Source: Octopus sinensis
Taxonomy: Eukaryota
Assembly: GCF_006345805.1 (NCBI RefSeq)
Contig: NC_043001.1
Span: 56,916,001-56,980,000, forward strand
DNA: 64,000 nt
Reading direction: 5' to 3'
Shown: positions 1-64,000 of the stretch, in pieces
How the letters are laid out: each line of letters starts with the position of its first letter
How positions within the stretch are numbered: the first letter of the stretch is position 1
Position numbers and translations under genes: made by a program
The notes under the pieces: generated by a model
The model's input: only the letters and a program-made list of their open reading frames with translations
Database searches by the model: none
Told to the model about the DNA's origin: nothing

Positions 1-3000
1 AACCAGACAGATGATCTGTTTATAGTGATCAAATGTTTGTGTTCACTCCCTCCTTCTTGCCTAACAACCAGATAGATGATCTGTTTATAGTGATCAGATG
101 CTTGTGTTAAACTCCATCCTTCTTGCCTAACAAACAGACAGATGATCTGTTTATAGTGATCAGATGTTTTGTGTTCACTCGCTCCTTCTTGCCTAACAAC
201 CAGACAGATGATCTGTTTATAGTGATCAGATGTTGTGTTCACTCCCTCCTTCTTGCCTAACAACCAGACAGATGATCTGTTTATAGTGATCAGATGTTTG
301 TGTTCACTCCCTCCTTCTTGCCTAACAACCAGACAGATGATCTTTTATAGTGATCAGAATGTTTGTGTTCACCTCCCTCCTTCTTGCCTAACAACCAGAC
401 AGATGATCTGTTTATAGTGATCAGATGTTTGTGTTCACTCCCTCCTCTTCTTGCCTAACAACCAGACAGATGATCTGTTTATAGTGATCAATGTTTGTGT
501 TCACTCCCTCCTTCTTGCCTAACAAACAGACAGATGATCTGTTTATAGTGATCAATTTTGTGTTCACTCCCCCTTCTTGCCTAACAACCAGACAGATGAT
601 CTGTTTATAGTGATCAGATGTTTGTGTTCACTCCCTCCTTCTTGCCTAACAACCAGACAGGTGTCTGTTTATAGTGATCAGATGTTTGTGTTCACTCCCT
701 CCTTCTTGCCTAACAACCAGACAGATGATCTGTTTATAGTGATCAAATGTTTGTGTTCACTCCCTCCTTCTTGCCTAACAACCAGACAGGTGATCTGTTT
801 ATAGTGATCAGATGCTTGTGTTCACTCCATCCTTCTTGCCTAACAACAGACAGATGATCTGTTTATAGTGATCAGATGTTTGTGTTCACTCCCTCCTTCT
901 TGCCTAACAAACAGACAGATGATCTGTTTATAGTGATCAGAAGTTGTGTTCACTCCCTCCTTCTTGCCTAACAACCAGACAGATGATCTGTTTATAGTGA
1001 TCAATGTTTGTGTTCACTCCCTCCTTCTTGCCTAACACCAGACAGATGATCTGTTTATAGTGATCAAATGTTTGTGTTCACTCCCTCCTTCTTGCTTAAC
1101 AACCAGACAGATGATCTGTTTATAGTGATCAGATGTTTGTGTTCACTCCCTCCTTCTTGCCTAACAACCAGACAGATGATCTGTTTATAGTGATCAAATG
1201 TTTGTGTTCACTCCCTCCTTCTTGCCTAACAACCAGACAGATGATCTGTTTATAGTGATCAAATGTTTGTGTTCACTCCCTCCTTCTTGCCTAACAACCA
1301 GACAGATGATCTGTTTATAGTGATCAGATGTTTGTGTTCACTCCCTCCTTCTTGCCTAACAACCAGACAGATGATCTGTTTATAGTGATCAGATGTTTGT
1401 GTTCACTCCCTCTTCTTGCCTAACAACCAGACAGATGATCTGTTTATAGTGATCAGATGTTTGTGTTCACTCGCTCCTTCTTGCCTAACAACCAGACAGA
1501 TGATCTGTTTATAGTGATCAGATGTTTGTGTTCACTCCCTCCTTCTTGCCTAACAACCAGACAGATGATCTGTTTATAGTGATCAGATGTTTGTGTTCAC
1601 TCCCTCCTTCTTGCCTAACAACCAGACAGATGATCTGTTTATAGTGATCAGATGTTTGTGTTCACTCCCTCCTTCTTGTCCTAACAACCAGACAGATGAT
1701 CTGTTTATAGCGATCAGATGTTTGTGTTCACTCCCTCCTTCTTGCCTAACAACAACCATGATCTGTAATAGTGATCAGATCCCCCCTCTGACACACCAGA
1801 CAGACACACACCCTCCTTCACCAAACCCAACAGACACCAAGATCAACCAAACCAGACAGATGATCTGTTTATAGTGATCAGATGTTTGTGTTCACTCCCT
1901 CCTTCTTGCCTAACAACCAGACAGATGATCTGTTTATAGTGATCAAATGTTTGTGTTCACTCCCTCCTTCTTGCCTAACAACCAGACAGATGATCTGTTT
2001 ATAGTGATCAGATGCTTGTGTTCACTCCATCCTTCTTGCCTAACAAACAGACAGATGATCTGTTTATAGTGATCAGATGTTTGTGTTCACTCCTCCTTCT
2101 TGCCTAACAACCAGACAGATGATCTGTTTATAGTGATCAGATGTTTGTGTTCACTCCCTCCTTCTTGCCTAACAACCAGACAGATGATCTGTTTATAGTG
2201 ATCAGATGTTTGTGTTCACTCCCTCCTTCTTGCCTAACAACCAGACAGATGATCTGTTTATAGTGATCAGATGTTTGTGTTCACTCCCTCCTTCTTGCCT
2301 AACAACCAGACAGATGATCTGTTTATAGTGATCAGATGTTTGTGTTCACTCCCTCCTTCTTGCCTAACAACCAGACAGATGATCTGTTTATAGTGATCAA
2401 ATGTGTGTTGTTCACTCCCTCCTTCTTGCCTAACAACCAGACAGATGATCTGTTTATAGTGATCAGATGTTTGTGTTCACTCCCTCCTTCTTGCCTAACA
2501 AACAGACAGATGATCTGTTTATAGTGATCAGAAGTTTGTGTTCACTCCCTCCTTCTTGCCTAACAACCAGACAGATGATCTGTTTATAGTGATCAGATGT
2601 TTGTGTTCACTCCCTCCTTTGCCGCCTAACAACATGACAGATGATCTGTTATAGTGATCAAATGTTTGTGTTCACTCCCTCCTTCTTGCTTAACAACCAG
2701 ACAGATGATCTGTTTATAGTGATCAGATGTTTGTGTTCACTCCCTCCTTCTTGCCTAACAACCAGACAGATGATCTGTTTTAGTGATCAGATGTTTGTGT
2801 TCACTCCCTCCTTCTTGCCTAACAACAGACAGATGATCTGTTTATAGTGATCAATGTTTGTGTTCACTCGCTCCTTCTTGCCTAACAACCAGACAGATGA
2901 TCTGTTTATAGTGATCAGATGTTGTGTTCACTCCCTCCTTCTTGCCTAACAACATGACAGATGATCTGTTTATAGTGATCAGATGTTTGTGTTCACTCCT

Positions 3001-6000
3001 CCTTCTTGTCTAACAACCAGACAGATGATCTGTTTATAGCGATCAGATGTTTGTGTCACTCCCTCCTTCTTGCCTAACAACCAGACAGATGATCTGTTTA
3101 TAGTGATCAGATGTTTGTGTTCACTCCTCCCTCCTTCTTGCCTAACAACCAGAGAGATGATTGTTTATAGTGATCAAATGTTTGTGTTCACTCCTCCTTC
3201 TTGCCTAACAACCAGACAGATGATCTGTTTATAGTGATCAGATGTTGTGTTCATCCCTCCTTCTTGCCTAACAACCAGACAGATGATCTGTTTATAGTGA
3301 TCAGATGTTGTGTTCACTCGCTCCTTCTTGCCTAACAACCAGACAGATGATCTGTTTATAGTGATCAAATGTTGTGTTCACTCCCTCCTTCTTGCCTAAC
3401 AACCAGACAGATGATCTGTTTATAGTGATCAGATGTTTGTGTTCACTCCCTCCTTCTTGCCTAACAACAGACAGATGATCTGTTTATAGTGATCAAGATT
3501 TTGTGTTCACTCCTCCTTCTTGCCTAACAACCAGACAGATGATCTGTTTATAGTGATCAGATGTTTGTGTTCACTCCCTCCTTCTTGCCAAACAACCAGA
3601 CAGATGATCTGTTTATAGTGATCAGATGTTTGTGTTCACTCCCTCCTTCTTGCCTAACAACCAGACAGATGATCTGTTTATAGTGATCAAATGTTGTGTT
3701 CACTCCCTCCTTCTTGCCTAACAAACAGACAGATGATCTGTTTATAGTGATCAGAAGTTTGTGTTCACTCCCTCCTTCTTGCCTAACAACCAGACAGATG
3801 ATCTGTTTATAGTGATCAGATGTTTGTGTTCACTCCCTCCTTCTTGCCTAACAACCAGACAGATGATCTGTTTATAGTGATCAGATGTTTGTGTTCACTC
3901 GCTCCTTCTTGCCTAACAACCAGACAGATGATCTGTTTATAGTGATCAGATGTTTGTGTTCACTCCCTCCTTCTTGCCTAACAACCAGACAGATGATCTG
4001 TTTATAGTGATCAGTTATTTGTGTTCACTCCCTCCTTCTTGCCTAACAACCAGACAGGTGTCTGTTTATAGTGATCAGATGTTTGTGTTCACTCCCTCCT
4101 TCTTGCCTAACAACATGACAGATGATCTGTTTATAGTGATCAAATGTTTGTGTTCACTCCCTCCTTCTTGCTTAACAACCAGACAGATGATCTGTTTATA
4201 GTGATCAGATGTTTGTGTTCACTCCCTCCTTCTTGCCTAACAACCAGACAGATGATGTTTATAGTGATCAGATGTTTGTGTTCACTCCCTCCTTCTTGCC
4301 TAACAACCAGACAGATGATCTGTTTATAGTGATCAAATTTGTGTTCACTCCCTCCTTCTTGCCTAACAACCAGACAGATGATCTGTTTATAGTGATCAAA
4401 TGTTTGTGTTCACTCCCTCCTTCTTGCCTAACAACCAGACAGATGATCTGTTTATAGTGATCAGATGTTTGTGTTCACTCCCTCCTCCTTGCCTAACAAC
4501 CAGACAGATGATCTGTTTATAGTGATCAGATGTTTGTGTTCACTCGCTCCTTCTTGCCTAACAACCAGACAGATGATCTGTTTATAGTGATCAGATGTTT
4601 GTGTTCACTCGCTCCTTCTTGCCTAACAACCAGACAGATGATCTGTTTATAGTGATCAGATGTTTGTGTTCACTCCCTCCTTCTTGCCTAACAACCAGAC
4701 AGATGATCTGTTTATAGTGATCAGATGTTTGTGTTCACTCCCTCCTTCTTTTCTAACAACCAGACAGATGATCTGTTTATAGTGATCAGAAGTTTGTGTT
4801 CACTCCCTCCTTCTTGCCTAACAACCAGACAGATGATCTGTTTATAGTGATCAGTTGTTTGTGTTCACTCCCTCCTTCTTGCCTAACAACCAGACAGATG
4901 ATCTGTTTATAGTGATCAGATGTTTGTGTTCACTCGCTCCTTCTTGCCTAACGACCAGACAGATGATCTGTTTATAGTGATCAGATGTTTGTGTTCACTC
5001 CCTCCTTCTTGCCTAACAACATGACAGATGATCTGTTTATAGTGATCAGATGTTTGTGTTCACTCCCTCCTTCTTGCCTAACAACCAGACAGGTGTCTGT
5101 TTATAGTGATCAGATGTTTGTGTTCACTCCCTCCTTCTTGCCTAACAACATGACAGATGATCTGTTTATAGTGATCAGATGTTTGTGTTTACTCCCTCCT
5201 TCTTGTCTAACAACCAGGCAGATGATCTGTTTATAGCGATCAGATGTTTGTGTTCACTCCCTCCTTCTTGCCTAACAACATGACAGATGATCTGTTTATA
5301 GTGATCAAAGTTTGTGTTCACTCCCTCCTTCTTGCCTAACAACAGACAGATGATCTGTTTATAGTGATCAGATGTTTGTGTTCACTCCCTCCTTCTTGCC
5401 TAACAACAGACAGATGATCTGTTTATAGTGATCAAATGTTTGTGTTCACTCCCTCCTTCTTGCCTAACAACCAGACAGATGATCTGTTTATAGTGATCAA
5501 ATGTTTGTGTTCACTCCCTCCTTCTTGCCTAACAACCAGACAGATGATCTGTTTATAGTGATCAGATGTTGTGTTCACTCCCTCCTCTTGCCTAACAACC
5601 AGACAGATGATCTGTTTATAGTGATCAGATGTTGTGTTCACTCGCTCCTTCTTGCCTAACAACCAGACAGATGATCTGTTTATAGTGCTCAGATGTTTGT
5701 GTTCACTCGCTCCTTCTTGCCTAACAACCAGACAGATGATCTGTTTATAGTGATCAGATGTTGTGTTCACTCCCTCCTTCTTGCCTAACAACCAGACAGA
5801 TAATCTGTTTATAGTGATCAGATGTTGTGTTCACTCCCTCCTTCCTGCTAACAACCAGACAGATGATCTGTTTATAGCGATCAGATGTTTGTGTTCACTC
5901 CCTCCTTCTTGCCTAACAACCAGACAGATGATCTGTTTATAGTGATCAGATGTTTGTGTTCACTCCCTCCTTCTTGCCTAACAACCAGACAGATGATCTG

Positions 6001-9000
6001 TTTATAGTGATCAAATGTTTGTGTTCACTCCCTCCTTCTTGCCTAACAACCAGATAGATGATCTGTTTATAGTGATCAGATGCTTGTGTTCACTCCATCC
6101 TTCTTGCCTAACAAACAGACAGATGATCTGTTTATAGTGATCAGATGTTTGTGTTCACTCGCTCCTTCTTGCCTAACAACCAGACAGATGATCTGTTTAT
6201 AGTGATCAGATGTTTGTGTTCACTCCCTCCTTCTTGCCTAACAACCAGACAGATGATCTGTTTATAGTGATCAGATGTTTGTGTTCACTCCCTCCTTCTT
6301 GCCTAACAACCAGACAGATGATCTGTTTATAGTGATCAAATGTTTGTGTTCACTCCCTCCTTCTTGCTTAACAACCAGACAGATGATCTGTTTATAGTGA
6401 TCAGATGTTTGTGTTCACTCCCTCCTTCTTGCCTAACAACCAGACAGATGATCTGTTTATAGTGATCAGATGTTTGTGTTCACTCCCTCCTTCTTGCCTA
6501 ACAACCAGACAGATGATCTGTTTATAGTGATCAAATGTTTGTTTTCACTCGCTCCTTCTTGCCTAACAACCAGACAGATGATCTGTTTATAGTGATCAGA
6601 TTTTTGTGTTCACTCCCTCCTTCTTGCCTAACAACATGACAGATGATCTGTTTATAGTGATCAGATGTTTGTGTTCACTCCCTCCTTCTTGTCTAACAAC
6701 CAGACAGATGATGTTTATAGCGATCAGATGTTTGTGTTCACTCCCTCCTTCTTGCCTAACAACCAGACAGATGATCTGTTTATAGTGATCAGATGTTTGT
6801 GTTCACTCCCTCCTTCTTGCCTAACAACCAGACAGATCATCTGTTTATAGTGATCAAATGTTTGTGTTCACTCCCTCCTTCTTGCCTAACAACCAGATAG
6901 ATGATCTGTTTATAGTGATCAGATGCTTGTGTTCAGTCCATCATTCTTGCCTAACAAACAGACAGATGATCTGTTTATAGTGATCAGATGCTTGTGTTCA
7001 CTCGCTCCTTCTTGCCTAACAACCAGACAGATGATCTGTTTATAGTGATCAAATGTTTGTGTTGTTCACCATCCTTCTTGCCTAACAACCAGACAGATGA
7101 TCTGTTTATAGTGATCAGATGTTTGTGTTCACTCCCTCCTTCTTGCCTAACAACCAGACAGATGATCTGTTTATAGTGATCAAATATTTGTGTTCACTCC
7201 CTCCTTCTTGCCTAACAACCAGACAGATGATCTGTTTATAGTGATCAGATGTTTGTGTTCACTCCCTCCTTCTTCTTGCCAACAACCAGACAGATGATCC
7301 TTTATAGTGATCAGATGTTTGTGTTCACTCCCTCCTTCTTGCCTAACAACCAGACAGATGATCTGTTTATAGTGATCAAATGTTTGTGTTCACTCCCTCC
7401 TTCTTGCCTAACAAACAGACAGATGATCTGTTTATAGTGATCAGAAGTTTGTGTTCACTCCCTCCTTCTTGCCTAACAACCAGACAGATGATCTGTTTAT
7501 AGTGATCAGATGTTTGTGTTCACTCCCTCCTTCTTGCCTAACAACCAGACAGATGATCTGTTTATAGTGATCAGATGTTTGTGTTCACTCGCTCCTTCTT
7601 GCCTAACGACCAGACAGATGATCTGTTTATAGTGATCAGATGTTTGTGTTCACTCCCTCCTTCTTGCCTAACAAACAGACAGATGATCTGTTTATAGTGA
7701 TCAGATGTTTGTGTTCACTCCCTCCTTCTTGCCTAACAACCAGACAGGTGTCTGTTTATAGTGATCAGATGTTTGTGTTCACTCCCTCCTTCTTGCCTAA
7801 CAACCAGACAGATGATCTGTTTATAGTGATCAATGTTTGTGTTCACTCCCTCCTTCTTGCCTAACAACCAGACAGGTGATCTGTTTATAGTGATCAGATG
7901 CTTGTGTTCACTCCATCCTTCTTGCCTAACAAATAGACAGATGATCTGTTTATAGTGATCAGATGTTTGTGTTCACTCCCTCCTTCTTCTTGCCTAACAA
8001 ACTGACAGATGATCTGTTATAGTGATCAGAAGTTTGTGTTCACTCCCTCCTTCTTGCCTAACAGCCAGACAGATGATCTGTTTATAGTGATCAGATGTTT
8101 GTGTTCACTCCCTCCTTCTTGCCTAACAACATGACAGATGATCTGTTTATAGTGATCAGATGTTTGTTCACACCTCCTCCTCTTGCCTAACAACCAGACA
8201 GATGATCTGTTTATAGTGATCAGATGTTTGTGTTCACTCCCTCCTTCTTGTCTAACAACCAGACAGATGATCTGTTTATAGCGATCAGATGTTTGTGTTC
8301 ACTCCCTCCTTCTTGCCTAACAACCAGACAGATGATCTGTTTATAGTGATCAGATGTTTGTGTTCACTCCCTCCTTCTTGCCTAACAACCAGACAGATGA
8401 TCTGTTTATAGTGATCAAATGTTTGTGTTCACTCCCTCCTTCTTGCCTAACAACCAGATAGATGATCTGTTTATAGTGATCAGATGCTTGTGTTCACTCC
8501 ATCCTTCTTGCCAACAACAGATGATCTGTTTATAGTGATCAGATGTTGTGTTCACTCGCTCCTTCTTGCCTAACAACCAGACAGATGATCTGTTTATAGT
8601 GATCAGATGTTTGTGTTCACTCCCTCCTTCTTGCCTAACAACCAGACAGATGATCTGTTTATAGTGATCAGATGTTTGTGTTCACTCCCTCCTTCTTGCC
8701 TAACCCAGACAGATGATCTGTTCATAGTGATCAAATGTTTGTGTTCACTCCCTCCTTCTTGCCTAACAACCAGACAGATCATCTGTTATAGTGATCAGAT
8801 GTTTGTGTTCACTCCCTCCTTCTTGCCTAACAACCAGACAGATGATCTGTTTATAGTGATCAGATGTTTGTGTTCACTCCCTCCTCTTCTTGCCTAACAA
8901 CCAGACAGATGATCTGTTTATAGTGATCAAATGTTTGTGTTCACTCCCTCCTTCTTGCCTAACAAGACAGATGATCTGTTTATAGTGATCAAAGTTTGTG

Positions 9001-12000
9001 TTCACTCCTCCTCCTCTTGCCTAACAACCAGACAGATGATCTGTTTATAGTGATCAGATGTTTGTGTTCACTCCCTCTTTCTTGCCTAACAACCAGACAG
9101 ATGATCTGTTTATAGTGATCAGATGTTTGTGTTCACTCGCTCCTTCTTGCCTAACAACCAGACAGATGATCTGTTTATAGTGATCAGATGTTTGTGTTCA
9201 CTCCCTCCTTCTTGCCTAACAACCAGACAGATGATCTGTTTATAGTGATCAGATGTTTGTGTTCACTCCCTCCTTCTTGTCTAACAACCAGACAGATGAT
9301 CTGTTTATAGCGATCAGATGTTTGTGTTCACTCCCTCCTTCTTGCCTAACAACCAGACAGATGATCTGTTTATAGTGATCAGATGTTTGTGTTCACTCCC
9401 TCCTTCTTGCCTAACAACCAGAGAGATGATCTGTTTATAGTGATCAAATGTTTGTGTTCACTCCCTCCTTCTTGCCTAACAACCAGATAGATGATCTGTT
9501 TATAGTGATCAGATGCTTGTGTTCAGTCCATCCTTCTTGCCTAACAACCAGACAGATGATCTGTTTTATAATGATCAGATGCTTTGTTCACTCGCTCCTT
9601 CTTGCCTAACAACCAGACAGATGATCTGTTTATAGTGATCAAATGTTTGTGTTCACTCCCTCCTTCTTGCCTAACAACCAGACAGATGATCTGTTTATAG
9701 TGATCAGATGTTTGTGTTCACCCTCCTTCTTTCTTGCCTAACAACCAGACAGATGATCTGTTTATAGTGATCAAATATTTGTGTTCACTCCCTCCTTCTT
9801 GCCTAACAACCAGACAGATCATCTGTTTATAGTGATCAGATGTTTGTGTTCACTCCCTCCTTCTTGCCTAACAACCAGACAGATGATCTGTTTATAGTGA
9901 TCAGATGTTTGTGTTCACTCCCTCCTTCTTGCCTAACAACCAGACAGATGATCTGTTTATAGTGATCAAATGTTTGTGTTCACTCCCTCCTTCTTGCCTA
10001 ACAAACAGACAGATGATCTGTTTATAGTGATCAGAAGTTTGTGTTCACTCCCTCCTTCTTGCCTAACAACCAGACAGATGATCTGTTTATAGTGATCAGA
10101 TGTTTGTGTTCACTCCCTCCTTCTTGCCTAACAACGAGGCAGATGATCTGTTTATAGTGATCAGATGTTTGTGTTCACTCGCTCCTTCATGCCTAACGAC
10201 CAGACAGATGATCTGTTTATAGTGATCAGATGTTTGTGTTCACTCCCTCCTTCTTGCCTAACAACCAGACAGATGATCTGTTTATAGTGATCAGATGTTT
10301 GTGTTCACTCCCTCCTTCTTGCCTAACAACCAGACAGGTGTCTGTTTATAGTGATCAGATGTTTGTGTTCACTCCCTCCTTCTTGCCTAACAACCAGACA
10401 GATGATCTGTTTATAGTGATCAAATTTTGTGTCACTCCCTCCTTCTTGCCTAACAACCAGACAGGTGATCTGTTTATAGTGATCAGATGCTTGCGTTCAC
10501 TCCATCCTTCTTACCTAACAAACAGACAGATGATCTGTTTATAGTGATCACATGTTTGTGTTCACTCCCTCCTTCTTGCCTAACAAACAGACAGATGATC
10601 TGTTTATAGTGATCAAATGTTTGTGTTCACTCCCTCCTTCTTGCCTAACAACCAGACAGATGATCTGTTTATAGTGATCAGATGTTTGTGTTCACTCCCT
10701 CCTTCTTGCTTAACAACATGACAGATGATCTGTTTATAGTGATCAAATGTTTGTGTTCACTCCCTCCTTCTTGCTTAACAACCAGACAGATGATCTGTTT
10801 ATAGTGATCAGATGTTTGTGTTCACTCCCTCCTTCTTGCCTAACAACCAGACAGATGATCTGTTTATAGTGATCAGATGTTTGTTTTCACTCCCTCCTTC
10901 TTGCCTAACAACCAGACAGATGATCTGTTTATAGTGATTAGATGTTTGTGTTCACTCCCTCCTTCTTGCCTAACAACCAGACAGGTGTCTGTTTATAGTA
11001 ATCAGATGTTTGTGTTCACTCCCTCCTTCTTGCCTAACAACCAGACAGATGATCTGTTTATAGTGATCAAATGTTTGTGTTCACTCCCTCCTTCTTGCCT
11101 AACAACCAGACAGGTGATCTGTTTATAGTGATCAGATGCTTGTTTTCACTCCATCCTTCTTGCCTAACAAACAGACAGATGATCTGTTTATAGTGATCAG
11201 ATGTTGTGTTCACTCCCTCCTTCTTGCCTAACAAAAGACAGATGATCTGTTATAGTGATCAGAAGTTTGTGTTCACTCCCTCCTTCTTGCCTAACAACCA
11301 GACAGATGATCTGTTTATAGTGATCAGATGTTTGTGTTCACTCCCTCCTTCTTGCCTAACATGACAGATGATCTGAGTCTGTTTATAGTGATCAAATGTT
11401 TGTGTTCACTCCCTCCTTCTTGCTTAACAACCAGACAGATGATCTGTTTATAGTGATCAGATGTTTGTGTTCACTCCCTCCTTCTTGCCTAACAACCAGA
11501 CAGATGATCTGTTTATAGTGATCAGATGTTTGTGTTCACTCCCTCCTTCTTGCCTAACAACCAGACAGATGATCTGTTTATAGTGATCAAATGTTTGTGT
11601 TCACTCCCTCCTTCTTGCCTAACAACCAGACAGATGATCTGTTTATAGTGATCAAATGTTTGTGTTCACTCCCTCCTTTTTGCCTAACAACCAGACAGAT
11701 GATCTGTTTATAGTGATCAGATGTTTGTGTTCACTCCCTCCTCCTTGCCTAACAACCAGACAGATGATCTGTTTATAGTGATCAGATGTTTGTGTTCACT
11801 CCCTCCTTCTTGCCTAACAACCAGACAGATGATCTGTTTATAGTGATCAGGATGTTTGTGTTCACTCCTCCTTCTTGCCTAACAACCAGACAGATGATCT
11901 GTTTATAGTGATCAAATGTTTGTGTTCACTCCCTCCTTCTTTCCTAACAACCAGACAGATGATCTGTTTATAGTGATCAGATGTTTGTGTTCACTCCCTC

Positions 12001-15000
12001 CTTCTTGCCTAACAACATGACAGATGATCTGTTTATAGTGATCAAATGTTTGTGTTCACTCCCTCCTTCTTGCTTAACAACCAGACAGATGATCTGTTTA
12101 TAGTGATCAGATGTTTGTGTTCACTCCCTCCTTCTTGCCTAACAACCAGACAGATGATCTGTTTATAGTGATCAGATGTTTGTGTTCACTCCCTCCTTCT
12201 TGCCTAACAACCAGACAGATGATCTGTTTATAGTGATCAAATGTTTGTGTTCACTCCCTCCTTCTTGCCTAACAACCAGATAGATGATCTGTTTATAGTG
12301 ATCAGATGCTTGTGTTCAGTCCATCCTTCTTGCCTAACAAACAGACAGATGATCTGTTTATAATGATCAGATGCTTGTGTTCACTCGCTCCTTCTTGCCT
12401 AACAACCAGACAGATGATCTGTTTATAGTGATCAAATGTTTGTGTTCACTCCCTCCTTCTTGCCTAACAACCAGACAGATGATCTGTTTATAGTGATCAG
12501 ATGTTTGTGTTCACTCCCTCCTTCTTGCCTAACAACCAGACAGATGATCTGTTTATAGTGATCAAATATTTGTGTTCACTCCCTCCTTCTTGCCTAACAA
12601 CCAGACAGATCATCTGTTTATAGTGATCAGATGTTTGTGTTCACTCCCTCCTTCTTGCCTAACAACCAGACAGATGATCTGTTTATAGTGATCAGATGTT
12701 TGTGTTCACTCCCTCTTTCTTGCCTAACAACCAGACAGATGATCTGTTTATAGTGATCAAATGTTTGTGTTCACTCCCTCCTTCTTGCCTAACAAACAGA
12801 CAGATGATCTGTTTATAGTGATCAGAAGTTTGTGTTCACTCCCTCCTTCTTCCCTAACAACCAGACAGATGATCTGTTTATAGTGATCAGATGTTTGTGT
12901 TCACTCCCTCCTTCTTGCCTAACAACCAGACAGATGATCTGTTTATAGTGATCAGATGTTTGTGTTCACTCGCTCCTTCATGCCTAACGACCAGACAGAT
13001 GATCTGTTTATAGTGATCAGATGTTTGTGTTCACTCCCTCCTTCTTGCCTAACAACCAGACAGATGATCTGTTTATAGTGATCAGATGTTTGTGTTCACT
13101 CCCTCCTTCTTGCCTAACAACCAGACAGATGATCTGTTTATAGTGATCAGATGCTTGTGTTCACTCGCTCCTTCTTGCCTAACGACCAGACAGATGATCT
13201 GTTTATAGTGATCAAATGTTGTGTTCACTCCCTCCTTCTTGCCTAACAACCAGACAGATGATCTGTTTATAGTGATCAGATTGTTTGTGTTCACTCCCTC
13301 CTTCTTGCTTAACAACCAGACATGTGATCTGTTTATAGTGATCAGATGTGTTTGTGTTCACTCCCTCCTTCTTGCCTAACAACCAGACAGGTGGTGATTG
13401 TTTATAGTGAGCAGATGTTTGTGTTCACTGCCTCCTTCTGCCCTAACAACCAGACAGATGATCTGTTTATAGTGATCAGATGTTTGTGTTCACTCCCTCC
13501 TTCTTGCCTAACAACCAGACAGATGATCTGTTTATAGTGATCAGATGTTTGTGTTCACTCGCTCCTTCTTGCCTAACGACCAGACAGATGATCTGTTTAT
13601 AGTGATCAGATGTTTGTGTTCACTCTCCTCCTTGCCTAACAACCAGACAGATGATCTGTTTATAGTGATCAGATGTTTGTGTTCACTCGCTCCTACTTGC
13701 CTAACAACACAGACAGGTGTCTGTTATAGTGATCAGATGTTGTGTTCACTCCCTCCTTCTTGCCTAACAACCAGACAGATGATCTGTTTATAGTGATCAA
13801 ATGTTTGTGTTCACTCCCTCCTTCTTGCCTAACAACCAGACAGGTGATCTGTTTATAGTGATCAGATGCTTGTGTTCACTCATCCTTCTTGCCTAACAAA
13901 CAGAACAGATGATCTGTTTATAGTGATCAGATGTTTGTGTTCACTCCCTCCTTTTGCCTAACAAACAGACAGATGATCTGTTTATAGTGATCAGAAGTTT
14001 GTGTTCACTCCCTCCTTCTTGCCTAACAACAGACAGAAGATCTGTTATAGTGATCAGATGTTTGGTTCACTCCCTCCTTCTTGCCTAACAACCAGACAAT
14101 GATCTGTTTATAGTGATCAGATGTTTGTGTTCACTCCCTCCTTCTTGCCTAACAACCAGACAGATGATCTGTTTATAGTGATCAGATGTTTGTGTTCACT
14201 CCCTCCTTCTTGCCTAAAACCAGACAGATGATCTGTTTATAGTGATCAAATGTTTGTGTTCACTCCCTCCTTCTTGCCTAACAACCAGACAGATGATCTG
14301 TTTATAGTGATCAGATGTTTGTGTTCACTCCCTCCTTCTTGCCTAACAACCAGACAGATGATCTGTTTATAGTGATCAGATGTTTGTGTTCACTCCCTCC
14401 TTCTTGCCTAACAACCAGACAGGTGTCTGTTTATAGTGATCAGATGTTTGTGTTCACTCCCTCCTTCTTGCCTAACAACCAGACAGATGATCTGTTATAG
14501 TGATCAAATGTTTGTGTTCACTCCCTCCTTCTTGCCTAACAACCAGACAGGTGATCTGTTATAGTGATCAGATGCTTGTTTTCACTCCATCCTTCTTGCC
14601 TAACAAACAGACAGATGATCTGTTTATAGTGATCAGATGTTTGTGTTCACTCCCTCCTTCTTGCCTAACAAACAGACAGATGATCTGTTTATAGTGATCA
14701 GAAGTTTGTGTTCACTCCCTCCTTCTTGCCTAACAACCAGACAGATGATCTGTTTATAGTGATCAGATGTTTGTGTTCACTCCCTCCTTCTTGCCTAACA
14801 ACATGACAGATGATCTGTTTATAGTGATCAAATGTTTGTGTTCACTCCCTCCTTCTTGCTTAACAACCAGACAGATGATCTGTTTATAGTGATCAGATGT
14901 TTGTGTTCACTCCCTCCTTCTTGCCTAACAACCAGACAGATGATCTGTTTATAGTGATCAGATGTTTGTGTTCACTCCCTCCTTCTTGCCTAACAACAGA

Positions 15001-16170
15001 CAGATGATCTGTTTATAGTGATCAAATGTTTGTGTTCACTCCCTCCTTCTTGCCTAACAACCAGACAGATGATCTGTTTATAGTGATCAAATGTTTGTGT
15101 TCACTCCCTCCTTTTGCCTAAAACCAGACAGATGATCTGTTTATAGTGATCAGATGTGTTTGTGTTCACTCCCTCCTTCTTGTTGCCTAACAACCAGACA
15201 GATGATCTGTTTATAGTGATCAGATGTTTGTGTTCACTCCCTCTTCTCTCCCATCACTGCTTTGCCTAACAACCCGACAGATGATCTGTTTATAGTAGTG
15301 TCAGATGTTTGTGTTCACTCGCTCCTTCTTGCCTAACAACCAGACAGATGATCTGTTTATAGTGATCAGATGTTTGTGTTCACTCCCTACTTCTTGCCTA
15401 ACGACCAGACAGATGATCTGTTTATAGTGATCAAATGTTTGTGTTCACTCCCTCCTTCTTGCCTAACAACCAGACAGATGATCTGTTTATAGTGATCAGA
15501 TGTTTGTGTTCACTCCCTCCTTCTTGCTTAACAACCAGACATGTGATCTGTTTATAGTGATCAGATGTTTGTGTTCACTCCCTCCTTCTTGCCTAACAAC
15601 CAGACAGGTGATCTGTTTATAGTGATCAGATGTTTGTGTTCACTGCCTCCTTCTTGCCTAACAACCAGACAGATGATCTGTTTATAGTGATCAGATGTTT
15701 GTGTTCACTCCCTCCTTCTTGCTTAACAACCAGACAGATGATCTGTTTATAGTGATCAGATGTTTGTGTTCACTCGCTCCTTCTTGCCTAACAACCAGAC
15801 AGATGATCTGTTTATAGTGATCAGATGTTTGTGTTCACTCGCTCCTTCTTGCCTAACAACCAGACAGATGATCTGTTTATAGTGATCAAATGTTTGTGTT
15901 CACTCCCTCCTTCTTGCCTAACAACCAGACAGGTGATCTGTTTATAGTGATCAGATGTTTGTGTTCACTCCCTCTTTCTTGCCTAACAACCAGACAGATG
16001 ATCTCTTTATAGTGATCAAATGTTTGTGTTCACTCCCTCCTTCTTGCCTAACAACCAGACAGATGATCTGTTTATAGTGATCAGATGTTTGTGTTCACTC
16101 CATCCTTCTTGCCTAACAACCAGACAGATGATCTGTTTACAGTTATTAAATGTTTGAGTTCACTCCCTCC
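1..16170. repeat. 65-bp tandem satellite array, about 250 copies visible, continuing beyond the window start
   Basis: Consensus AACCAGACAGATGATCTGTTTATAGTGATCAGATGTTTGTGTTCACTCCCTCCTTCTTGCCTAAC repeats head-to-tail (unit starts at 1 and 66). 65 is not a multiple of 3 and all frames hit stops, so the ORFs here are artefacts. The last unit (about 16118-16170) is diverged. Confidence 0.99.
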
Positions 16171-16349
16171 GTCAAATCAAGATTACTTGCACAGGTGCAC
16201 CATATCCCACATGTCAGATGACGAAATGATTGCAGAGCAACTTGGAATGAAGTGCTTTACTCAAGAACACTACGCAACGCCGGGTCTGGGAATGGAACCT
16301 ACGATCTCGCAATCAGGAGTGTAACACCCACTAAGCCATGCGCCTTCAC
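16171..16349 (-). mobile_element. tRNA-derived SINE head and body, contiguous with the satellite
   Basis: The minus strand reads GTGAAGGCGCA-TGGCTTAGTGG (A box, 16338-16328), then GGTTCCATTCC (B box with one mismatch, 16299-16289), then GTGTTCTTGAGTAAAGCACTTCATTCCAAGTTGCTC. That last motif also occurs in the SINE at 58270-58520. Confidence 0.85.
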
Positions 16350-16779
16350 ATAAAATGTGTGTGTGTGTGTATGTGTGTGTGTATGTGACTGTGTGTACGT
16401 GTGTATACATGTTCATTTGTGTGTATGTGTGTATGTGTGTGCATGATAAGTTTTTGATTTAAGTAGGATAAGATAGTGCAGACATCGTGCAGAGAGAGCA
16501 TATCACGCATGAGATGGCAAAGAGTGGGGAATGCATTTGGACAAACATAGTGAATTGATTCATTGACAGAACGATTAACCGACTAATCAAACAATCGATC
16601 ATTGAATGGGTTAAATGGATGAGCAATCTACTTATAATAATAAAAGAAATGATACAGGACCACTGCATGTGGCTCTTATTAGTATAATGGTTATTGTAAT
16701 AGCTGTTCGGAGATATATCAAAAGAAATATGTACGTATTCATTTTATATGTGCATATAGACATATATAATACATACATA

Positions 16780-16792
16780 CATACACACATAC

Positions 16793-16823
<31 letters not shown>

Positions 16824-16855
16824 CATACATACATACATACATACATACATACATA
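16780..16855. repeat. (CATA)n microsatellite
   Basis: Direct reading; it abuts the mariner left TIR at a TA. Confidence 0.95.
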
Positions 16856-17733
16856 CGAGGTCTGATCGATATGTATCCGGACTGTTGCCATAGTAACAAA
16901 GCTGAAGCACGCAGCGTAAGCCGCTTAGCAAAGATTGACATTGAATACTGTTGAGCATGCGCCCTAAGTTCTAACGTTCTAGCTCACTTCTGCTGTTTAC
17001 AGCAGTGCTTGGAAGAAACGTGTGTAGTGTGTGATCGTCGCATTGGCCATTTAGAGAAAGTTTCATGGCGATACCTCTTCAGAGGCCTACGCAAAGTCGC
17101 AGAAAGTGTATAGAGAAGAATGTATGGGTCATACACAAGTGTACGAGTGTTTCTGACGTTTCCAAGATGGCCGAAAATATGTCGATATTGACGAACGTTC
17201 TGGGAGACCCACAAGCAGCAGAACTAAGAAAAACATCGCAGATGTGCGTGCAGCTGTAAGAGGATATCGTTGAATCGCCATCTGTGAGTTATTAGAAGAT
17301 GAGTTACGGTTCGGTTTAGTCCATTATCACTGAAGATTTGAGTATGAGACGTGTGTGTACCATGTTTGTGCCAAAACTGCTTTCAGCTAACCATAAAGAC
17401 TCTCGGGCTTCAGTTGCACAAGATCTCCTTGATTGTGTCGAGAATGAGGAAAATGTCTTGAACATTTTGCATAGGCCTTTGATCAGGTATCGCCAAGCTT
17501 TTAACAAAATTTGATGCAGATTTTCTGTTCAACTTTTTCTGTTATGGCCAATGCGACGATCATACGCTACCCACCTTCCTTCCAAGTACTTCTATAAACA
17601 GCAGAAGTGAGCTAGAAAATTAAAACTTAGAACCCATGCACGGCAGAGTTCAATTTGTGCCAGGCGGTTTCACACTGCGTGCTTTACCTTCCTGTCTATG
17701 GCAACAGTTCGGATACTTGTTGATCAGACTACG
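16856..17733 (+). mobile_element. Internally deleted mariner element with about 190-bp imperfect terminal inverted repeats
   Basis: TA-flanked ends CGAGGTCTGATC...TGTTGCCATAG and CTATGGCAACAG...GATCAGACTACG. Decayed transposase N-terminus AYAKSQKVYREECMGHTQVYECF*RFQDGRKYVDIDERSGRPT and ITEDLSMRRVCTMFVPKLL (WVPxxL motif). No DD34D domain is present. Confidence 0.9.
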
Positions 17734-17808
17734 TACACACATACATAGCTACCTACCTACCTACCTACCTACCTACCTACCTACCTACCTACCTGTTTAC
17801 ATACATAT

Positions 17809-17839
<31 letters not shown>

Positions 17840-18056
17840 CACGTGCACACATAGGTATATATAAACATGCATATATGAATATTTGTGCGTATATACAATT
17901 TTATACAAACACTTACACACACATATATATGTATGTGTCTATGTATGTACATAAATATAATCATAAATATATATCCATATATAGAGAGAGATATATAATT
18001 ATAAATATAAATATATATTTACATATATATGTGCACGTATAATTATAGACATAGAA

Positions 18057-18093
<37 letters not shown>

Positions 18094-18895
18094 ATATATA
18101 TACACATGTATAGGCACACACACACAAACACACACACAATGTGTGATGTGTCGTAAATGTGTGGGTTATAATTTTATGTAAAATTGTGTCCTAGTTAAGA
18201 ATCATTGAATATTTTAATGCCATAACAATTTTCCTCTTTGAAGAACCACAAAAACGCCACCCCACGAACGCAAACCACACAAAACTCTTTCGAAATATAA
18301 ATACTAAATAGGGATCAATTAGTTACATGGTCATAGGATGTGCTGAAAAATTTTTTTCACTTCTTATGTAACGTAACGCTGAAACTGAAAAGAATGTCAA
18401 CCAAATTTTGTGGAATTTTATTGCGACATTGTTTTCAGTGATTTTTTTTTTATTTCTTTGCTTCGATTTAATTTTGTGTGAAAACTCAAAGCCAAATTTT
18501 GCAATCTTCAACATTTTGCATAAAATATTCACACACATGCACATACAGACACTGGCAGAGAACACAAGAATACTCATATACTCACACATACACAGTAAAG
18601 GCAAAAAAGATTTTACACATTAAATTATAATAAAAAGAAAACACTCCCAATTTACACGATCTGTGTGTTTTTGCTCACACGCATAATAAACATACACATT
18701 GACATCTAAACATGCACATACATCTATTCACATCTATACTCACGCATTTAAAAAAAGAACAGAACCAACAATGTAGAGTGTATAAGGGAAAAATTTTACA
18801 GTTATGATTAATATTAAAAGATAAAAAGAATAATTTACGAGGTAAAACACAAAAAAGTGTTTGACGGGGAAATAGATAGCGTGATAAAGAAGAGG

Positions 18896-18897
<2 letters not shown>

Positions 18898-18949
<52 letters not shown>

Positions 18950-19229
18950 CAGAGAGTAAGAGAGACAGAGAGAGACAGAGAGTCGGAGAGAGAGATAGAA
19001 AGAGAGTGAAATAGAGAGAAAGAGAAAGAGAAAGACAGAGAAATAGAAAGAGAGATAGATAGAATGTATATGAGAGAGAGAGAGAGGAAGAGAGAGACAG
19101 AGAGAGACAGAGAGTCGGAGAGAGATAGAAAGAGAGTGAAAGAGAGAGAAAGAGAAATAGAAAGACAGAGAAATAGAAAGAGAGATAGATAGAATGTATT
19201 TTGAGAGAGAGAGAGAGAGAGAGAGAGAA
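18898..19229. repeat. (AG)n-rich tract with an internal duplication of about 130 bp
   Basis: GAGACAGAGAGTCGGAGAGAGATAGAAA and GACAGAGAAATAGAAAGAGAGATAGATAGAATGTAT each occur twice. Confidence 0.9.
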
Positions 19230-19919
19230 AAGTAAAACAGTGAAATTGAATATTCATGACTATTTCAAGTCATCTGATAATAATATTTCATCCCTTCAAG
19301 ACGTGATTATAGCATTTATTTCTTTTGTTTTATTTTATTTTCATGTCTTCTTTTATTTCAATTTTATTGAAAACTTAGCAAGCAAGAAAGAAAAAGGAAG
19401 AAAAACTAAAGCAAAAAAAAAAAAAAATCGCAAACAAACAAAAATGTAATATAATAAACAGAACAAAATATCTTGAAAATGAAAATAAAAGCACAAACTA
19501 TTTTAGAAAAATGGTTTTTATTCATTGTGATTTGAGAATGGAAAGACAGCGAACGTAGTTTTCTGAGAGGCAGCACAGATGTGGACGTTTTCTTCAGACG
19601 TTTCTAAGACATGATTGTGCAAAATAATTATTTATATCTTTCCCGTGTTGAAGGATATAGAATGAAACAAGATGCTACTATTCTTGTTTTGTATTTTGTT
19701 TCCATCATCATTGGTTTATAAAGTAAATAAATGAAGGAAAATTCGGTATAAGCAGACTCCACAGATGACAAGACTCACAATAAATTCTTCCTGAAGTTAT
19801 GGTCAACGTCATCCGTTAACCCAAACATTCTAACCCATTCAACTAGTATGTATATGTGTGTATGTATGTATGTATTTACGAGAGTGTATGTGTATATGTA
19901 TGTGTGAATGCATGCATGT

Positions 19920-19984
<65 letters not shown>

Positions 19985-22900
19985 TATATGTATATATATA
20001 CATACATACACACACATATATTTAATCGTATGTTTGTATGTATGTATATATGAATGTATGTATGTATGGATGTAGGTTTGTAAGCATATAATGCACGTAC
20101 TCACACATTTACATATGTTATTTGAAAATATTTTATTAATGTATGCTGTTTTAACACTGTACTGATATATTCTTACACTCGACCTCATCTCTAATTGATA
20201 CGACAAATGATCAAAGACATCCGCCAAAATAACTCGTCTGTTAATAAGGAAGAGCGTATTTAGAATTCCCTTATTGAAAGACAAAGATAATTGCAAGGGA
20301 ATTTATTTGCTGTTTAGTGCAACCCTAGGGTGAATAGGGAAACTTTTCGTTAGCTTCTCTCACTGACGTTGTTAGTCCAGGTATTGCTAAGTATCGATGA
20401 TGATCATTTGATCTCTTAAAGACTGTCCTGAGATACATCCAGGACATTCCAGCCAGGACGTTCCTCTCTGCTATTCATGGATTATTTGAGTAACTAAGTT
20501 TGGCATCTCCTTTATTTCTAAGATTAAAGAGTGAAATATTAGAATGAATTTTTAAGTAATGTTAGCGCATCATGCGCTAGTAAATTGCCTCGTGTTTTCG
20601 TTTCTGGCCTTTTCCTTTATTTATATTGTGATTAACTATTACTATTACCATCTGTGCATCCCTGACACCTGGGTGTTTGGATTCCTAAAAATATATTTAC
20701 TTGAAATAATAATTCTCTGAAGCTTCTCCTAACTTTAGTTAAAGCTGTGTTGCAAAATCTTTACTTTTTGTACCGCAGTCTAACAAACTATTTCAAACGT
20801 TAAGTAAAAATAAACATTAAAAACAAACCAAAGAATGAAAAGTATCCAAGAAGATTTGTGGAAATATCTGCCGGCAAAAAGTATATTTGTTAGTAGAAAT
20901 TTGTATTTATTGTTTTCAAACTGAGTTTGTAGCATAAAATAATTTTCTGCCTCACCACTTGTCTTTCTTTCACAAAAGACGTTCCCTTTTTAATTAATTT
21001 TTTTTACCTAAGGACTTTGTCCAAAATGACAGAAATCCCTCGGAGATGTTTACCAACTTAAGAAACTCGACTATTATATCTGTAAAATATCAAAAGTCTG
21101 CGAAAGAGATCCTAACTCTTCACTTAATATGTTAGAAGTAGCAGCCAAATACTCCTTCCAAGCAAATCATACTATCTTGAAAAACGAAGAAGAATACAGT
21201 AGATGACATAGTGCAAGATACATTATGAAGGAAAAAAGAGATGAATACTATTAGTTCCATGTTTGCTTGACCTGAACTAGACAAGGAAAAATAATTTATA
21301 TAAGAGCTGAATTACCAGAAGTACCTTACAAAATGGAAGAAAACTAGTTTTGGTTTAGTTTAACAAGAGGCAAAAGGAGTGTAATTATTCGTGTAGTAGC
21401 AATCGTTGTTGCTGCTACCATTGACGTTGCCGTAGATGTTGTTTAGCACATTTCCAGCCTTGCTTGAAAAGGCTTATAATCAAAGATATTGTAACTAGTG
21501 ATATTCTGTCTTTTCAGATATATAATACATGCATCATCTAGTTTATCGTTCCTTATTTAAAGACTGCATGTATGACGCGATTTGAGACAGATAAAGCTGA
21601 TAATTCTAGTAGGTAGCACTACGATGCAGAAACACTTTCGATGGCACCTACGTTTCTATTTATAGAACATCCTACCAAAATATAGATGGTTAATTTCTTC
21701 CACATACGTCCATTATGAGTGTGCAGAGAATTTTAAATATCAAATCTCGAAAAAACAGCCTAACGATAAGGCCACGATGTCTAACCAGGACAATTATACA
21801 ACAATAATTTCAGATGGTAACAAAGTTTAAGAAGTCGGAAAACGTTTGAAAATTTCTATGATATTTATTGAGACAGTACTGTATAAGAAGGATCAATTGA
21901 AAGGCCTACCATCATATACCCAATTATAAACGAATGTAGCTAAAAATTGGATAATGTACTCTAAAATAGATGAATATACAAATATATATAAAGATATAGA
22001 GACTGGAAGATGCATACGTACTTTTATAGGAAATGTGTTAAGGCCGAAAGGTAGCGTCGATGCTTCCTAGGGCTAAACAGCGGTGGTGTAATTCCCTTAC
22101 AGGACAGTCACGTTAAGTATACAACCACAGTATCTACAAAATAATCTCGTAAAACAGGAGCTACCAGGTAAAAAAAATGATACATATTTTATATTCTGGT
22201 AATTCGATTCGTAAAACGGAACAAAATATGTGTCACTTAACAATTGTTGCTAAAGCTACTCCAGAATAGAGCATTGATTCGGTTAAAAACCAAACCATTA
22301 TTTATGGGAAGAATTTATTGGATTAAAAAGTACTTTCATGCATCTATACTCTCATACACTCACTCTAAAGTACAATGATTTTCACTCTTGTGAATCTGAA
22401 CGTTGTAATGCTTACCATCCGAGCACATATGACACAGGGATTTCATACGTTCCTTTAATCAACCTACTCTACCATGTCTAACAAGTCGTACACCAAGCAC
22501 TTTTCACAACGTTCTGTTCCATCGTCGAAACGCTATAGAGTATTAAATTTATCTACCTAAAGATGTTTAAGATTGATATATAGTCTACAAGTTCAAATTC
22601 TTGAGAGAACGTTTAAATACCTTGAGAAGTTCCCTCCCTTTTCTGAATAACTAGTAAAACATGTAAATGTTTGCATACATGCATACATACATGCATACAT
22701 ACGTACATACATTATAGGCATACAGACAGACAAAATAACTACAAGCAAACATACAGCATGCATGCATACATGCACACATATATATATATACATACACGCC
22801 TGGAAGAGTATAAAGTTATGGGCGTGCCACAATTTACATATAAATCGGGAAGAAAGCATGTGTGATATAGATAAATATCACAAACACTTACATATCAATA

Positions 22901-23940
22901 TATGATGCTTCTACAGAAGAGATAACATAATTGAATATAAAATATTTATGATTATGAAATTCAATAATGACTTATCAGGAAATAATCTAATAATGAAACG
23001 CTACGATCTAACAACGTTTTGAGGAACGAATTTGCTATCGCGTTGTGCTAACTCAAGGGGTATATGTAACTATTTGTGGAATTTTTTGTTGATATGAAGC
23101 AAACAGTATTTTAAAAATCAATAACAAAAAATTGAGGTGGCTTTGCATTGACATAATTATCAGAAATTACTGAAATTAATTTAATGTTAGATTTATGATA
23201 CTAAATATATGCTACAAAATGCATCAAATTCAGATATCAAGATATGCATCAAAACGAATTTTCATAATTTAATTTTTTAAATCATAATATCTTTATTAAT
23301 ATTAAAGATTGAAATCTGGCGGAAGGAAATATTGCTTAAAATATATTTGAAAATATCTGCAATAATTTGATAAATTGAAAATAATCTGCCTGATGTGCAA
23401 TAGCAACTGTATAGAGGACCAGCTGTTAGGTATCTAAGAAAGAGACCACTGGTATTATGAGTTTAACTTATGGGTGGGAGGATATGATGTCCCTACAAGC
23501 GTGCATACATGATATGAATATGTTAACCCTGCAGGGTAAAAAGGTACTATGTGCTGATAAGTAGTAAATACTTAGAGCAAGTTACAGAATAAATGCTTGT
23601 GAAACACAATGTTGGTAGTAAAATGATAATACTGATAGCAGTGAGGCAAATGAGGATAATTGTTTTTAATAGATACATACATAGAAATTAAATTGCAATT
23701 GATTCCAAAATTAACAGTCACAATATTCAGCACAGCATTTCCTCTCTCTTGTCACATTTCTCTATATTGCCTAAAAGTTCTTAAAAGCAAGATACACACT
23801 AAAAGAGCCAAGTGAAACGGCTTTATATGTATGTGTTGTATGTATGTATGTATGTATGTCTGTATGTCTGTATGTATATAAGTATGTATGTCTGTATGTC
23901 TGTGTATGTATGTATGCATGTATGTATGTATGTATGTATG

Positions 23941-24410
23941 TCATTATTCAGTTTTATTTCAAGATTTCTTGCTAATAGAGAAAGATCTGGTTTCTAACCA
24001 ATATCTAAGGCACCTTCATTAGAATTTCAACAAGATAAAAGGGTATCTTTTTATGCATGTATATGTCTAAATTTGTGCGTTTTATTTTATGTATATATTC
24101 TCATGCATATAGCTGCATGTCTAGACATGCTTAAAGTTTTACAGATTTTTACGTTTCTATTGATGGCTTGGATATGTAGTCTTTGAATCAGCTTTTCTTT
24201 TCTGTTTTTTGGGGAAGCTTAAATTCTCAAGATTGGTATCTAGGCAATATGTTACATATCCCAATATCCCAATAATTACAGGTATAAACCTCAACTTCTA
24301 ATCTAGATAGAGTAGCTGTAAATTCCTCCATAGTACAGTGTAGGTATCTTCTTTTTTACTGATATTTAGCTTTATATTAACATACGCTGCGCAGCTGATT
24401 TCAACACCTG
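23941..24410 (-). mobile_element. 3' end of an R2-group (R4/Dong-like) LINE: restriction-like endonuclease C-terminus and 3' UTR
   Basis: The minus strand translates with breaks to VEISCAAYVNIKLNISKKEDTYTVLWRNLQLLYLD*KLRFIPVIIGILGYVTYCLDTNLENLSFPKK...IQRLHIQAI. This has the E...K...Y and P.IIG.LG pattern of RLE domains. Flanked on both sides by (TATG)n. Confidence 0.7.
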
Positions 24411-25323
24411 TATGCATGCATGCATGTATGTATGTATGTATGTATGTATGTATGTATGTGTATGTATGTATGTCTTTGTATTAAATTTACACACATACAC
24501 ACACAATGCAATATATCTTCTCTATTTATATCCCATTACTAAAAAGTTATTTCTAGGCATTAAACTTCAGTGGAATAGGACTTAAAAAGAATTCCACTAT
24601 AATCAGAAGATACATCGATAATGGAATATCGTAGGCTGGGTGTCAGGTTAATTACAAACAAGGCACGACATAGCGTATTTTCGGTGTCTTTCAACTGTAC
24701 AGACGTTTTTTCTGCCATCGATCCAATTATTTAGCCTTAGTTATGCAAATTTTGAAAACCCGATCCGTATAAGAAACTTGTGATTAGTATGCAAATATTT
24801 TCCTTCTGCCAAGTTTCTGTGGTCTCATTTCATCACCCGCAGTATTAGCAATTTGCCGAGACAAGGTTACGCCTGCACATATTTACTTGGTTCACTCCTT
24901 TCCTTTTTTAGTAACAGTTTCTCTTTGTGGCCATTCTTTCAAGCGACATGAGCACGGAAGTCAAAAACTTGTACACATCAAGTATAAATCGAAATTAAAT
25001 CTAGATTTCCATTGCTCATCTTCGATCAGGTGATGGGACACTTAGAAATTTCATTGTGGATCGTGTAGTAATCTCCACCGTTACAGAAAAGCAGCATTCT
25101 TAGTAATAAACCTTTTTCTAAACAACATTCATGTGGCTCATAACTAAATGGGTTTCATGTTACATTTGTAACAGATAGGCAGAACGAATATCTTTCAATA
25201 TAATTTACTTTAACACACATTATCATCCAGCTTTACGTTGCTCTGCATTTATCATCTGGCCGAAACTCTAAAATATAAAAGACACAAGAACGTCTTTATA
25301 AATCATACACACACACACACACA

Positions 25324-25364
<41 letters not shown>

Positions 25365-26049
25365 TGTTTTGCACTGTTTAATATAAATTCATCTAAATGC
25401 TTAAAGCTGTAAACGATTCTCTCCCCTTCATTAGTAGTCAACCACATGCTTCTAAGTCTCTGGTTGTATTTCTGATATCATCCATATAAACAGGTGACAA
25501 GATGCCACTGTGAGATAAAAAAAATGATACCAATCCTAAATCATCCCGACAGATAACACGACATGAAAATGCGGCTAGAAAATGCATTTTTTGCACTCGA
25601 GAAGAACATACGAGTACGAGCTAATGTATTTGTTCACAGAGAGAACATTAACAGTCTACACAAAGAAATTTTAAGCGAGGCAAATCTGGAAGTACTTTAC
25701 TAGCATTTAAGAAATTTCTTTCTCTAGCTTAATTAATTGCAAGTCTCTCATTACATCTTTTCTCTACTGTTGGAAAAAAGAATAGGGAAATACAATAAGC
25801 TAAATTTATTTCAAGTCCCGAGATATATCGTGCTGACGAGTCCGAAAGGAGGGCGCACTAGTGGTATACACCTGTGACTTTAAGAAATGCATCTCATGGA
25901 AGTGATAATAAATAAATAAATAATTTATATAGAAATATATGTATGTTGATCACTGTTTATGAACATCCTTAAAGCTAGAAGCAGTTCTCTTCCCTCCTCA
26001 AGTAGTCAACCACGTATGTATGTATGTATGTATGTATGTATGTATGTTT

Positions 26050-26810
26050 TCCAACTGAAAATAACGGAAGAAGGAGAGATGCATACCGAGTTCTACAGGG
26101 AAGCAGGCCGTAGAGATATGGTTGTTCAGTACAGTTCAGCCCTTCCACTCGGTGTCAAAATAGGATACGCCAGAAATGAACTTCCACGCATCCAGATCAA
26201 GTGCAGCAGGACGGAGGGCAAGGTGACCAACACCACACGCTTCCTAGAGATATTGAAAACCAACGGGTACCCTATATCCATAGTAAATCGGCTTAAGTAC
26301 CCAAGACGACAAACACACCGAACACACAGAAAACCCAGCAACACATGCTTCCTTAAAATACCCCATTTTAGCGTGAGGGTAACTACAGCCATCCGAAGAG
26401 CTATAAGAAAAGGATTAAACATACAACTAGCCCACTCCGGCCCCTCTCTGAGAAGACATCTCGCAAAGAAACGAACAAGGGACAAAAATCAATGCACACT
26501 AAGAAACTGTCCCAACCGTGACACAAATTTAAGCCACACGAGTAAATGTTATGTATAGAATACAATGTAACAAATGCGACAAGTTCTATGTGGGTAGCAC
26601 AACAAGACCGTTACACATTCGCACCAAAGAACATCTGAACGCAAGAACCTCCTCTTTCAGAAAACATCTAGACAGATGCCGGAACACCGACAAAAGCATA
26701 ACAGTCAATTATTGAGGTCAATAAAAAAAAACTTGGTTAATCTAAGAATTAAGGAAGCTATCCTCATAGGCAGACTAGGGCCCCAGATATCAACAGGCTG
26801 GAGCTTGGCA
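26050..26810 (+). pseudogene. Penelope-like element fragment: RT C-terminus/linker and GIY-YIG endonuclease, frameshifted
   Basis: ORF 25959-26558 carries the RT-end/linker (LKTNGYP...FLKIPHFS). From 26548 a shifted frame gives VMYRIQCNKCDKFYVGSTTRPLHIRTKEHL, the PLE-type GIY-YIG motif with CxxC, followed by LRIKEAILI. Confidence 0.9.
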
Positions 26811-27065
26811 ATCAATATATCTTTTAGCTATATCTGGATGCGTGTAGGTTCATGTTTGATAACATGCTCATATATTATGAAAAAAAAGAAAAGAAAAATA
26901 AACTGCACGTATAATACATAACTTAGGAGCAGCGCTGCGGATGTGCCAACACGCTTGAGACATGGCCGCCCTCACGCACTTCTCACGCTACCGAAAAGAA
27001 AAAACATAATAACTTCAGTAACCGTTGGAACACCGATTATAGCAGTGAGTCGATCAATTCCTAAC

Positions 27066-27113
27066 GATATCTGAAGAAAGAATGTTTGTATTCTGAAATA
27101 TTATTATTATATC
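27066..27113 (+). ncRNA. Minimal type I hammerhead ribozyme fold downstream of the Penelope-like ORF
   Basis: P1 GATAT/ATATC; core CTGAAGA plus one extra A; P2 AGAAT/ATTCT; GAAA; short P3 (A-T, T-A, A-T); cleavage triplet AUU. Confidence 0.65.
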
Positions 27114-27198
27114 AGACTATGGATAATTAAATTATAAACAGTTATTACAGTTCACTCTGTATAGTTGTGCCATTGAAGGCACGTTATATTTTGAATGT

Positions 27199-27235
<37 letters not shown>

Positions 27236-27308
27236 TGTATGTATGTATGTATGTATGTATGTATGTATGTATGCATGTATGTATGTATGTATATATATAT
27301 ATGTATGC

Positions 27309-27339
<31 letters not shown>

Positions 27340-27359
27340 AGCTTAGAGAAGAAGAAGAA

Positions 27360-27678
27360 ACGAAACGAAACCAAACGGATCGAATCGAATCGACGCGAAG
27401 GCGCTCAGTCATACAATAGGGTAATAAATAAAATATATGCATACATACAAACATATATGTACGTACCTACATCTACATATATATATACATACATATATAA
27501 ATATATATACGTGTGTACAGGACACCTCAAATAGACGTAGAACTCAACGAGAAACGAAAACGTAAAAACAGCATGGAACGGACCATTCCTTTAACAACGA
27601 AAAAACAGAGTACAAGACAACTACACAAGGAAAAATCCCCTTCATCAGCCGTCCCTAGTTCAACTCCAGCGTGTTTCG
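27360..27678 (-). mobile_element. Penelope-like LTR remnant, same family as 44318-45373
   Basis: The minus strand reads CGAAACACG...CTGATGAAGGGGATTTTTCCTTGTG...GTCCTGTAC...GTAGATGTAGGTACGTACATATATG, matching the copies at 44318 and 45121. Confidence 0.6.
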
Positions 27679-27729
27679 ATATATATATCTGCGTGTGTTT
27701 ATGTATATGTATATGTATGTGTGTATGTA

Positions 27730-27877
<148 letters not shown>

Positions 27878-28729
27878 GTGTGTGTGTGTGTGTGTGTGGT
27901 GTGTGTGTGTAACAAACTAATTTTCATTCCATAATGATAAGTTGAAATAGCTTTAACCGGTTTCATAGTTTACATTGATTTACAAAAAGATGGAATAGAA
28001 AGACGTGGATTATGTCGCAGCTGTCTTGCTTCTGACCAGGGTTTGAAGTTTGTCCCGCTTTATTAGGGATTTCATGGCTCAAATTATTATATGTTTTGAA
28101 CAGGAATTGATTGGTAGAGGAGTGTCACATGACTGGTTTTAGAAATTTTTGTAGGCTCCCCGCTACGTCCGTATGTTAGTATCAAGTGACAATGCTTGGC
28201 ATCATAAGTTAAGGTTGATACGGTTGACTGAACATGTTCAAACAATCAAGTGTTTGTAGAGAATGAACTCATGATTCAGTTTATAACCTTCTGTACGTTT
28301 CTCAATACGTTAAAAAAAATAGTTATAAAATATTTTTACTATTCTCAGCGCATTTTCACTTCTATTTTTCCTATATATATATATAAATGCGCGCACATGT
28401 TTACACACACGCACACACACGCACGCACGCACACACACGCACGCACGCACACACACACGCACACACACACACGCACGCACGCACACACACACACACACAC
28501 ATGCACACTCACAATAGTTCGCAGGCTCCTCACACACACATACACACATATATACACACATATGATTGTGTGCATGTGTTCATATACATATATATCATAT
28601 ATTTGCCTGTATATATTACCTTGTTTCTGGTAAGAAACCATATGCATACAAATTATACATATATCCAGGTCAGTCTTTTAATGGCAGGCAATCAGTGTAA
28701 AACCTGATTATCGGTATTATGGTGATTAC

Positions 28730-28772
28730 CGCCCGTTGATGAGGGACAGCAATCCCGAAACTAGTTCGAGCG
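28730..28772 (+). ncRNA. Minimal hammerhead fold, C3U core variant, within a PLE-type LTR remnant (about 28670-28945)
   Basis: P1 CGCCCG/CGAGCG (one mismatch); core TTGATGA; P2 GGGA/TCCC; GAAA; palindromic P3 ACTAGT; triplet GUU. Confidence 0.6.
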
Positions 28773-28980
28773 TATCACTCAGGCTTGCGAGGAAGGGATG
28801 GCCTACCTTTGCAAATACTCCAAGGACACTGATATTGTGTCTAAAGCCAGTTAGAGACGAAGATCTCTTGGGGCTATAAAGCTACAGTAACACCCCCTCC
28901 CCAATGTGGTTAGCCATGATAAGATGGCTTCTATACTTTACATTATATATATATATATTATATATATATATATATATATA

Positions 28981-29177
28981 ACGGGAAGCTTTATGAAAAT
29001 AAACAAAAGACGAAGGCAGGTGGAATACAAAGAAACAATTGTATTAGTATATCGCTCAGGAATATAAATAAAACAAGTATTTTACGTTTCGAGCCTACGC
29101 TCTTCAACAGAAAGATATACAGAAAAGAAACACGGAAAGAAACAAGGAGAGAAAAAAAAATGCGTGCAGAAGCTAGC
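28981..29177 (-). mobile_element. About 195-bp PLE-type LTR-derived repeat, second copy at 33716-33908, with a hammerhead-like fold at 29078-29115
   Basis: Its reverse complement aligns along the full length with 33716-33908 (CTGTTGAAGAGCGTAGGCTCGAAACGT...CCACCTGCCTTCGTCTTTTGTTTATTTTCATAAA). Both copies sit in (TA)n. Confidence 0.75.
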
Positions 29178-30419
29178 TATATATATATATATATATATGT
29201 TGGTTTCGAATTTAACTTTATTCAATCCAGTGCAAATTCTCAATCTAAAATATAACTGATATACATCCGTTGTATGGCACTGACGCTAACTTTAAGTTTC
29301 AAATAGTAGAGCATTTATGAAGTATTATTTTCAAACATGATATTTAGAATTTATATTTTCAGGTTTTTATGACACACTTGATATTGTTTTTATACATAAA
29401 ACCAAAGTAAAATCGTATTTATGTATTCGACATATGCCTGGAAGCACTGTGCCTTTATTTTTCTTTTTTCACAACAGGCATGTCTGAGTAAGTAGAAGTA
29501 TAATATGATGTACTTTGCACTCTTGATTGCCTCTGATAGAATGACACCAAGTCCCGCTTACTTGCCAGAGAAAAGATAGTTAATGGTTTTAAAAAGCTTT
29601 CCAGTTGTCGGAAATGTACATAATTCCTCCATCACTACCGGACTGTCAACGGTGTCTAGCATACAATCCGAGCTGGCGTTCACTGTTGAATGACGTTCAG
29701 AGAAATGCTCAGTCGGTCATTCCATCTACTTTGTACATATCTTTGATACGATTTTCAGAGGTGCTCTATTGCTGTATCCATCCATCCTTTCATCCGTCCA
29801 TCCGTCCATCCATCCATGTATCCATCCATCAATCTGCGTATATGCCTGTATCTCTTTAAAATATGTATGTGTAATATGCATATATGTGTCGTACACGTAC
29901 ATATACTTTTGGATATAAATGTGTGTATGAACATCTTTGTGTGTGCAACTGTAAGAGTGAATAGATACAGACATTATGTAGATGTTTGCATTTCGTTCAA
30001 GAAACGTTCACTGTTTTCTATATGATTAGTATTCACAAGATGTAAAATGTTTCTTTTTTCCTTATCAAAAATAATCATTTTATACGTTCATATATATACA
30101 CTTATATGCACACACACATACTCATATATGTATGTATGCAAATTTATATATACATATATAGATAGATATAGATATAGATAAATAGATAGATATAGATACA
30201 TATATTTATGTATGTGTCTGTGTGCGCGTGTGTGTTAGGTGTAAAATATTATGAATAAGATATATTTTTATACTTTTCCTTCCTCAATACAGATTCGCTT
30301 ATGTAAGTTGTGCGTTTTAATTGAATATTTTTCAGAAACGTTTTTTATAATCCCATTTATGATATTTTTGGATATTTTTTTTATTAATTATAACATTTCA
30401 TATTTTTCATATCCTCCTC

Positions 30420-30442
30420 CTCCTGGTCACCACCACCAACAC

Positions 30443-30495
<53 letters not shown>

Positions 30496-30870
30496 ACATC
30501 ATCATCATCATCATCCTTGTTGCTGTTGTGATTTTTCTGGGTTTTCTCCTTTGTATTATTGTCATTGTTATTCTTCTTCTTATTGTTCCTTTTATTCTCC
30601 ACTATTATTCAAATTATTAAGAATATTACGTTTTTATACGTTTTATTATTTAAAAAAATAAATAAATATATCTGGAATAAAAAAGAAAAATTCATCACTA
30701 TTATCATTATCATTATTTATTATTTTCGCCATTTTAATTTCATATATTCTGGTTGTTGTGTTCAGAGCACTCATTCTCACATGATTTATATTTAGTATCA
30801 TCATGATCGTGATGAGGACCAGGATCACGATTATGACCACGGTCGTAGCCGTCGTCGCCATCATCATCAC

Positions 30871-30908
<38 letters not shown>

Positions 30909-31070
30909 CCACGATCACCATGATCACCATGATCACCATCCTCCTCCTCCTCCTCCTCCTCCTCATCATCATCATCATCACCACCACCACCACCACCATC
31001 ATCACCACCACGATCACCACCACCATCATCATCACCGCCATCATCATCATCATCTGTAGCAGCAGTAGTT
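30420..31070. repeat. (CAT)n/(CAC)n/(CCT)n trinucleotide low-complexity region
   Basis: Direct reading; the poly-H, poly-D, poly-I and poly-M ORFs are artefacts. Confidence 0.9.
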
Positions 31071-32082
31071 GCGTCGTCATCTTCGCGGTAGATGTTATTC
31101 TTGATATTTACTTTTATAATTTATGTGTTTAGTTTCACTAACATTATTGGACACACGCACATACACGCACTCACACGTACACAAACACACACACACACAC
31201 TCACTAACAGAGAGCCTCGTATATGCAAAAACGCACAACAATACATGCAAACAAAGATTCACGCGTATAATCACACGTACTCATACACAAACCGGAAGGA
31301 CGCAAACACGACAATACATACAGAGACATACACATGCATACATACACACACATACATATATTTATGTGTGTGTGAATATGTAATTATACATACATACATG
31401 TATATATATCTATTTATATATGTATATATACACATACATACATTTATATATATATATATGTATATATGAATATATACACATACATACATTTATATATATA
31501 TATGTATGTGTATATATATATATTATATATATATATATGTATATATATATATTTATATATTTATATATACACCCACACACAAACACACAGATATGTACGT
31601 ATGTATATATGTATGTATATTTGTATTCATACACGCGCTCATATATATAAATTTCGTTTATTTCTACTTGAAAAGAGAAAAACAATTTAGAACATCCTAA
31701 TGAAATAGCAGCGAGAAACAAAAACATAAATCTCCACACAAACAGCAGCAGCAACAGTAGACATTACAATCATTTTGCTGCATACAACAAAAACAATCGC
31801 TATGGCATACTCAAGATTCTTAATTAAAGTGGACTGGAATGTATATTTACGTGCGCTTGTGTAAATCTGATTGTGTATAGGTCCGTGCGTCTAATACATA
31901 TGTATGTATGTATGTATGTATGAGTGCGTGTGTTTTATGTTGAATCAGAGTGATAGAAAAAGTAGAAAAGTAGGCATACAGATACACAAAAAGACGTACA
32001 GACACATACACATACACATGTCCCCACATATCTGTTTGTATGTATGCATATATATATACATAAATATACATATATATATATG

Positions 32083-32121
<39 letters not shown>

Positions 32122-32421
32122 ATATATATATATGTATGTGTATATATATATATATATATGTATGTGTATATATATATATGTATATATATATATATTTATA
32201 TACGAGTGTGTGTGTGGCGCGTGTCCTTATTTCTGTGTGCACATATATGTGTATGTGTGTGTATGAGTATGCATGTGTGTGGTGTATGTGGGGGGGGTGC
32301 GTGTATATTTATATATATATGTATGTGTATATATATATATATATGTATATATACACATACATACATTTATATATATATATGTATATATACACATACATAC
32401 ATTTATATATATATATGTTTG

Positions 32422-32488
<67 letters not shown>

Positions 32489-33550
32489 ATATGTATGTGT
32501 ATATATATATATATGTTTGTATGTATATATATATATTATATATATATATATATATTTATATACGAGTGTGTGTGTGGCGCGTGTCCTTATTTCTGTGTGC
32601 ACATATATGTGTATGTGTGTGTATGAGTATGCATGTGTGTGGTGTATGTGGGGGGGGGGGTGCGTGTATATTTATATATATGCTCGTCCTTAGATAGATA
32701 GATATATAGAAAGATAGATAGATAGATGTTGCTTCCTTATAAATCAATATTCAATACTTGACTAGAAAACTCAAGATAAGAATGGTGATAATCTTTTCTC
32801 ATAGTATGGAATTCGGTGAAATGTTTTTAAGAAATCTTCAATACAATATGTAAGGTGATTGCACAAGTTGCAACAGAATTTATTACAGTCGTTTCTCGCT
32901 TATTGATTGCTACTTATATTATAAATTTCCCTAGACAGGCAGGCTTATGGCTTCAAGGTTTTGCACTGTTTTCAAACTGCTGATTTATGTATGTATATAT
33001 GATTAGTAATATTACAATGTGCTTCTCCAATATGGTCAGGACACTAACTTTTTTTTTTTGTATAAATCTGATAGGGATTTTTCTCTACAAATTTATCGTT
33101 GATCGTACTTTCTTGGTCGCCTTATAATTTTTCAGAATTTGAATGTATTGTAGTTTAAATAAGTAATCACGGTTGATGTTTTCTTCAATCACTTACATAA
33201 TAAATACACTGACATTCACGCTCACACGAACACACACACACGCACGCACGCACGCACACACACCACATACAAAACACACATGCGCACTCATACACACACA
33301 CATACACACACATGTGCACGCAGAAATAAGGACACACACCACACACGCACACTCGTATGGCCTATATCCACTAGAATCTATCTACTAATATAGTGACACA
33401 TACATACACTTACGTTGATTAATCGAGATACTACCAGGAGTTTAGATAAATATAGGTGTGAAATAAAGACAGAAGCATATATTACTACCATGTATTCGTA
33501 ATCTTACCCTATGTTTCTGTTTCTCTATATATCTTACTCTCTTAATCTTT

Positions 33551-33584
<34 letters not shown>

Positions 33585-33641
33585 GTATATATATGCATAT
33601 ATACATATATATGTATATATGTATATATGTATATATGTATG

Positions 33642-33685
<44 letters not shown>

Positions 33686-33715
33686 GTATATATATATATA
33701 TGTGTGTTGATTCGT

Positions 33716-33908
33716 TAGCTACTGCACGCATTTTTTTCTCTCCTTCTTTCTGTGTTTTTCTCTCTCTGTGTATCTTTCTGTTGAAGAGCGTAGGCTCGAA
33801 ACGTTAAAGACTTGTTTTATTTATATTTCCTGAGCGCCATACTAATACAATTGTTCGTTTGTTTTCCACCTGCCTTCGTCTTTTGTTTATTTTCATAAAT
33901 CTTCCCGT
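33716..33908 (+). mobile_element. About 195-bp PLE-type LTR-derived repeat with a hammerhead-like fold at 33773-33810
   Basis: P1 TCTTT/AAAGA; core CTGTTGA plus A; P2 GAG/CTC; GAAA; palindromic P3 ACGT; triplet GUU. Confidence 0.75.
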
Positions 33909-33939
<31 letters not shown>

Positions 33940-34096
33940 ATATGTATATATGTATATATGTATATATATATGTATATATATATACATATACACATATATA
34001 TATATATATATGTATATATGTATATATATTTATATATGTATATATATATATATGTATATATGTATATATACTTATATATGTATATGTATATATATG

Positions 34097-34127
<31 letters not shown>

Positions 34128-34136
34128 TATATATAT

Positions 34137-34169
<33 letters not shown>

Positions 34170-34505
34170 GCATAAATATTTACGTATACAAATAGCAACT
34201 GGAAATTGCTGTTCACAGCGTTCAGACCTGCAAATGGAAATTGGAATTTCGTCCTTTCTTTTTTTCTTTGTCCCCGCTTCTCTGTCTCTTTCTCTGCATA
34301 TTTTTGTTTTTCCCCCTCTCATGTATCCATGATACACTGACATATATTTCTTTTGGTTTGCATATCATTACAAACATGCACACACGCACACACATGCGTA
34401 TTTACTTGCATACAAACTTACATACATTTATGCATACATACTTACATAAATCTACAAGTGTATGCATATGCATATCTCTATCCACCTACCAGTATATATA
34501 TATAC

Positions 34506-34545
<40 letters not shown>

Positions 34546-34875
34546 TGGCACATACAGTAAACCATATATGTATAAAAACTATGGCACACGGGAAGCAATT
34601 GTTATTTCGAAGTTATCTTATTAAGAACGTGACGTTCTTGTATTTCAGTCTATTTTATTTTTTATCATTTACTCCTATAAATTTACGTTTATTTTCTTTC
34701 TCTCTTTGTAGTTATAGCAAGCTTGAGAATTAGTTTTCACAATTCTGTCGATGTTTCTAGATTATCTAAACCTTCTTTGTCCACACGTTTTCTCACAATA
34801 TAACGACGTGAAGAGACTTAAATTAAAGCTGCAAGAAAATTTGTAATTTGCTCGGCATCTGCAGATCCTGTCACA

Positions 34876-34950
<75 letters not shown>

Positions 34951-34952
34951 TA
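34876..34952. repeat. (CTA)n microsatellite
   Basis: Direct reading. Confidence 0.95.
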
Positions 34953-37289
34953 CAGGAAAGCAGCAGCAACAGTATAGATGAAGACCACGACAAGTACGAC
35001 GATGGCGTTGACGACGACGACGATGATGATGATGATATTTCCCTCTGAAGTATCAGATGAAGCTGACCGTTACTTAGAATATAGCGTGCCGGTTTACGAA
35101 GTAAATTGAAAATAGACAATGGAAAATGAAAGTTTGTCTGAAGGATATTCAAGGCATCCCTGTTATTCTGTATTCTTCCGCTTACTGTTAAGAATATTTG
35201 CTTTTCCTCAACGATCTCTCGTTGGCGTAAGGAGTACGTTGAGAATAAATCAACTTTCACGGCTTTCACGGGCTGTTTTCACAATCCATTTTTCAACTAA
35301 TTTATTATGAAAGAGTACATTCCTCTCTAATCTCTCAGTCATTTCCAAATAAAAAGTTGATGGCAACTAGGCTACTAACGAAGAACTGTCTTTTTCAGTT
35401 CAGTCTTGTCTACCACACAAACGTGTACGCCATAGCCACAAAAAAGAGAAAAAATGCGTACGTTTCATGCAATGCGACCTTCAGTTTGGACACGATGGAA
35501 AGCGAGTTCTCTCCTTTATATGATAGAGGACTGTGAGAATTTCAGAACAGACAAGATGCTAGATCTCTAATCGTAGTTTATATATTCAGCTCCGTCAAAT
35601 AGAGCTATTATGTGAGAATGAAGCAGAAAAGGTGTAGCACCTTCTTTTATTTGTTCATCCACGGCTTATCGCTCGCGCCGTATAGACAAAGCTGGAAGCA
35701 GATAGATCACATCACAAGTGAAACACATCCTTTCCCCAAGAGGCGAAAGAGACACTGTAACCTGGCCACGTGTTGGGTGGAGCAAAACACAAACGGCCAT
35801 AAATAATGGGAGTGTACTATGCGCTTTCATTCTTTGGCCGATCTTTGAGTGATGGTTTTCTTTCGTTCCATTTTCTTAGAAAACTGGTTATCTACACTTA
35901 ATTTCACATATGTTTCTGTCCACCCGACGGCCCGAGCATAACCAGATTTGAAACAACTTAACCGTCGGTCCAGCATGCCATGACCCGATCCGACAGCATG
36001 AACTTGCTTGTCAACTGGCAGAACTGTGAGCTCACCGCCTTCTCCGATTTAATCTTTGCTAATATAACAACTTCATATTCATTTAGAACTTTACTAACCA
36101 CCTCAATATCCGTCGTATTCGAAATTATTACGATAATGATATCAGTATATGCCTATTCGGTTTTCCCATGTTCTATTTTGAAAAAAAATGAAGAGGGGAA
36201 AATATTCTTCATAAGCGATGTATAGGTTGCTATTTAGATTTGCTTTTTACATTGAAAGCCGAAGCTGTCTTATATTGATCTTGTCTGGATTGCGAATTTC
36301 TGCAAGTTTTTTTGGACACACTACTGACGATTAACAGCAACATCTTTGCATTTTGGTAACAATATTTCACTCCCCATCTAACAGAGATATAAGTCGAAAA
36401 TAATGTTCCATCTAATATCGCAAAATTTATGATGAGCGTTGGAGACATGGTCGTGACGACTTTCACTATATTTTTCCAAATGGATTCTGTTAATTTGCTC
36501 ATTAGCTAATACATTTCCAGCACTGATGCTTTATTTAACACTATTGATTTTGCTCTAGCTACACATTTCCGATGACGATCATCGCCGCCTAATTAAATTG
36601 GCTAACCTTCTGTGTTCAACTTCCGGTAATGGGATCCCTCTCTATACCTTTTAATTAGGTAGGCCTAATTAGCTGCTGTTTGATTGCTCCATGAAGCCAG
36701 ATGTAGATTTTTAGTGTTGGAGCTGACAGGTTGAAATTGTTGATACTCTGAACTATTTCCGCTCACCTTACAATCACTCTATGTAGATCCATTCCCCAGT
36801 CTGAGTAATCCAATGTGATTGCTCAATGTCCATGCACATTTGATATATCCAGAGAGACTCCTCACATAGTTCTCTGAGCTGGATCCAAGTGTGTTTAAAC
36901 GTGATTCTGCTATCGAATAATCTACACAGTCCCATTTTGTGCAGTAATTACTTTTCAAATGGGACGAAAAGAATACGATGTTGCCAAAACGCATGTACAT
37001 ATTTGAAGAATCCAATATAGAACCTAATCTGCGCTCAGTTATACTGGTCAATAGCCTTCAGGAAAGATGGTATGATAGGGTTCAGATGGGAACTGGAGAA
37101 AAGCACGACGATCTGGGGTAATATATGAAAGTGGGGACGCAAGCATTCGTCACTTTTGCCCTGTTAGCAAGGTGCAATGCGAAAACAAACCGCAGTTCAG
37201 TCTTTGGTTAACCATAATGGATGCATGCTACTCAATTCCTAGAAAAAATGCACGGATTCATAGCAGCACCTCATCGTCTGTTCGAGATG

Positions 37290-38200
37290 AATAGCTGACC
37301 AAACATAGTATGGGCTTCAGTGCCCACCTCGACGGCCTGCCTCAATTTTTTGTAATGGAATGAAGTTTATGAAAACGGATAACAGTCGCGAAAATACGAC
37401 ATGCAATGGTTCGCTGCGCCGGATTAAAATATTTTATTTGGAGTCGAGGAGCTCTGGCACTGCTAAGAAAGGACCCATACAAAAGGTATCACATAAAAAG
37501 AAATTTAGGTCTTCTCTTAATTGCAGACTTCAAAATTTCGGACAATGTGTTAGCCAAAAGTTTGAGGCTTGCCGTCACTAATCTGATGTGAGATCCAAGT
37601 TAATGCGCCATTCCGAACAGACCTCTCTATAGCCTCCACCTCATGCAGTATTGCAGAGATTTTAGGTAAATAAACTGGTAGGGTAGTGGCCCTGATAATT
37701 TATATCACTCAAAAACTTTCGATAAGGCCGACCACAGATAGTTAGCGGCTGTCTTCGATTCCAGTCCCGCCTTGGATGGCAGTAATGTGTAACAACATTT
37801 GTTCGGTGGTTCGAGTAAATAGTCACTATAGTAGCCATCCAGTTTCAAGCGCTCTGTCAAAATTGTATCCTCTCATTTCTTGTGCAGAGCCTCTACTGCG
37901 GAAACTGCCGCGCGTACTAAGATGTAAGAGAAGCGTGTCGGCATACGATGTAGACGTGACCATCATAGTATCGATCGCCATGCTGGTAGAGTTATAACAG
38001 TTGCAAAACCTAACAAAGAAGTGTTCATGCAGCACAACACCTGAAGAAGTTCGCCACATCTACTCAAACTTTCAGGAATCTCTTTCCTTCGGCGGATTTC
38101 TCTGTGAGATTGCCCCTATCCACGTTCTTCACCTCCTCCTAGCTTTTCTTCTGTTGGTGAAAGTCGAGCTATTTAGTCGGTCCGTCCAACACCACAAAAT
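37290..38200 (+). pseudogene. Decayed L1/Tx1-clade LINE reverse transcriptase
   Basis: Ordered RT motifs across frameshifts: SAHLDGLP (SPGxDGLP), WSRGALALLRK...LLIADFKISDNVLAKSL, CAIPNRPLYSLHLMQY, SKTFDKADHR*LAAV, ICSVVRVN, AEPLLRKL, VSAYDVDVTIIVS (decayed YADD). The element may extend upstream to about 35800, which is unresolved. Confidence 0.85.
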
Positions 38201-39082
38201 ACTATTTCATGGCATGAATCAGCCTTCCATGTAACTAGCTGCAGGGACAGTCAGATCGCTGCTGTATGTTGTGACCGAATTTTTCATGTCAACACATTTT
38301 CGTCCCTTAGGGCGGTGAGAACCACTTCGGTGTGCCTGGCATCCGGCACTCTGATGCTAACCATAAACATTTAACAACAGAACAAGGTATTTAGAAACAA
38401 TAGAAGTACACATTACTAGCATCTCGGAGCTAAGCAATGAAAATACGGAAGAAGCAAGGAACTTTTGGATAGGTATATGAAGCAAAGCATATTAATGAAA
38501 CAGGCAGGCGGACTGGTCTTACACATTAAAAAGTGGAATTCAAAAATAGATTAAAATGAGTTACGAATATTACTGACGAGCAAGACAAAAATGTGTTTAA
38601 TAACAATCCTGATTCGAAAGACCCTGGGCTGAATAATGTTTAGGGATTCATGCTTAAAACTATTACAAGCAAGCGGAGTTATAAACAACCGTTTCTTACT
38701 AAGTGTATATATAATGGAACGCCAACATGAGTGCCGAAGATCAGTAATATCAGAGTATGTTAAAGAAAAACGAGGAAAGTCGCGAATTATACGCCTATTA
38801 CACGCTTGGAAATTATTAACTGGTTTCATATTTGGAGAGTCTATTACTATATAAGCAATGGGGTGCGAAAAGAAATCAAAGGAAACTATTGATCTGAGGT
38901 CACAGTTGATAGTCTCCAAGTACGTGGTTTTCTCTAGTTCTCATTTAACCATCTTTAAGTTCATTCATCAATACACATTGCTTTTGTGAATGGTATCATC
39001 TCTATAAAGAGCCTGTAAATTTCTGTGGATGTCGAACACAATGACAACACTTCGCTTCTGATTAGAACCTTTTATTTGCCTT

Positions 39083-39271
39083 TAGTGAGGAGGAAGAAGG
39101 AGAAGAAGAAGGAGAAGAAGAAGAAGAAGAAGAAGAAGAAGAAGAAGAAGAAGAAGAAGAGAAGAAGAAGAAAAGGAAGAAGATGAAGAAGAAGATGAAG
39201 AAGAAGATAAAGAAGAAGAAGAAAGAAGAAGAAGAAGAAGAAGAAGAAGAAGAAGAAGAAGAAGAAGAAGA
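39083..39271. repeat. (GAA)n microsatellite
   Basis: Direct reading; it abuts the HERO-like fragment. Confidence 0.95.
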
Positions 39272-40070
39272 ATCAACATAGATGACTTAGTCAACCAGCA
39301 TGTGACGTTTGAAGAAGACTTATCAAACATGTGGAGTTTGAACAATATCACTCAGTTAATAGAAAAACCGTTAAAAGTACCATCAAGAGATTTCATTACC
39401 TTCGTGCGACCAGGTCAGCGGATCCGTTTCAAGAAGATCAAGAAACTTCCTGAGAAAAATGAAAAGTGGAACGGCTATTGGGAGGTAACTGCAGATTTAC
39501 CTGGGTGCCAGGTTTTCTTTCCCATCCCAGTTTCGAAAAAACCAGATATTTTGATGTGGTGTGAAAGAAAGAAAGTTGTAAATATAGTCGAGCTAACGGT
39601 TCCTCATGAAGATAATATGGACGCCACTCGGGCTCGAAAATTGAACCGTTATGAAAATCTCCTCGAGGAATGTGAAGACGCAGGCTGGAAAGCGGAACAT
39701 TTTCCTATCGAAGTCGGATGTAGAGGGTTTGTTGGATACAGCGTGAGACGACTGTTGTTATCGATAGGCTTAACTCATCGTAAAGTCAATACCACCATGA
39801 CTGATATCCAATCTACAGTGGAGAAAGCTAGCCACTGGATTTGGTTAAAAAGAGACGATGGGCGATGGCTAGAAGTATATTGAATTCTTCATAACCAGCT
39901 GATCTAGCAAGCGGGGCCTCATATCAGTGAGGGGGGCCGGTGTGCATTGATGCTGTCGAGAGGTAGGCCCCGAAACGGCGCGCATTTTCTCCTGATGACC
40001 CCATACACTTGCTAGCTTCCGGTATACGGAGCTTTTAACTGGTAGCACTTGCATGTGCAAATTGTTTGCA
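39272..40070 (+). mobile_element. 5'-truncated HERO/NeSL-like (R2-group) LINE: open restriction-like endonuclease domain and 3' UTR
   Basis: ORF 39302-39883 contains KPDILMW...IVELTVPHEDNM...RKLNRY...GW...PIEVGCRGF...EKASHWIWLKR, the PD..E...K/Y RLE signature typical of HERO elements. A GC-richer structured 3' UTR follows. Confidence 0.85.
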
Positions 40071-41483
40071 AGACATCTGTGTAGATTTTGGACAATTTTC
40101 GGTACATTTCTCCCCTACGTACCCATAATTTTTATAATTTCTACGTGACAAATGCCTCAAATGTTTTGGAGTGTTAAATGTTGAAATGAATTTTAGAATA
40201 TGACTGGTACTTGATTAATCGACTGTATTCATGATGATAGTTTTTATGAAGATGATGTTGACACTGATGGCTTTTGAGGTGCTGAGGTCGTGGTATTTTG
40301 TGATAGCAATGATATTGGTGTTGGTGGTGGTGGTGGTGGTGACTGACAGTATTGTAGGTGCTGTTGCTACTGGTGGTAGTAGTAGCGATGCTGCTGCTTA
40401 TGCCGAAAACAATAAAACGATTGTGATTGTCATTATAATTTTGATAATGACAATGATGATAACGAGAGAGACGATGTTATTGATGATGATGATGATCTGC
40501 TGCTGTTGCTGAAGATGATGATGATAACGACGATAATGGTGCTGCTGCTGATGATAATGATGAAGATCAAACGTAATATTGTCACGATGAAAACTTAATG
40601 AATTGATCGTAATACCATAAATTTGTAAAAAAAGCATTTGAACAAAATTTTCATGAAAACATTTATTATTCTTACAGACTATTATCTTTGCTGTTGATAT
40701 TGTTGATAATGATGTTTCTGCTGTTGATATTGTTTATATTGTTGTTGTAGCCGTTTTAGTTTCTTTCTGTTTTTTTAAAACTGTTCTTAATGTTCAAAAG
40801 CCATTGAGTAAGTTCCAGGCAGAACTGTCTCGAAAATAGATAGCGTTTTGTCACAGAAAATTCATGAACCAGACAATAATGGAATTAACAGAGTAGAGAT
40901 CACCGATTTATTTATTTATAAAAAGAAAGAGAATGAAAGAGAGAGAGAGAGAGATAGAGAGCGAGAGAGAGAGAGAGAGAGTGTGTGAAAGAGAAGAGAG
41001 AGAGACTAGAGGGAGGAGAGAAGAGAGAGGTAGAGAGATTGTGACTGTAAGAGAGGAATGGGGAAGTGAAACAGCGAGAAAAATGTAGAATGAAGACAAA
41101 ATAAAGGAAGGATATAAAGAAAGTGAGTGACAGTAAAGAGTATAAAGACGAAACAGAAGGAAGAGAATAAGAATTAGAACCATAGAAGTAGAAGGGGAAA
41201 GATAATTAAAGATGGAAAATGATTTAGCAGAGGGGAAGAGGGAGGGATAGTCAAAAATAAGCAGAGGAGGGAAAAGCAAAGATGTAAACAAAAATACACA
41301 CTATTATTAGTGTTTAAACAAAAACAATAATAATCGTCTCTTATTTCGACTTATGAGTGTAGCCGAAGCCATCGACCTCAGCCATTGACTGCTACTCTAT
41401 GTATGTATGTATGTATGTATGTATGTATGTATGTATGTATGTATGTATGTATGTATGTATGTATACATGTTTGTATGTGTGTG

Positions 41484-41517
<34 letters not shown>

Positions 41518-41811
41518 CCATCTATATTTCTATGTACGTTACGAAGGGATATGTGTGTGTGTGTGTGTGTATTAACACATGCATATGTATATGTGTGTGT
41601 ATGTGTGCATCTGTGTATGATCGAGTTATCTTGAATCTAACTATGTAATGACTTCTCAACCGTATTTGACTTTAACTGACATTTATGTCAATTTGCTTCG
41701 AATACCAAATTATGAACTTACCTTTACATAAATACATACATACATACATATATACATACGTATAAATATTTATGCATGTAAGCGTGTATGTACGCAAATA
41801 TGTATGCAAGG

Positions 41812-41978
41812 CGCAGGCATGTATGTGTGGTAACAAACCTGCTTCTCAACCACAAGGTTCCGGATTAGGTTCAACTGCATAGTAACTTGGTCAAGTGTCT
41901 TCTAGTATAACCTCGGGCCGATCAACCAAACTCTTGTGAGTAGATTTGGTAGACGGAAACTGAAAGAAACTCGTTGTA
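41812..41978 (+). mobile_element. tRNA-derived SINE, 5' module, decayed
   Basis: GGCGCAGG...TGTGTGGTAA...CAAGTGTCTTCTAGTATAACCTCGGGCCG...GATTTGGTAGACGGAAACTGAAAGAAAC, homologous to 55435-55599. Confidence 0.8.
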
Positions 41979-42003
41979 CACACAACACACACATATATAT
42001 ACA

Positions 42004-43268
42004 TGAGCGGTGTTCATTAAAAGTTTCCCCTGACCCACTTCCCAAGGACACACATAAACAAAACTTGGCATAGTTATTTGTCCTTCTCTACAAAGCCACT
42101 ACCAATGGTAACAAGCCTCACCCATCATTTTATGCTGCTGTGAAGATCTCGTTTGTAAAAGTTGGTAGGTTATGTCTGGAGCTAAGACTTTACTTCGGAA
42201 ATTCTTCACCATCCGAAAAGTGCTTCTTTATGAAAAAAGAATTCATGGTCCGAAAAAGGTGGCAGTGAGATAGGGACGAGGTTGAGAGAGTAAGGGGTAT
42301 GAAGAAGGATTTCATAACCGCAGGAGTGTGCTTCCATATGGGCAACATGCGTATTGCGAGCTGGGGCGTTGTCATAGAGGAGGTGGTCTCCTTTGGTCAG
42401 CATGCCACGCCTCTCTGTCTTGATGGCGTCCCGCAATTTCTGCAGCAGAGAAGCATAATATGTCCCGTTAATTGTGGTTCCCTTTACCAGCTACTACGAG
42501 CTGGTCTCAAAAGACTGTGAGCTCACCTTGCTTGCTGAGAGTTGGACACGAGCCATCTTTGGAGTTGGTGAGTTATCATGCTTCTATTGCTTCGACTAGT
42601 CTGTAGTCTTAGAGTCATAATGATAGACTCATGTTTCATTAGTTTGCCAAAAATGCCCTTGTTTTGTTGGCACATTGTGAAAAGAGCTTGTGAGTAATTG
42701 ACTCGTTCCTGTTTCTGAAAAGATGTGAACCTGCGGAGAATCCATCGTGCAGACAGCTTCCGCATGTGCAAATGGTCGTGAGTGATTTTTTTGCACGGAC
42801 TCTACACTTATCTTCATTTCTTAGACTAGTTGCCGAATAATTATGTGGCTATCCCCCAAAATGTCGGATTCTACTTTCTGGATGGTGTCGTCATCAATGA
42901 TGGAAAGTGGATGTCCAGGACTAGGAGCAGTTTCTACCGATGTCTGACCACATTTGAACTGGCGCTGCGAGAGCTTGACTATGTCGTATGAAAGTGCATC
43001 GTCACCATAAACTTCTTTCATCTCATCGAAGGTCTCTTTTAGTGTACAACCTTTCAAGTATAAGAACCTGATCATTGATCTGCATTGAACTGCCTCCATT
43101 ATATAACACCATAGTGCACTTCAACAGCCGTAAAAAGCAAATGAATACTAGTGGAAAGCTGCAATTTACAATGAGACATGTAAAGACATGTTTAATTTTA
43201 CCTATACAAGTTCCGTTTCCTGCAATATCCGGAACTGGTCAAGGGAAATGTTTAATAAACACCCTTCG
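42004..43268 (-). mobile_element. Near full-length decayed mariner (DD34D) element
   Basis: TIRs TGAGCGGTGTTCATTAAAAGTTTCCCCTGACC and GGTCAAGGGAAATGTTTAATAAACACCCTTCG-TA. Fragments MEAVQCRSMIRFLYLKG (HTH), KLSARWILR, LLYDNAPA and HTPYSLNLVP (YSPDLAP). Confidence 0.92.
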
Positions 43269-43287
43269 TATGTGTGTGCATGTATAT

Positions 43288-43324
<37 letters not shown>

Positions 43325-43350
43325 AATATATATATATACATATAATATAT

Positions 43351-44078
<728 letters not shown>

Positions 44079-44317
44079 ATTTGTATTTAAAAAAAACACA
44101 CAAATTTCCACACGAAAGCACGTGATCTCTGCCCTTGGCATGTAGTTTCAACCGTGTTTTTTTCTGACGTGAATTTGCTACCCAGTTATCGGTTAACCAA
44201 ATTATCCATAATAAGATAATTCATTCAACTACTCAAATATATATATATATACATATATATATAACATTTTGTTCCTGATAAGAAGCAACCACTTTATTAT
44301 TGATATATATATATATA

Positions 44318-45373
44318 TCACCTTCGAAACGTAGAGTAGATGAAACCATGGCGACTGAAGAAGGGGTTTTTTCCTTGTGTTATTTGTCCTGTACTCTATT
44401 TTTTTGTTGTTTAAGAAAAATGTCCACTTCCTTGGGTTTGTGTCTATGTTTTCGTTTCTCATTCTGTTCGACGTTTTTTTGGTATCCTGTACTCATATAT
44501 GCCTGTATATATACATGTAGAGGTAGGTACGTACATATATGTATATATATATGCATATGTTTTATTTATTAATATATTATATGACGGAACGCACGCATCC
44601 CTTTCTAAGTAAGATTGTTCTTGATATTAATTTTGATGCGCACTCTTAACCTTTCTGTCCCATCCCTTTCTCAGCCTTCATTCTTTGATTTCCTTTTCTT
44701 CTACTTAACTGTCTCTCCCTCTCTCTCATTCTTCACTCTCTCTCTCATTCTTCACGGTTTCCTCACAACCATTCCCCTTTCTTCTCTCCCTTTCACTTGT
44801 TCCTCCTCCTCCCTCCCGTCGTTGACCCGCGACGAGAGCTCTGCTACTGTCTTTTCTGGCCTGACCTTCTTGAGGTGTGGATGGCAATTTTCTTTGCTCC
44901 CATCGCCGTTCACAGAAATAGCGTTCGTAATACTTTTTTTCGTTCGGCTAACAGCCCTTCTTGTCTTGTTATTTTCCTTGTCCTGTCTTTTACTGTTTAT
45001 ATTTTGTACTGTCGTTACTGTCCTGGTTTTGTTACCATTTTTACCCCTCTGCAAACAGATCTCAAATTTTATTTGATTTGCTTTTCGCAGGAAGGTTTCT
45101 TTCGAAGATACGTCTCGCCTTCACCTTCGAAACGTAGAGTAGATGAAACCATGGCGACTGAAGAAGGGTTTTTTTTTCTTGTGTTATTTGTCCTATACTC
45201 TATTTTTTGTTGTTGTTTAAGAAAAATGTCCAGTTCCTTGGGTTTGTGTCTATGTTTTCGTTTCTCATTGTGTTCGACGTTTTCTTTGTGTCCTGTACTC
45301 ATATATGCCTGTATATATACATGTAGAGGTAGGTACGTACATATATGTATATATATATGCATATGTTTTATTT
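44318..45373 (+). mobile_element. Tandem partial plus full pseudo-LTR arrangement of a Penelope-like element
   Basis: A direct repeat of about 250 bp at 44318-44567 and 45121-45373 (offset 803) encloses a pyrimidine-rich non-coding segment. This is the tandem pLTR geometry typical of PLEs. Confidence 0.7.
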
Positions 45374-46177
45374 GTTTATATATATATATCAGTGACGACC
45401 CCCACACTCAGGCTGCTCGGGCTTAGACGGAGTATATATTTTGGAGAATGAACGTGTATTTGCAAGCTGATTTAATATCTGCCAACACTGAGTTCAAGTA
45501 TGTAATTTCAGTCAATAACTCGGGTACCTTTTATTGAGCCTAGTCGCAGTTCATTTATTTTCGTTCACCGTCCGGCGGTCGTCTTTGAGCTGCTCTGTGT
45601 CAAAAAATATCGATCGTAGCCGACTTACTGTCGACTTCCATCACACACGCTTCAATCGGGCTCGGAATGTACAGCCAGTGTTGTTATCTATAATCGTAAA
45701 AATTAAAAGTAAGTCAAATCCAATGTTTTCTTGAAACAATAAATTTCTATAGAGACTGAGATTTAAATTCCAATCTATGAAATATTCCTAAAGAACGTAA
45801 AAATTATACAGCAACTCGGGCTAGTATGAAGGAACCTGGTAGGTGTAAAAGACTAACTAGCATCTCTTGTCAAGAGTATAGATGACAGTCAAATCGCTGC
45901 TGTTTGTTGTGCCCGTCGTTGTCGTTATTTGGTTGCTGTTATTCTCTGCGTCTGTGTATAAAGATCAGTTGTGATTTGCAGGGTTGCTTTATTTTTACCC
46001 TTTACTCAGAAATAAAGAAATACATATTGCTAGATATAAAAAATAAGCCATTCGGGACTAGAAATATTGCGGAAAGTAAAATACTTCGAGCAGGCATGTT
46101 TCTTTTGCGAAATCTGTGGTGAGCCCCAGTGATGCTGATGGCCTGGATTCAAGTATGAAATTTGGTCAAATATGAAA

Positions 46178-47417
46178 TTAGGTCGTCAAGTATGAAATTA
46201 GTAGAAAAGAATAGGTTTATTCATCAAAGTATGCACCCATATTGTCAATACACTTTTGTCATTTCAGCAGTAAAAGCCCGGCATACTAGAATCATTAAAA
46301 TCTTGGAAGGCCTGTTTTGCAGCATCGTCGGAATTAATTTTTTTCCTATCAAAAAGTTATCCAAGTTATGGAAGAAGTGGTAGTCAGTGTGTGTGTGTGA
46401 GGATGGGGGGCAAGATCAGGTGAGTATGGTGGATGATGGAGAACTTTCAACACCAATTCCTGAAGTTTCGCCAATGTATTTTTGCGATGTGTGGTCTGGC
46501 GTTGCCTTGCAATAAAATAGCAGTGGATCAGTTGACTAATCTAGGCAGTTTTTTTTTGTAAATTTCTGCATCATTTGGTCCAGTTGTCTGCAGTACACTT
46601 CAATCGTGATTGATGAACCAGGTTTAATGAAATCATTATGGCTCACACCTGCGCCAAACTACCAAACACACATCATCAGCTTCTTTTGATGAATTTTGCC
46701 TTTTGGACTGTGTTTTACTGGCTCGTCTTTGTCCAACCATTGTGATGAACGTTTGTGGTTGTTGTATTGGATCCATTCCTCATCACATATTACAATTCGA
46801 TTCAGAAATGATTCATTATTCTGACGAGAAAGTAGCATAAATAAGTCTTCCAAACGTTGTTGTTTCTGATTTTGATTGAGCTCATGTGGAACCCACTTAT
46901 CCAACTTTTTCCCTTTACCGATATGAAGAAGTGAGTCAATATTATTTGCTTGCTAACACGAATCAACGATAATTCACTCGGACATTGAAATGGATCTGAC
47001 TCGACGGTGGCTTTTAGTTCGTCATTATCCACCTTTTTTTCTGGTCGACCGCGTTGCTCAGTTGTGAGGTGAAAGTTACCAAAGCGAAATTTTGCAAAGC
47101 ATTTTGATACTGTCTGGTGTGTAATAACATTCGAAGGAAATACTCCAGGAATATTCCGAGCTGTCTTTGATGCTGTATTTCTAAGAAAGAACTCATATTT
47201 CAAAACTGTATGAATATCCGACTTATCCATATTCAAACAAAAATAGCAAAAAATGATTTATAAATAATTTATAAAGCTCAAAATGAGTTAGAATAAAAAA
47301 ATAGATGTATCAGCTTTCTAAAAAAACTAAAGATTCTCAAAATATAATAATGGCGCAAAATGAGCAGCTGTCAAAGTTTACCATATACCGTACAACAAAT
47401 TTCATATTTGACGAACA
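46178..47417 (-). mobile_element. Near full-length decayed mariner (Hsmar1/mellifera-like) element
   Basis: TIRs TTAGGTCGTCAAGTATGAAATT and AATTTCATATTTGACGAACA-TA. Fragments MDKSDIHTVLKYEF...RGRPEKKVDNDELKATVESDP, DKWVPHEL, FLNRIVICDEEWIQYNNHKRSSQW and KIHQKKLMMCVW. Confidence 0.93.
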
Positions 47418-48528
47418 TATATATATATATCCGTTCTTGGTAATTCAGACATATATCTTTATAAATATATTTTCTATAGTATTTCACAAGTGCAGATTCC
47501 ATGTTAGGTGAACAGAATATAAATGAGTAACAAAGATATACAGGTGTCAATTCACTACGGCCGTTTGAAGGGGCTCCTTTAATTGATTGATGAAAATCTT
47601 ACATCAATTTGAACAGTTCTCGTTAGGTGACCGCATATATTTCAAACATAAGGATATAACCATTTTTTAGATCATATTTACATCAATAATGGAAATCAAA
47701 ATATTTACATTGTTTCTCTTTTGACAATTTATAAGGTCTGTATATATAATTTACTGAAATATTTATATTAATTATGAAATATTAAACCCTGAAATATTAA
47801 TACGAACGGAATTAAACAAGTTTTTTAAAAGATAATAGAGATTTTCGGGTATACATACGCAAAACGGTGCATAATGGGAAAATATTCCGAACATAATCTT
47901 CATCATGAAAGGGAAGAAACTCTTTCTATTAGACAGTGACTTGAGAGCGAAAACCTACGATTTTTTTTTACAGTAAGTGTTTCTATTTTCGCTTTTGTGA
48001 AACATAATATTTTTATCATTTACACATATTTTTAAGTGAATGCCATTTAAAAAATGTAAGCTGTTTGTACAATAAGTATTTATATTGTAACTTTCTTTAA
48101 AAAGACAATATTTTAATGTTTTTTTAAATTATTTTCAAATGAAAACAATTACAAACACATTTTTGGCATATTTAAAAAAATAGTTTCAAGTGAAAATTAC
48201 TTTAAGAATACGTTAAATATTTCGTAAAAGAACCGTTCGTAACCTCTGTGTGAAATAGATTTTTCCATTGTTTTTTTTTTCGAGTGCATTCAATGTATCT
48301 CACCTCCAAAATTTGGCTATTACTTCTGGCACGCTCTGCTGCGATGTAACAGCTATTTGCGATAAAGGACCCGAAATACCTGTTATGCGTTAGCAGGGCG
48401 TGCAAGAAATAGCAGGCAAATCTGTCCTTTTCTGGGGAAAGGAGCCGTTTTCGCGTGATTACGATAGCACATTTGTTGAAAGCATGTGAAATAACCTGGA
48501 AAAAACTCACGAAGCAAAACTCCATTGC

Positions 48529-48576
48529 TGGGAAACTAACAGTTTCCCAGTGACCCAATGGGTTACGGTTAGTCTA

Positions 48577-48577
<1 letters not shown>
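48529..48577 (+). mobile_element. Probable Helitron 3' terminus
   Basis: Hairpins TGGGAAAC/GTTTCCCA and GTGACCCA/TGGGTTAC, then a 7-nt spacer and CTAG (48574-48577) followed by T. The 5' end was not located. Confidence 0.5.
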
Positions 48578-48645
<68 letters not shown>

Positions 48646-48939
48646 TGTACGTACGTATGTATATATGTATGTAGGTATGTATGTATGTATGTATGTAGGT
48701 ATGTATGTATGTATGTATGTATGGATGGATGGATGGATGGACGTATATATGTATGTATATCAAGGCCAGTCGAAAATTATCTGCATTTTCGTCAAAACAA
48801 TGGTCGGGAATGAATAGTTTGCAGCGTTGTGAATTTCTTTCTTGTATTACAGAGTAAGCGTGGAGAGCCCGCTGGCAGTGTGCATCCTTTCCTCACGAAA
48901 TCATTTTTCTTTTCCTTCAGTATATTATGCAGTTCAGAT

Positions 48940-49272
48940 GTATTCCTATCTATCTACTCTCCTATCTTTTCTCTTATTTTGGTTCGCAAAATAAGTCTTT
49001 TCTCGTTGCTCGAAATAAGGAGTAGAAAGACAGCCGACAACTGATGAAGGGTCGTTTTTTATGTTACTTATCTTGTTTTCCATTTGTTTCTCTCGTTCTT
49101 TGCGTACCCAACATTATTTTCGCATTTTGCGTTGTTTACATTTTGTCACGTCCTGTACCCATATATGCATACTTATATACATACATATACATGTATGTAC
49201 ATACGTGCGTGTATATGTATATTATTTATATTATTATTTGATTAAACGTTACGCATCCATTTTCAAGTAAGT
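48940..49272 (+). mobile_element. PLE-type LTR remnant related to 44318-44620
   Basis: CTCGAAATAAGGAGTAG...CTGATGAAGGG...GTCCTGTACCCATATATGC...ACGCATCCATTTTCAAGTAAG parallels the 44318 copy. Perfect hairpin CTTATTTTG/CAAAATAAG. Confidence 0.55.
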
Positions 49273-49462
49273 TTTATCTTAATATATATATCTTAATATA
49301 TATATGACCTCCATTAATTTTGCCTTTAGGTTCTTATTGCTAATAAGCCACAGTTCTTAATTTCTTGTTTACACTTTTACCGCTTTGAAAATCAGCACGT
49401 GTTTTCAACGGTTTTTCTTAAAAGACTAACTGAGGTAGCTGCGTTTCACCCTAGGCGTTAAG

Positions 49463-49518
49463 AGTCGCTGATGAGGATAACGATGGTCTACATCAAAATC
49501 CGAAATAGCGATCCGACT
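49463..49518 (+). ncRNA. Minimal type I hammerhead ribozyme with a canonical core
   Basis: P1 AGTCG/CGACT; CTGATGA 49468-49474; P2 GGAT/ATCC with inner GATG/CATC; GAAA 49502-49505; short P3; AUC cleavage after 49513. Confidence 0.78.
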
Positions 49519-49714
49519 ATGTACGCTGGGGACTTACCACCCTTTGTCAGTCATTACGTTCAGTGCTTTTATGGCATTTGAGTTGCTTTAACTCAGTCAG
49601 TACCCGCTGTCACTTTTGTGACCTCTATTAGTTTTTGCCTTTGGATTGTAATTGCTAATAAACAACCTTTTTAGTCCTTTACATATATATTTATAATCTT
49701 TTAGTTGTTTTAGT

Positions 49715-50072
49715 TAGTAGACTGCGGCCATGCTAGAGCATCACCCTGGGGATTTTTTCAGTAGAATAAATCAAACCCAGTACTTAAATGTTTTTGCTAA
49801 TCTTGTTACCTATTCTATCGCCTCCCTTTGTGCCAAACCACTAAGGTACGGGGACGCAATCGGTTGTAAAGCGATGGTGGGGGACAAACAGAGCACAAAC
49901 ACACACACACACATACGATGCTTTTCTCCCAGTTTCCGCCTTCCAAATCCACTCAAAAGAATTGGGTTCACTCGAAGCTATAGTAGAAGACGCTTGCCCA
50001 AGTTGGCACTCAGTGGAGTGAACCCGGAACCATGTGGATAGGAAGCAAGCTTCTTATCACACAGTTACGTCT
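49715..50072 (-). mobile_element. Bipartite tRNA-SINE (5' module, (TG)n, 3' module)
   Basis: The minus strand gives the head module (CTTCTACTATAGC...GGATTTGG), a short (TG)n, then GTTTGTCCCCCACCATCGCTT...GATAGAATAGGTA...CTAGCATGGCCGCAGTC, matching 59995-60172. Confidence 0.8.
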
Positions 50073-50120
50073 GCGTGTATATGTGCCTGTGTGTATACAT
50101 ATATATATATGTATATTTAT

Positions 50121-50156
<36 letters not shown>

Positions 50157-51431
50157 ACATAAAAGCAGGTTAATAGTTTGATACTCAAACCAAATAGTAA
50201 TAAGTGAACCCGAAATGTGCGCAGGGGGAAGAAACCATGACCTAGTTAGAATCAAGGTAACCTGGTCACCTGCTAAGATCCCCAAATTAAACTGAGTAAA
50301 TCTTCGAATCGTAATAAGTCATGAAGTTACAGCTATGCTGTGGCTGTGCTTCATTACCTTAACACTAAACCGTGGAGTTGCCGCTTCACGCTACAATTTC
50401 TATTAACTTCTGTTCTCTCTCACTACTTCTATAAACCTCTCTATACACCATTGGTATTCTCGAGTTATTTGCAACAGCATATCAATTGTGACTAAACTAT
50501 TATGCTCACATATCATTACGTGTCACTTCTTCCCCACTACATATCAATACTTTCTGCAATCGTTCATTTCTAGAGTCAAAATACGTACCAATATCACTAG
50601 AATTACACTGTAACGAAGCGAAATTGAACTGAATGATTAACATAGAATCTACATTGAAGTTGAAGAAAACTGACATTACAATTAATGTCGAGTAAAAACC
50701 AATATTTCTGTAAATATACACCAAGTTTTAACAAGAAAATGCTAAAAAGTTTCAAACAATTCATTACTTTCCAAGTAACGGTTAAAACATTTAACTTATT
50801 TTTTTTACGCTACATTATTTTTCTATATGCATCATTCAAATTTTAATTCTTTCCAAAAATACATTAACATTATTTACAATTCTGGCGTATCTAATAACTT
50901 GACTGGGAAACACGTTACAGCCCTGTCTTAGAAGAATTCTAATTAATACCCAGAGCAAGGACGCTATAATGAAAATAAAGCCATCAGTTTTATTATAAAC
51001 AAGTCGCAATCTTTTTTTATTTATGCAAACTACATATACGGCTAAATAGTTGTAATATATATATATACACATACATGCATATGTACGTATATATATGCAT
51101 AGACATATACTCACATGCATAAATATACACATATATGTACATATATATGTGTACATGCATATATGTGTATAACAATGTGTATATACATTAGCATATATAT
51201 ATATACATACATATACATATATATATACATATATATATACATATATATGTACATATACATATATATATGTATGTATGTATATATATATATGTATATATAT
51301 ATTTATGTATACATATGTATATGTATGTACATATACATATTTATACACATATATACATATATACACACGCCTATATTTACATAGTTATCTATATATATGT
51401 ATGTGTGTATATGTATGAATACACGTTCAAA

Positions 51432-51470
<39 letters not shown>

Positions 51471-52561
51471 ACTCTACCCTGCTGCTTCCTATATATTTGT
51501 GTCCATACAGGAATGTCAGAAATGAATATTATTATTGTTATACTTCTGACAATTCTGACATGATAATGTTTAGTTTACATTATTTGCACATTTATTTATT
51601 ATTTTACCTATCTTTTTATTTATTATATGTTTTTTCTTTATTTTTAGAATATTATTCTTTAGATTGTTTATTATTGTCGTTGTTATGGTAGATGTTCTCT
51701 GATGCTGGGTAAAAGAGTGAAGAGGAAGAAGCAGTACAATTCCCAAAAGATGTGAATGAGAGTACATTCTCTGGTGATTATAATTTGCCAAATGGGCATT
51801 ATCATATGAAGTTGAGCATGAAGACGTACATAAACCTTTTTTCCAGAAAGCAAACACATTCATGGGCTGAATCTCAAAATGAGAAATATTTTCTCGCATT
51901 GTCATCTGACCTATATTTCATCCTTGACGTTTAGGATCCCCATTTTTCTTCTCCGTCTTGCGATATCTACGTCGAAACACAGCTACGGTTGCTAGATAAT
52001 TCTGCGACTGATTCTATTCTGCCTTCAAATGTCGTTGTATATTTTTAGACCAACCCAGCCCCGCTAGCATTAAACATTAAACTGGGATGAAAGATTCAAA
52101 GACAGTAACCACGGCATTTCTTTAGACTTCTTTCATCTAGTAATATGTTACACAATGTGACCTTAATGGTGTAGGATGAGAGAAAAAGAAGAAGGGGTGC
52201 CATCTTTTGTACATCGATCAACCACCTAAGGGCCATCCAGTTGCGTAAAGACCATATGTACGCGTACGTACAGATACACACACACACACAAACACACACA
52301 TACGCCTGCACACATACACATATGCGCTCACACACATATACGCGATCGTACAACACTTACGTGCACGAAGACGCACATACGCGCGCGCACACTCACGTGT
52401 ATATTTATAAAGAGTCAATCAAAATCCATCACATCCTGATTTTCTCTATAATTTTTATTAATCGGGCTTGATTGATTAATACTTATTCTGAGCGTAGTCT
52501 CATAAATTGTGAATTATACACACATGTGCGCGCGGTTGGAAGAACACTCGAAAACATACAC

Positions 52562-52599
<38 letters not shown>

Positions 52600-52702
52600 A
52601 CATATTTTATATGTTTGTATTTGTATGAGTGTACATTGACTAATACGAATGCATGCATACACACAAATAAGCACAGCCCGTTATACATACATACACAAAC
52701 AC

Positions 52703-52804
<102 letters not shown>

Positions 52805-52854
52805 CAAAATACAAAACATTGGACAAGAACGCAAAATATCCAGGCAGTTAGGTG

Positions 52855-53120
52855 ATGCAAAAAATGGACAACAAACATCCAGACAGGCGATACAAAGAAA
52901 ACAAGGACGGGTCTTTTGGAGTTTTCTTACCTCAGTCGAGATCCAGATTATCTTTGCAATTTCGACTGGTTATACCCGAGATTGCTCCAATCTGGCCAGC
53001 CCCAAGGAAAAAATAAGCTAAGAGCACTAGATTCCTTGGAAGAAAGCAGCGAACGTATACGAAAACAAGGACGCAAAAAAGGAAGAAATGGTACACAAAT
53101 ACAAATAACAGGACATTAAC
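52855..53120 (-). mobile_element. Probable PLE-type LTR remnant
   Basis: Purine/A-rich plus strand with two AAAACAAGGACG copies, set in (TA)n. Resemblance to an Octopus PLE repeat is from memory only. Confidence 0.4.
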
Positions 53121-53209
53121 ATATAATATGCATATATATATATATATATACATATATATAGTATGCATATATATATATGTATACATATAATATGCATATA
53201 TTCTTTACT

Positions 53210-54195
53210 GTAAATATCGGTACTTCGTTGTGCCATATATTTACTTCTATGTATATTTTTCCCTCACGGGCTATTCTTTACTGGAAGGCAATACTCTAGT
53301 ATTGCATTACTAATTTATTGAAACTTCTTCACCGTTCTCATTCTGTTAGCGTTTCGGCGTTTCAGTCGAGTGTATTGGCATTAATGTGGTAACATCTGAA
53401 ATGTTGTCGTGGTATATGTTTGGCTGATATGTGTGCTGATATGTGTATATGTGTGCAGGCATATCTTCAAAAATCTGAAACCGGCTCCGGTCCCACATTA
53501 TCCTTTTCTAGGTATTTCATCTTTCAGATGTTCTCCCTGGATGCAGTTCCGGCAGCCGGGGGTGTTTGTCTCCCCTTCGTAAATGTATATAAGGACACAG
53601 GGAAAAATGTGTCAAAGCCATCAGGAGGCGTTCGATGCTTCCTAGGGCTATACAGCGGTGGTGTACCCCCTACTGTCACGTTCTGTTAGCGTCGTATTAT
53701 TACGTTCGCTATTTCCAGTAAATATCGGTACTTCGTTGTGCCATATATTTACTTCTATGTATATTTTCCCCTCACGGGCTATTCTTTACTGGAAGGCAAT
53801 ACTCTAGCATTGCATTACTAATTTATTGAAACTTCTTCACCGTTCTCGTTCTGTTAGCGTTTCGGCGTTTCAGTCGAGTGTATTGGCATTAATGTGGTAA
53901 CATCTGAAATGTTGTCGTGGTATATGTTTGGCTGATGAAGATAGATCAAGTATATGTGTGCAGGCATATCTTGAAAAATTTGAAACCGGCTCCGGTCCCA
54001 CATTATCCTTTTCTAGGTATTTCATCTTTCAGATGTTCTCCCTGGATGCAGTTCCGGCAGCCGGGGGTGTTTGCCTCCCCTTCGTAAATGTATATAATGA
54101 CACAGGGAAAAATGTGTCAAAGCCATCAGGAGGCGTTCGATGCTTCCTAGGGCTATACAGCGGTGGTGTACCCCCTACTGTCACGTTCTTGTTAG
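53210..54195. repeat. Tandem duplication of a unit of about 480 bp (offset about 508)
   Basis: GTAAATATCGGTACTTCG...CTACTGTCACGTTCT occurs at 53210-53689 and 53718-54195 with high identity. Confidence 0.95.
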
Positions 54196-54356
54196 ATTGA
54201 CAGTATACAACCATTCTATATATATATATATATATTTACATATATATAAATATGCATATTTGCATATACATTAACACATATATATATATATTTCTAAGAG
54301 TATATGTATATATGTATACATACATATATATATATACACACACACATCTACATAGG

Positions 54357-54469
<113 letters not shown>

Positions 54470-55258
54470 TGTACGTATTCGTTTGTGTGTCTGTTTGTTA
54501 GTGTCTGGATGGGTATGTTTAAGTCTAGGTGTATAAGAGGAAAGCTGTTTCAAGTTCGGTCCCTTTTATTTTCTGTAAATGTAACACTACACTGGGCAAT
54601 ATGTTTGTCATTTTCACGATAGCAGATCATAGTTTACGGTGAACTTGGCTGCTGTTTCTATCAGGTTGTGTATATTGATTATGTGGATCAAATTTTGCAG
54701 ACAAGAGTAACCCTCATTGCATGTGGTGAGGTATAAAACATTAATATTGGGTCAACTCACAAAATCACTCATGCATATAAAGGTACGCAAACGTGTATGT
54801 ATGTCTATATAGCTAAATTTTACATGCAAGCATTTACACATGCACTGACAGATATAAATAAAACACACAACAAAAAAAAATGAACCTCGTGCAGACACAT
54901 GTTCATACATAAATAGCCATTTAATTGTGTATGCCTATATATGAATAAATTATAGCGCTAACTGTATGAACTGAAATTACTGTTTAATTATTTAGAGAGA
55001 GAGAGGGAGAAACAGAGAAAGAGGGAGAGGGAAAGAGATGGAGAGATGGAGTGAAAAAGGGAGAGAAGGAAAGAAGGAATCGTTGATAGAAACAATGTGT
55101 ATTTGGTGTTCTCTAATGTTTGTGCATGTATAATGTAACTATGTCATTACACATACACTCACACTTGCGTACACACAGAAACACACACACGCACAAACAC
55201 ACGCACACTCACAAACACACACATATACCCATCCGTCCATCCATCCATCCATCCATTC

Positions 55259-55293
<35 letters not shown>

Positions 55294-55297
55294 ACAT

Positions 55298-55348
<51 letters not shown>

Positions 55349-55350
<2 letters not shown>

Positions 55351-55597
55351 GGGTGCTTCAAAACAATTCATATAATTTCGCAATCTAATTACTTGATCAA
55401 ATGACTTAAAATTTTAACAGCATATGTAGAAACAGGTGTAGGAATGGCTGTGTGGTAAGTAGCTTGCTTACCAACCACATGGTTCTGGGTTCAGTCCCAC
55501 TGCATGGAACCTTGGGCAAGTGACTTCTACTATAGCCTCGGGCCGACCAAAGCCTTGTGAGTGGATCTGTTAGACGGGAACTGAAAGAATCCGGTCG

Positions 55598-55643
<46 letters not shown>

Positions 55644-55970
55644 TTATTTAGATTAAAAGATTAAACAGGTCAAAATTTTATGTTTAATGTTAGTTAGTTA
55701 ATTTAATTTGGCTCAAATGTTTGATATGTTTCTCTTTTCAGGTATAGAAATGGCTTTCACTGGAGGAGAAAAGGCGTTTTGTGTTGGAGTATGCTCGAAC
55801 AGTAGAACGAGAATGTGCAGCGTGCATTTGTAAAAGAGTTCTCTAAAAAGTCACCAAAGGCAATGCAGATTGGGACATAGCACAAAAAATTCAAAGAGGG
55901 AGGCTGTCTGTGCAGGGCAAAATGATCTGGATGACGTAGTCTTCGAGACACGCCTACACCAGACAGGAAC
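55349..55970 (+). mobile_element. 5' part of a decayed Tc1/mariner-superfamily element, interrupted by a SINE
   Basis: TA-CAGGGTG start. From ATG 55750: MAFTGGEKAFCV, then EYART, then NVQRAFVKEFSKKSPKAMQIGT*HKKFKEGGCLCRAK*SG, a transposase N-terminal HTH with frameshifts. Confidence 0.7.
55435..55599 (+). mobile_element. tRNA-derived SINE, 5' module
   Basis: A box TGGCTGTGTGG and B box GGTTCAGTCCC, then CCTTGGGCAAGTGACTTCTACTATAGCCTCGGGCCGACCAAAGCCTTGTGAGTGGAT, ending in (TA)n. Confidence 0.88.
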
Positions 55971-56232
55971 AAACGTATGAATTTTGTTTGCGGACTTTAA
56001 TTCATCGGAATCTAATTCGCCCGCTAATGGTCTCCAAAGTTAGCGAAAACTCTACTCCGCTAAACATAAAGTTAGCTGTTAGCAGATTAGCGGAACCGTG
56101 CTCACCACTGTACATACTTATACACATACATACGCACACACACACACACATGTACATGCACACGCACACACACTCACACACACATATGTATGTGTATATA
56201 TATATGTATATCTTTCAATCTATATCTATTTA

Positions 56233-56271
<39 letters not shown>

Positions 56272-56302
56272 TATATATAATATATATAATATATATATAT
56301 AT

Positions 56303-56334
<32 letters not shown>

Positions 56335-56364
56335 TTTTTTTTTTTTAATTTAAAAAAAAATTTT

Positions 56365-56890
56365 ATCTACTTTCTGCTCACGAGCTATGGCCATGCTGGG
56401 GGCACCGCCATTTGGTGTTGCTATATGATTTCACTTCACGAATGCTTTTTAGCAATTGCCATTTGGTGCATGAGAGAGTTCGATGCAGCTGCCCTCATCT
56501 GCACCTCCTGCCGTGAAGTTGGTTCGTCTGGGACACCTGACAAGAAGAGATCCAGTTTTATTTTAAAGTCATCTGCATCCACCCCATGCAGGTCTCTTAG
56601 GTTCTTCGGGAGGATATTGAAGAGCTGTGGGTCTCGGAAGCCCACGCTATCACAATATCTCGTCCTACATCTTGATGGCAAATTTGGAGTCCTTGGCACT
56701 ATGCAGTGGCGCCCAGTTCTGACATTTGTGTAACTGTCGATGCCAAAGTTTGGGTCAAGTCCTTCTAGGATCTTCCAGACGTATATTGTGGCATATCTTT
56801 CTCGCCTACGCTCTAAGGAATAGAGTTTCAATCTCTTGAGTCTTTCCCAATAGCTTATATGCTGAACAGATGCTATCTTCTTCGTGTAGC
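56365..56890 (-). mobile_element. 3' end of a CR1/L2-group LINE, 5'-truncated
   Basis: Open frame ISYWERLKRLKLYSLERRRERYATIYVWKILEGL...QLFNILP...FKIKLDLFLSGVPDEP...NSL, typical of the post-RT C-terminus. The tail GGCGGTGCCCCCAGCATGGCC follows. Confidence 0.85.
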
Positions 56891-56901
56891 TTCGATGGAT
56901 G

Positions 56902-56947
<46 letters not shown>

Positions 56948-56953
<6 letters not shown>

Positions 56954-57117
56954 CATACAAACATACATACATACATACATACATACATACATACATACAT
57001 ACATACATACATACACATACATACATACATACATACATACATACATACATACATACATACATACATACATACATACATACATACATACACATACATACAT
57101 ACATACATACATACACA

Positions 57118-57149
<32 letters not shown>

Positions 57150-57162
57150 CATACATACATAC
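56948..57162. repeat. (CATA)n microsatellite
   Basis: Direct reading. Confidence 0.95.
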
Positions 57163-57345
57163 ACGCAAATACAAATACACACGTAGCAATTCCCTGACAC
57201 ATGTCCTTTATTAATTTTACTGTTGGGTCACAGTCTTAACAGTTGTATATAATTATATAGAAATCGCAACTGGACTGATACTTATTAAATCAATTTCAGA
57301 CGGATGTTAATCAATGGCAACGTTCGTGGACTTTTTAGAATTCGA

Positions 57346-57377
<32 letters not shown>

Positions 57378-57400
57378 ACATTCATGTATATATATATATA

Positions 57401-57774
57401 GGCATGGGTGTGTAGTAGGAAGCCATTATCAGTCCCACTGCGTGGCACCTTTGGTAACTGTCTTCCAATATATATTTCTTTACTACCCACAAGGGGCTAA
57501 ACACAGAGGGGACAAACAAGGACAGACAAAGGGATTAAGTCGACTACATCGACCCCAGTGCGTAACTGGTACTTAATTTATCGACCCCGAAAGGATGAAA
57601 GGCAAAGTCGACCTCGGCGGAATTTGAACTCGGAACGTAACGACAGACGAAATACGACTACGAATTTCGCCCGGCGTGCTAACGTTTCTACCAGCTCGCC
57701 GCCTAAAACTGTCTTCCAATATAGCATTGAGAGTGGATTTGGTATATAGAAACTGAAAGAAACTCGTCGTATAT

Positions 57775-57821
<47 letters not shown>

Positions 57822-57856
57822 TATATATAATATATATATATGTATATATATATATA

Positions 57857-57888
<32 letters not shown>

Positions 57889-58172
57889 CTATATATGTGT
57901 GTGTGTGTGTGTGTGCGTGTGTGCGTGTGTGTGTCTGTGTGTGTCTGTGCGTTTGTGCGTGTGTGTTTGTGTGTGTGTGTGTGTCTCTGTGCCTGTGTTT
58001 GTCTCCCACCACCGCTTGACAAACGTGATTGGCGTGTTTAGCTATTCGGAAACGGATCCGATAGAAAAAGTAGTAGGCTTGAAAAAACTTTCCTGGGTTC
58101 GACAAAAACCCTTCAAAGCGATGCTCTCGCATTATCACAGTCTAATGGTTGAAACAAGTAAAGGAATAAAAG

Positions 58173-58175
<3 letters not shown>
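57401..58175 (+). mobile_element. Decayed bipartite tRNA-SINE carrying a nested SINE
   Basis: Head module 57401-57472 resumes at 57707-57770. A (TA)/(TG) tract follows, then the 3' module GTTTGTCTCCCACCACCGCTTGACAA...TGAAACAAGTAAA. Confidence 0.75.
57473..57706 (-). mobile_element. Full-length tRNA-SINE with a 17-bp target-site duplication
   Basis: The minus strand reads AGGCGGCGAGCTGGTAGAAACG...GAGTTCAAATTCC (B box)...TTTCATCCTTTCGGGGTCGATAAATTAAGTACC. TSD AACTGTCTTCCAATATA at 57456-57472 and 57707-57723. Confidence 0.92.
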
Positions 58176-58251
<76 letters not shown>

Positions 58252-58269
58252 ACACACACACACACATAT

Positions 58270-58520
58270 ATATAAGAGTGTAAGGTCCTTCCCAAACCGT
58301 TGGCTCATTAGGTCGGTTTTCTTGCAAACTGTGGTGCATATTATTAACCCGGGGCGGGATGTCATTTCGTCACAGGATTACTCATTTTTAACATTTGAAT
58401 GGGCTGAAGCTACGTGAAAGGAAGTGTTTTGCGCGAGAGTTCAATGTATTTGCCCGGCGCGGGAAACGAACCACAAAATTTGCGATCATGTGTTTGACAC
58501 CCTTAGACACTATGCACCTA
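58270..58520 (-). mobile_element. Decayed tRNA-SINE sharing its head with the 16171-16349 element but with a different body
   Basis: The minus strand reads GGTTCGTTTCCC (B box)...AAAACACTTCCTTTCACGTAGCTTCAGCCCATTCAAATGTTAAAAATGAGTAATCC. Confidence 0.7.
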
Positions 58521-59688
58521 CACTCATACACACACGCACACACACCTGAATTTTAGGGAGTATTGGTATTAAGCAAGATGTATAAATTTATGTTTTTATT
58601 TAAACTGTTTTAGAAGAAAAATAAGGAATCAAATACAAGTAATTGTACATTGTGCTTGGCTGTGTGCATATTCTTAAATATGTGATGTTTCTTGTTTCTT
58701 CTCAATAGGCAATGGACATTGTATAAGGAACTGCTGCAGATATATGATACACATATAGAGTCATATGACTGTAATATTTGTCTTTATGTAAAGTGGACTA
58801 TAAGTCAGAGCGTGACTGGGATTTAAAATATTATTCTTTATATGAAAAAATATAGTTGCATACCGTAGACAATGTGTATGAAACTGAACATCACAGTATT
58901 TGTTTCTCATCTGGAGCATAAGCAAAGGCTGTGCAGATTGCAATAATTGTGGAGAGAAATTAGTTATACAATACGTTGTAAGCTTCTCAGTACAGACGCT
59001 ATCCAATAGATGTAAGAAATAGAATGAGTTTGGGGCACTTATTGTTGAGTATCGAAACAATATGCAATTTGTATCACAGTCCATACAAATCATTGATGAT
59101 CTGTATGGACTAGATATATATCTATATATCCTAATTTTGATTGACGGTTCAGGGTAGCACATGAGTTGAAATACGAGGTAAAACACTCTTAGCCGCAAAG
59201 AAGCACATGTCTTTGTACTAACAGGTGAGTTGACCGCCCCAGAGCGAGCGAGTCTCAAGTTTAGTTTGACCATTGACTATTTTATAATTTTCACATTAAG
59301 ATTTTGCTGAACCAGTCATTGGTTTATATGGTAAATATTATAAACTGAGAGTTGGGATTTGGCCAAACCATTCAGTGACGGGGTAATCATCAATGAAGAA
59401 CCTTAATTTCAAGCGAAACTAGAATTCTGGTACGGTATCTTGCACCCTCTGGGACTGTTAGCTTCCCCTTCAGCACAAAGACATGTGCTCCTCTGCAGCT
59501 AAGAGGGTTTTTATCTCTTATTTCTAGCAATGTAGGTGCTACCCTGTACAGTGAGTCACAATTCGTGAGAATTGAATTATTCCTTTTTGGGTTTATATTG
59601 CTTACAAACGCCTTAGTTATCTTATACACACGCACACACAAAGACACGCACGCACACACATACACGTTCGCACACACATACACACATA

Positions 59689-59737
<49 letters not shown>

Positions 59738-59764
59738 ATATATATATATGTATATATGTGTGTG

Positions 59765-59910
59765 TATGTATATATGTATATATGCCGTCTACCAAATGAA
59801 GTCACATGGCTTTGGTTGTCTCGAAACTTTTGTAGAGGGCAATTACCCAAGATGTTACGCAATGAGAGTGGGCCCGGAACTATGGAAGCTTCTGAATACA
59901 CAGCCACGCA
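59765..59910 (-). mobile_element. Decayed SINE 5' module
   Basis: The reverse complement gives GTGGCTGTGTATTCAGAAGC...CTTGGGTAA...CAACCAAAGCCATGTGACTTCATTTGGTAGACG. Confidence 0.65.
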
Positions 59911-59914
59911 ATTG

Positions 59915-59947
<33 letters not shown>

Positions 59948-59994
59948 TATATATATATATATATGTAAGTGTGTGCATATGTTTATGTGTCTGT

Positions 59995-60172
59995 GATTGT
60001 CCCCCCAACATCGCTTGACAACCGATGCTGGTGTGTTTACGTCCCCGTAACTTAGAGGTTCGGTAAAAGAGAGCGGTAGAATAAGTACTAAGGCTTACAA
60101 AGAATAAGTTCCGGGGTCGATTTGCGGTGCTCCAGCATGGCCTCAGTCAAATGACTGAAACAAGTAAAAGTG
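59995..60172 (+). mobile_element. SINE 3' module
   Basis: TTGTCCCCCCAACATCGCTTGACAACCGATGCTGGTGTGTTTACGTCCCCGTAACTTAG...GGGGTCGATTTGCGGTGCTCCAGCATGGCCTCAGTCAAATGACTGAAACAAGTAAAAG. Confidence 0.85.
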
Positions 60173-60181
60173 TGATAACAG

Positions 60182-60218
<37 letters not shown>

Positions 60219-60236
60219 ATATATATTATATATATA

Positions 60237-60271
<35 letters not shown>

Positions 60272-60646
60272 CACATGTATATATATTTGTATTTATGCAT
60301 ATATGTACGTATGCATAATGTAAGCTAGTACGTGTGTATGTGTATAGGTGCAGCTACAACTGTGTGTTTATGAATGGATGTAAGTATACAATGAATGTCG
60401 TATATAACAATGTTTGTTTCATTAACTCCACTCCAGTTCAGCTGTTTATTATTAATTCTAGTGATTTGCCATCCTCGGAACAGCATGTGTCAAGTTAATG
60501 AGATATTATTACCTTGCATTGGTAATGATACTACAAATTATTGATCGATTCCACCACTTGCATACATACATACACATATACATACATACATAGAGACAAA
60601 CAAGCATACAGACGTATATGTATATATATATATGTTTATACACACA

Positions 60647-60696
<50 letters not shown>

Positions 60697-60786
60697 AAAC
60701 ATATATATGTATATGTATGTATAAAGAGAGAGAGTGAGAGAGAGAAATAGATAGATAGATAGATAGATATATAGAGAGGGATAGTT

Positions 60787-60864
<78 letters not shown>

Positions 60865-61093
60865 TTCTGTAAGTATATGTTTGTATGTACATACTATAGT
60901 AAGCAGTGACTAGCGGTGTAGTCATCTTTTGCTTCATTATCCTACTTCTGGTATCGAGTACCGCAACCGCCATTGTTTGTACATTGGTACAATTACAATT
61001 ATCTTCGTTATGAAGAGAAGCATTTCGTCGTATATAGATACATTGATATCTATCTATATATAAGCGTTTATGTATATATTTATATACATATAA

Positions 61094-61134
<41 letters not shown>

Positions 61135-61201
61135 GGTCCCGGGTTGATTCGGGGTTAACCACAGTAAATAAGGTACTCAATACATAGCAGAGTAAAATTA
61201 A

Positions 61202-61380
61202 TTTATTATATAGAAGGAGCTTCTACAGGACTAGAACTGTTTCATTCAAGAGAAATCTTCAGGAAGCTAGTTAACAAGAATTGTATTGGCATTTATACAT
61301 TTAGGCAGGTTTAAAGGGGTGTTGGTGGGGGACTGAATGAAACAGTTCTAGTCCTGTAGAAGCTCCTTCTATATAATAAA
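61202..61380 (-). mobile_element. 179-bp PLE-type mini-element with perfect 47-bp inverted repeats
   Basis: 61202-61248 and 61334-61380 are exact reverse complements. Confidence 0.8.
61218..61268 (-). ncRNA. Type I hammerhead fold with a U-U mismatch at the base of stem II
   Basis: Minus strand: P1 AGCTTC/GAAGCT; CTGAAGA; P2 TTC/GAA over a T-T mismatch; GAAA; P3 ACAG/CTGT; triplet GUA. Confidence 0.68.
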
Positions 61381-61537
61381 TATATATATATATATATAAA
61401 ATAAATATAAGAGAGTGGTCACTATATGGCTCACTCTAGCACCAGTTAATCCAAAAGGTTTCAACCACGAGCACTAGGCCACTTGTGTAGAATAGATATA
61501 CTATTAAATTAGTATCTAATTCTCTCACCCTTATTAA

Positions 61538-61602
<65 letters not shown>

Positions 61603-61614
<12 letters not shown>

Positions 61615-62460
61615 TTGTGTATGGTCATATAAGTTAGATACACAGACATACACATTTAAATAATGATAATGTTGATCTCGAATGGTGCTTTTGTACGTAA
61701 TACTTGATCAGAATACTTAGAATTACACCTCTGAGCTACAGTCTGCTTAAAATATTTCTTAAAAAGAAAATTCTGAAATTTTCTTTTTGTTTCTAACTAT
61801 TATGTGGCTTCTGGAAATGTGATGCTTTGTTGTTGTCTCTGCGGTCGACGCTTTTGTATGTATTGTTTTGTTGCTTTTGTTCTGGTATTTCTTCTTCATG
61901 AAGTTGATGATATATTTGTTGTCATTGTTTAGCCACTGGTTAAATTAATAGGATCAAACAAACTTATGATGAAAGACATTCAAACCGTGAAGAGTTCGTC
62001 ATTTTACTGGTACTTAGTACAACAGTGGCTCCTAATATTTTATTATTATTGTTATTGTGTAAGTTAATTATATTCTTGTCTCACTTGTTTATCTAATTTT
62101 GTTGTAGTTATTTTATAAGTTAATGTTGTTGGTATTGGTGATGATGACGGTGATGTTGCTGATATGTTAGCTTTTGTTTCTATTGCATTTCTTGTTTGTT
62201 TATTGTTTGTCAAACAGAAATATCTTCACGCTGTTATGAAGAACAATTGTTGCCACGCCATTCATTTATTGTTGTAAATATAACAACAGCAATAATTACA
62301 CGACAAAATGTCGTCGTAATCATGTTTTAGTCCCAGGTCAACCGCAATCGTGAAGAAATATTTTATTAGTTTTTAATTGTGTGTGTGTGTTTGTGTATGG
62401 TCATATAAGTTAGATACACAGACATACACATTTAAATAATGATAATGTTGATCTCGAATG
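61603..62460. repeat. Direct repeat of about 80 bp, copies 776 bp apart
   Basis: GTGTTTGTGTATGGTCATATAAGTTAGATACACAGACATACACATTTAAATAATGATAATGTTGATCTCGAATG occurs at 61603-61684 and 62379-62460. Confidence 0.92.
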
Positions 62461-63488
62461 ATACTACAGACTATTGATCTCTATTCACTCACTCTATTTG
62501 TGTGTGTGGATGTGTGAGTGTATGCGTGTATGTTTGTGTGTATGTGTGTGTGTGTGTGTGTGTGTATGTTTGTGTGTGTGTGTGCGTGTGCGTTCTGTCT
62601 TTCCTGTGCCTCGTATTCGCGGTGTCATATTTTAAACGACCGTATCCAGGTTTGTTTTAAATCGTTGATACAGAGAAAATGTGCCTGTGGACGAAAAAAT
62701 GTAAAAGAAAATAAATATTTAGCAGGAGTGGAGAAATGTAAGGTACATAAATCTTTATGCCTTTCAGAGCCGCTGAAGTTCTTTAGCAGAAAAGAGTATG
62801 CTATATTCCAGCCGGAGGTGTTGCAAATGCTTTCAAAGCAGCAGACGTCGCTAAAATTACCCAAGTAGAAGGCAGAGGAGTTCAACCGGTTGATGGATAG
62901 TATGAATCCATTAAGAACTCGATGCTCAAAGAATTGGGGTAAATACCAGAAGATATCTTATCTGATACTCTAAAAATTCTCCCAATCCTTCCCATGGTTT
63001 GCTATTTTATTTTAGCAACACAAGTAAGGATGAAACGAAAGGTGACCTCGACCTAACGATGCAGAAATGAGACAAGCACAGCATTGCTGTATTTGTTCCA
63101 GTATCTGCATTCTGCATTACAGTAGCTCTCCCAACTGGCCGTCAGTGATTGTTCATTCTGTCATATCACAGACGAATTCAAAACAAGAATAAATTTTTGT
63201 ATTGAAAAGTGTAGATCGTTCAATAATCTTGTCTGAAAACAAGATTGGAGTATCTAACTTGCTCTGTATTTCATGATATGTTAGGTCACTCAAGGCTAGC
63301 CTCAGGACAACCACATTAAAAACAACATGATTACTATTAGAATATTAGAATGTATTAAATATGCACTTATACTACTGTTCCCGCATGATCAGATGCACTG
63401 AAGGAAGGAAATATACAAAACAATGTCTTAAAAAATAAGAAAAGATTTTCGCAGAAACCATGATTGCTATGCCATCCTATTTTCTCTA

Positions 63489-63573
<85 letters not shown>

Positions 63574-64000
63574 ACCCGCGTGTGTGTGTGTACGTGTGTG
63601 TGTTTGTGTGTGCATGGGTGAGTGTGCGTGCGTGTTTGCCTAATTCTGTTTAATGTTGATTTGTGCAGACAATTGTTGAAAACTGTATGTGCCATTCGTT
63701 TACAGTAATTTAGAATGAAATTATCGTTGGAAAACATTTAGTCGTAGATTTCTCTTTATGTAAGTTATTCTGTAAATATACTTCTAGCTTCTTCCTGCAT
63801 ATGAACGAAGCTGCAATAAGAGATTTCAAGTGATAACCTTCTGGCTATAGTTTGAATGCACCCACCTCCACTCAGTCAACAAATAAACGCTGCAGTGTTT
63901 TTATTGTATTTTTCTACTGTCAGCTTTAATAATGATGGGCCTACTCTGTTTACCTGTCAGGATTTGATATTCAAAATGACAGTCACTTAACAGTAGTGGA

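What the first reader, a model, noticed from the sequence alone, without database searches (positions are those of the whole stretch)
1..16349. A 16-kb or longer satellite that appears to be an amplified internal segment of a SINE, still attached to its Pol III head
Seen: on the minus strand a tRNA-like head (A box 16338-16328, B box 16299-16289) and about 120 nt of SINE body run directly into GGAGGGAGTGAACTCAAAC... at 16170. That is a slightly diverged first monomer, followed by about 250 homogenised 65-bp monomers, with no spacer or TSD at the junction. From memory, unverified: an Octopus SINE body contains GGAGGGAGTGAGC...ACAAACATTTGATCACTATAAACAAATCA...GGCAAGAA, which is essentially this monomer. 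Inference: a single SINE insertion seeded a macrosatellite by tandem amplification of a 65-bp internal window, leaving the founder promoter at the array edge.
Basis: partly seen in the sequence, partly recalled or inferred. Interest (0 to 1): 0.78.

Follow-up and report, generated by a model that had tools for sequence, protein, structure and literature searches.

The report
65-bp satellite abutting a truncated SINE
A tandem array of about 250 copies of a 65-base unit, at least 16 kb long, starts directly inside an old mobile element (a SINE) that keeps its front end; the array may have grown out of that element, as in some reptiles, but the test that would decide this could not be run here.

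Summary
Window 1-16170 is one head-to-tail array of 249 monomers of 65 bp. Mean identity to the consensus is 96%, and the array runs off the window start. On the minus strand it directly abuts 179 nt (16349-16171) that carry the only A-box/B-box pair in the 64 kb, plus a CORE-like SINE domain. There is no spacer. Only the first monomer is diverged.

The interpretation, that a 65-bp internal SINE segment was amplified in situ, is plausible. It has the architecture of the SINE-derived satellites described in squamates: an array ending in a longer terminal unit that reaches the SINE terminus. Its key link is that dispersed copies of this SINE contain the monomer, and I could not test that. No collection I could reach holds this genome or a close relative. 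The 47.6 kb outside the array contains three other SINE copies of other families and no monomer-like segment above chance.

The head is decayed: no tRNA model recognises it, so a working Pol III promoter is not shown.

I give about 0.5 to a SINE-seeded satellite and about 0.33 to an unrelated satellite that truncates a SINE by chance. If confirmed, it would be a new member of a known kind. Interest is moderate.

The parts
1..16105 (-). Homogenised 65-bp satellite array: monomers 2-249 plus a partial monomer cut by the window start.
   Evidence: TRF; segmentation and consensus. There are 134 distinct monomer sequences, and the consensus sequence itself occurs 47 times. The consensus has no CpG.
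16106..16170 (-). Monomer 1, the diverged edge monomer: GGAGGGAGTGAACTCAAACATTTAATAACTGTAAACAGATCATCTGTCTGGTTGTTAGGCAAGAA.
   Evidence: It differs from the consensus at 5 positions, all within positions 14-31. Positions 32-65 are identical to the consensus.
16171..16202 (-). SINE body 3' of the CORE-like domain (TGGTGCACCTGTGCAAGTAATCTTGATTTGAC), ending at the junction with the array.
   Evidence: No significant similarity to the monomer or to the 3' part of the other CORE-type SINE.
16203..16273 (-). CORE-like central domain of the SINE (GTGTTCTTGAGTAAAGCACTT...TTTCGTCATCTGACATGTGGGATA).
   Evidence: The region 3' of the B box was aligned locally to the matching region of the MIR consensus: z=4.6, and 6 of 2000 shuffles reach the score. 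Only a 36-nt stretch of it was checked against a paper (PMC6344866). That checked 36-mer matches fewer than 19 of 36 positions without gaps here, and gives nhmmer E=28.
16274..16349 (-). Decayed tRNA-box head: A box at 16338-16328, B box at 16299-16289, 28 nt between the boxes.
   Evidence: the only A-B pair in the window; no tRNA model match and no cloverleaf. The 5' end was placed by alignment to the second SINE.
16356..16441 (.). Imperfect (CA)n/(TG)n microsatellite immediately 5' of the SINE. This is flanking sequence, not part of the element.
   Evidence: TRF; sequence. No second copy of the 13 nt that span the SINE's 5' end (CACATTTTATGTG, 16347-16359) occurs in the visible part of the array, so no target-site duplication is visible.
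1741..1850 (-). Aberrant patch inside the array: about 70 nt of G/T-rich sequence (1781-1850) followed by a shortened monomer.
   Evidence: monomers 222-224 are 43-71% identical to the consensus.

Best explanation
This is a SINE-seeded satellite. A CORE-type, tRNA-box SINE inserted next to a (CA)n microsatellite. A roughly 65-bp stretch lying 3' of its CORE domain was then duplicated in tandem. That stretch was either the SINE's own 3' region or its 3' end plus tail and flank. Unequal exchange and gene conversion, partly in multi-monomer blocks of about 2.6-2.8 kb, expanded it to at least 16 kb and kept it homogeneous.

The SINE's 5' 179 nt stayed behind as a longer terminal unit. Monomer 1 has non-homologous DNA on one side, so it escaped homogenisation in the half nearest the flank.

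Shown: the array, the SINE nature of the flank, the spacer-free junction, the divergence confined to the edge monomer, and the block duplications. Inferred: that the monomer was once part of this SINE, and the order of events. There is no evidence that the array is transcribed or that the head is still a working Pol III promoter.
For: 1. The junction has no spacer, and the SINE has an intact 5' end but lacks its 3' region, tail and target-site duplication. Retroposition usually truncates 5' ends. A missing 3' end therefore points to a later event whose boundary coincides with the array edge.
2. The 179 nt are SINE-derived: A and B boxes, homology to a second SINE and a CORE-like domain. At 179 nt the element is shorter than the other CORE-type copy in the window, which is about 240 nt before its tail. 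A missing 3' part of about 60 nt or more is therefore of the right size.
3. [quoted passage not shown]
4. Only monomer 1 is diverged, and only in its flank-proximal half. Block duplications at lags of about 40 and 43 monomers show growth by unequal exchange.
5. My own rough Bayesian estimate: SINEs cover about 2% of the rest of this window and 1.8% of the O. bimaculoides genome (PMC6279123). A chance array edge inside a SINE is therefore uncommon.
Against: No sequence evidence links the monomer to any SINE. It shows nothing above shuffled controls against the pre-array SINE body, the second CORE-type SINE, two copies of another SINE family, a MIR consensus, or the remaining 47.6 kb. There is no other copy of this SINE family in the window to compare with. 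The far end of the array is outside the window. Edge-monomer divergence is expected under any origin.
Confidence: 0.5

Rival explanations
1. The satellite is unrelated to the SINE. A 65-bp satellite that arose elsewhere or from non-SINE sequence was inserted into an ordinary old SINE copy, or expanded into it, or was recombined next to it. That event removed or displaced the SINE's 3' part, so the adjacency is a coincidence.
For: The monomer has no detectable similarity to any SINE sequence in the window or to a MIR consensus. The head is decayed, so the SINE copy may be old while the array is highly homogeneous. SINEs and simple repeats are frequent in this sequence, so chance adjacency is possible.
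Against: It needs an array edge to fall inside the roughly 2% of sequence that is SINE. It does not explain why the junction has no filler. Published SINE-derived satellites have exactly this terminal architecture.
Confidence: 0.33
2. The repeats belong to the mobile element itself. In this reading the 65-bp units are a native, variable-number part of this SINE-like element, as in SVA-type composite elements or the Squam SINE copies with internal duplications. Many loci would then share head, body and repeats, and this locus would be one hyper-expanded copy rather than the founder.
For: SINE copies with a few or many internal tandem duplications, grading into satellites, are described in PMC10702118. 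The junction here is seamless.
Against: No second copy with even one monomer occurs in 47.6 kb. A 16-kb array is far beyond what can be retrotransposed as a SINE.
Confidence: 0.1
3. Assembly artefact. In this reading the junction at 16170/16171 is a misjoin between a collapsed or expanded satellite contig and unique sequence.
For: Long satellite arrays are error-prone in assemblies. The array reaches the window edge, and there is an aberrant G/T-rich patch at 1781-1850.
Against: Monomer 1 is an intermediate, uniquely diverged monomer in perfect register with the array, as expected at a natural array edge. There are 134 distinct monomer variants and block-duplication structure, which looks like real sequence and not a collapsed consensus.
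Confidence: 0.05

Closest known systems
SINE-derived satellites (sSats) of squamate reptiles (Vassetzky, Kosushkin & Ryskov 2023, Mob DNA; PMC10702118)
   Same: Both are head-to-tail arrays of a short unit, up to about 1000 units. Each ends in a longer terminal unit that continues to a SINE terminus. Homogeneity increases in long arrays. The SINEs involved are tRNA-related with a head, body and LINE-derived-region layout.
   Different: In squamates the unit was shown to match the dispersed SINE consensus (Squam1, 2 and 3). Here that match is untested. The host here is an invertebrate, probably an octopod by my recollection of its SINEs only. The SINE is CORE-type and the unit is 65 bp. The paper's authors say they do not know whether such satellites exist outside squamates.
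CORE-SINE superfamily (MIR and others; octopus OR1/OR2 of Ohshima & Okada 1994, as cited in PMC4824008 and PMC4758252)
   Same: A tRNA-box head followed by a central domain that aligns colinearly with the MIR core (GTG..CTTG.G.AA...CACTT....TTTC.TCATCTG.A.ATG.GGATA).
   Different: The copy lacks the 3' LINE-related region and the tail. The head has lost its tRNA fold. I could not compare it with the OR1/OR2 sequences, which are not held by any tool.
Amphibian Pol III/tRNA-related tandem repeats (PolIII/TAN, OAX, Rana/polIII, Hy/polIII), as reviewed in PMC10702118
   Same: Tandem repeats associated with Pol III box sequences.
   Different: In those families the tRNA-like segment lies inside every repeat unit. 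Here the boxes occur once, outside the array, and the 65-bp unit has no boxes.
Ordinary satellite DNA evolving by unequal exchange
   Same: A long homogeneous array, a diverged edge monomer, and multi-monomer block duplications.
   Different: There is no short-period higher-order repeat. Chromosomal position and copy number in the genome are unknown.

Membership tests
tRNA-derived SINE | Internal Pol III promoter: A box and B box at tRNA-like spacing | tested here: met
   TGGCTTAGTGG and GGTTCCATTCC with a 28-nt gap. This is the only such pair in 64 kb on either strand. The B box has C at the purine position.
tRNA-derived SINE | Head recognisably similar to a tRNA (cloverleaf) | tested here: not met
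   ARAGORN finds nothing at default, 90%, 80% or 70% thresholds. Rfam finds no tRNA at E<=10. The minimum-energy fold is not a cloverleaf, z=+0.68.
tRNA-derived SINE | Dispersed related copies in the genome | tested here: inconclusive
   There is one distant relative in the window, at 58522-58283 on the minus strand, with head plus core homology at nhmmer E=1.8e-5. No copy of the same family is present.
tRNA-derived SINE | 3' LINE-related region, simple-repeat or A-rich tail, and target-site duplication | tested here: not met
   The element ends at 16171 against the array, with no tail. No repeat of the 13 nt spanning the SINE's 5' end occurs in the visible array. These features could lie beyond the window start.
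CORE-SINE superfamily | Conserved central CORE domain of about 60-65 bp, 3' of the head | tested here: inconclusive
   The region 3' of the B box aligns colinearly with the MIR core: z=4.6, and 6 of 2000 shuffles reach the score. The 36 nt of it that I checked in PMC6344866 match this copy only weakly on their own (nhmmer E=28; fewer than 19 of 36 positions without gaps).
SINE-derived satellite (sSat) | Long head-to-tail array of a short unit | tested here: met
   249 units of 65 bp.
SINE-derived satellite (sSat) | Terminal unit extended into SINE sequence up to a SINE terminus | tested here: met
   The array abuts 179 nt that reach the SINE 5' end, with no spacer.
SINE-derived satellite (sSat) | Repeat unit homologous to a region of the dispersed SINE consensus | not testable with these tools
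   No copy of this SINE family or of this genome is in any collection. In the window, the unit matches none of three other SINE copies, which belong to other families.
SINE-derived satellite (sSat) | Several loci, preferentially subtelomeric | not testable with these tools
   Only this window is available.

The most novel reading that the evidence does not exclude
This would be the first SINE-derived macrosatellite outside squamates, in a cephalopod, caught with its founder element still attached. In addition, the founder's A/B-box head would still fire. The sense strand has no run of four or more T for about 1.2 kb after the head. Pol III would therefore read into the array and produce satellite RNA from a SINE promoter. 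That would be a built-in way for a satellite to be transcribed.
Probability: 0.08. Interest if true: 0.65.

Novelty: new member of a known kind. Interest (0 to 1): 0.4.

Why it matters
Direct links between interspersed and tandem repeats are scarce. [quoted passage not shown] A cephalopod locus with the SINE 5' part still attached to an array of at least 16 kb would extend the phenomenon to invertebrates. It would also give a clean case for studying how a satellite is born: the first duplication, growth in blocks, and the edge monomer escaping homogenisation. If the adjacency is a coincidence, this is an ordinary satellite with an ordinary truncated SINE beside it.

Tried and rejected
- **Protein route to related DNA.** The SINE-side ORF and a 119-aa satellite ORF have no homologues among 5.8 billion proteins. 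Exact look-ups of a 193-aa transposable-element ORF and of the 40-aa consensus satellite ORF found nothing. A full HMMER search with the 79-aa ORF that spans the junction gave two spurious hits to repeat proteins.
- **The 193-aa ORF (39302-39883).** Its homologues are at most 64% identical over the aligned part, and 58-59% for the best-scoring hits. Six contigs that carry them (L001-L006, from three ENA samples) have 33-48% G+C. None contains these SINEs or the monomer, so they come from other organisms.
- **DNA pattern scans.** I scanned for a conserved 24-mer of the monomer and for a degenerate SINE-head pattern in the viral, genome and metagenome collections. All six scans returned nothing.
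- **Literature.** No paper in the library prints any of the monomer or SINE strings. No paper describes an octopus or cephalopod satellite or a SINE-derived satellite there. The MIR consensus strings were found only for one 36-nt stretch. The octopus genome paper is not held.
- **Monomer against a MIR consensus.** An apparent extension of the SINE-to-MIR alignment into monomer 1 did not survive testing. Monomer 1 against MIR gives z=1.4, and the consensus monomer gives z=-0.5.
- **Monomer against the 3' half of the other SINE family (50075-49691).** This was marginal: z=2.3, with 32 of 1000 shuffles reaching the score. nhmmer did not support it, so I rejected it.
- **Colinear continuation test against the second CORE-type SINE.** No signal, and the native monomer phase ranks 15th of 65 phases.
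- **Rfam on the window.** Only microsatellite-driven sub-threshold 'miRNA' matches appeared, and nothing reached a gathering score.
- **Short-period higher-order repeat.** None; pairwise identity is flat at all lags.
Full report
**1. What is there**

Tandem Repeats Finder reports a single array at 1-16170 with period 65, 248.8 copies, 92% matches and score 27526. I segmented it on the minus strand into 249 monomers plus a partial monomer cut by the window start. Of these, 168 are exactly 65 bp. Mean identity to the consensus is 0.96. The consensus is GGAGGGAGTGAACACAAACATCTGATCACTATAAACAGATCATCTGTCTGGTTGTTAGGCAAGAA.

The array continues beyond the window, so 16 kb is a minimum length. The consensus has no CpG, one TGATCA and two GATC sites. 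The array is 41% G+C and strand-asymmetric, against about 35% G+C for the rest of the window.

**2. Structure inside the array**

Pairwise identity is flat at about 93.5% at all lags from 1 to 200 monomers, so there is no short-period higher-order repeat. Shared derived variants reveal block duplications at lags of about 40 and about 43 monomers, or 2.6-2.8 kb. This is the signature of unequal exchange in multi-monomer register.

There are 134 distinct monomer sequences, and the exact consensus occurs 47 times. One G/T-rich aberrant patch of about 70 nt sits at 1781-1850.

**3. The junction**

On the minus strand the sequence reads ...GTGCAAGTAATCTTGATTTGAC|GGAGGGAGTGAACTCAAACATTTAATAACTG..., with the break at 16171|16170 and no spacer. 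Monomer 1 differs from the consensus at 5 positions, all within positions 14-31, the half nearer the flank. Positions 32-65 are identical to the consensus. Monomer 2 already has a single difference. The edge is therefore sharp, and only the terminal unit escaped homogenisation.

**4. The 179 nt at 16349-16171**

The A box TGGCTTAGTGG (16338-16328) and the B box GGTTCCATTCC (16299-16289) form the only A-B pair on either strand of the 64 kb. I estimate about 0.01 such pairs by chance.

nhmmer finds one related sequence in the window, at about 58522-58283 on the minus strand, with E=1.8e-5. It is a SINE with a similar head and central part and a (TG)n tail. A two-sequence profile finds only these two copies.

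The region 3' of the B box aligns colinearly with the CORE domain of MIR: z=4.6, with 6 of 2000 shuffles reaching the score. A 36-nt stretch of it is confirmed by an oligonucleotide printed in PMC6344866. On its own, that stretch matches this copy only weakly.

The head is decayed. ARAGORN finds no tRNA even at 70% thresholds, Rfam finds no tRNA at E<=10, and there is no cloverleaf.

I conclude that this is a real but old SINE copy of CORE type. Its 5' end is intact and it has no 3' region, tail or visible target-site duplication.

**5. Context**

The remaining 47.6 kb is 15.4% simple repeats, close to the 14.7% reported for Octopus minor. It holds two copies of a different tRNA-head SINE, at 55437-55600 on the plus strand and 50070-49700 on the minus strand. 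From memory I recognise this as the abundant octopod SINE.

It also holds mariner HTH_48 remnants, a LINE reverse-transcriptase C-terminal ORF, and a 193-aa transposable-element ORF. An octopod origin is therefore likely but was not tested.

**6. The key claim: the monomer is a piece of the SINE**

This needs dispersed copies of the same family or the far end of the array. Neither is reachable. No collection holds this genome or a near relative. The evidence is:
- protein searches;
- exact look-ups;
- DNA pattern scans;
- contigs of the nearest protein hits, which are other organisms;
- the paper library, which prints none of these strings.

Inside the window I compared the monomer, as a dimer so that any phase could match, with the following:
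- the pre-array SINE body (z=-1.2);
- the second CORE-type SINE (z=-0.6);
- the 3' part of that SINE in a colinear, end-anchored test (z=-0.6, with the native phase ranked 15th of 65);
- the two copies of the other SINE family (z=2.3 and z=-1.0);
- a MIR consensus (z=-0.5; z=1.4 for monomer 1);
- the whole remaining window, by Smith-Waterman and by nhmmer.

Nothing exceeds shuffled controls. These are other SINE families, so the claim is not refuted. It has no sequence support.

**7. Weighing the readings**

Three things favour SINE seeding.
- The element has lost its 3' end and kept its 5' end. This is the opposite of what retroposition produces, and the loss coincides exactly with the array edge.
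- SINEs cover only about 2% of the surrounding sequence, and 1.8% of the O. bimaculoides genome. A chance array edge inside a SINE is therefore uncommon.

Against it stand the absence of any monomer-to-SINE similarity and the possibility of coincidence. A rough Bayesian estimate of my own gives 0.3-0.8 for seeding. It assumes a prior of 5-15% that a satellite in a SINE-bearing genome is SINE-born, a 60% chance that such a locus keeps its terminal SINE, and a 2-8% chance of adjacency otherwise. I put the readings at about 0.5 for a SINE-seeded satellite, 0.33 for coincidental adjacency, 0.1 for a composite element and 0.05 for a misjoin.

**8. How it most likely works**

After insertion of the SINE, a first tandem duplication of about 65 bp occurred 3' of the CORE domain. 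Unequal exchange and conversion then expanded and homogenised the array. Growth in blocks is shown; the rest of this sequence of events is inferred.

The terminal unit has non-homologous DNA on its left. It could be converted only in its distal half, which fits the position of its five private differences (shown).

Whether the head still drives Pol III is unknown. The boxes are near consensus and the sense strand has no T4 run until 15123, about 1.2 kb downstream. However, the tRNA fold is gone and the B box has a pyrimidine at the purine position.

**9. Novelty**

If confirmed, this is a new member of a known kind, a SINE-derived satellite, in a new phylum and from a CORE-type SINE. The library holds no report of such a satellite in cephalopods, and no report of any cephalopod satellite. 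If it is not confirmed, it is an ordinary satellite next to a truncated SINE.

Noticed in passing
window 58283-58522 (minus strand), tail 58174-58266: A second CORE-type, tRNA-box SINE of about 240 nt with a (TG)n tail and (GT)n on its 5' side. Its head and core are homologous to the SINE at 16349-16171. Its 3' part is unrelated and contains no monomer-like segment.
   Followed up: yes
window 55437-55600 (plus strand) and 50070-49700 (minus strand): Two copies of a different tRNA-head SINE family (GGCTGTGTGGTAAGTAGCTTGCTT...CCTTGGGCAAGTG.CTTCTACTATAGCCTCGGG...). It has an internal (TA/TG)n microsatellite, and the 50-kb copy has a long 3' half. From memory this is the abundant octopod SINE, which suggests the window comes from an octopod. 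These copies give the window's best matches to the literature-verified MIR core 36-mer.
   Followed up: partly
window 1781-1850: A G/T-rich patch of about 70 nt replaces roughly one monomer inside the otherwise regular array and is followed by a shortened monomer. Its origin is unknown: a small insertion, a hypermutated unit, or an assembly or sequencing problem.
   Followed up: no
window array, about monomers 83-108 versus 123-148 (lag 40) and 48-62 versus 91-105 (lag 43): Runs of shared private variants show that blocks of about 2.6-2.8 kb were duplicated within the array.
   Followed up: partly
window 39302-39883 (plus strand): A 193-aa ORF with 64 homologues in eukaryote-derived contigs, at most 64% identical (58-59% for the best-scoring hits). 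One homologue is an uncharacterised Clytia hemisphaerica protein. There is no Pfam domain. On related contigs it sits next to reverse-transcriptase and endonuclease genes, so it is probably part of a retroelement.
   Followed up: partly
window 42821-43099 (minus strand) and 46802-47236 (minus strand): Two ORFs with the Mos1-type HTH_48 domain, which are remnants of mariner-like transposases.
   Followed up: no
window 56436-56900 (minus strand): An ORF whose C-terminal part looks like the end of a LINE reverse transcriptase (...WERLKRLKLYSLERRRERY...). On the plus strand it lies between an (AT)n tract at 56184-56334 and an (ATAC)n tract at 56907-57163. There is no Pfam hit.
   Followed up: no
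window 16350-64000: 15.4% of the sequence is tandem repeats of period 6 or less, including (TATG)n, (AC)n, (AT)n, (CAT)n and (GAA)n. This produces hundreds of sub-threshold Rfam 'miRNA' matches that are artefacts of the microsatellites.
   Followed up: yes
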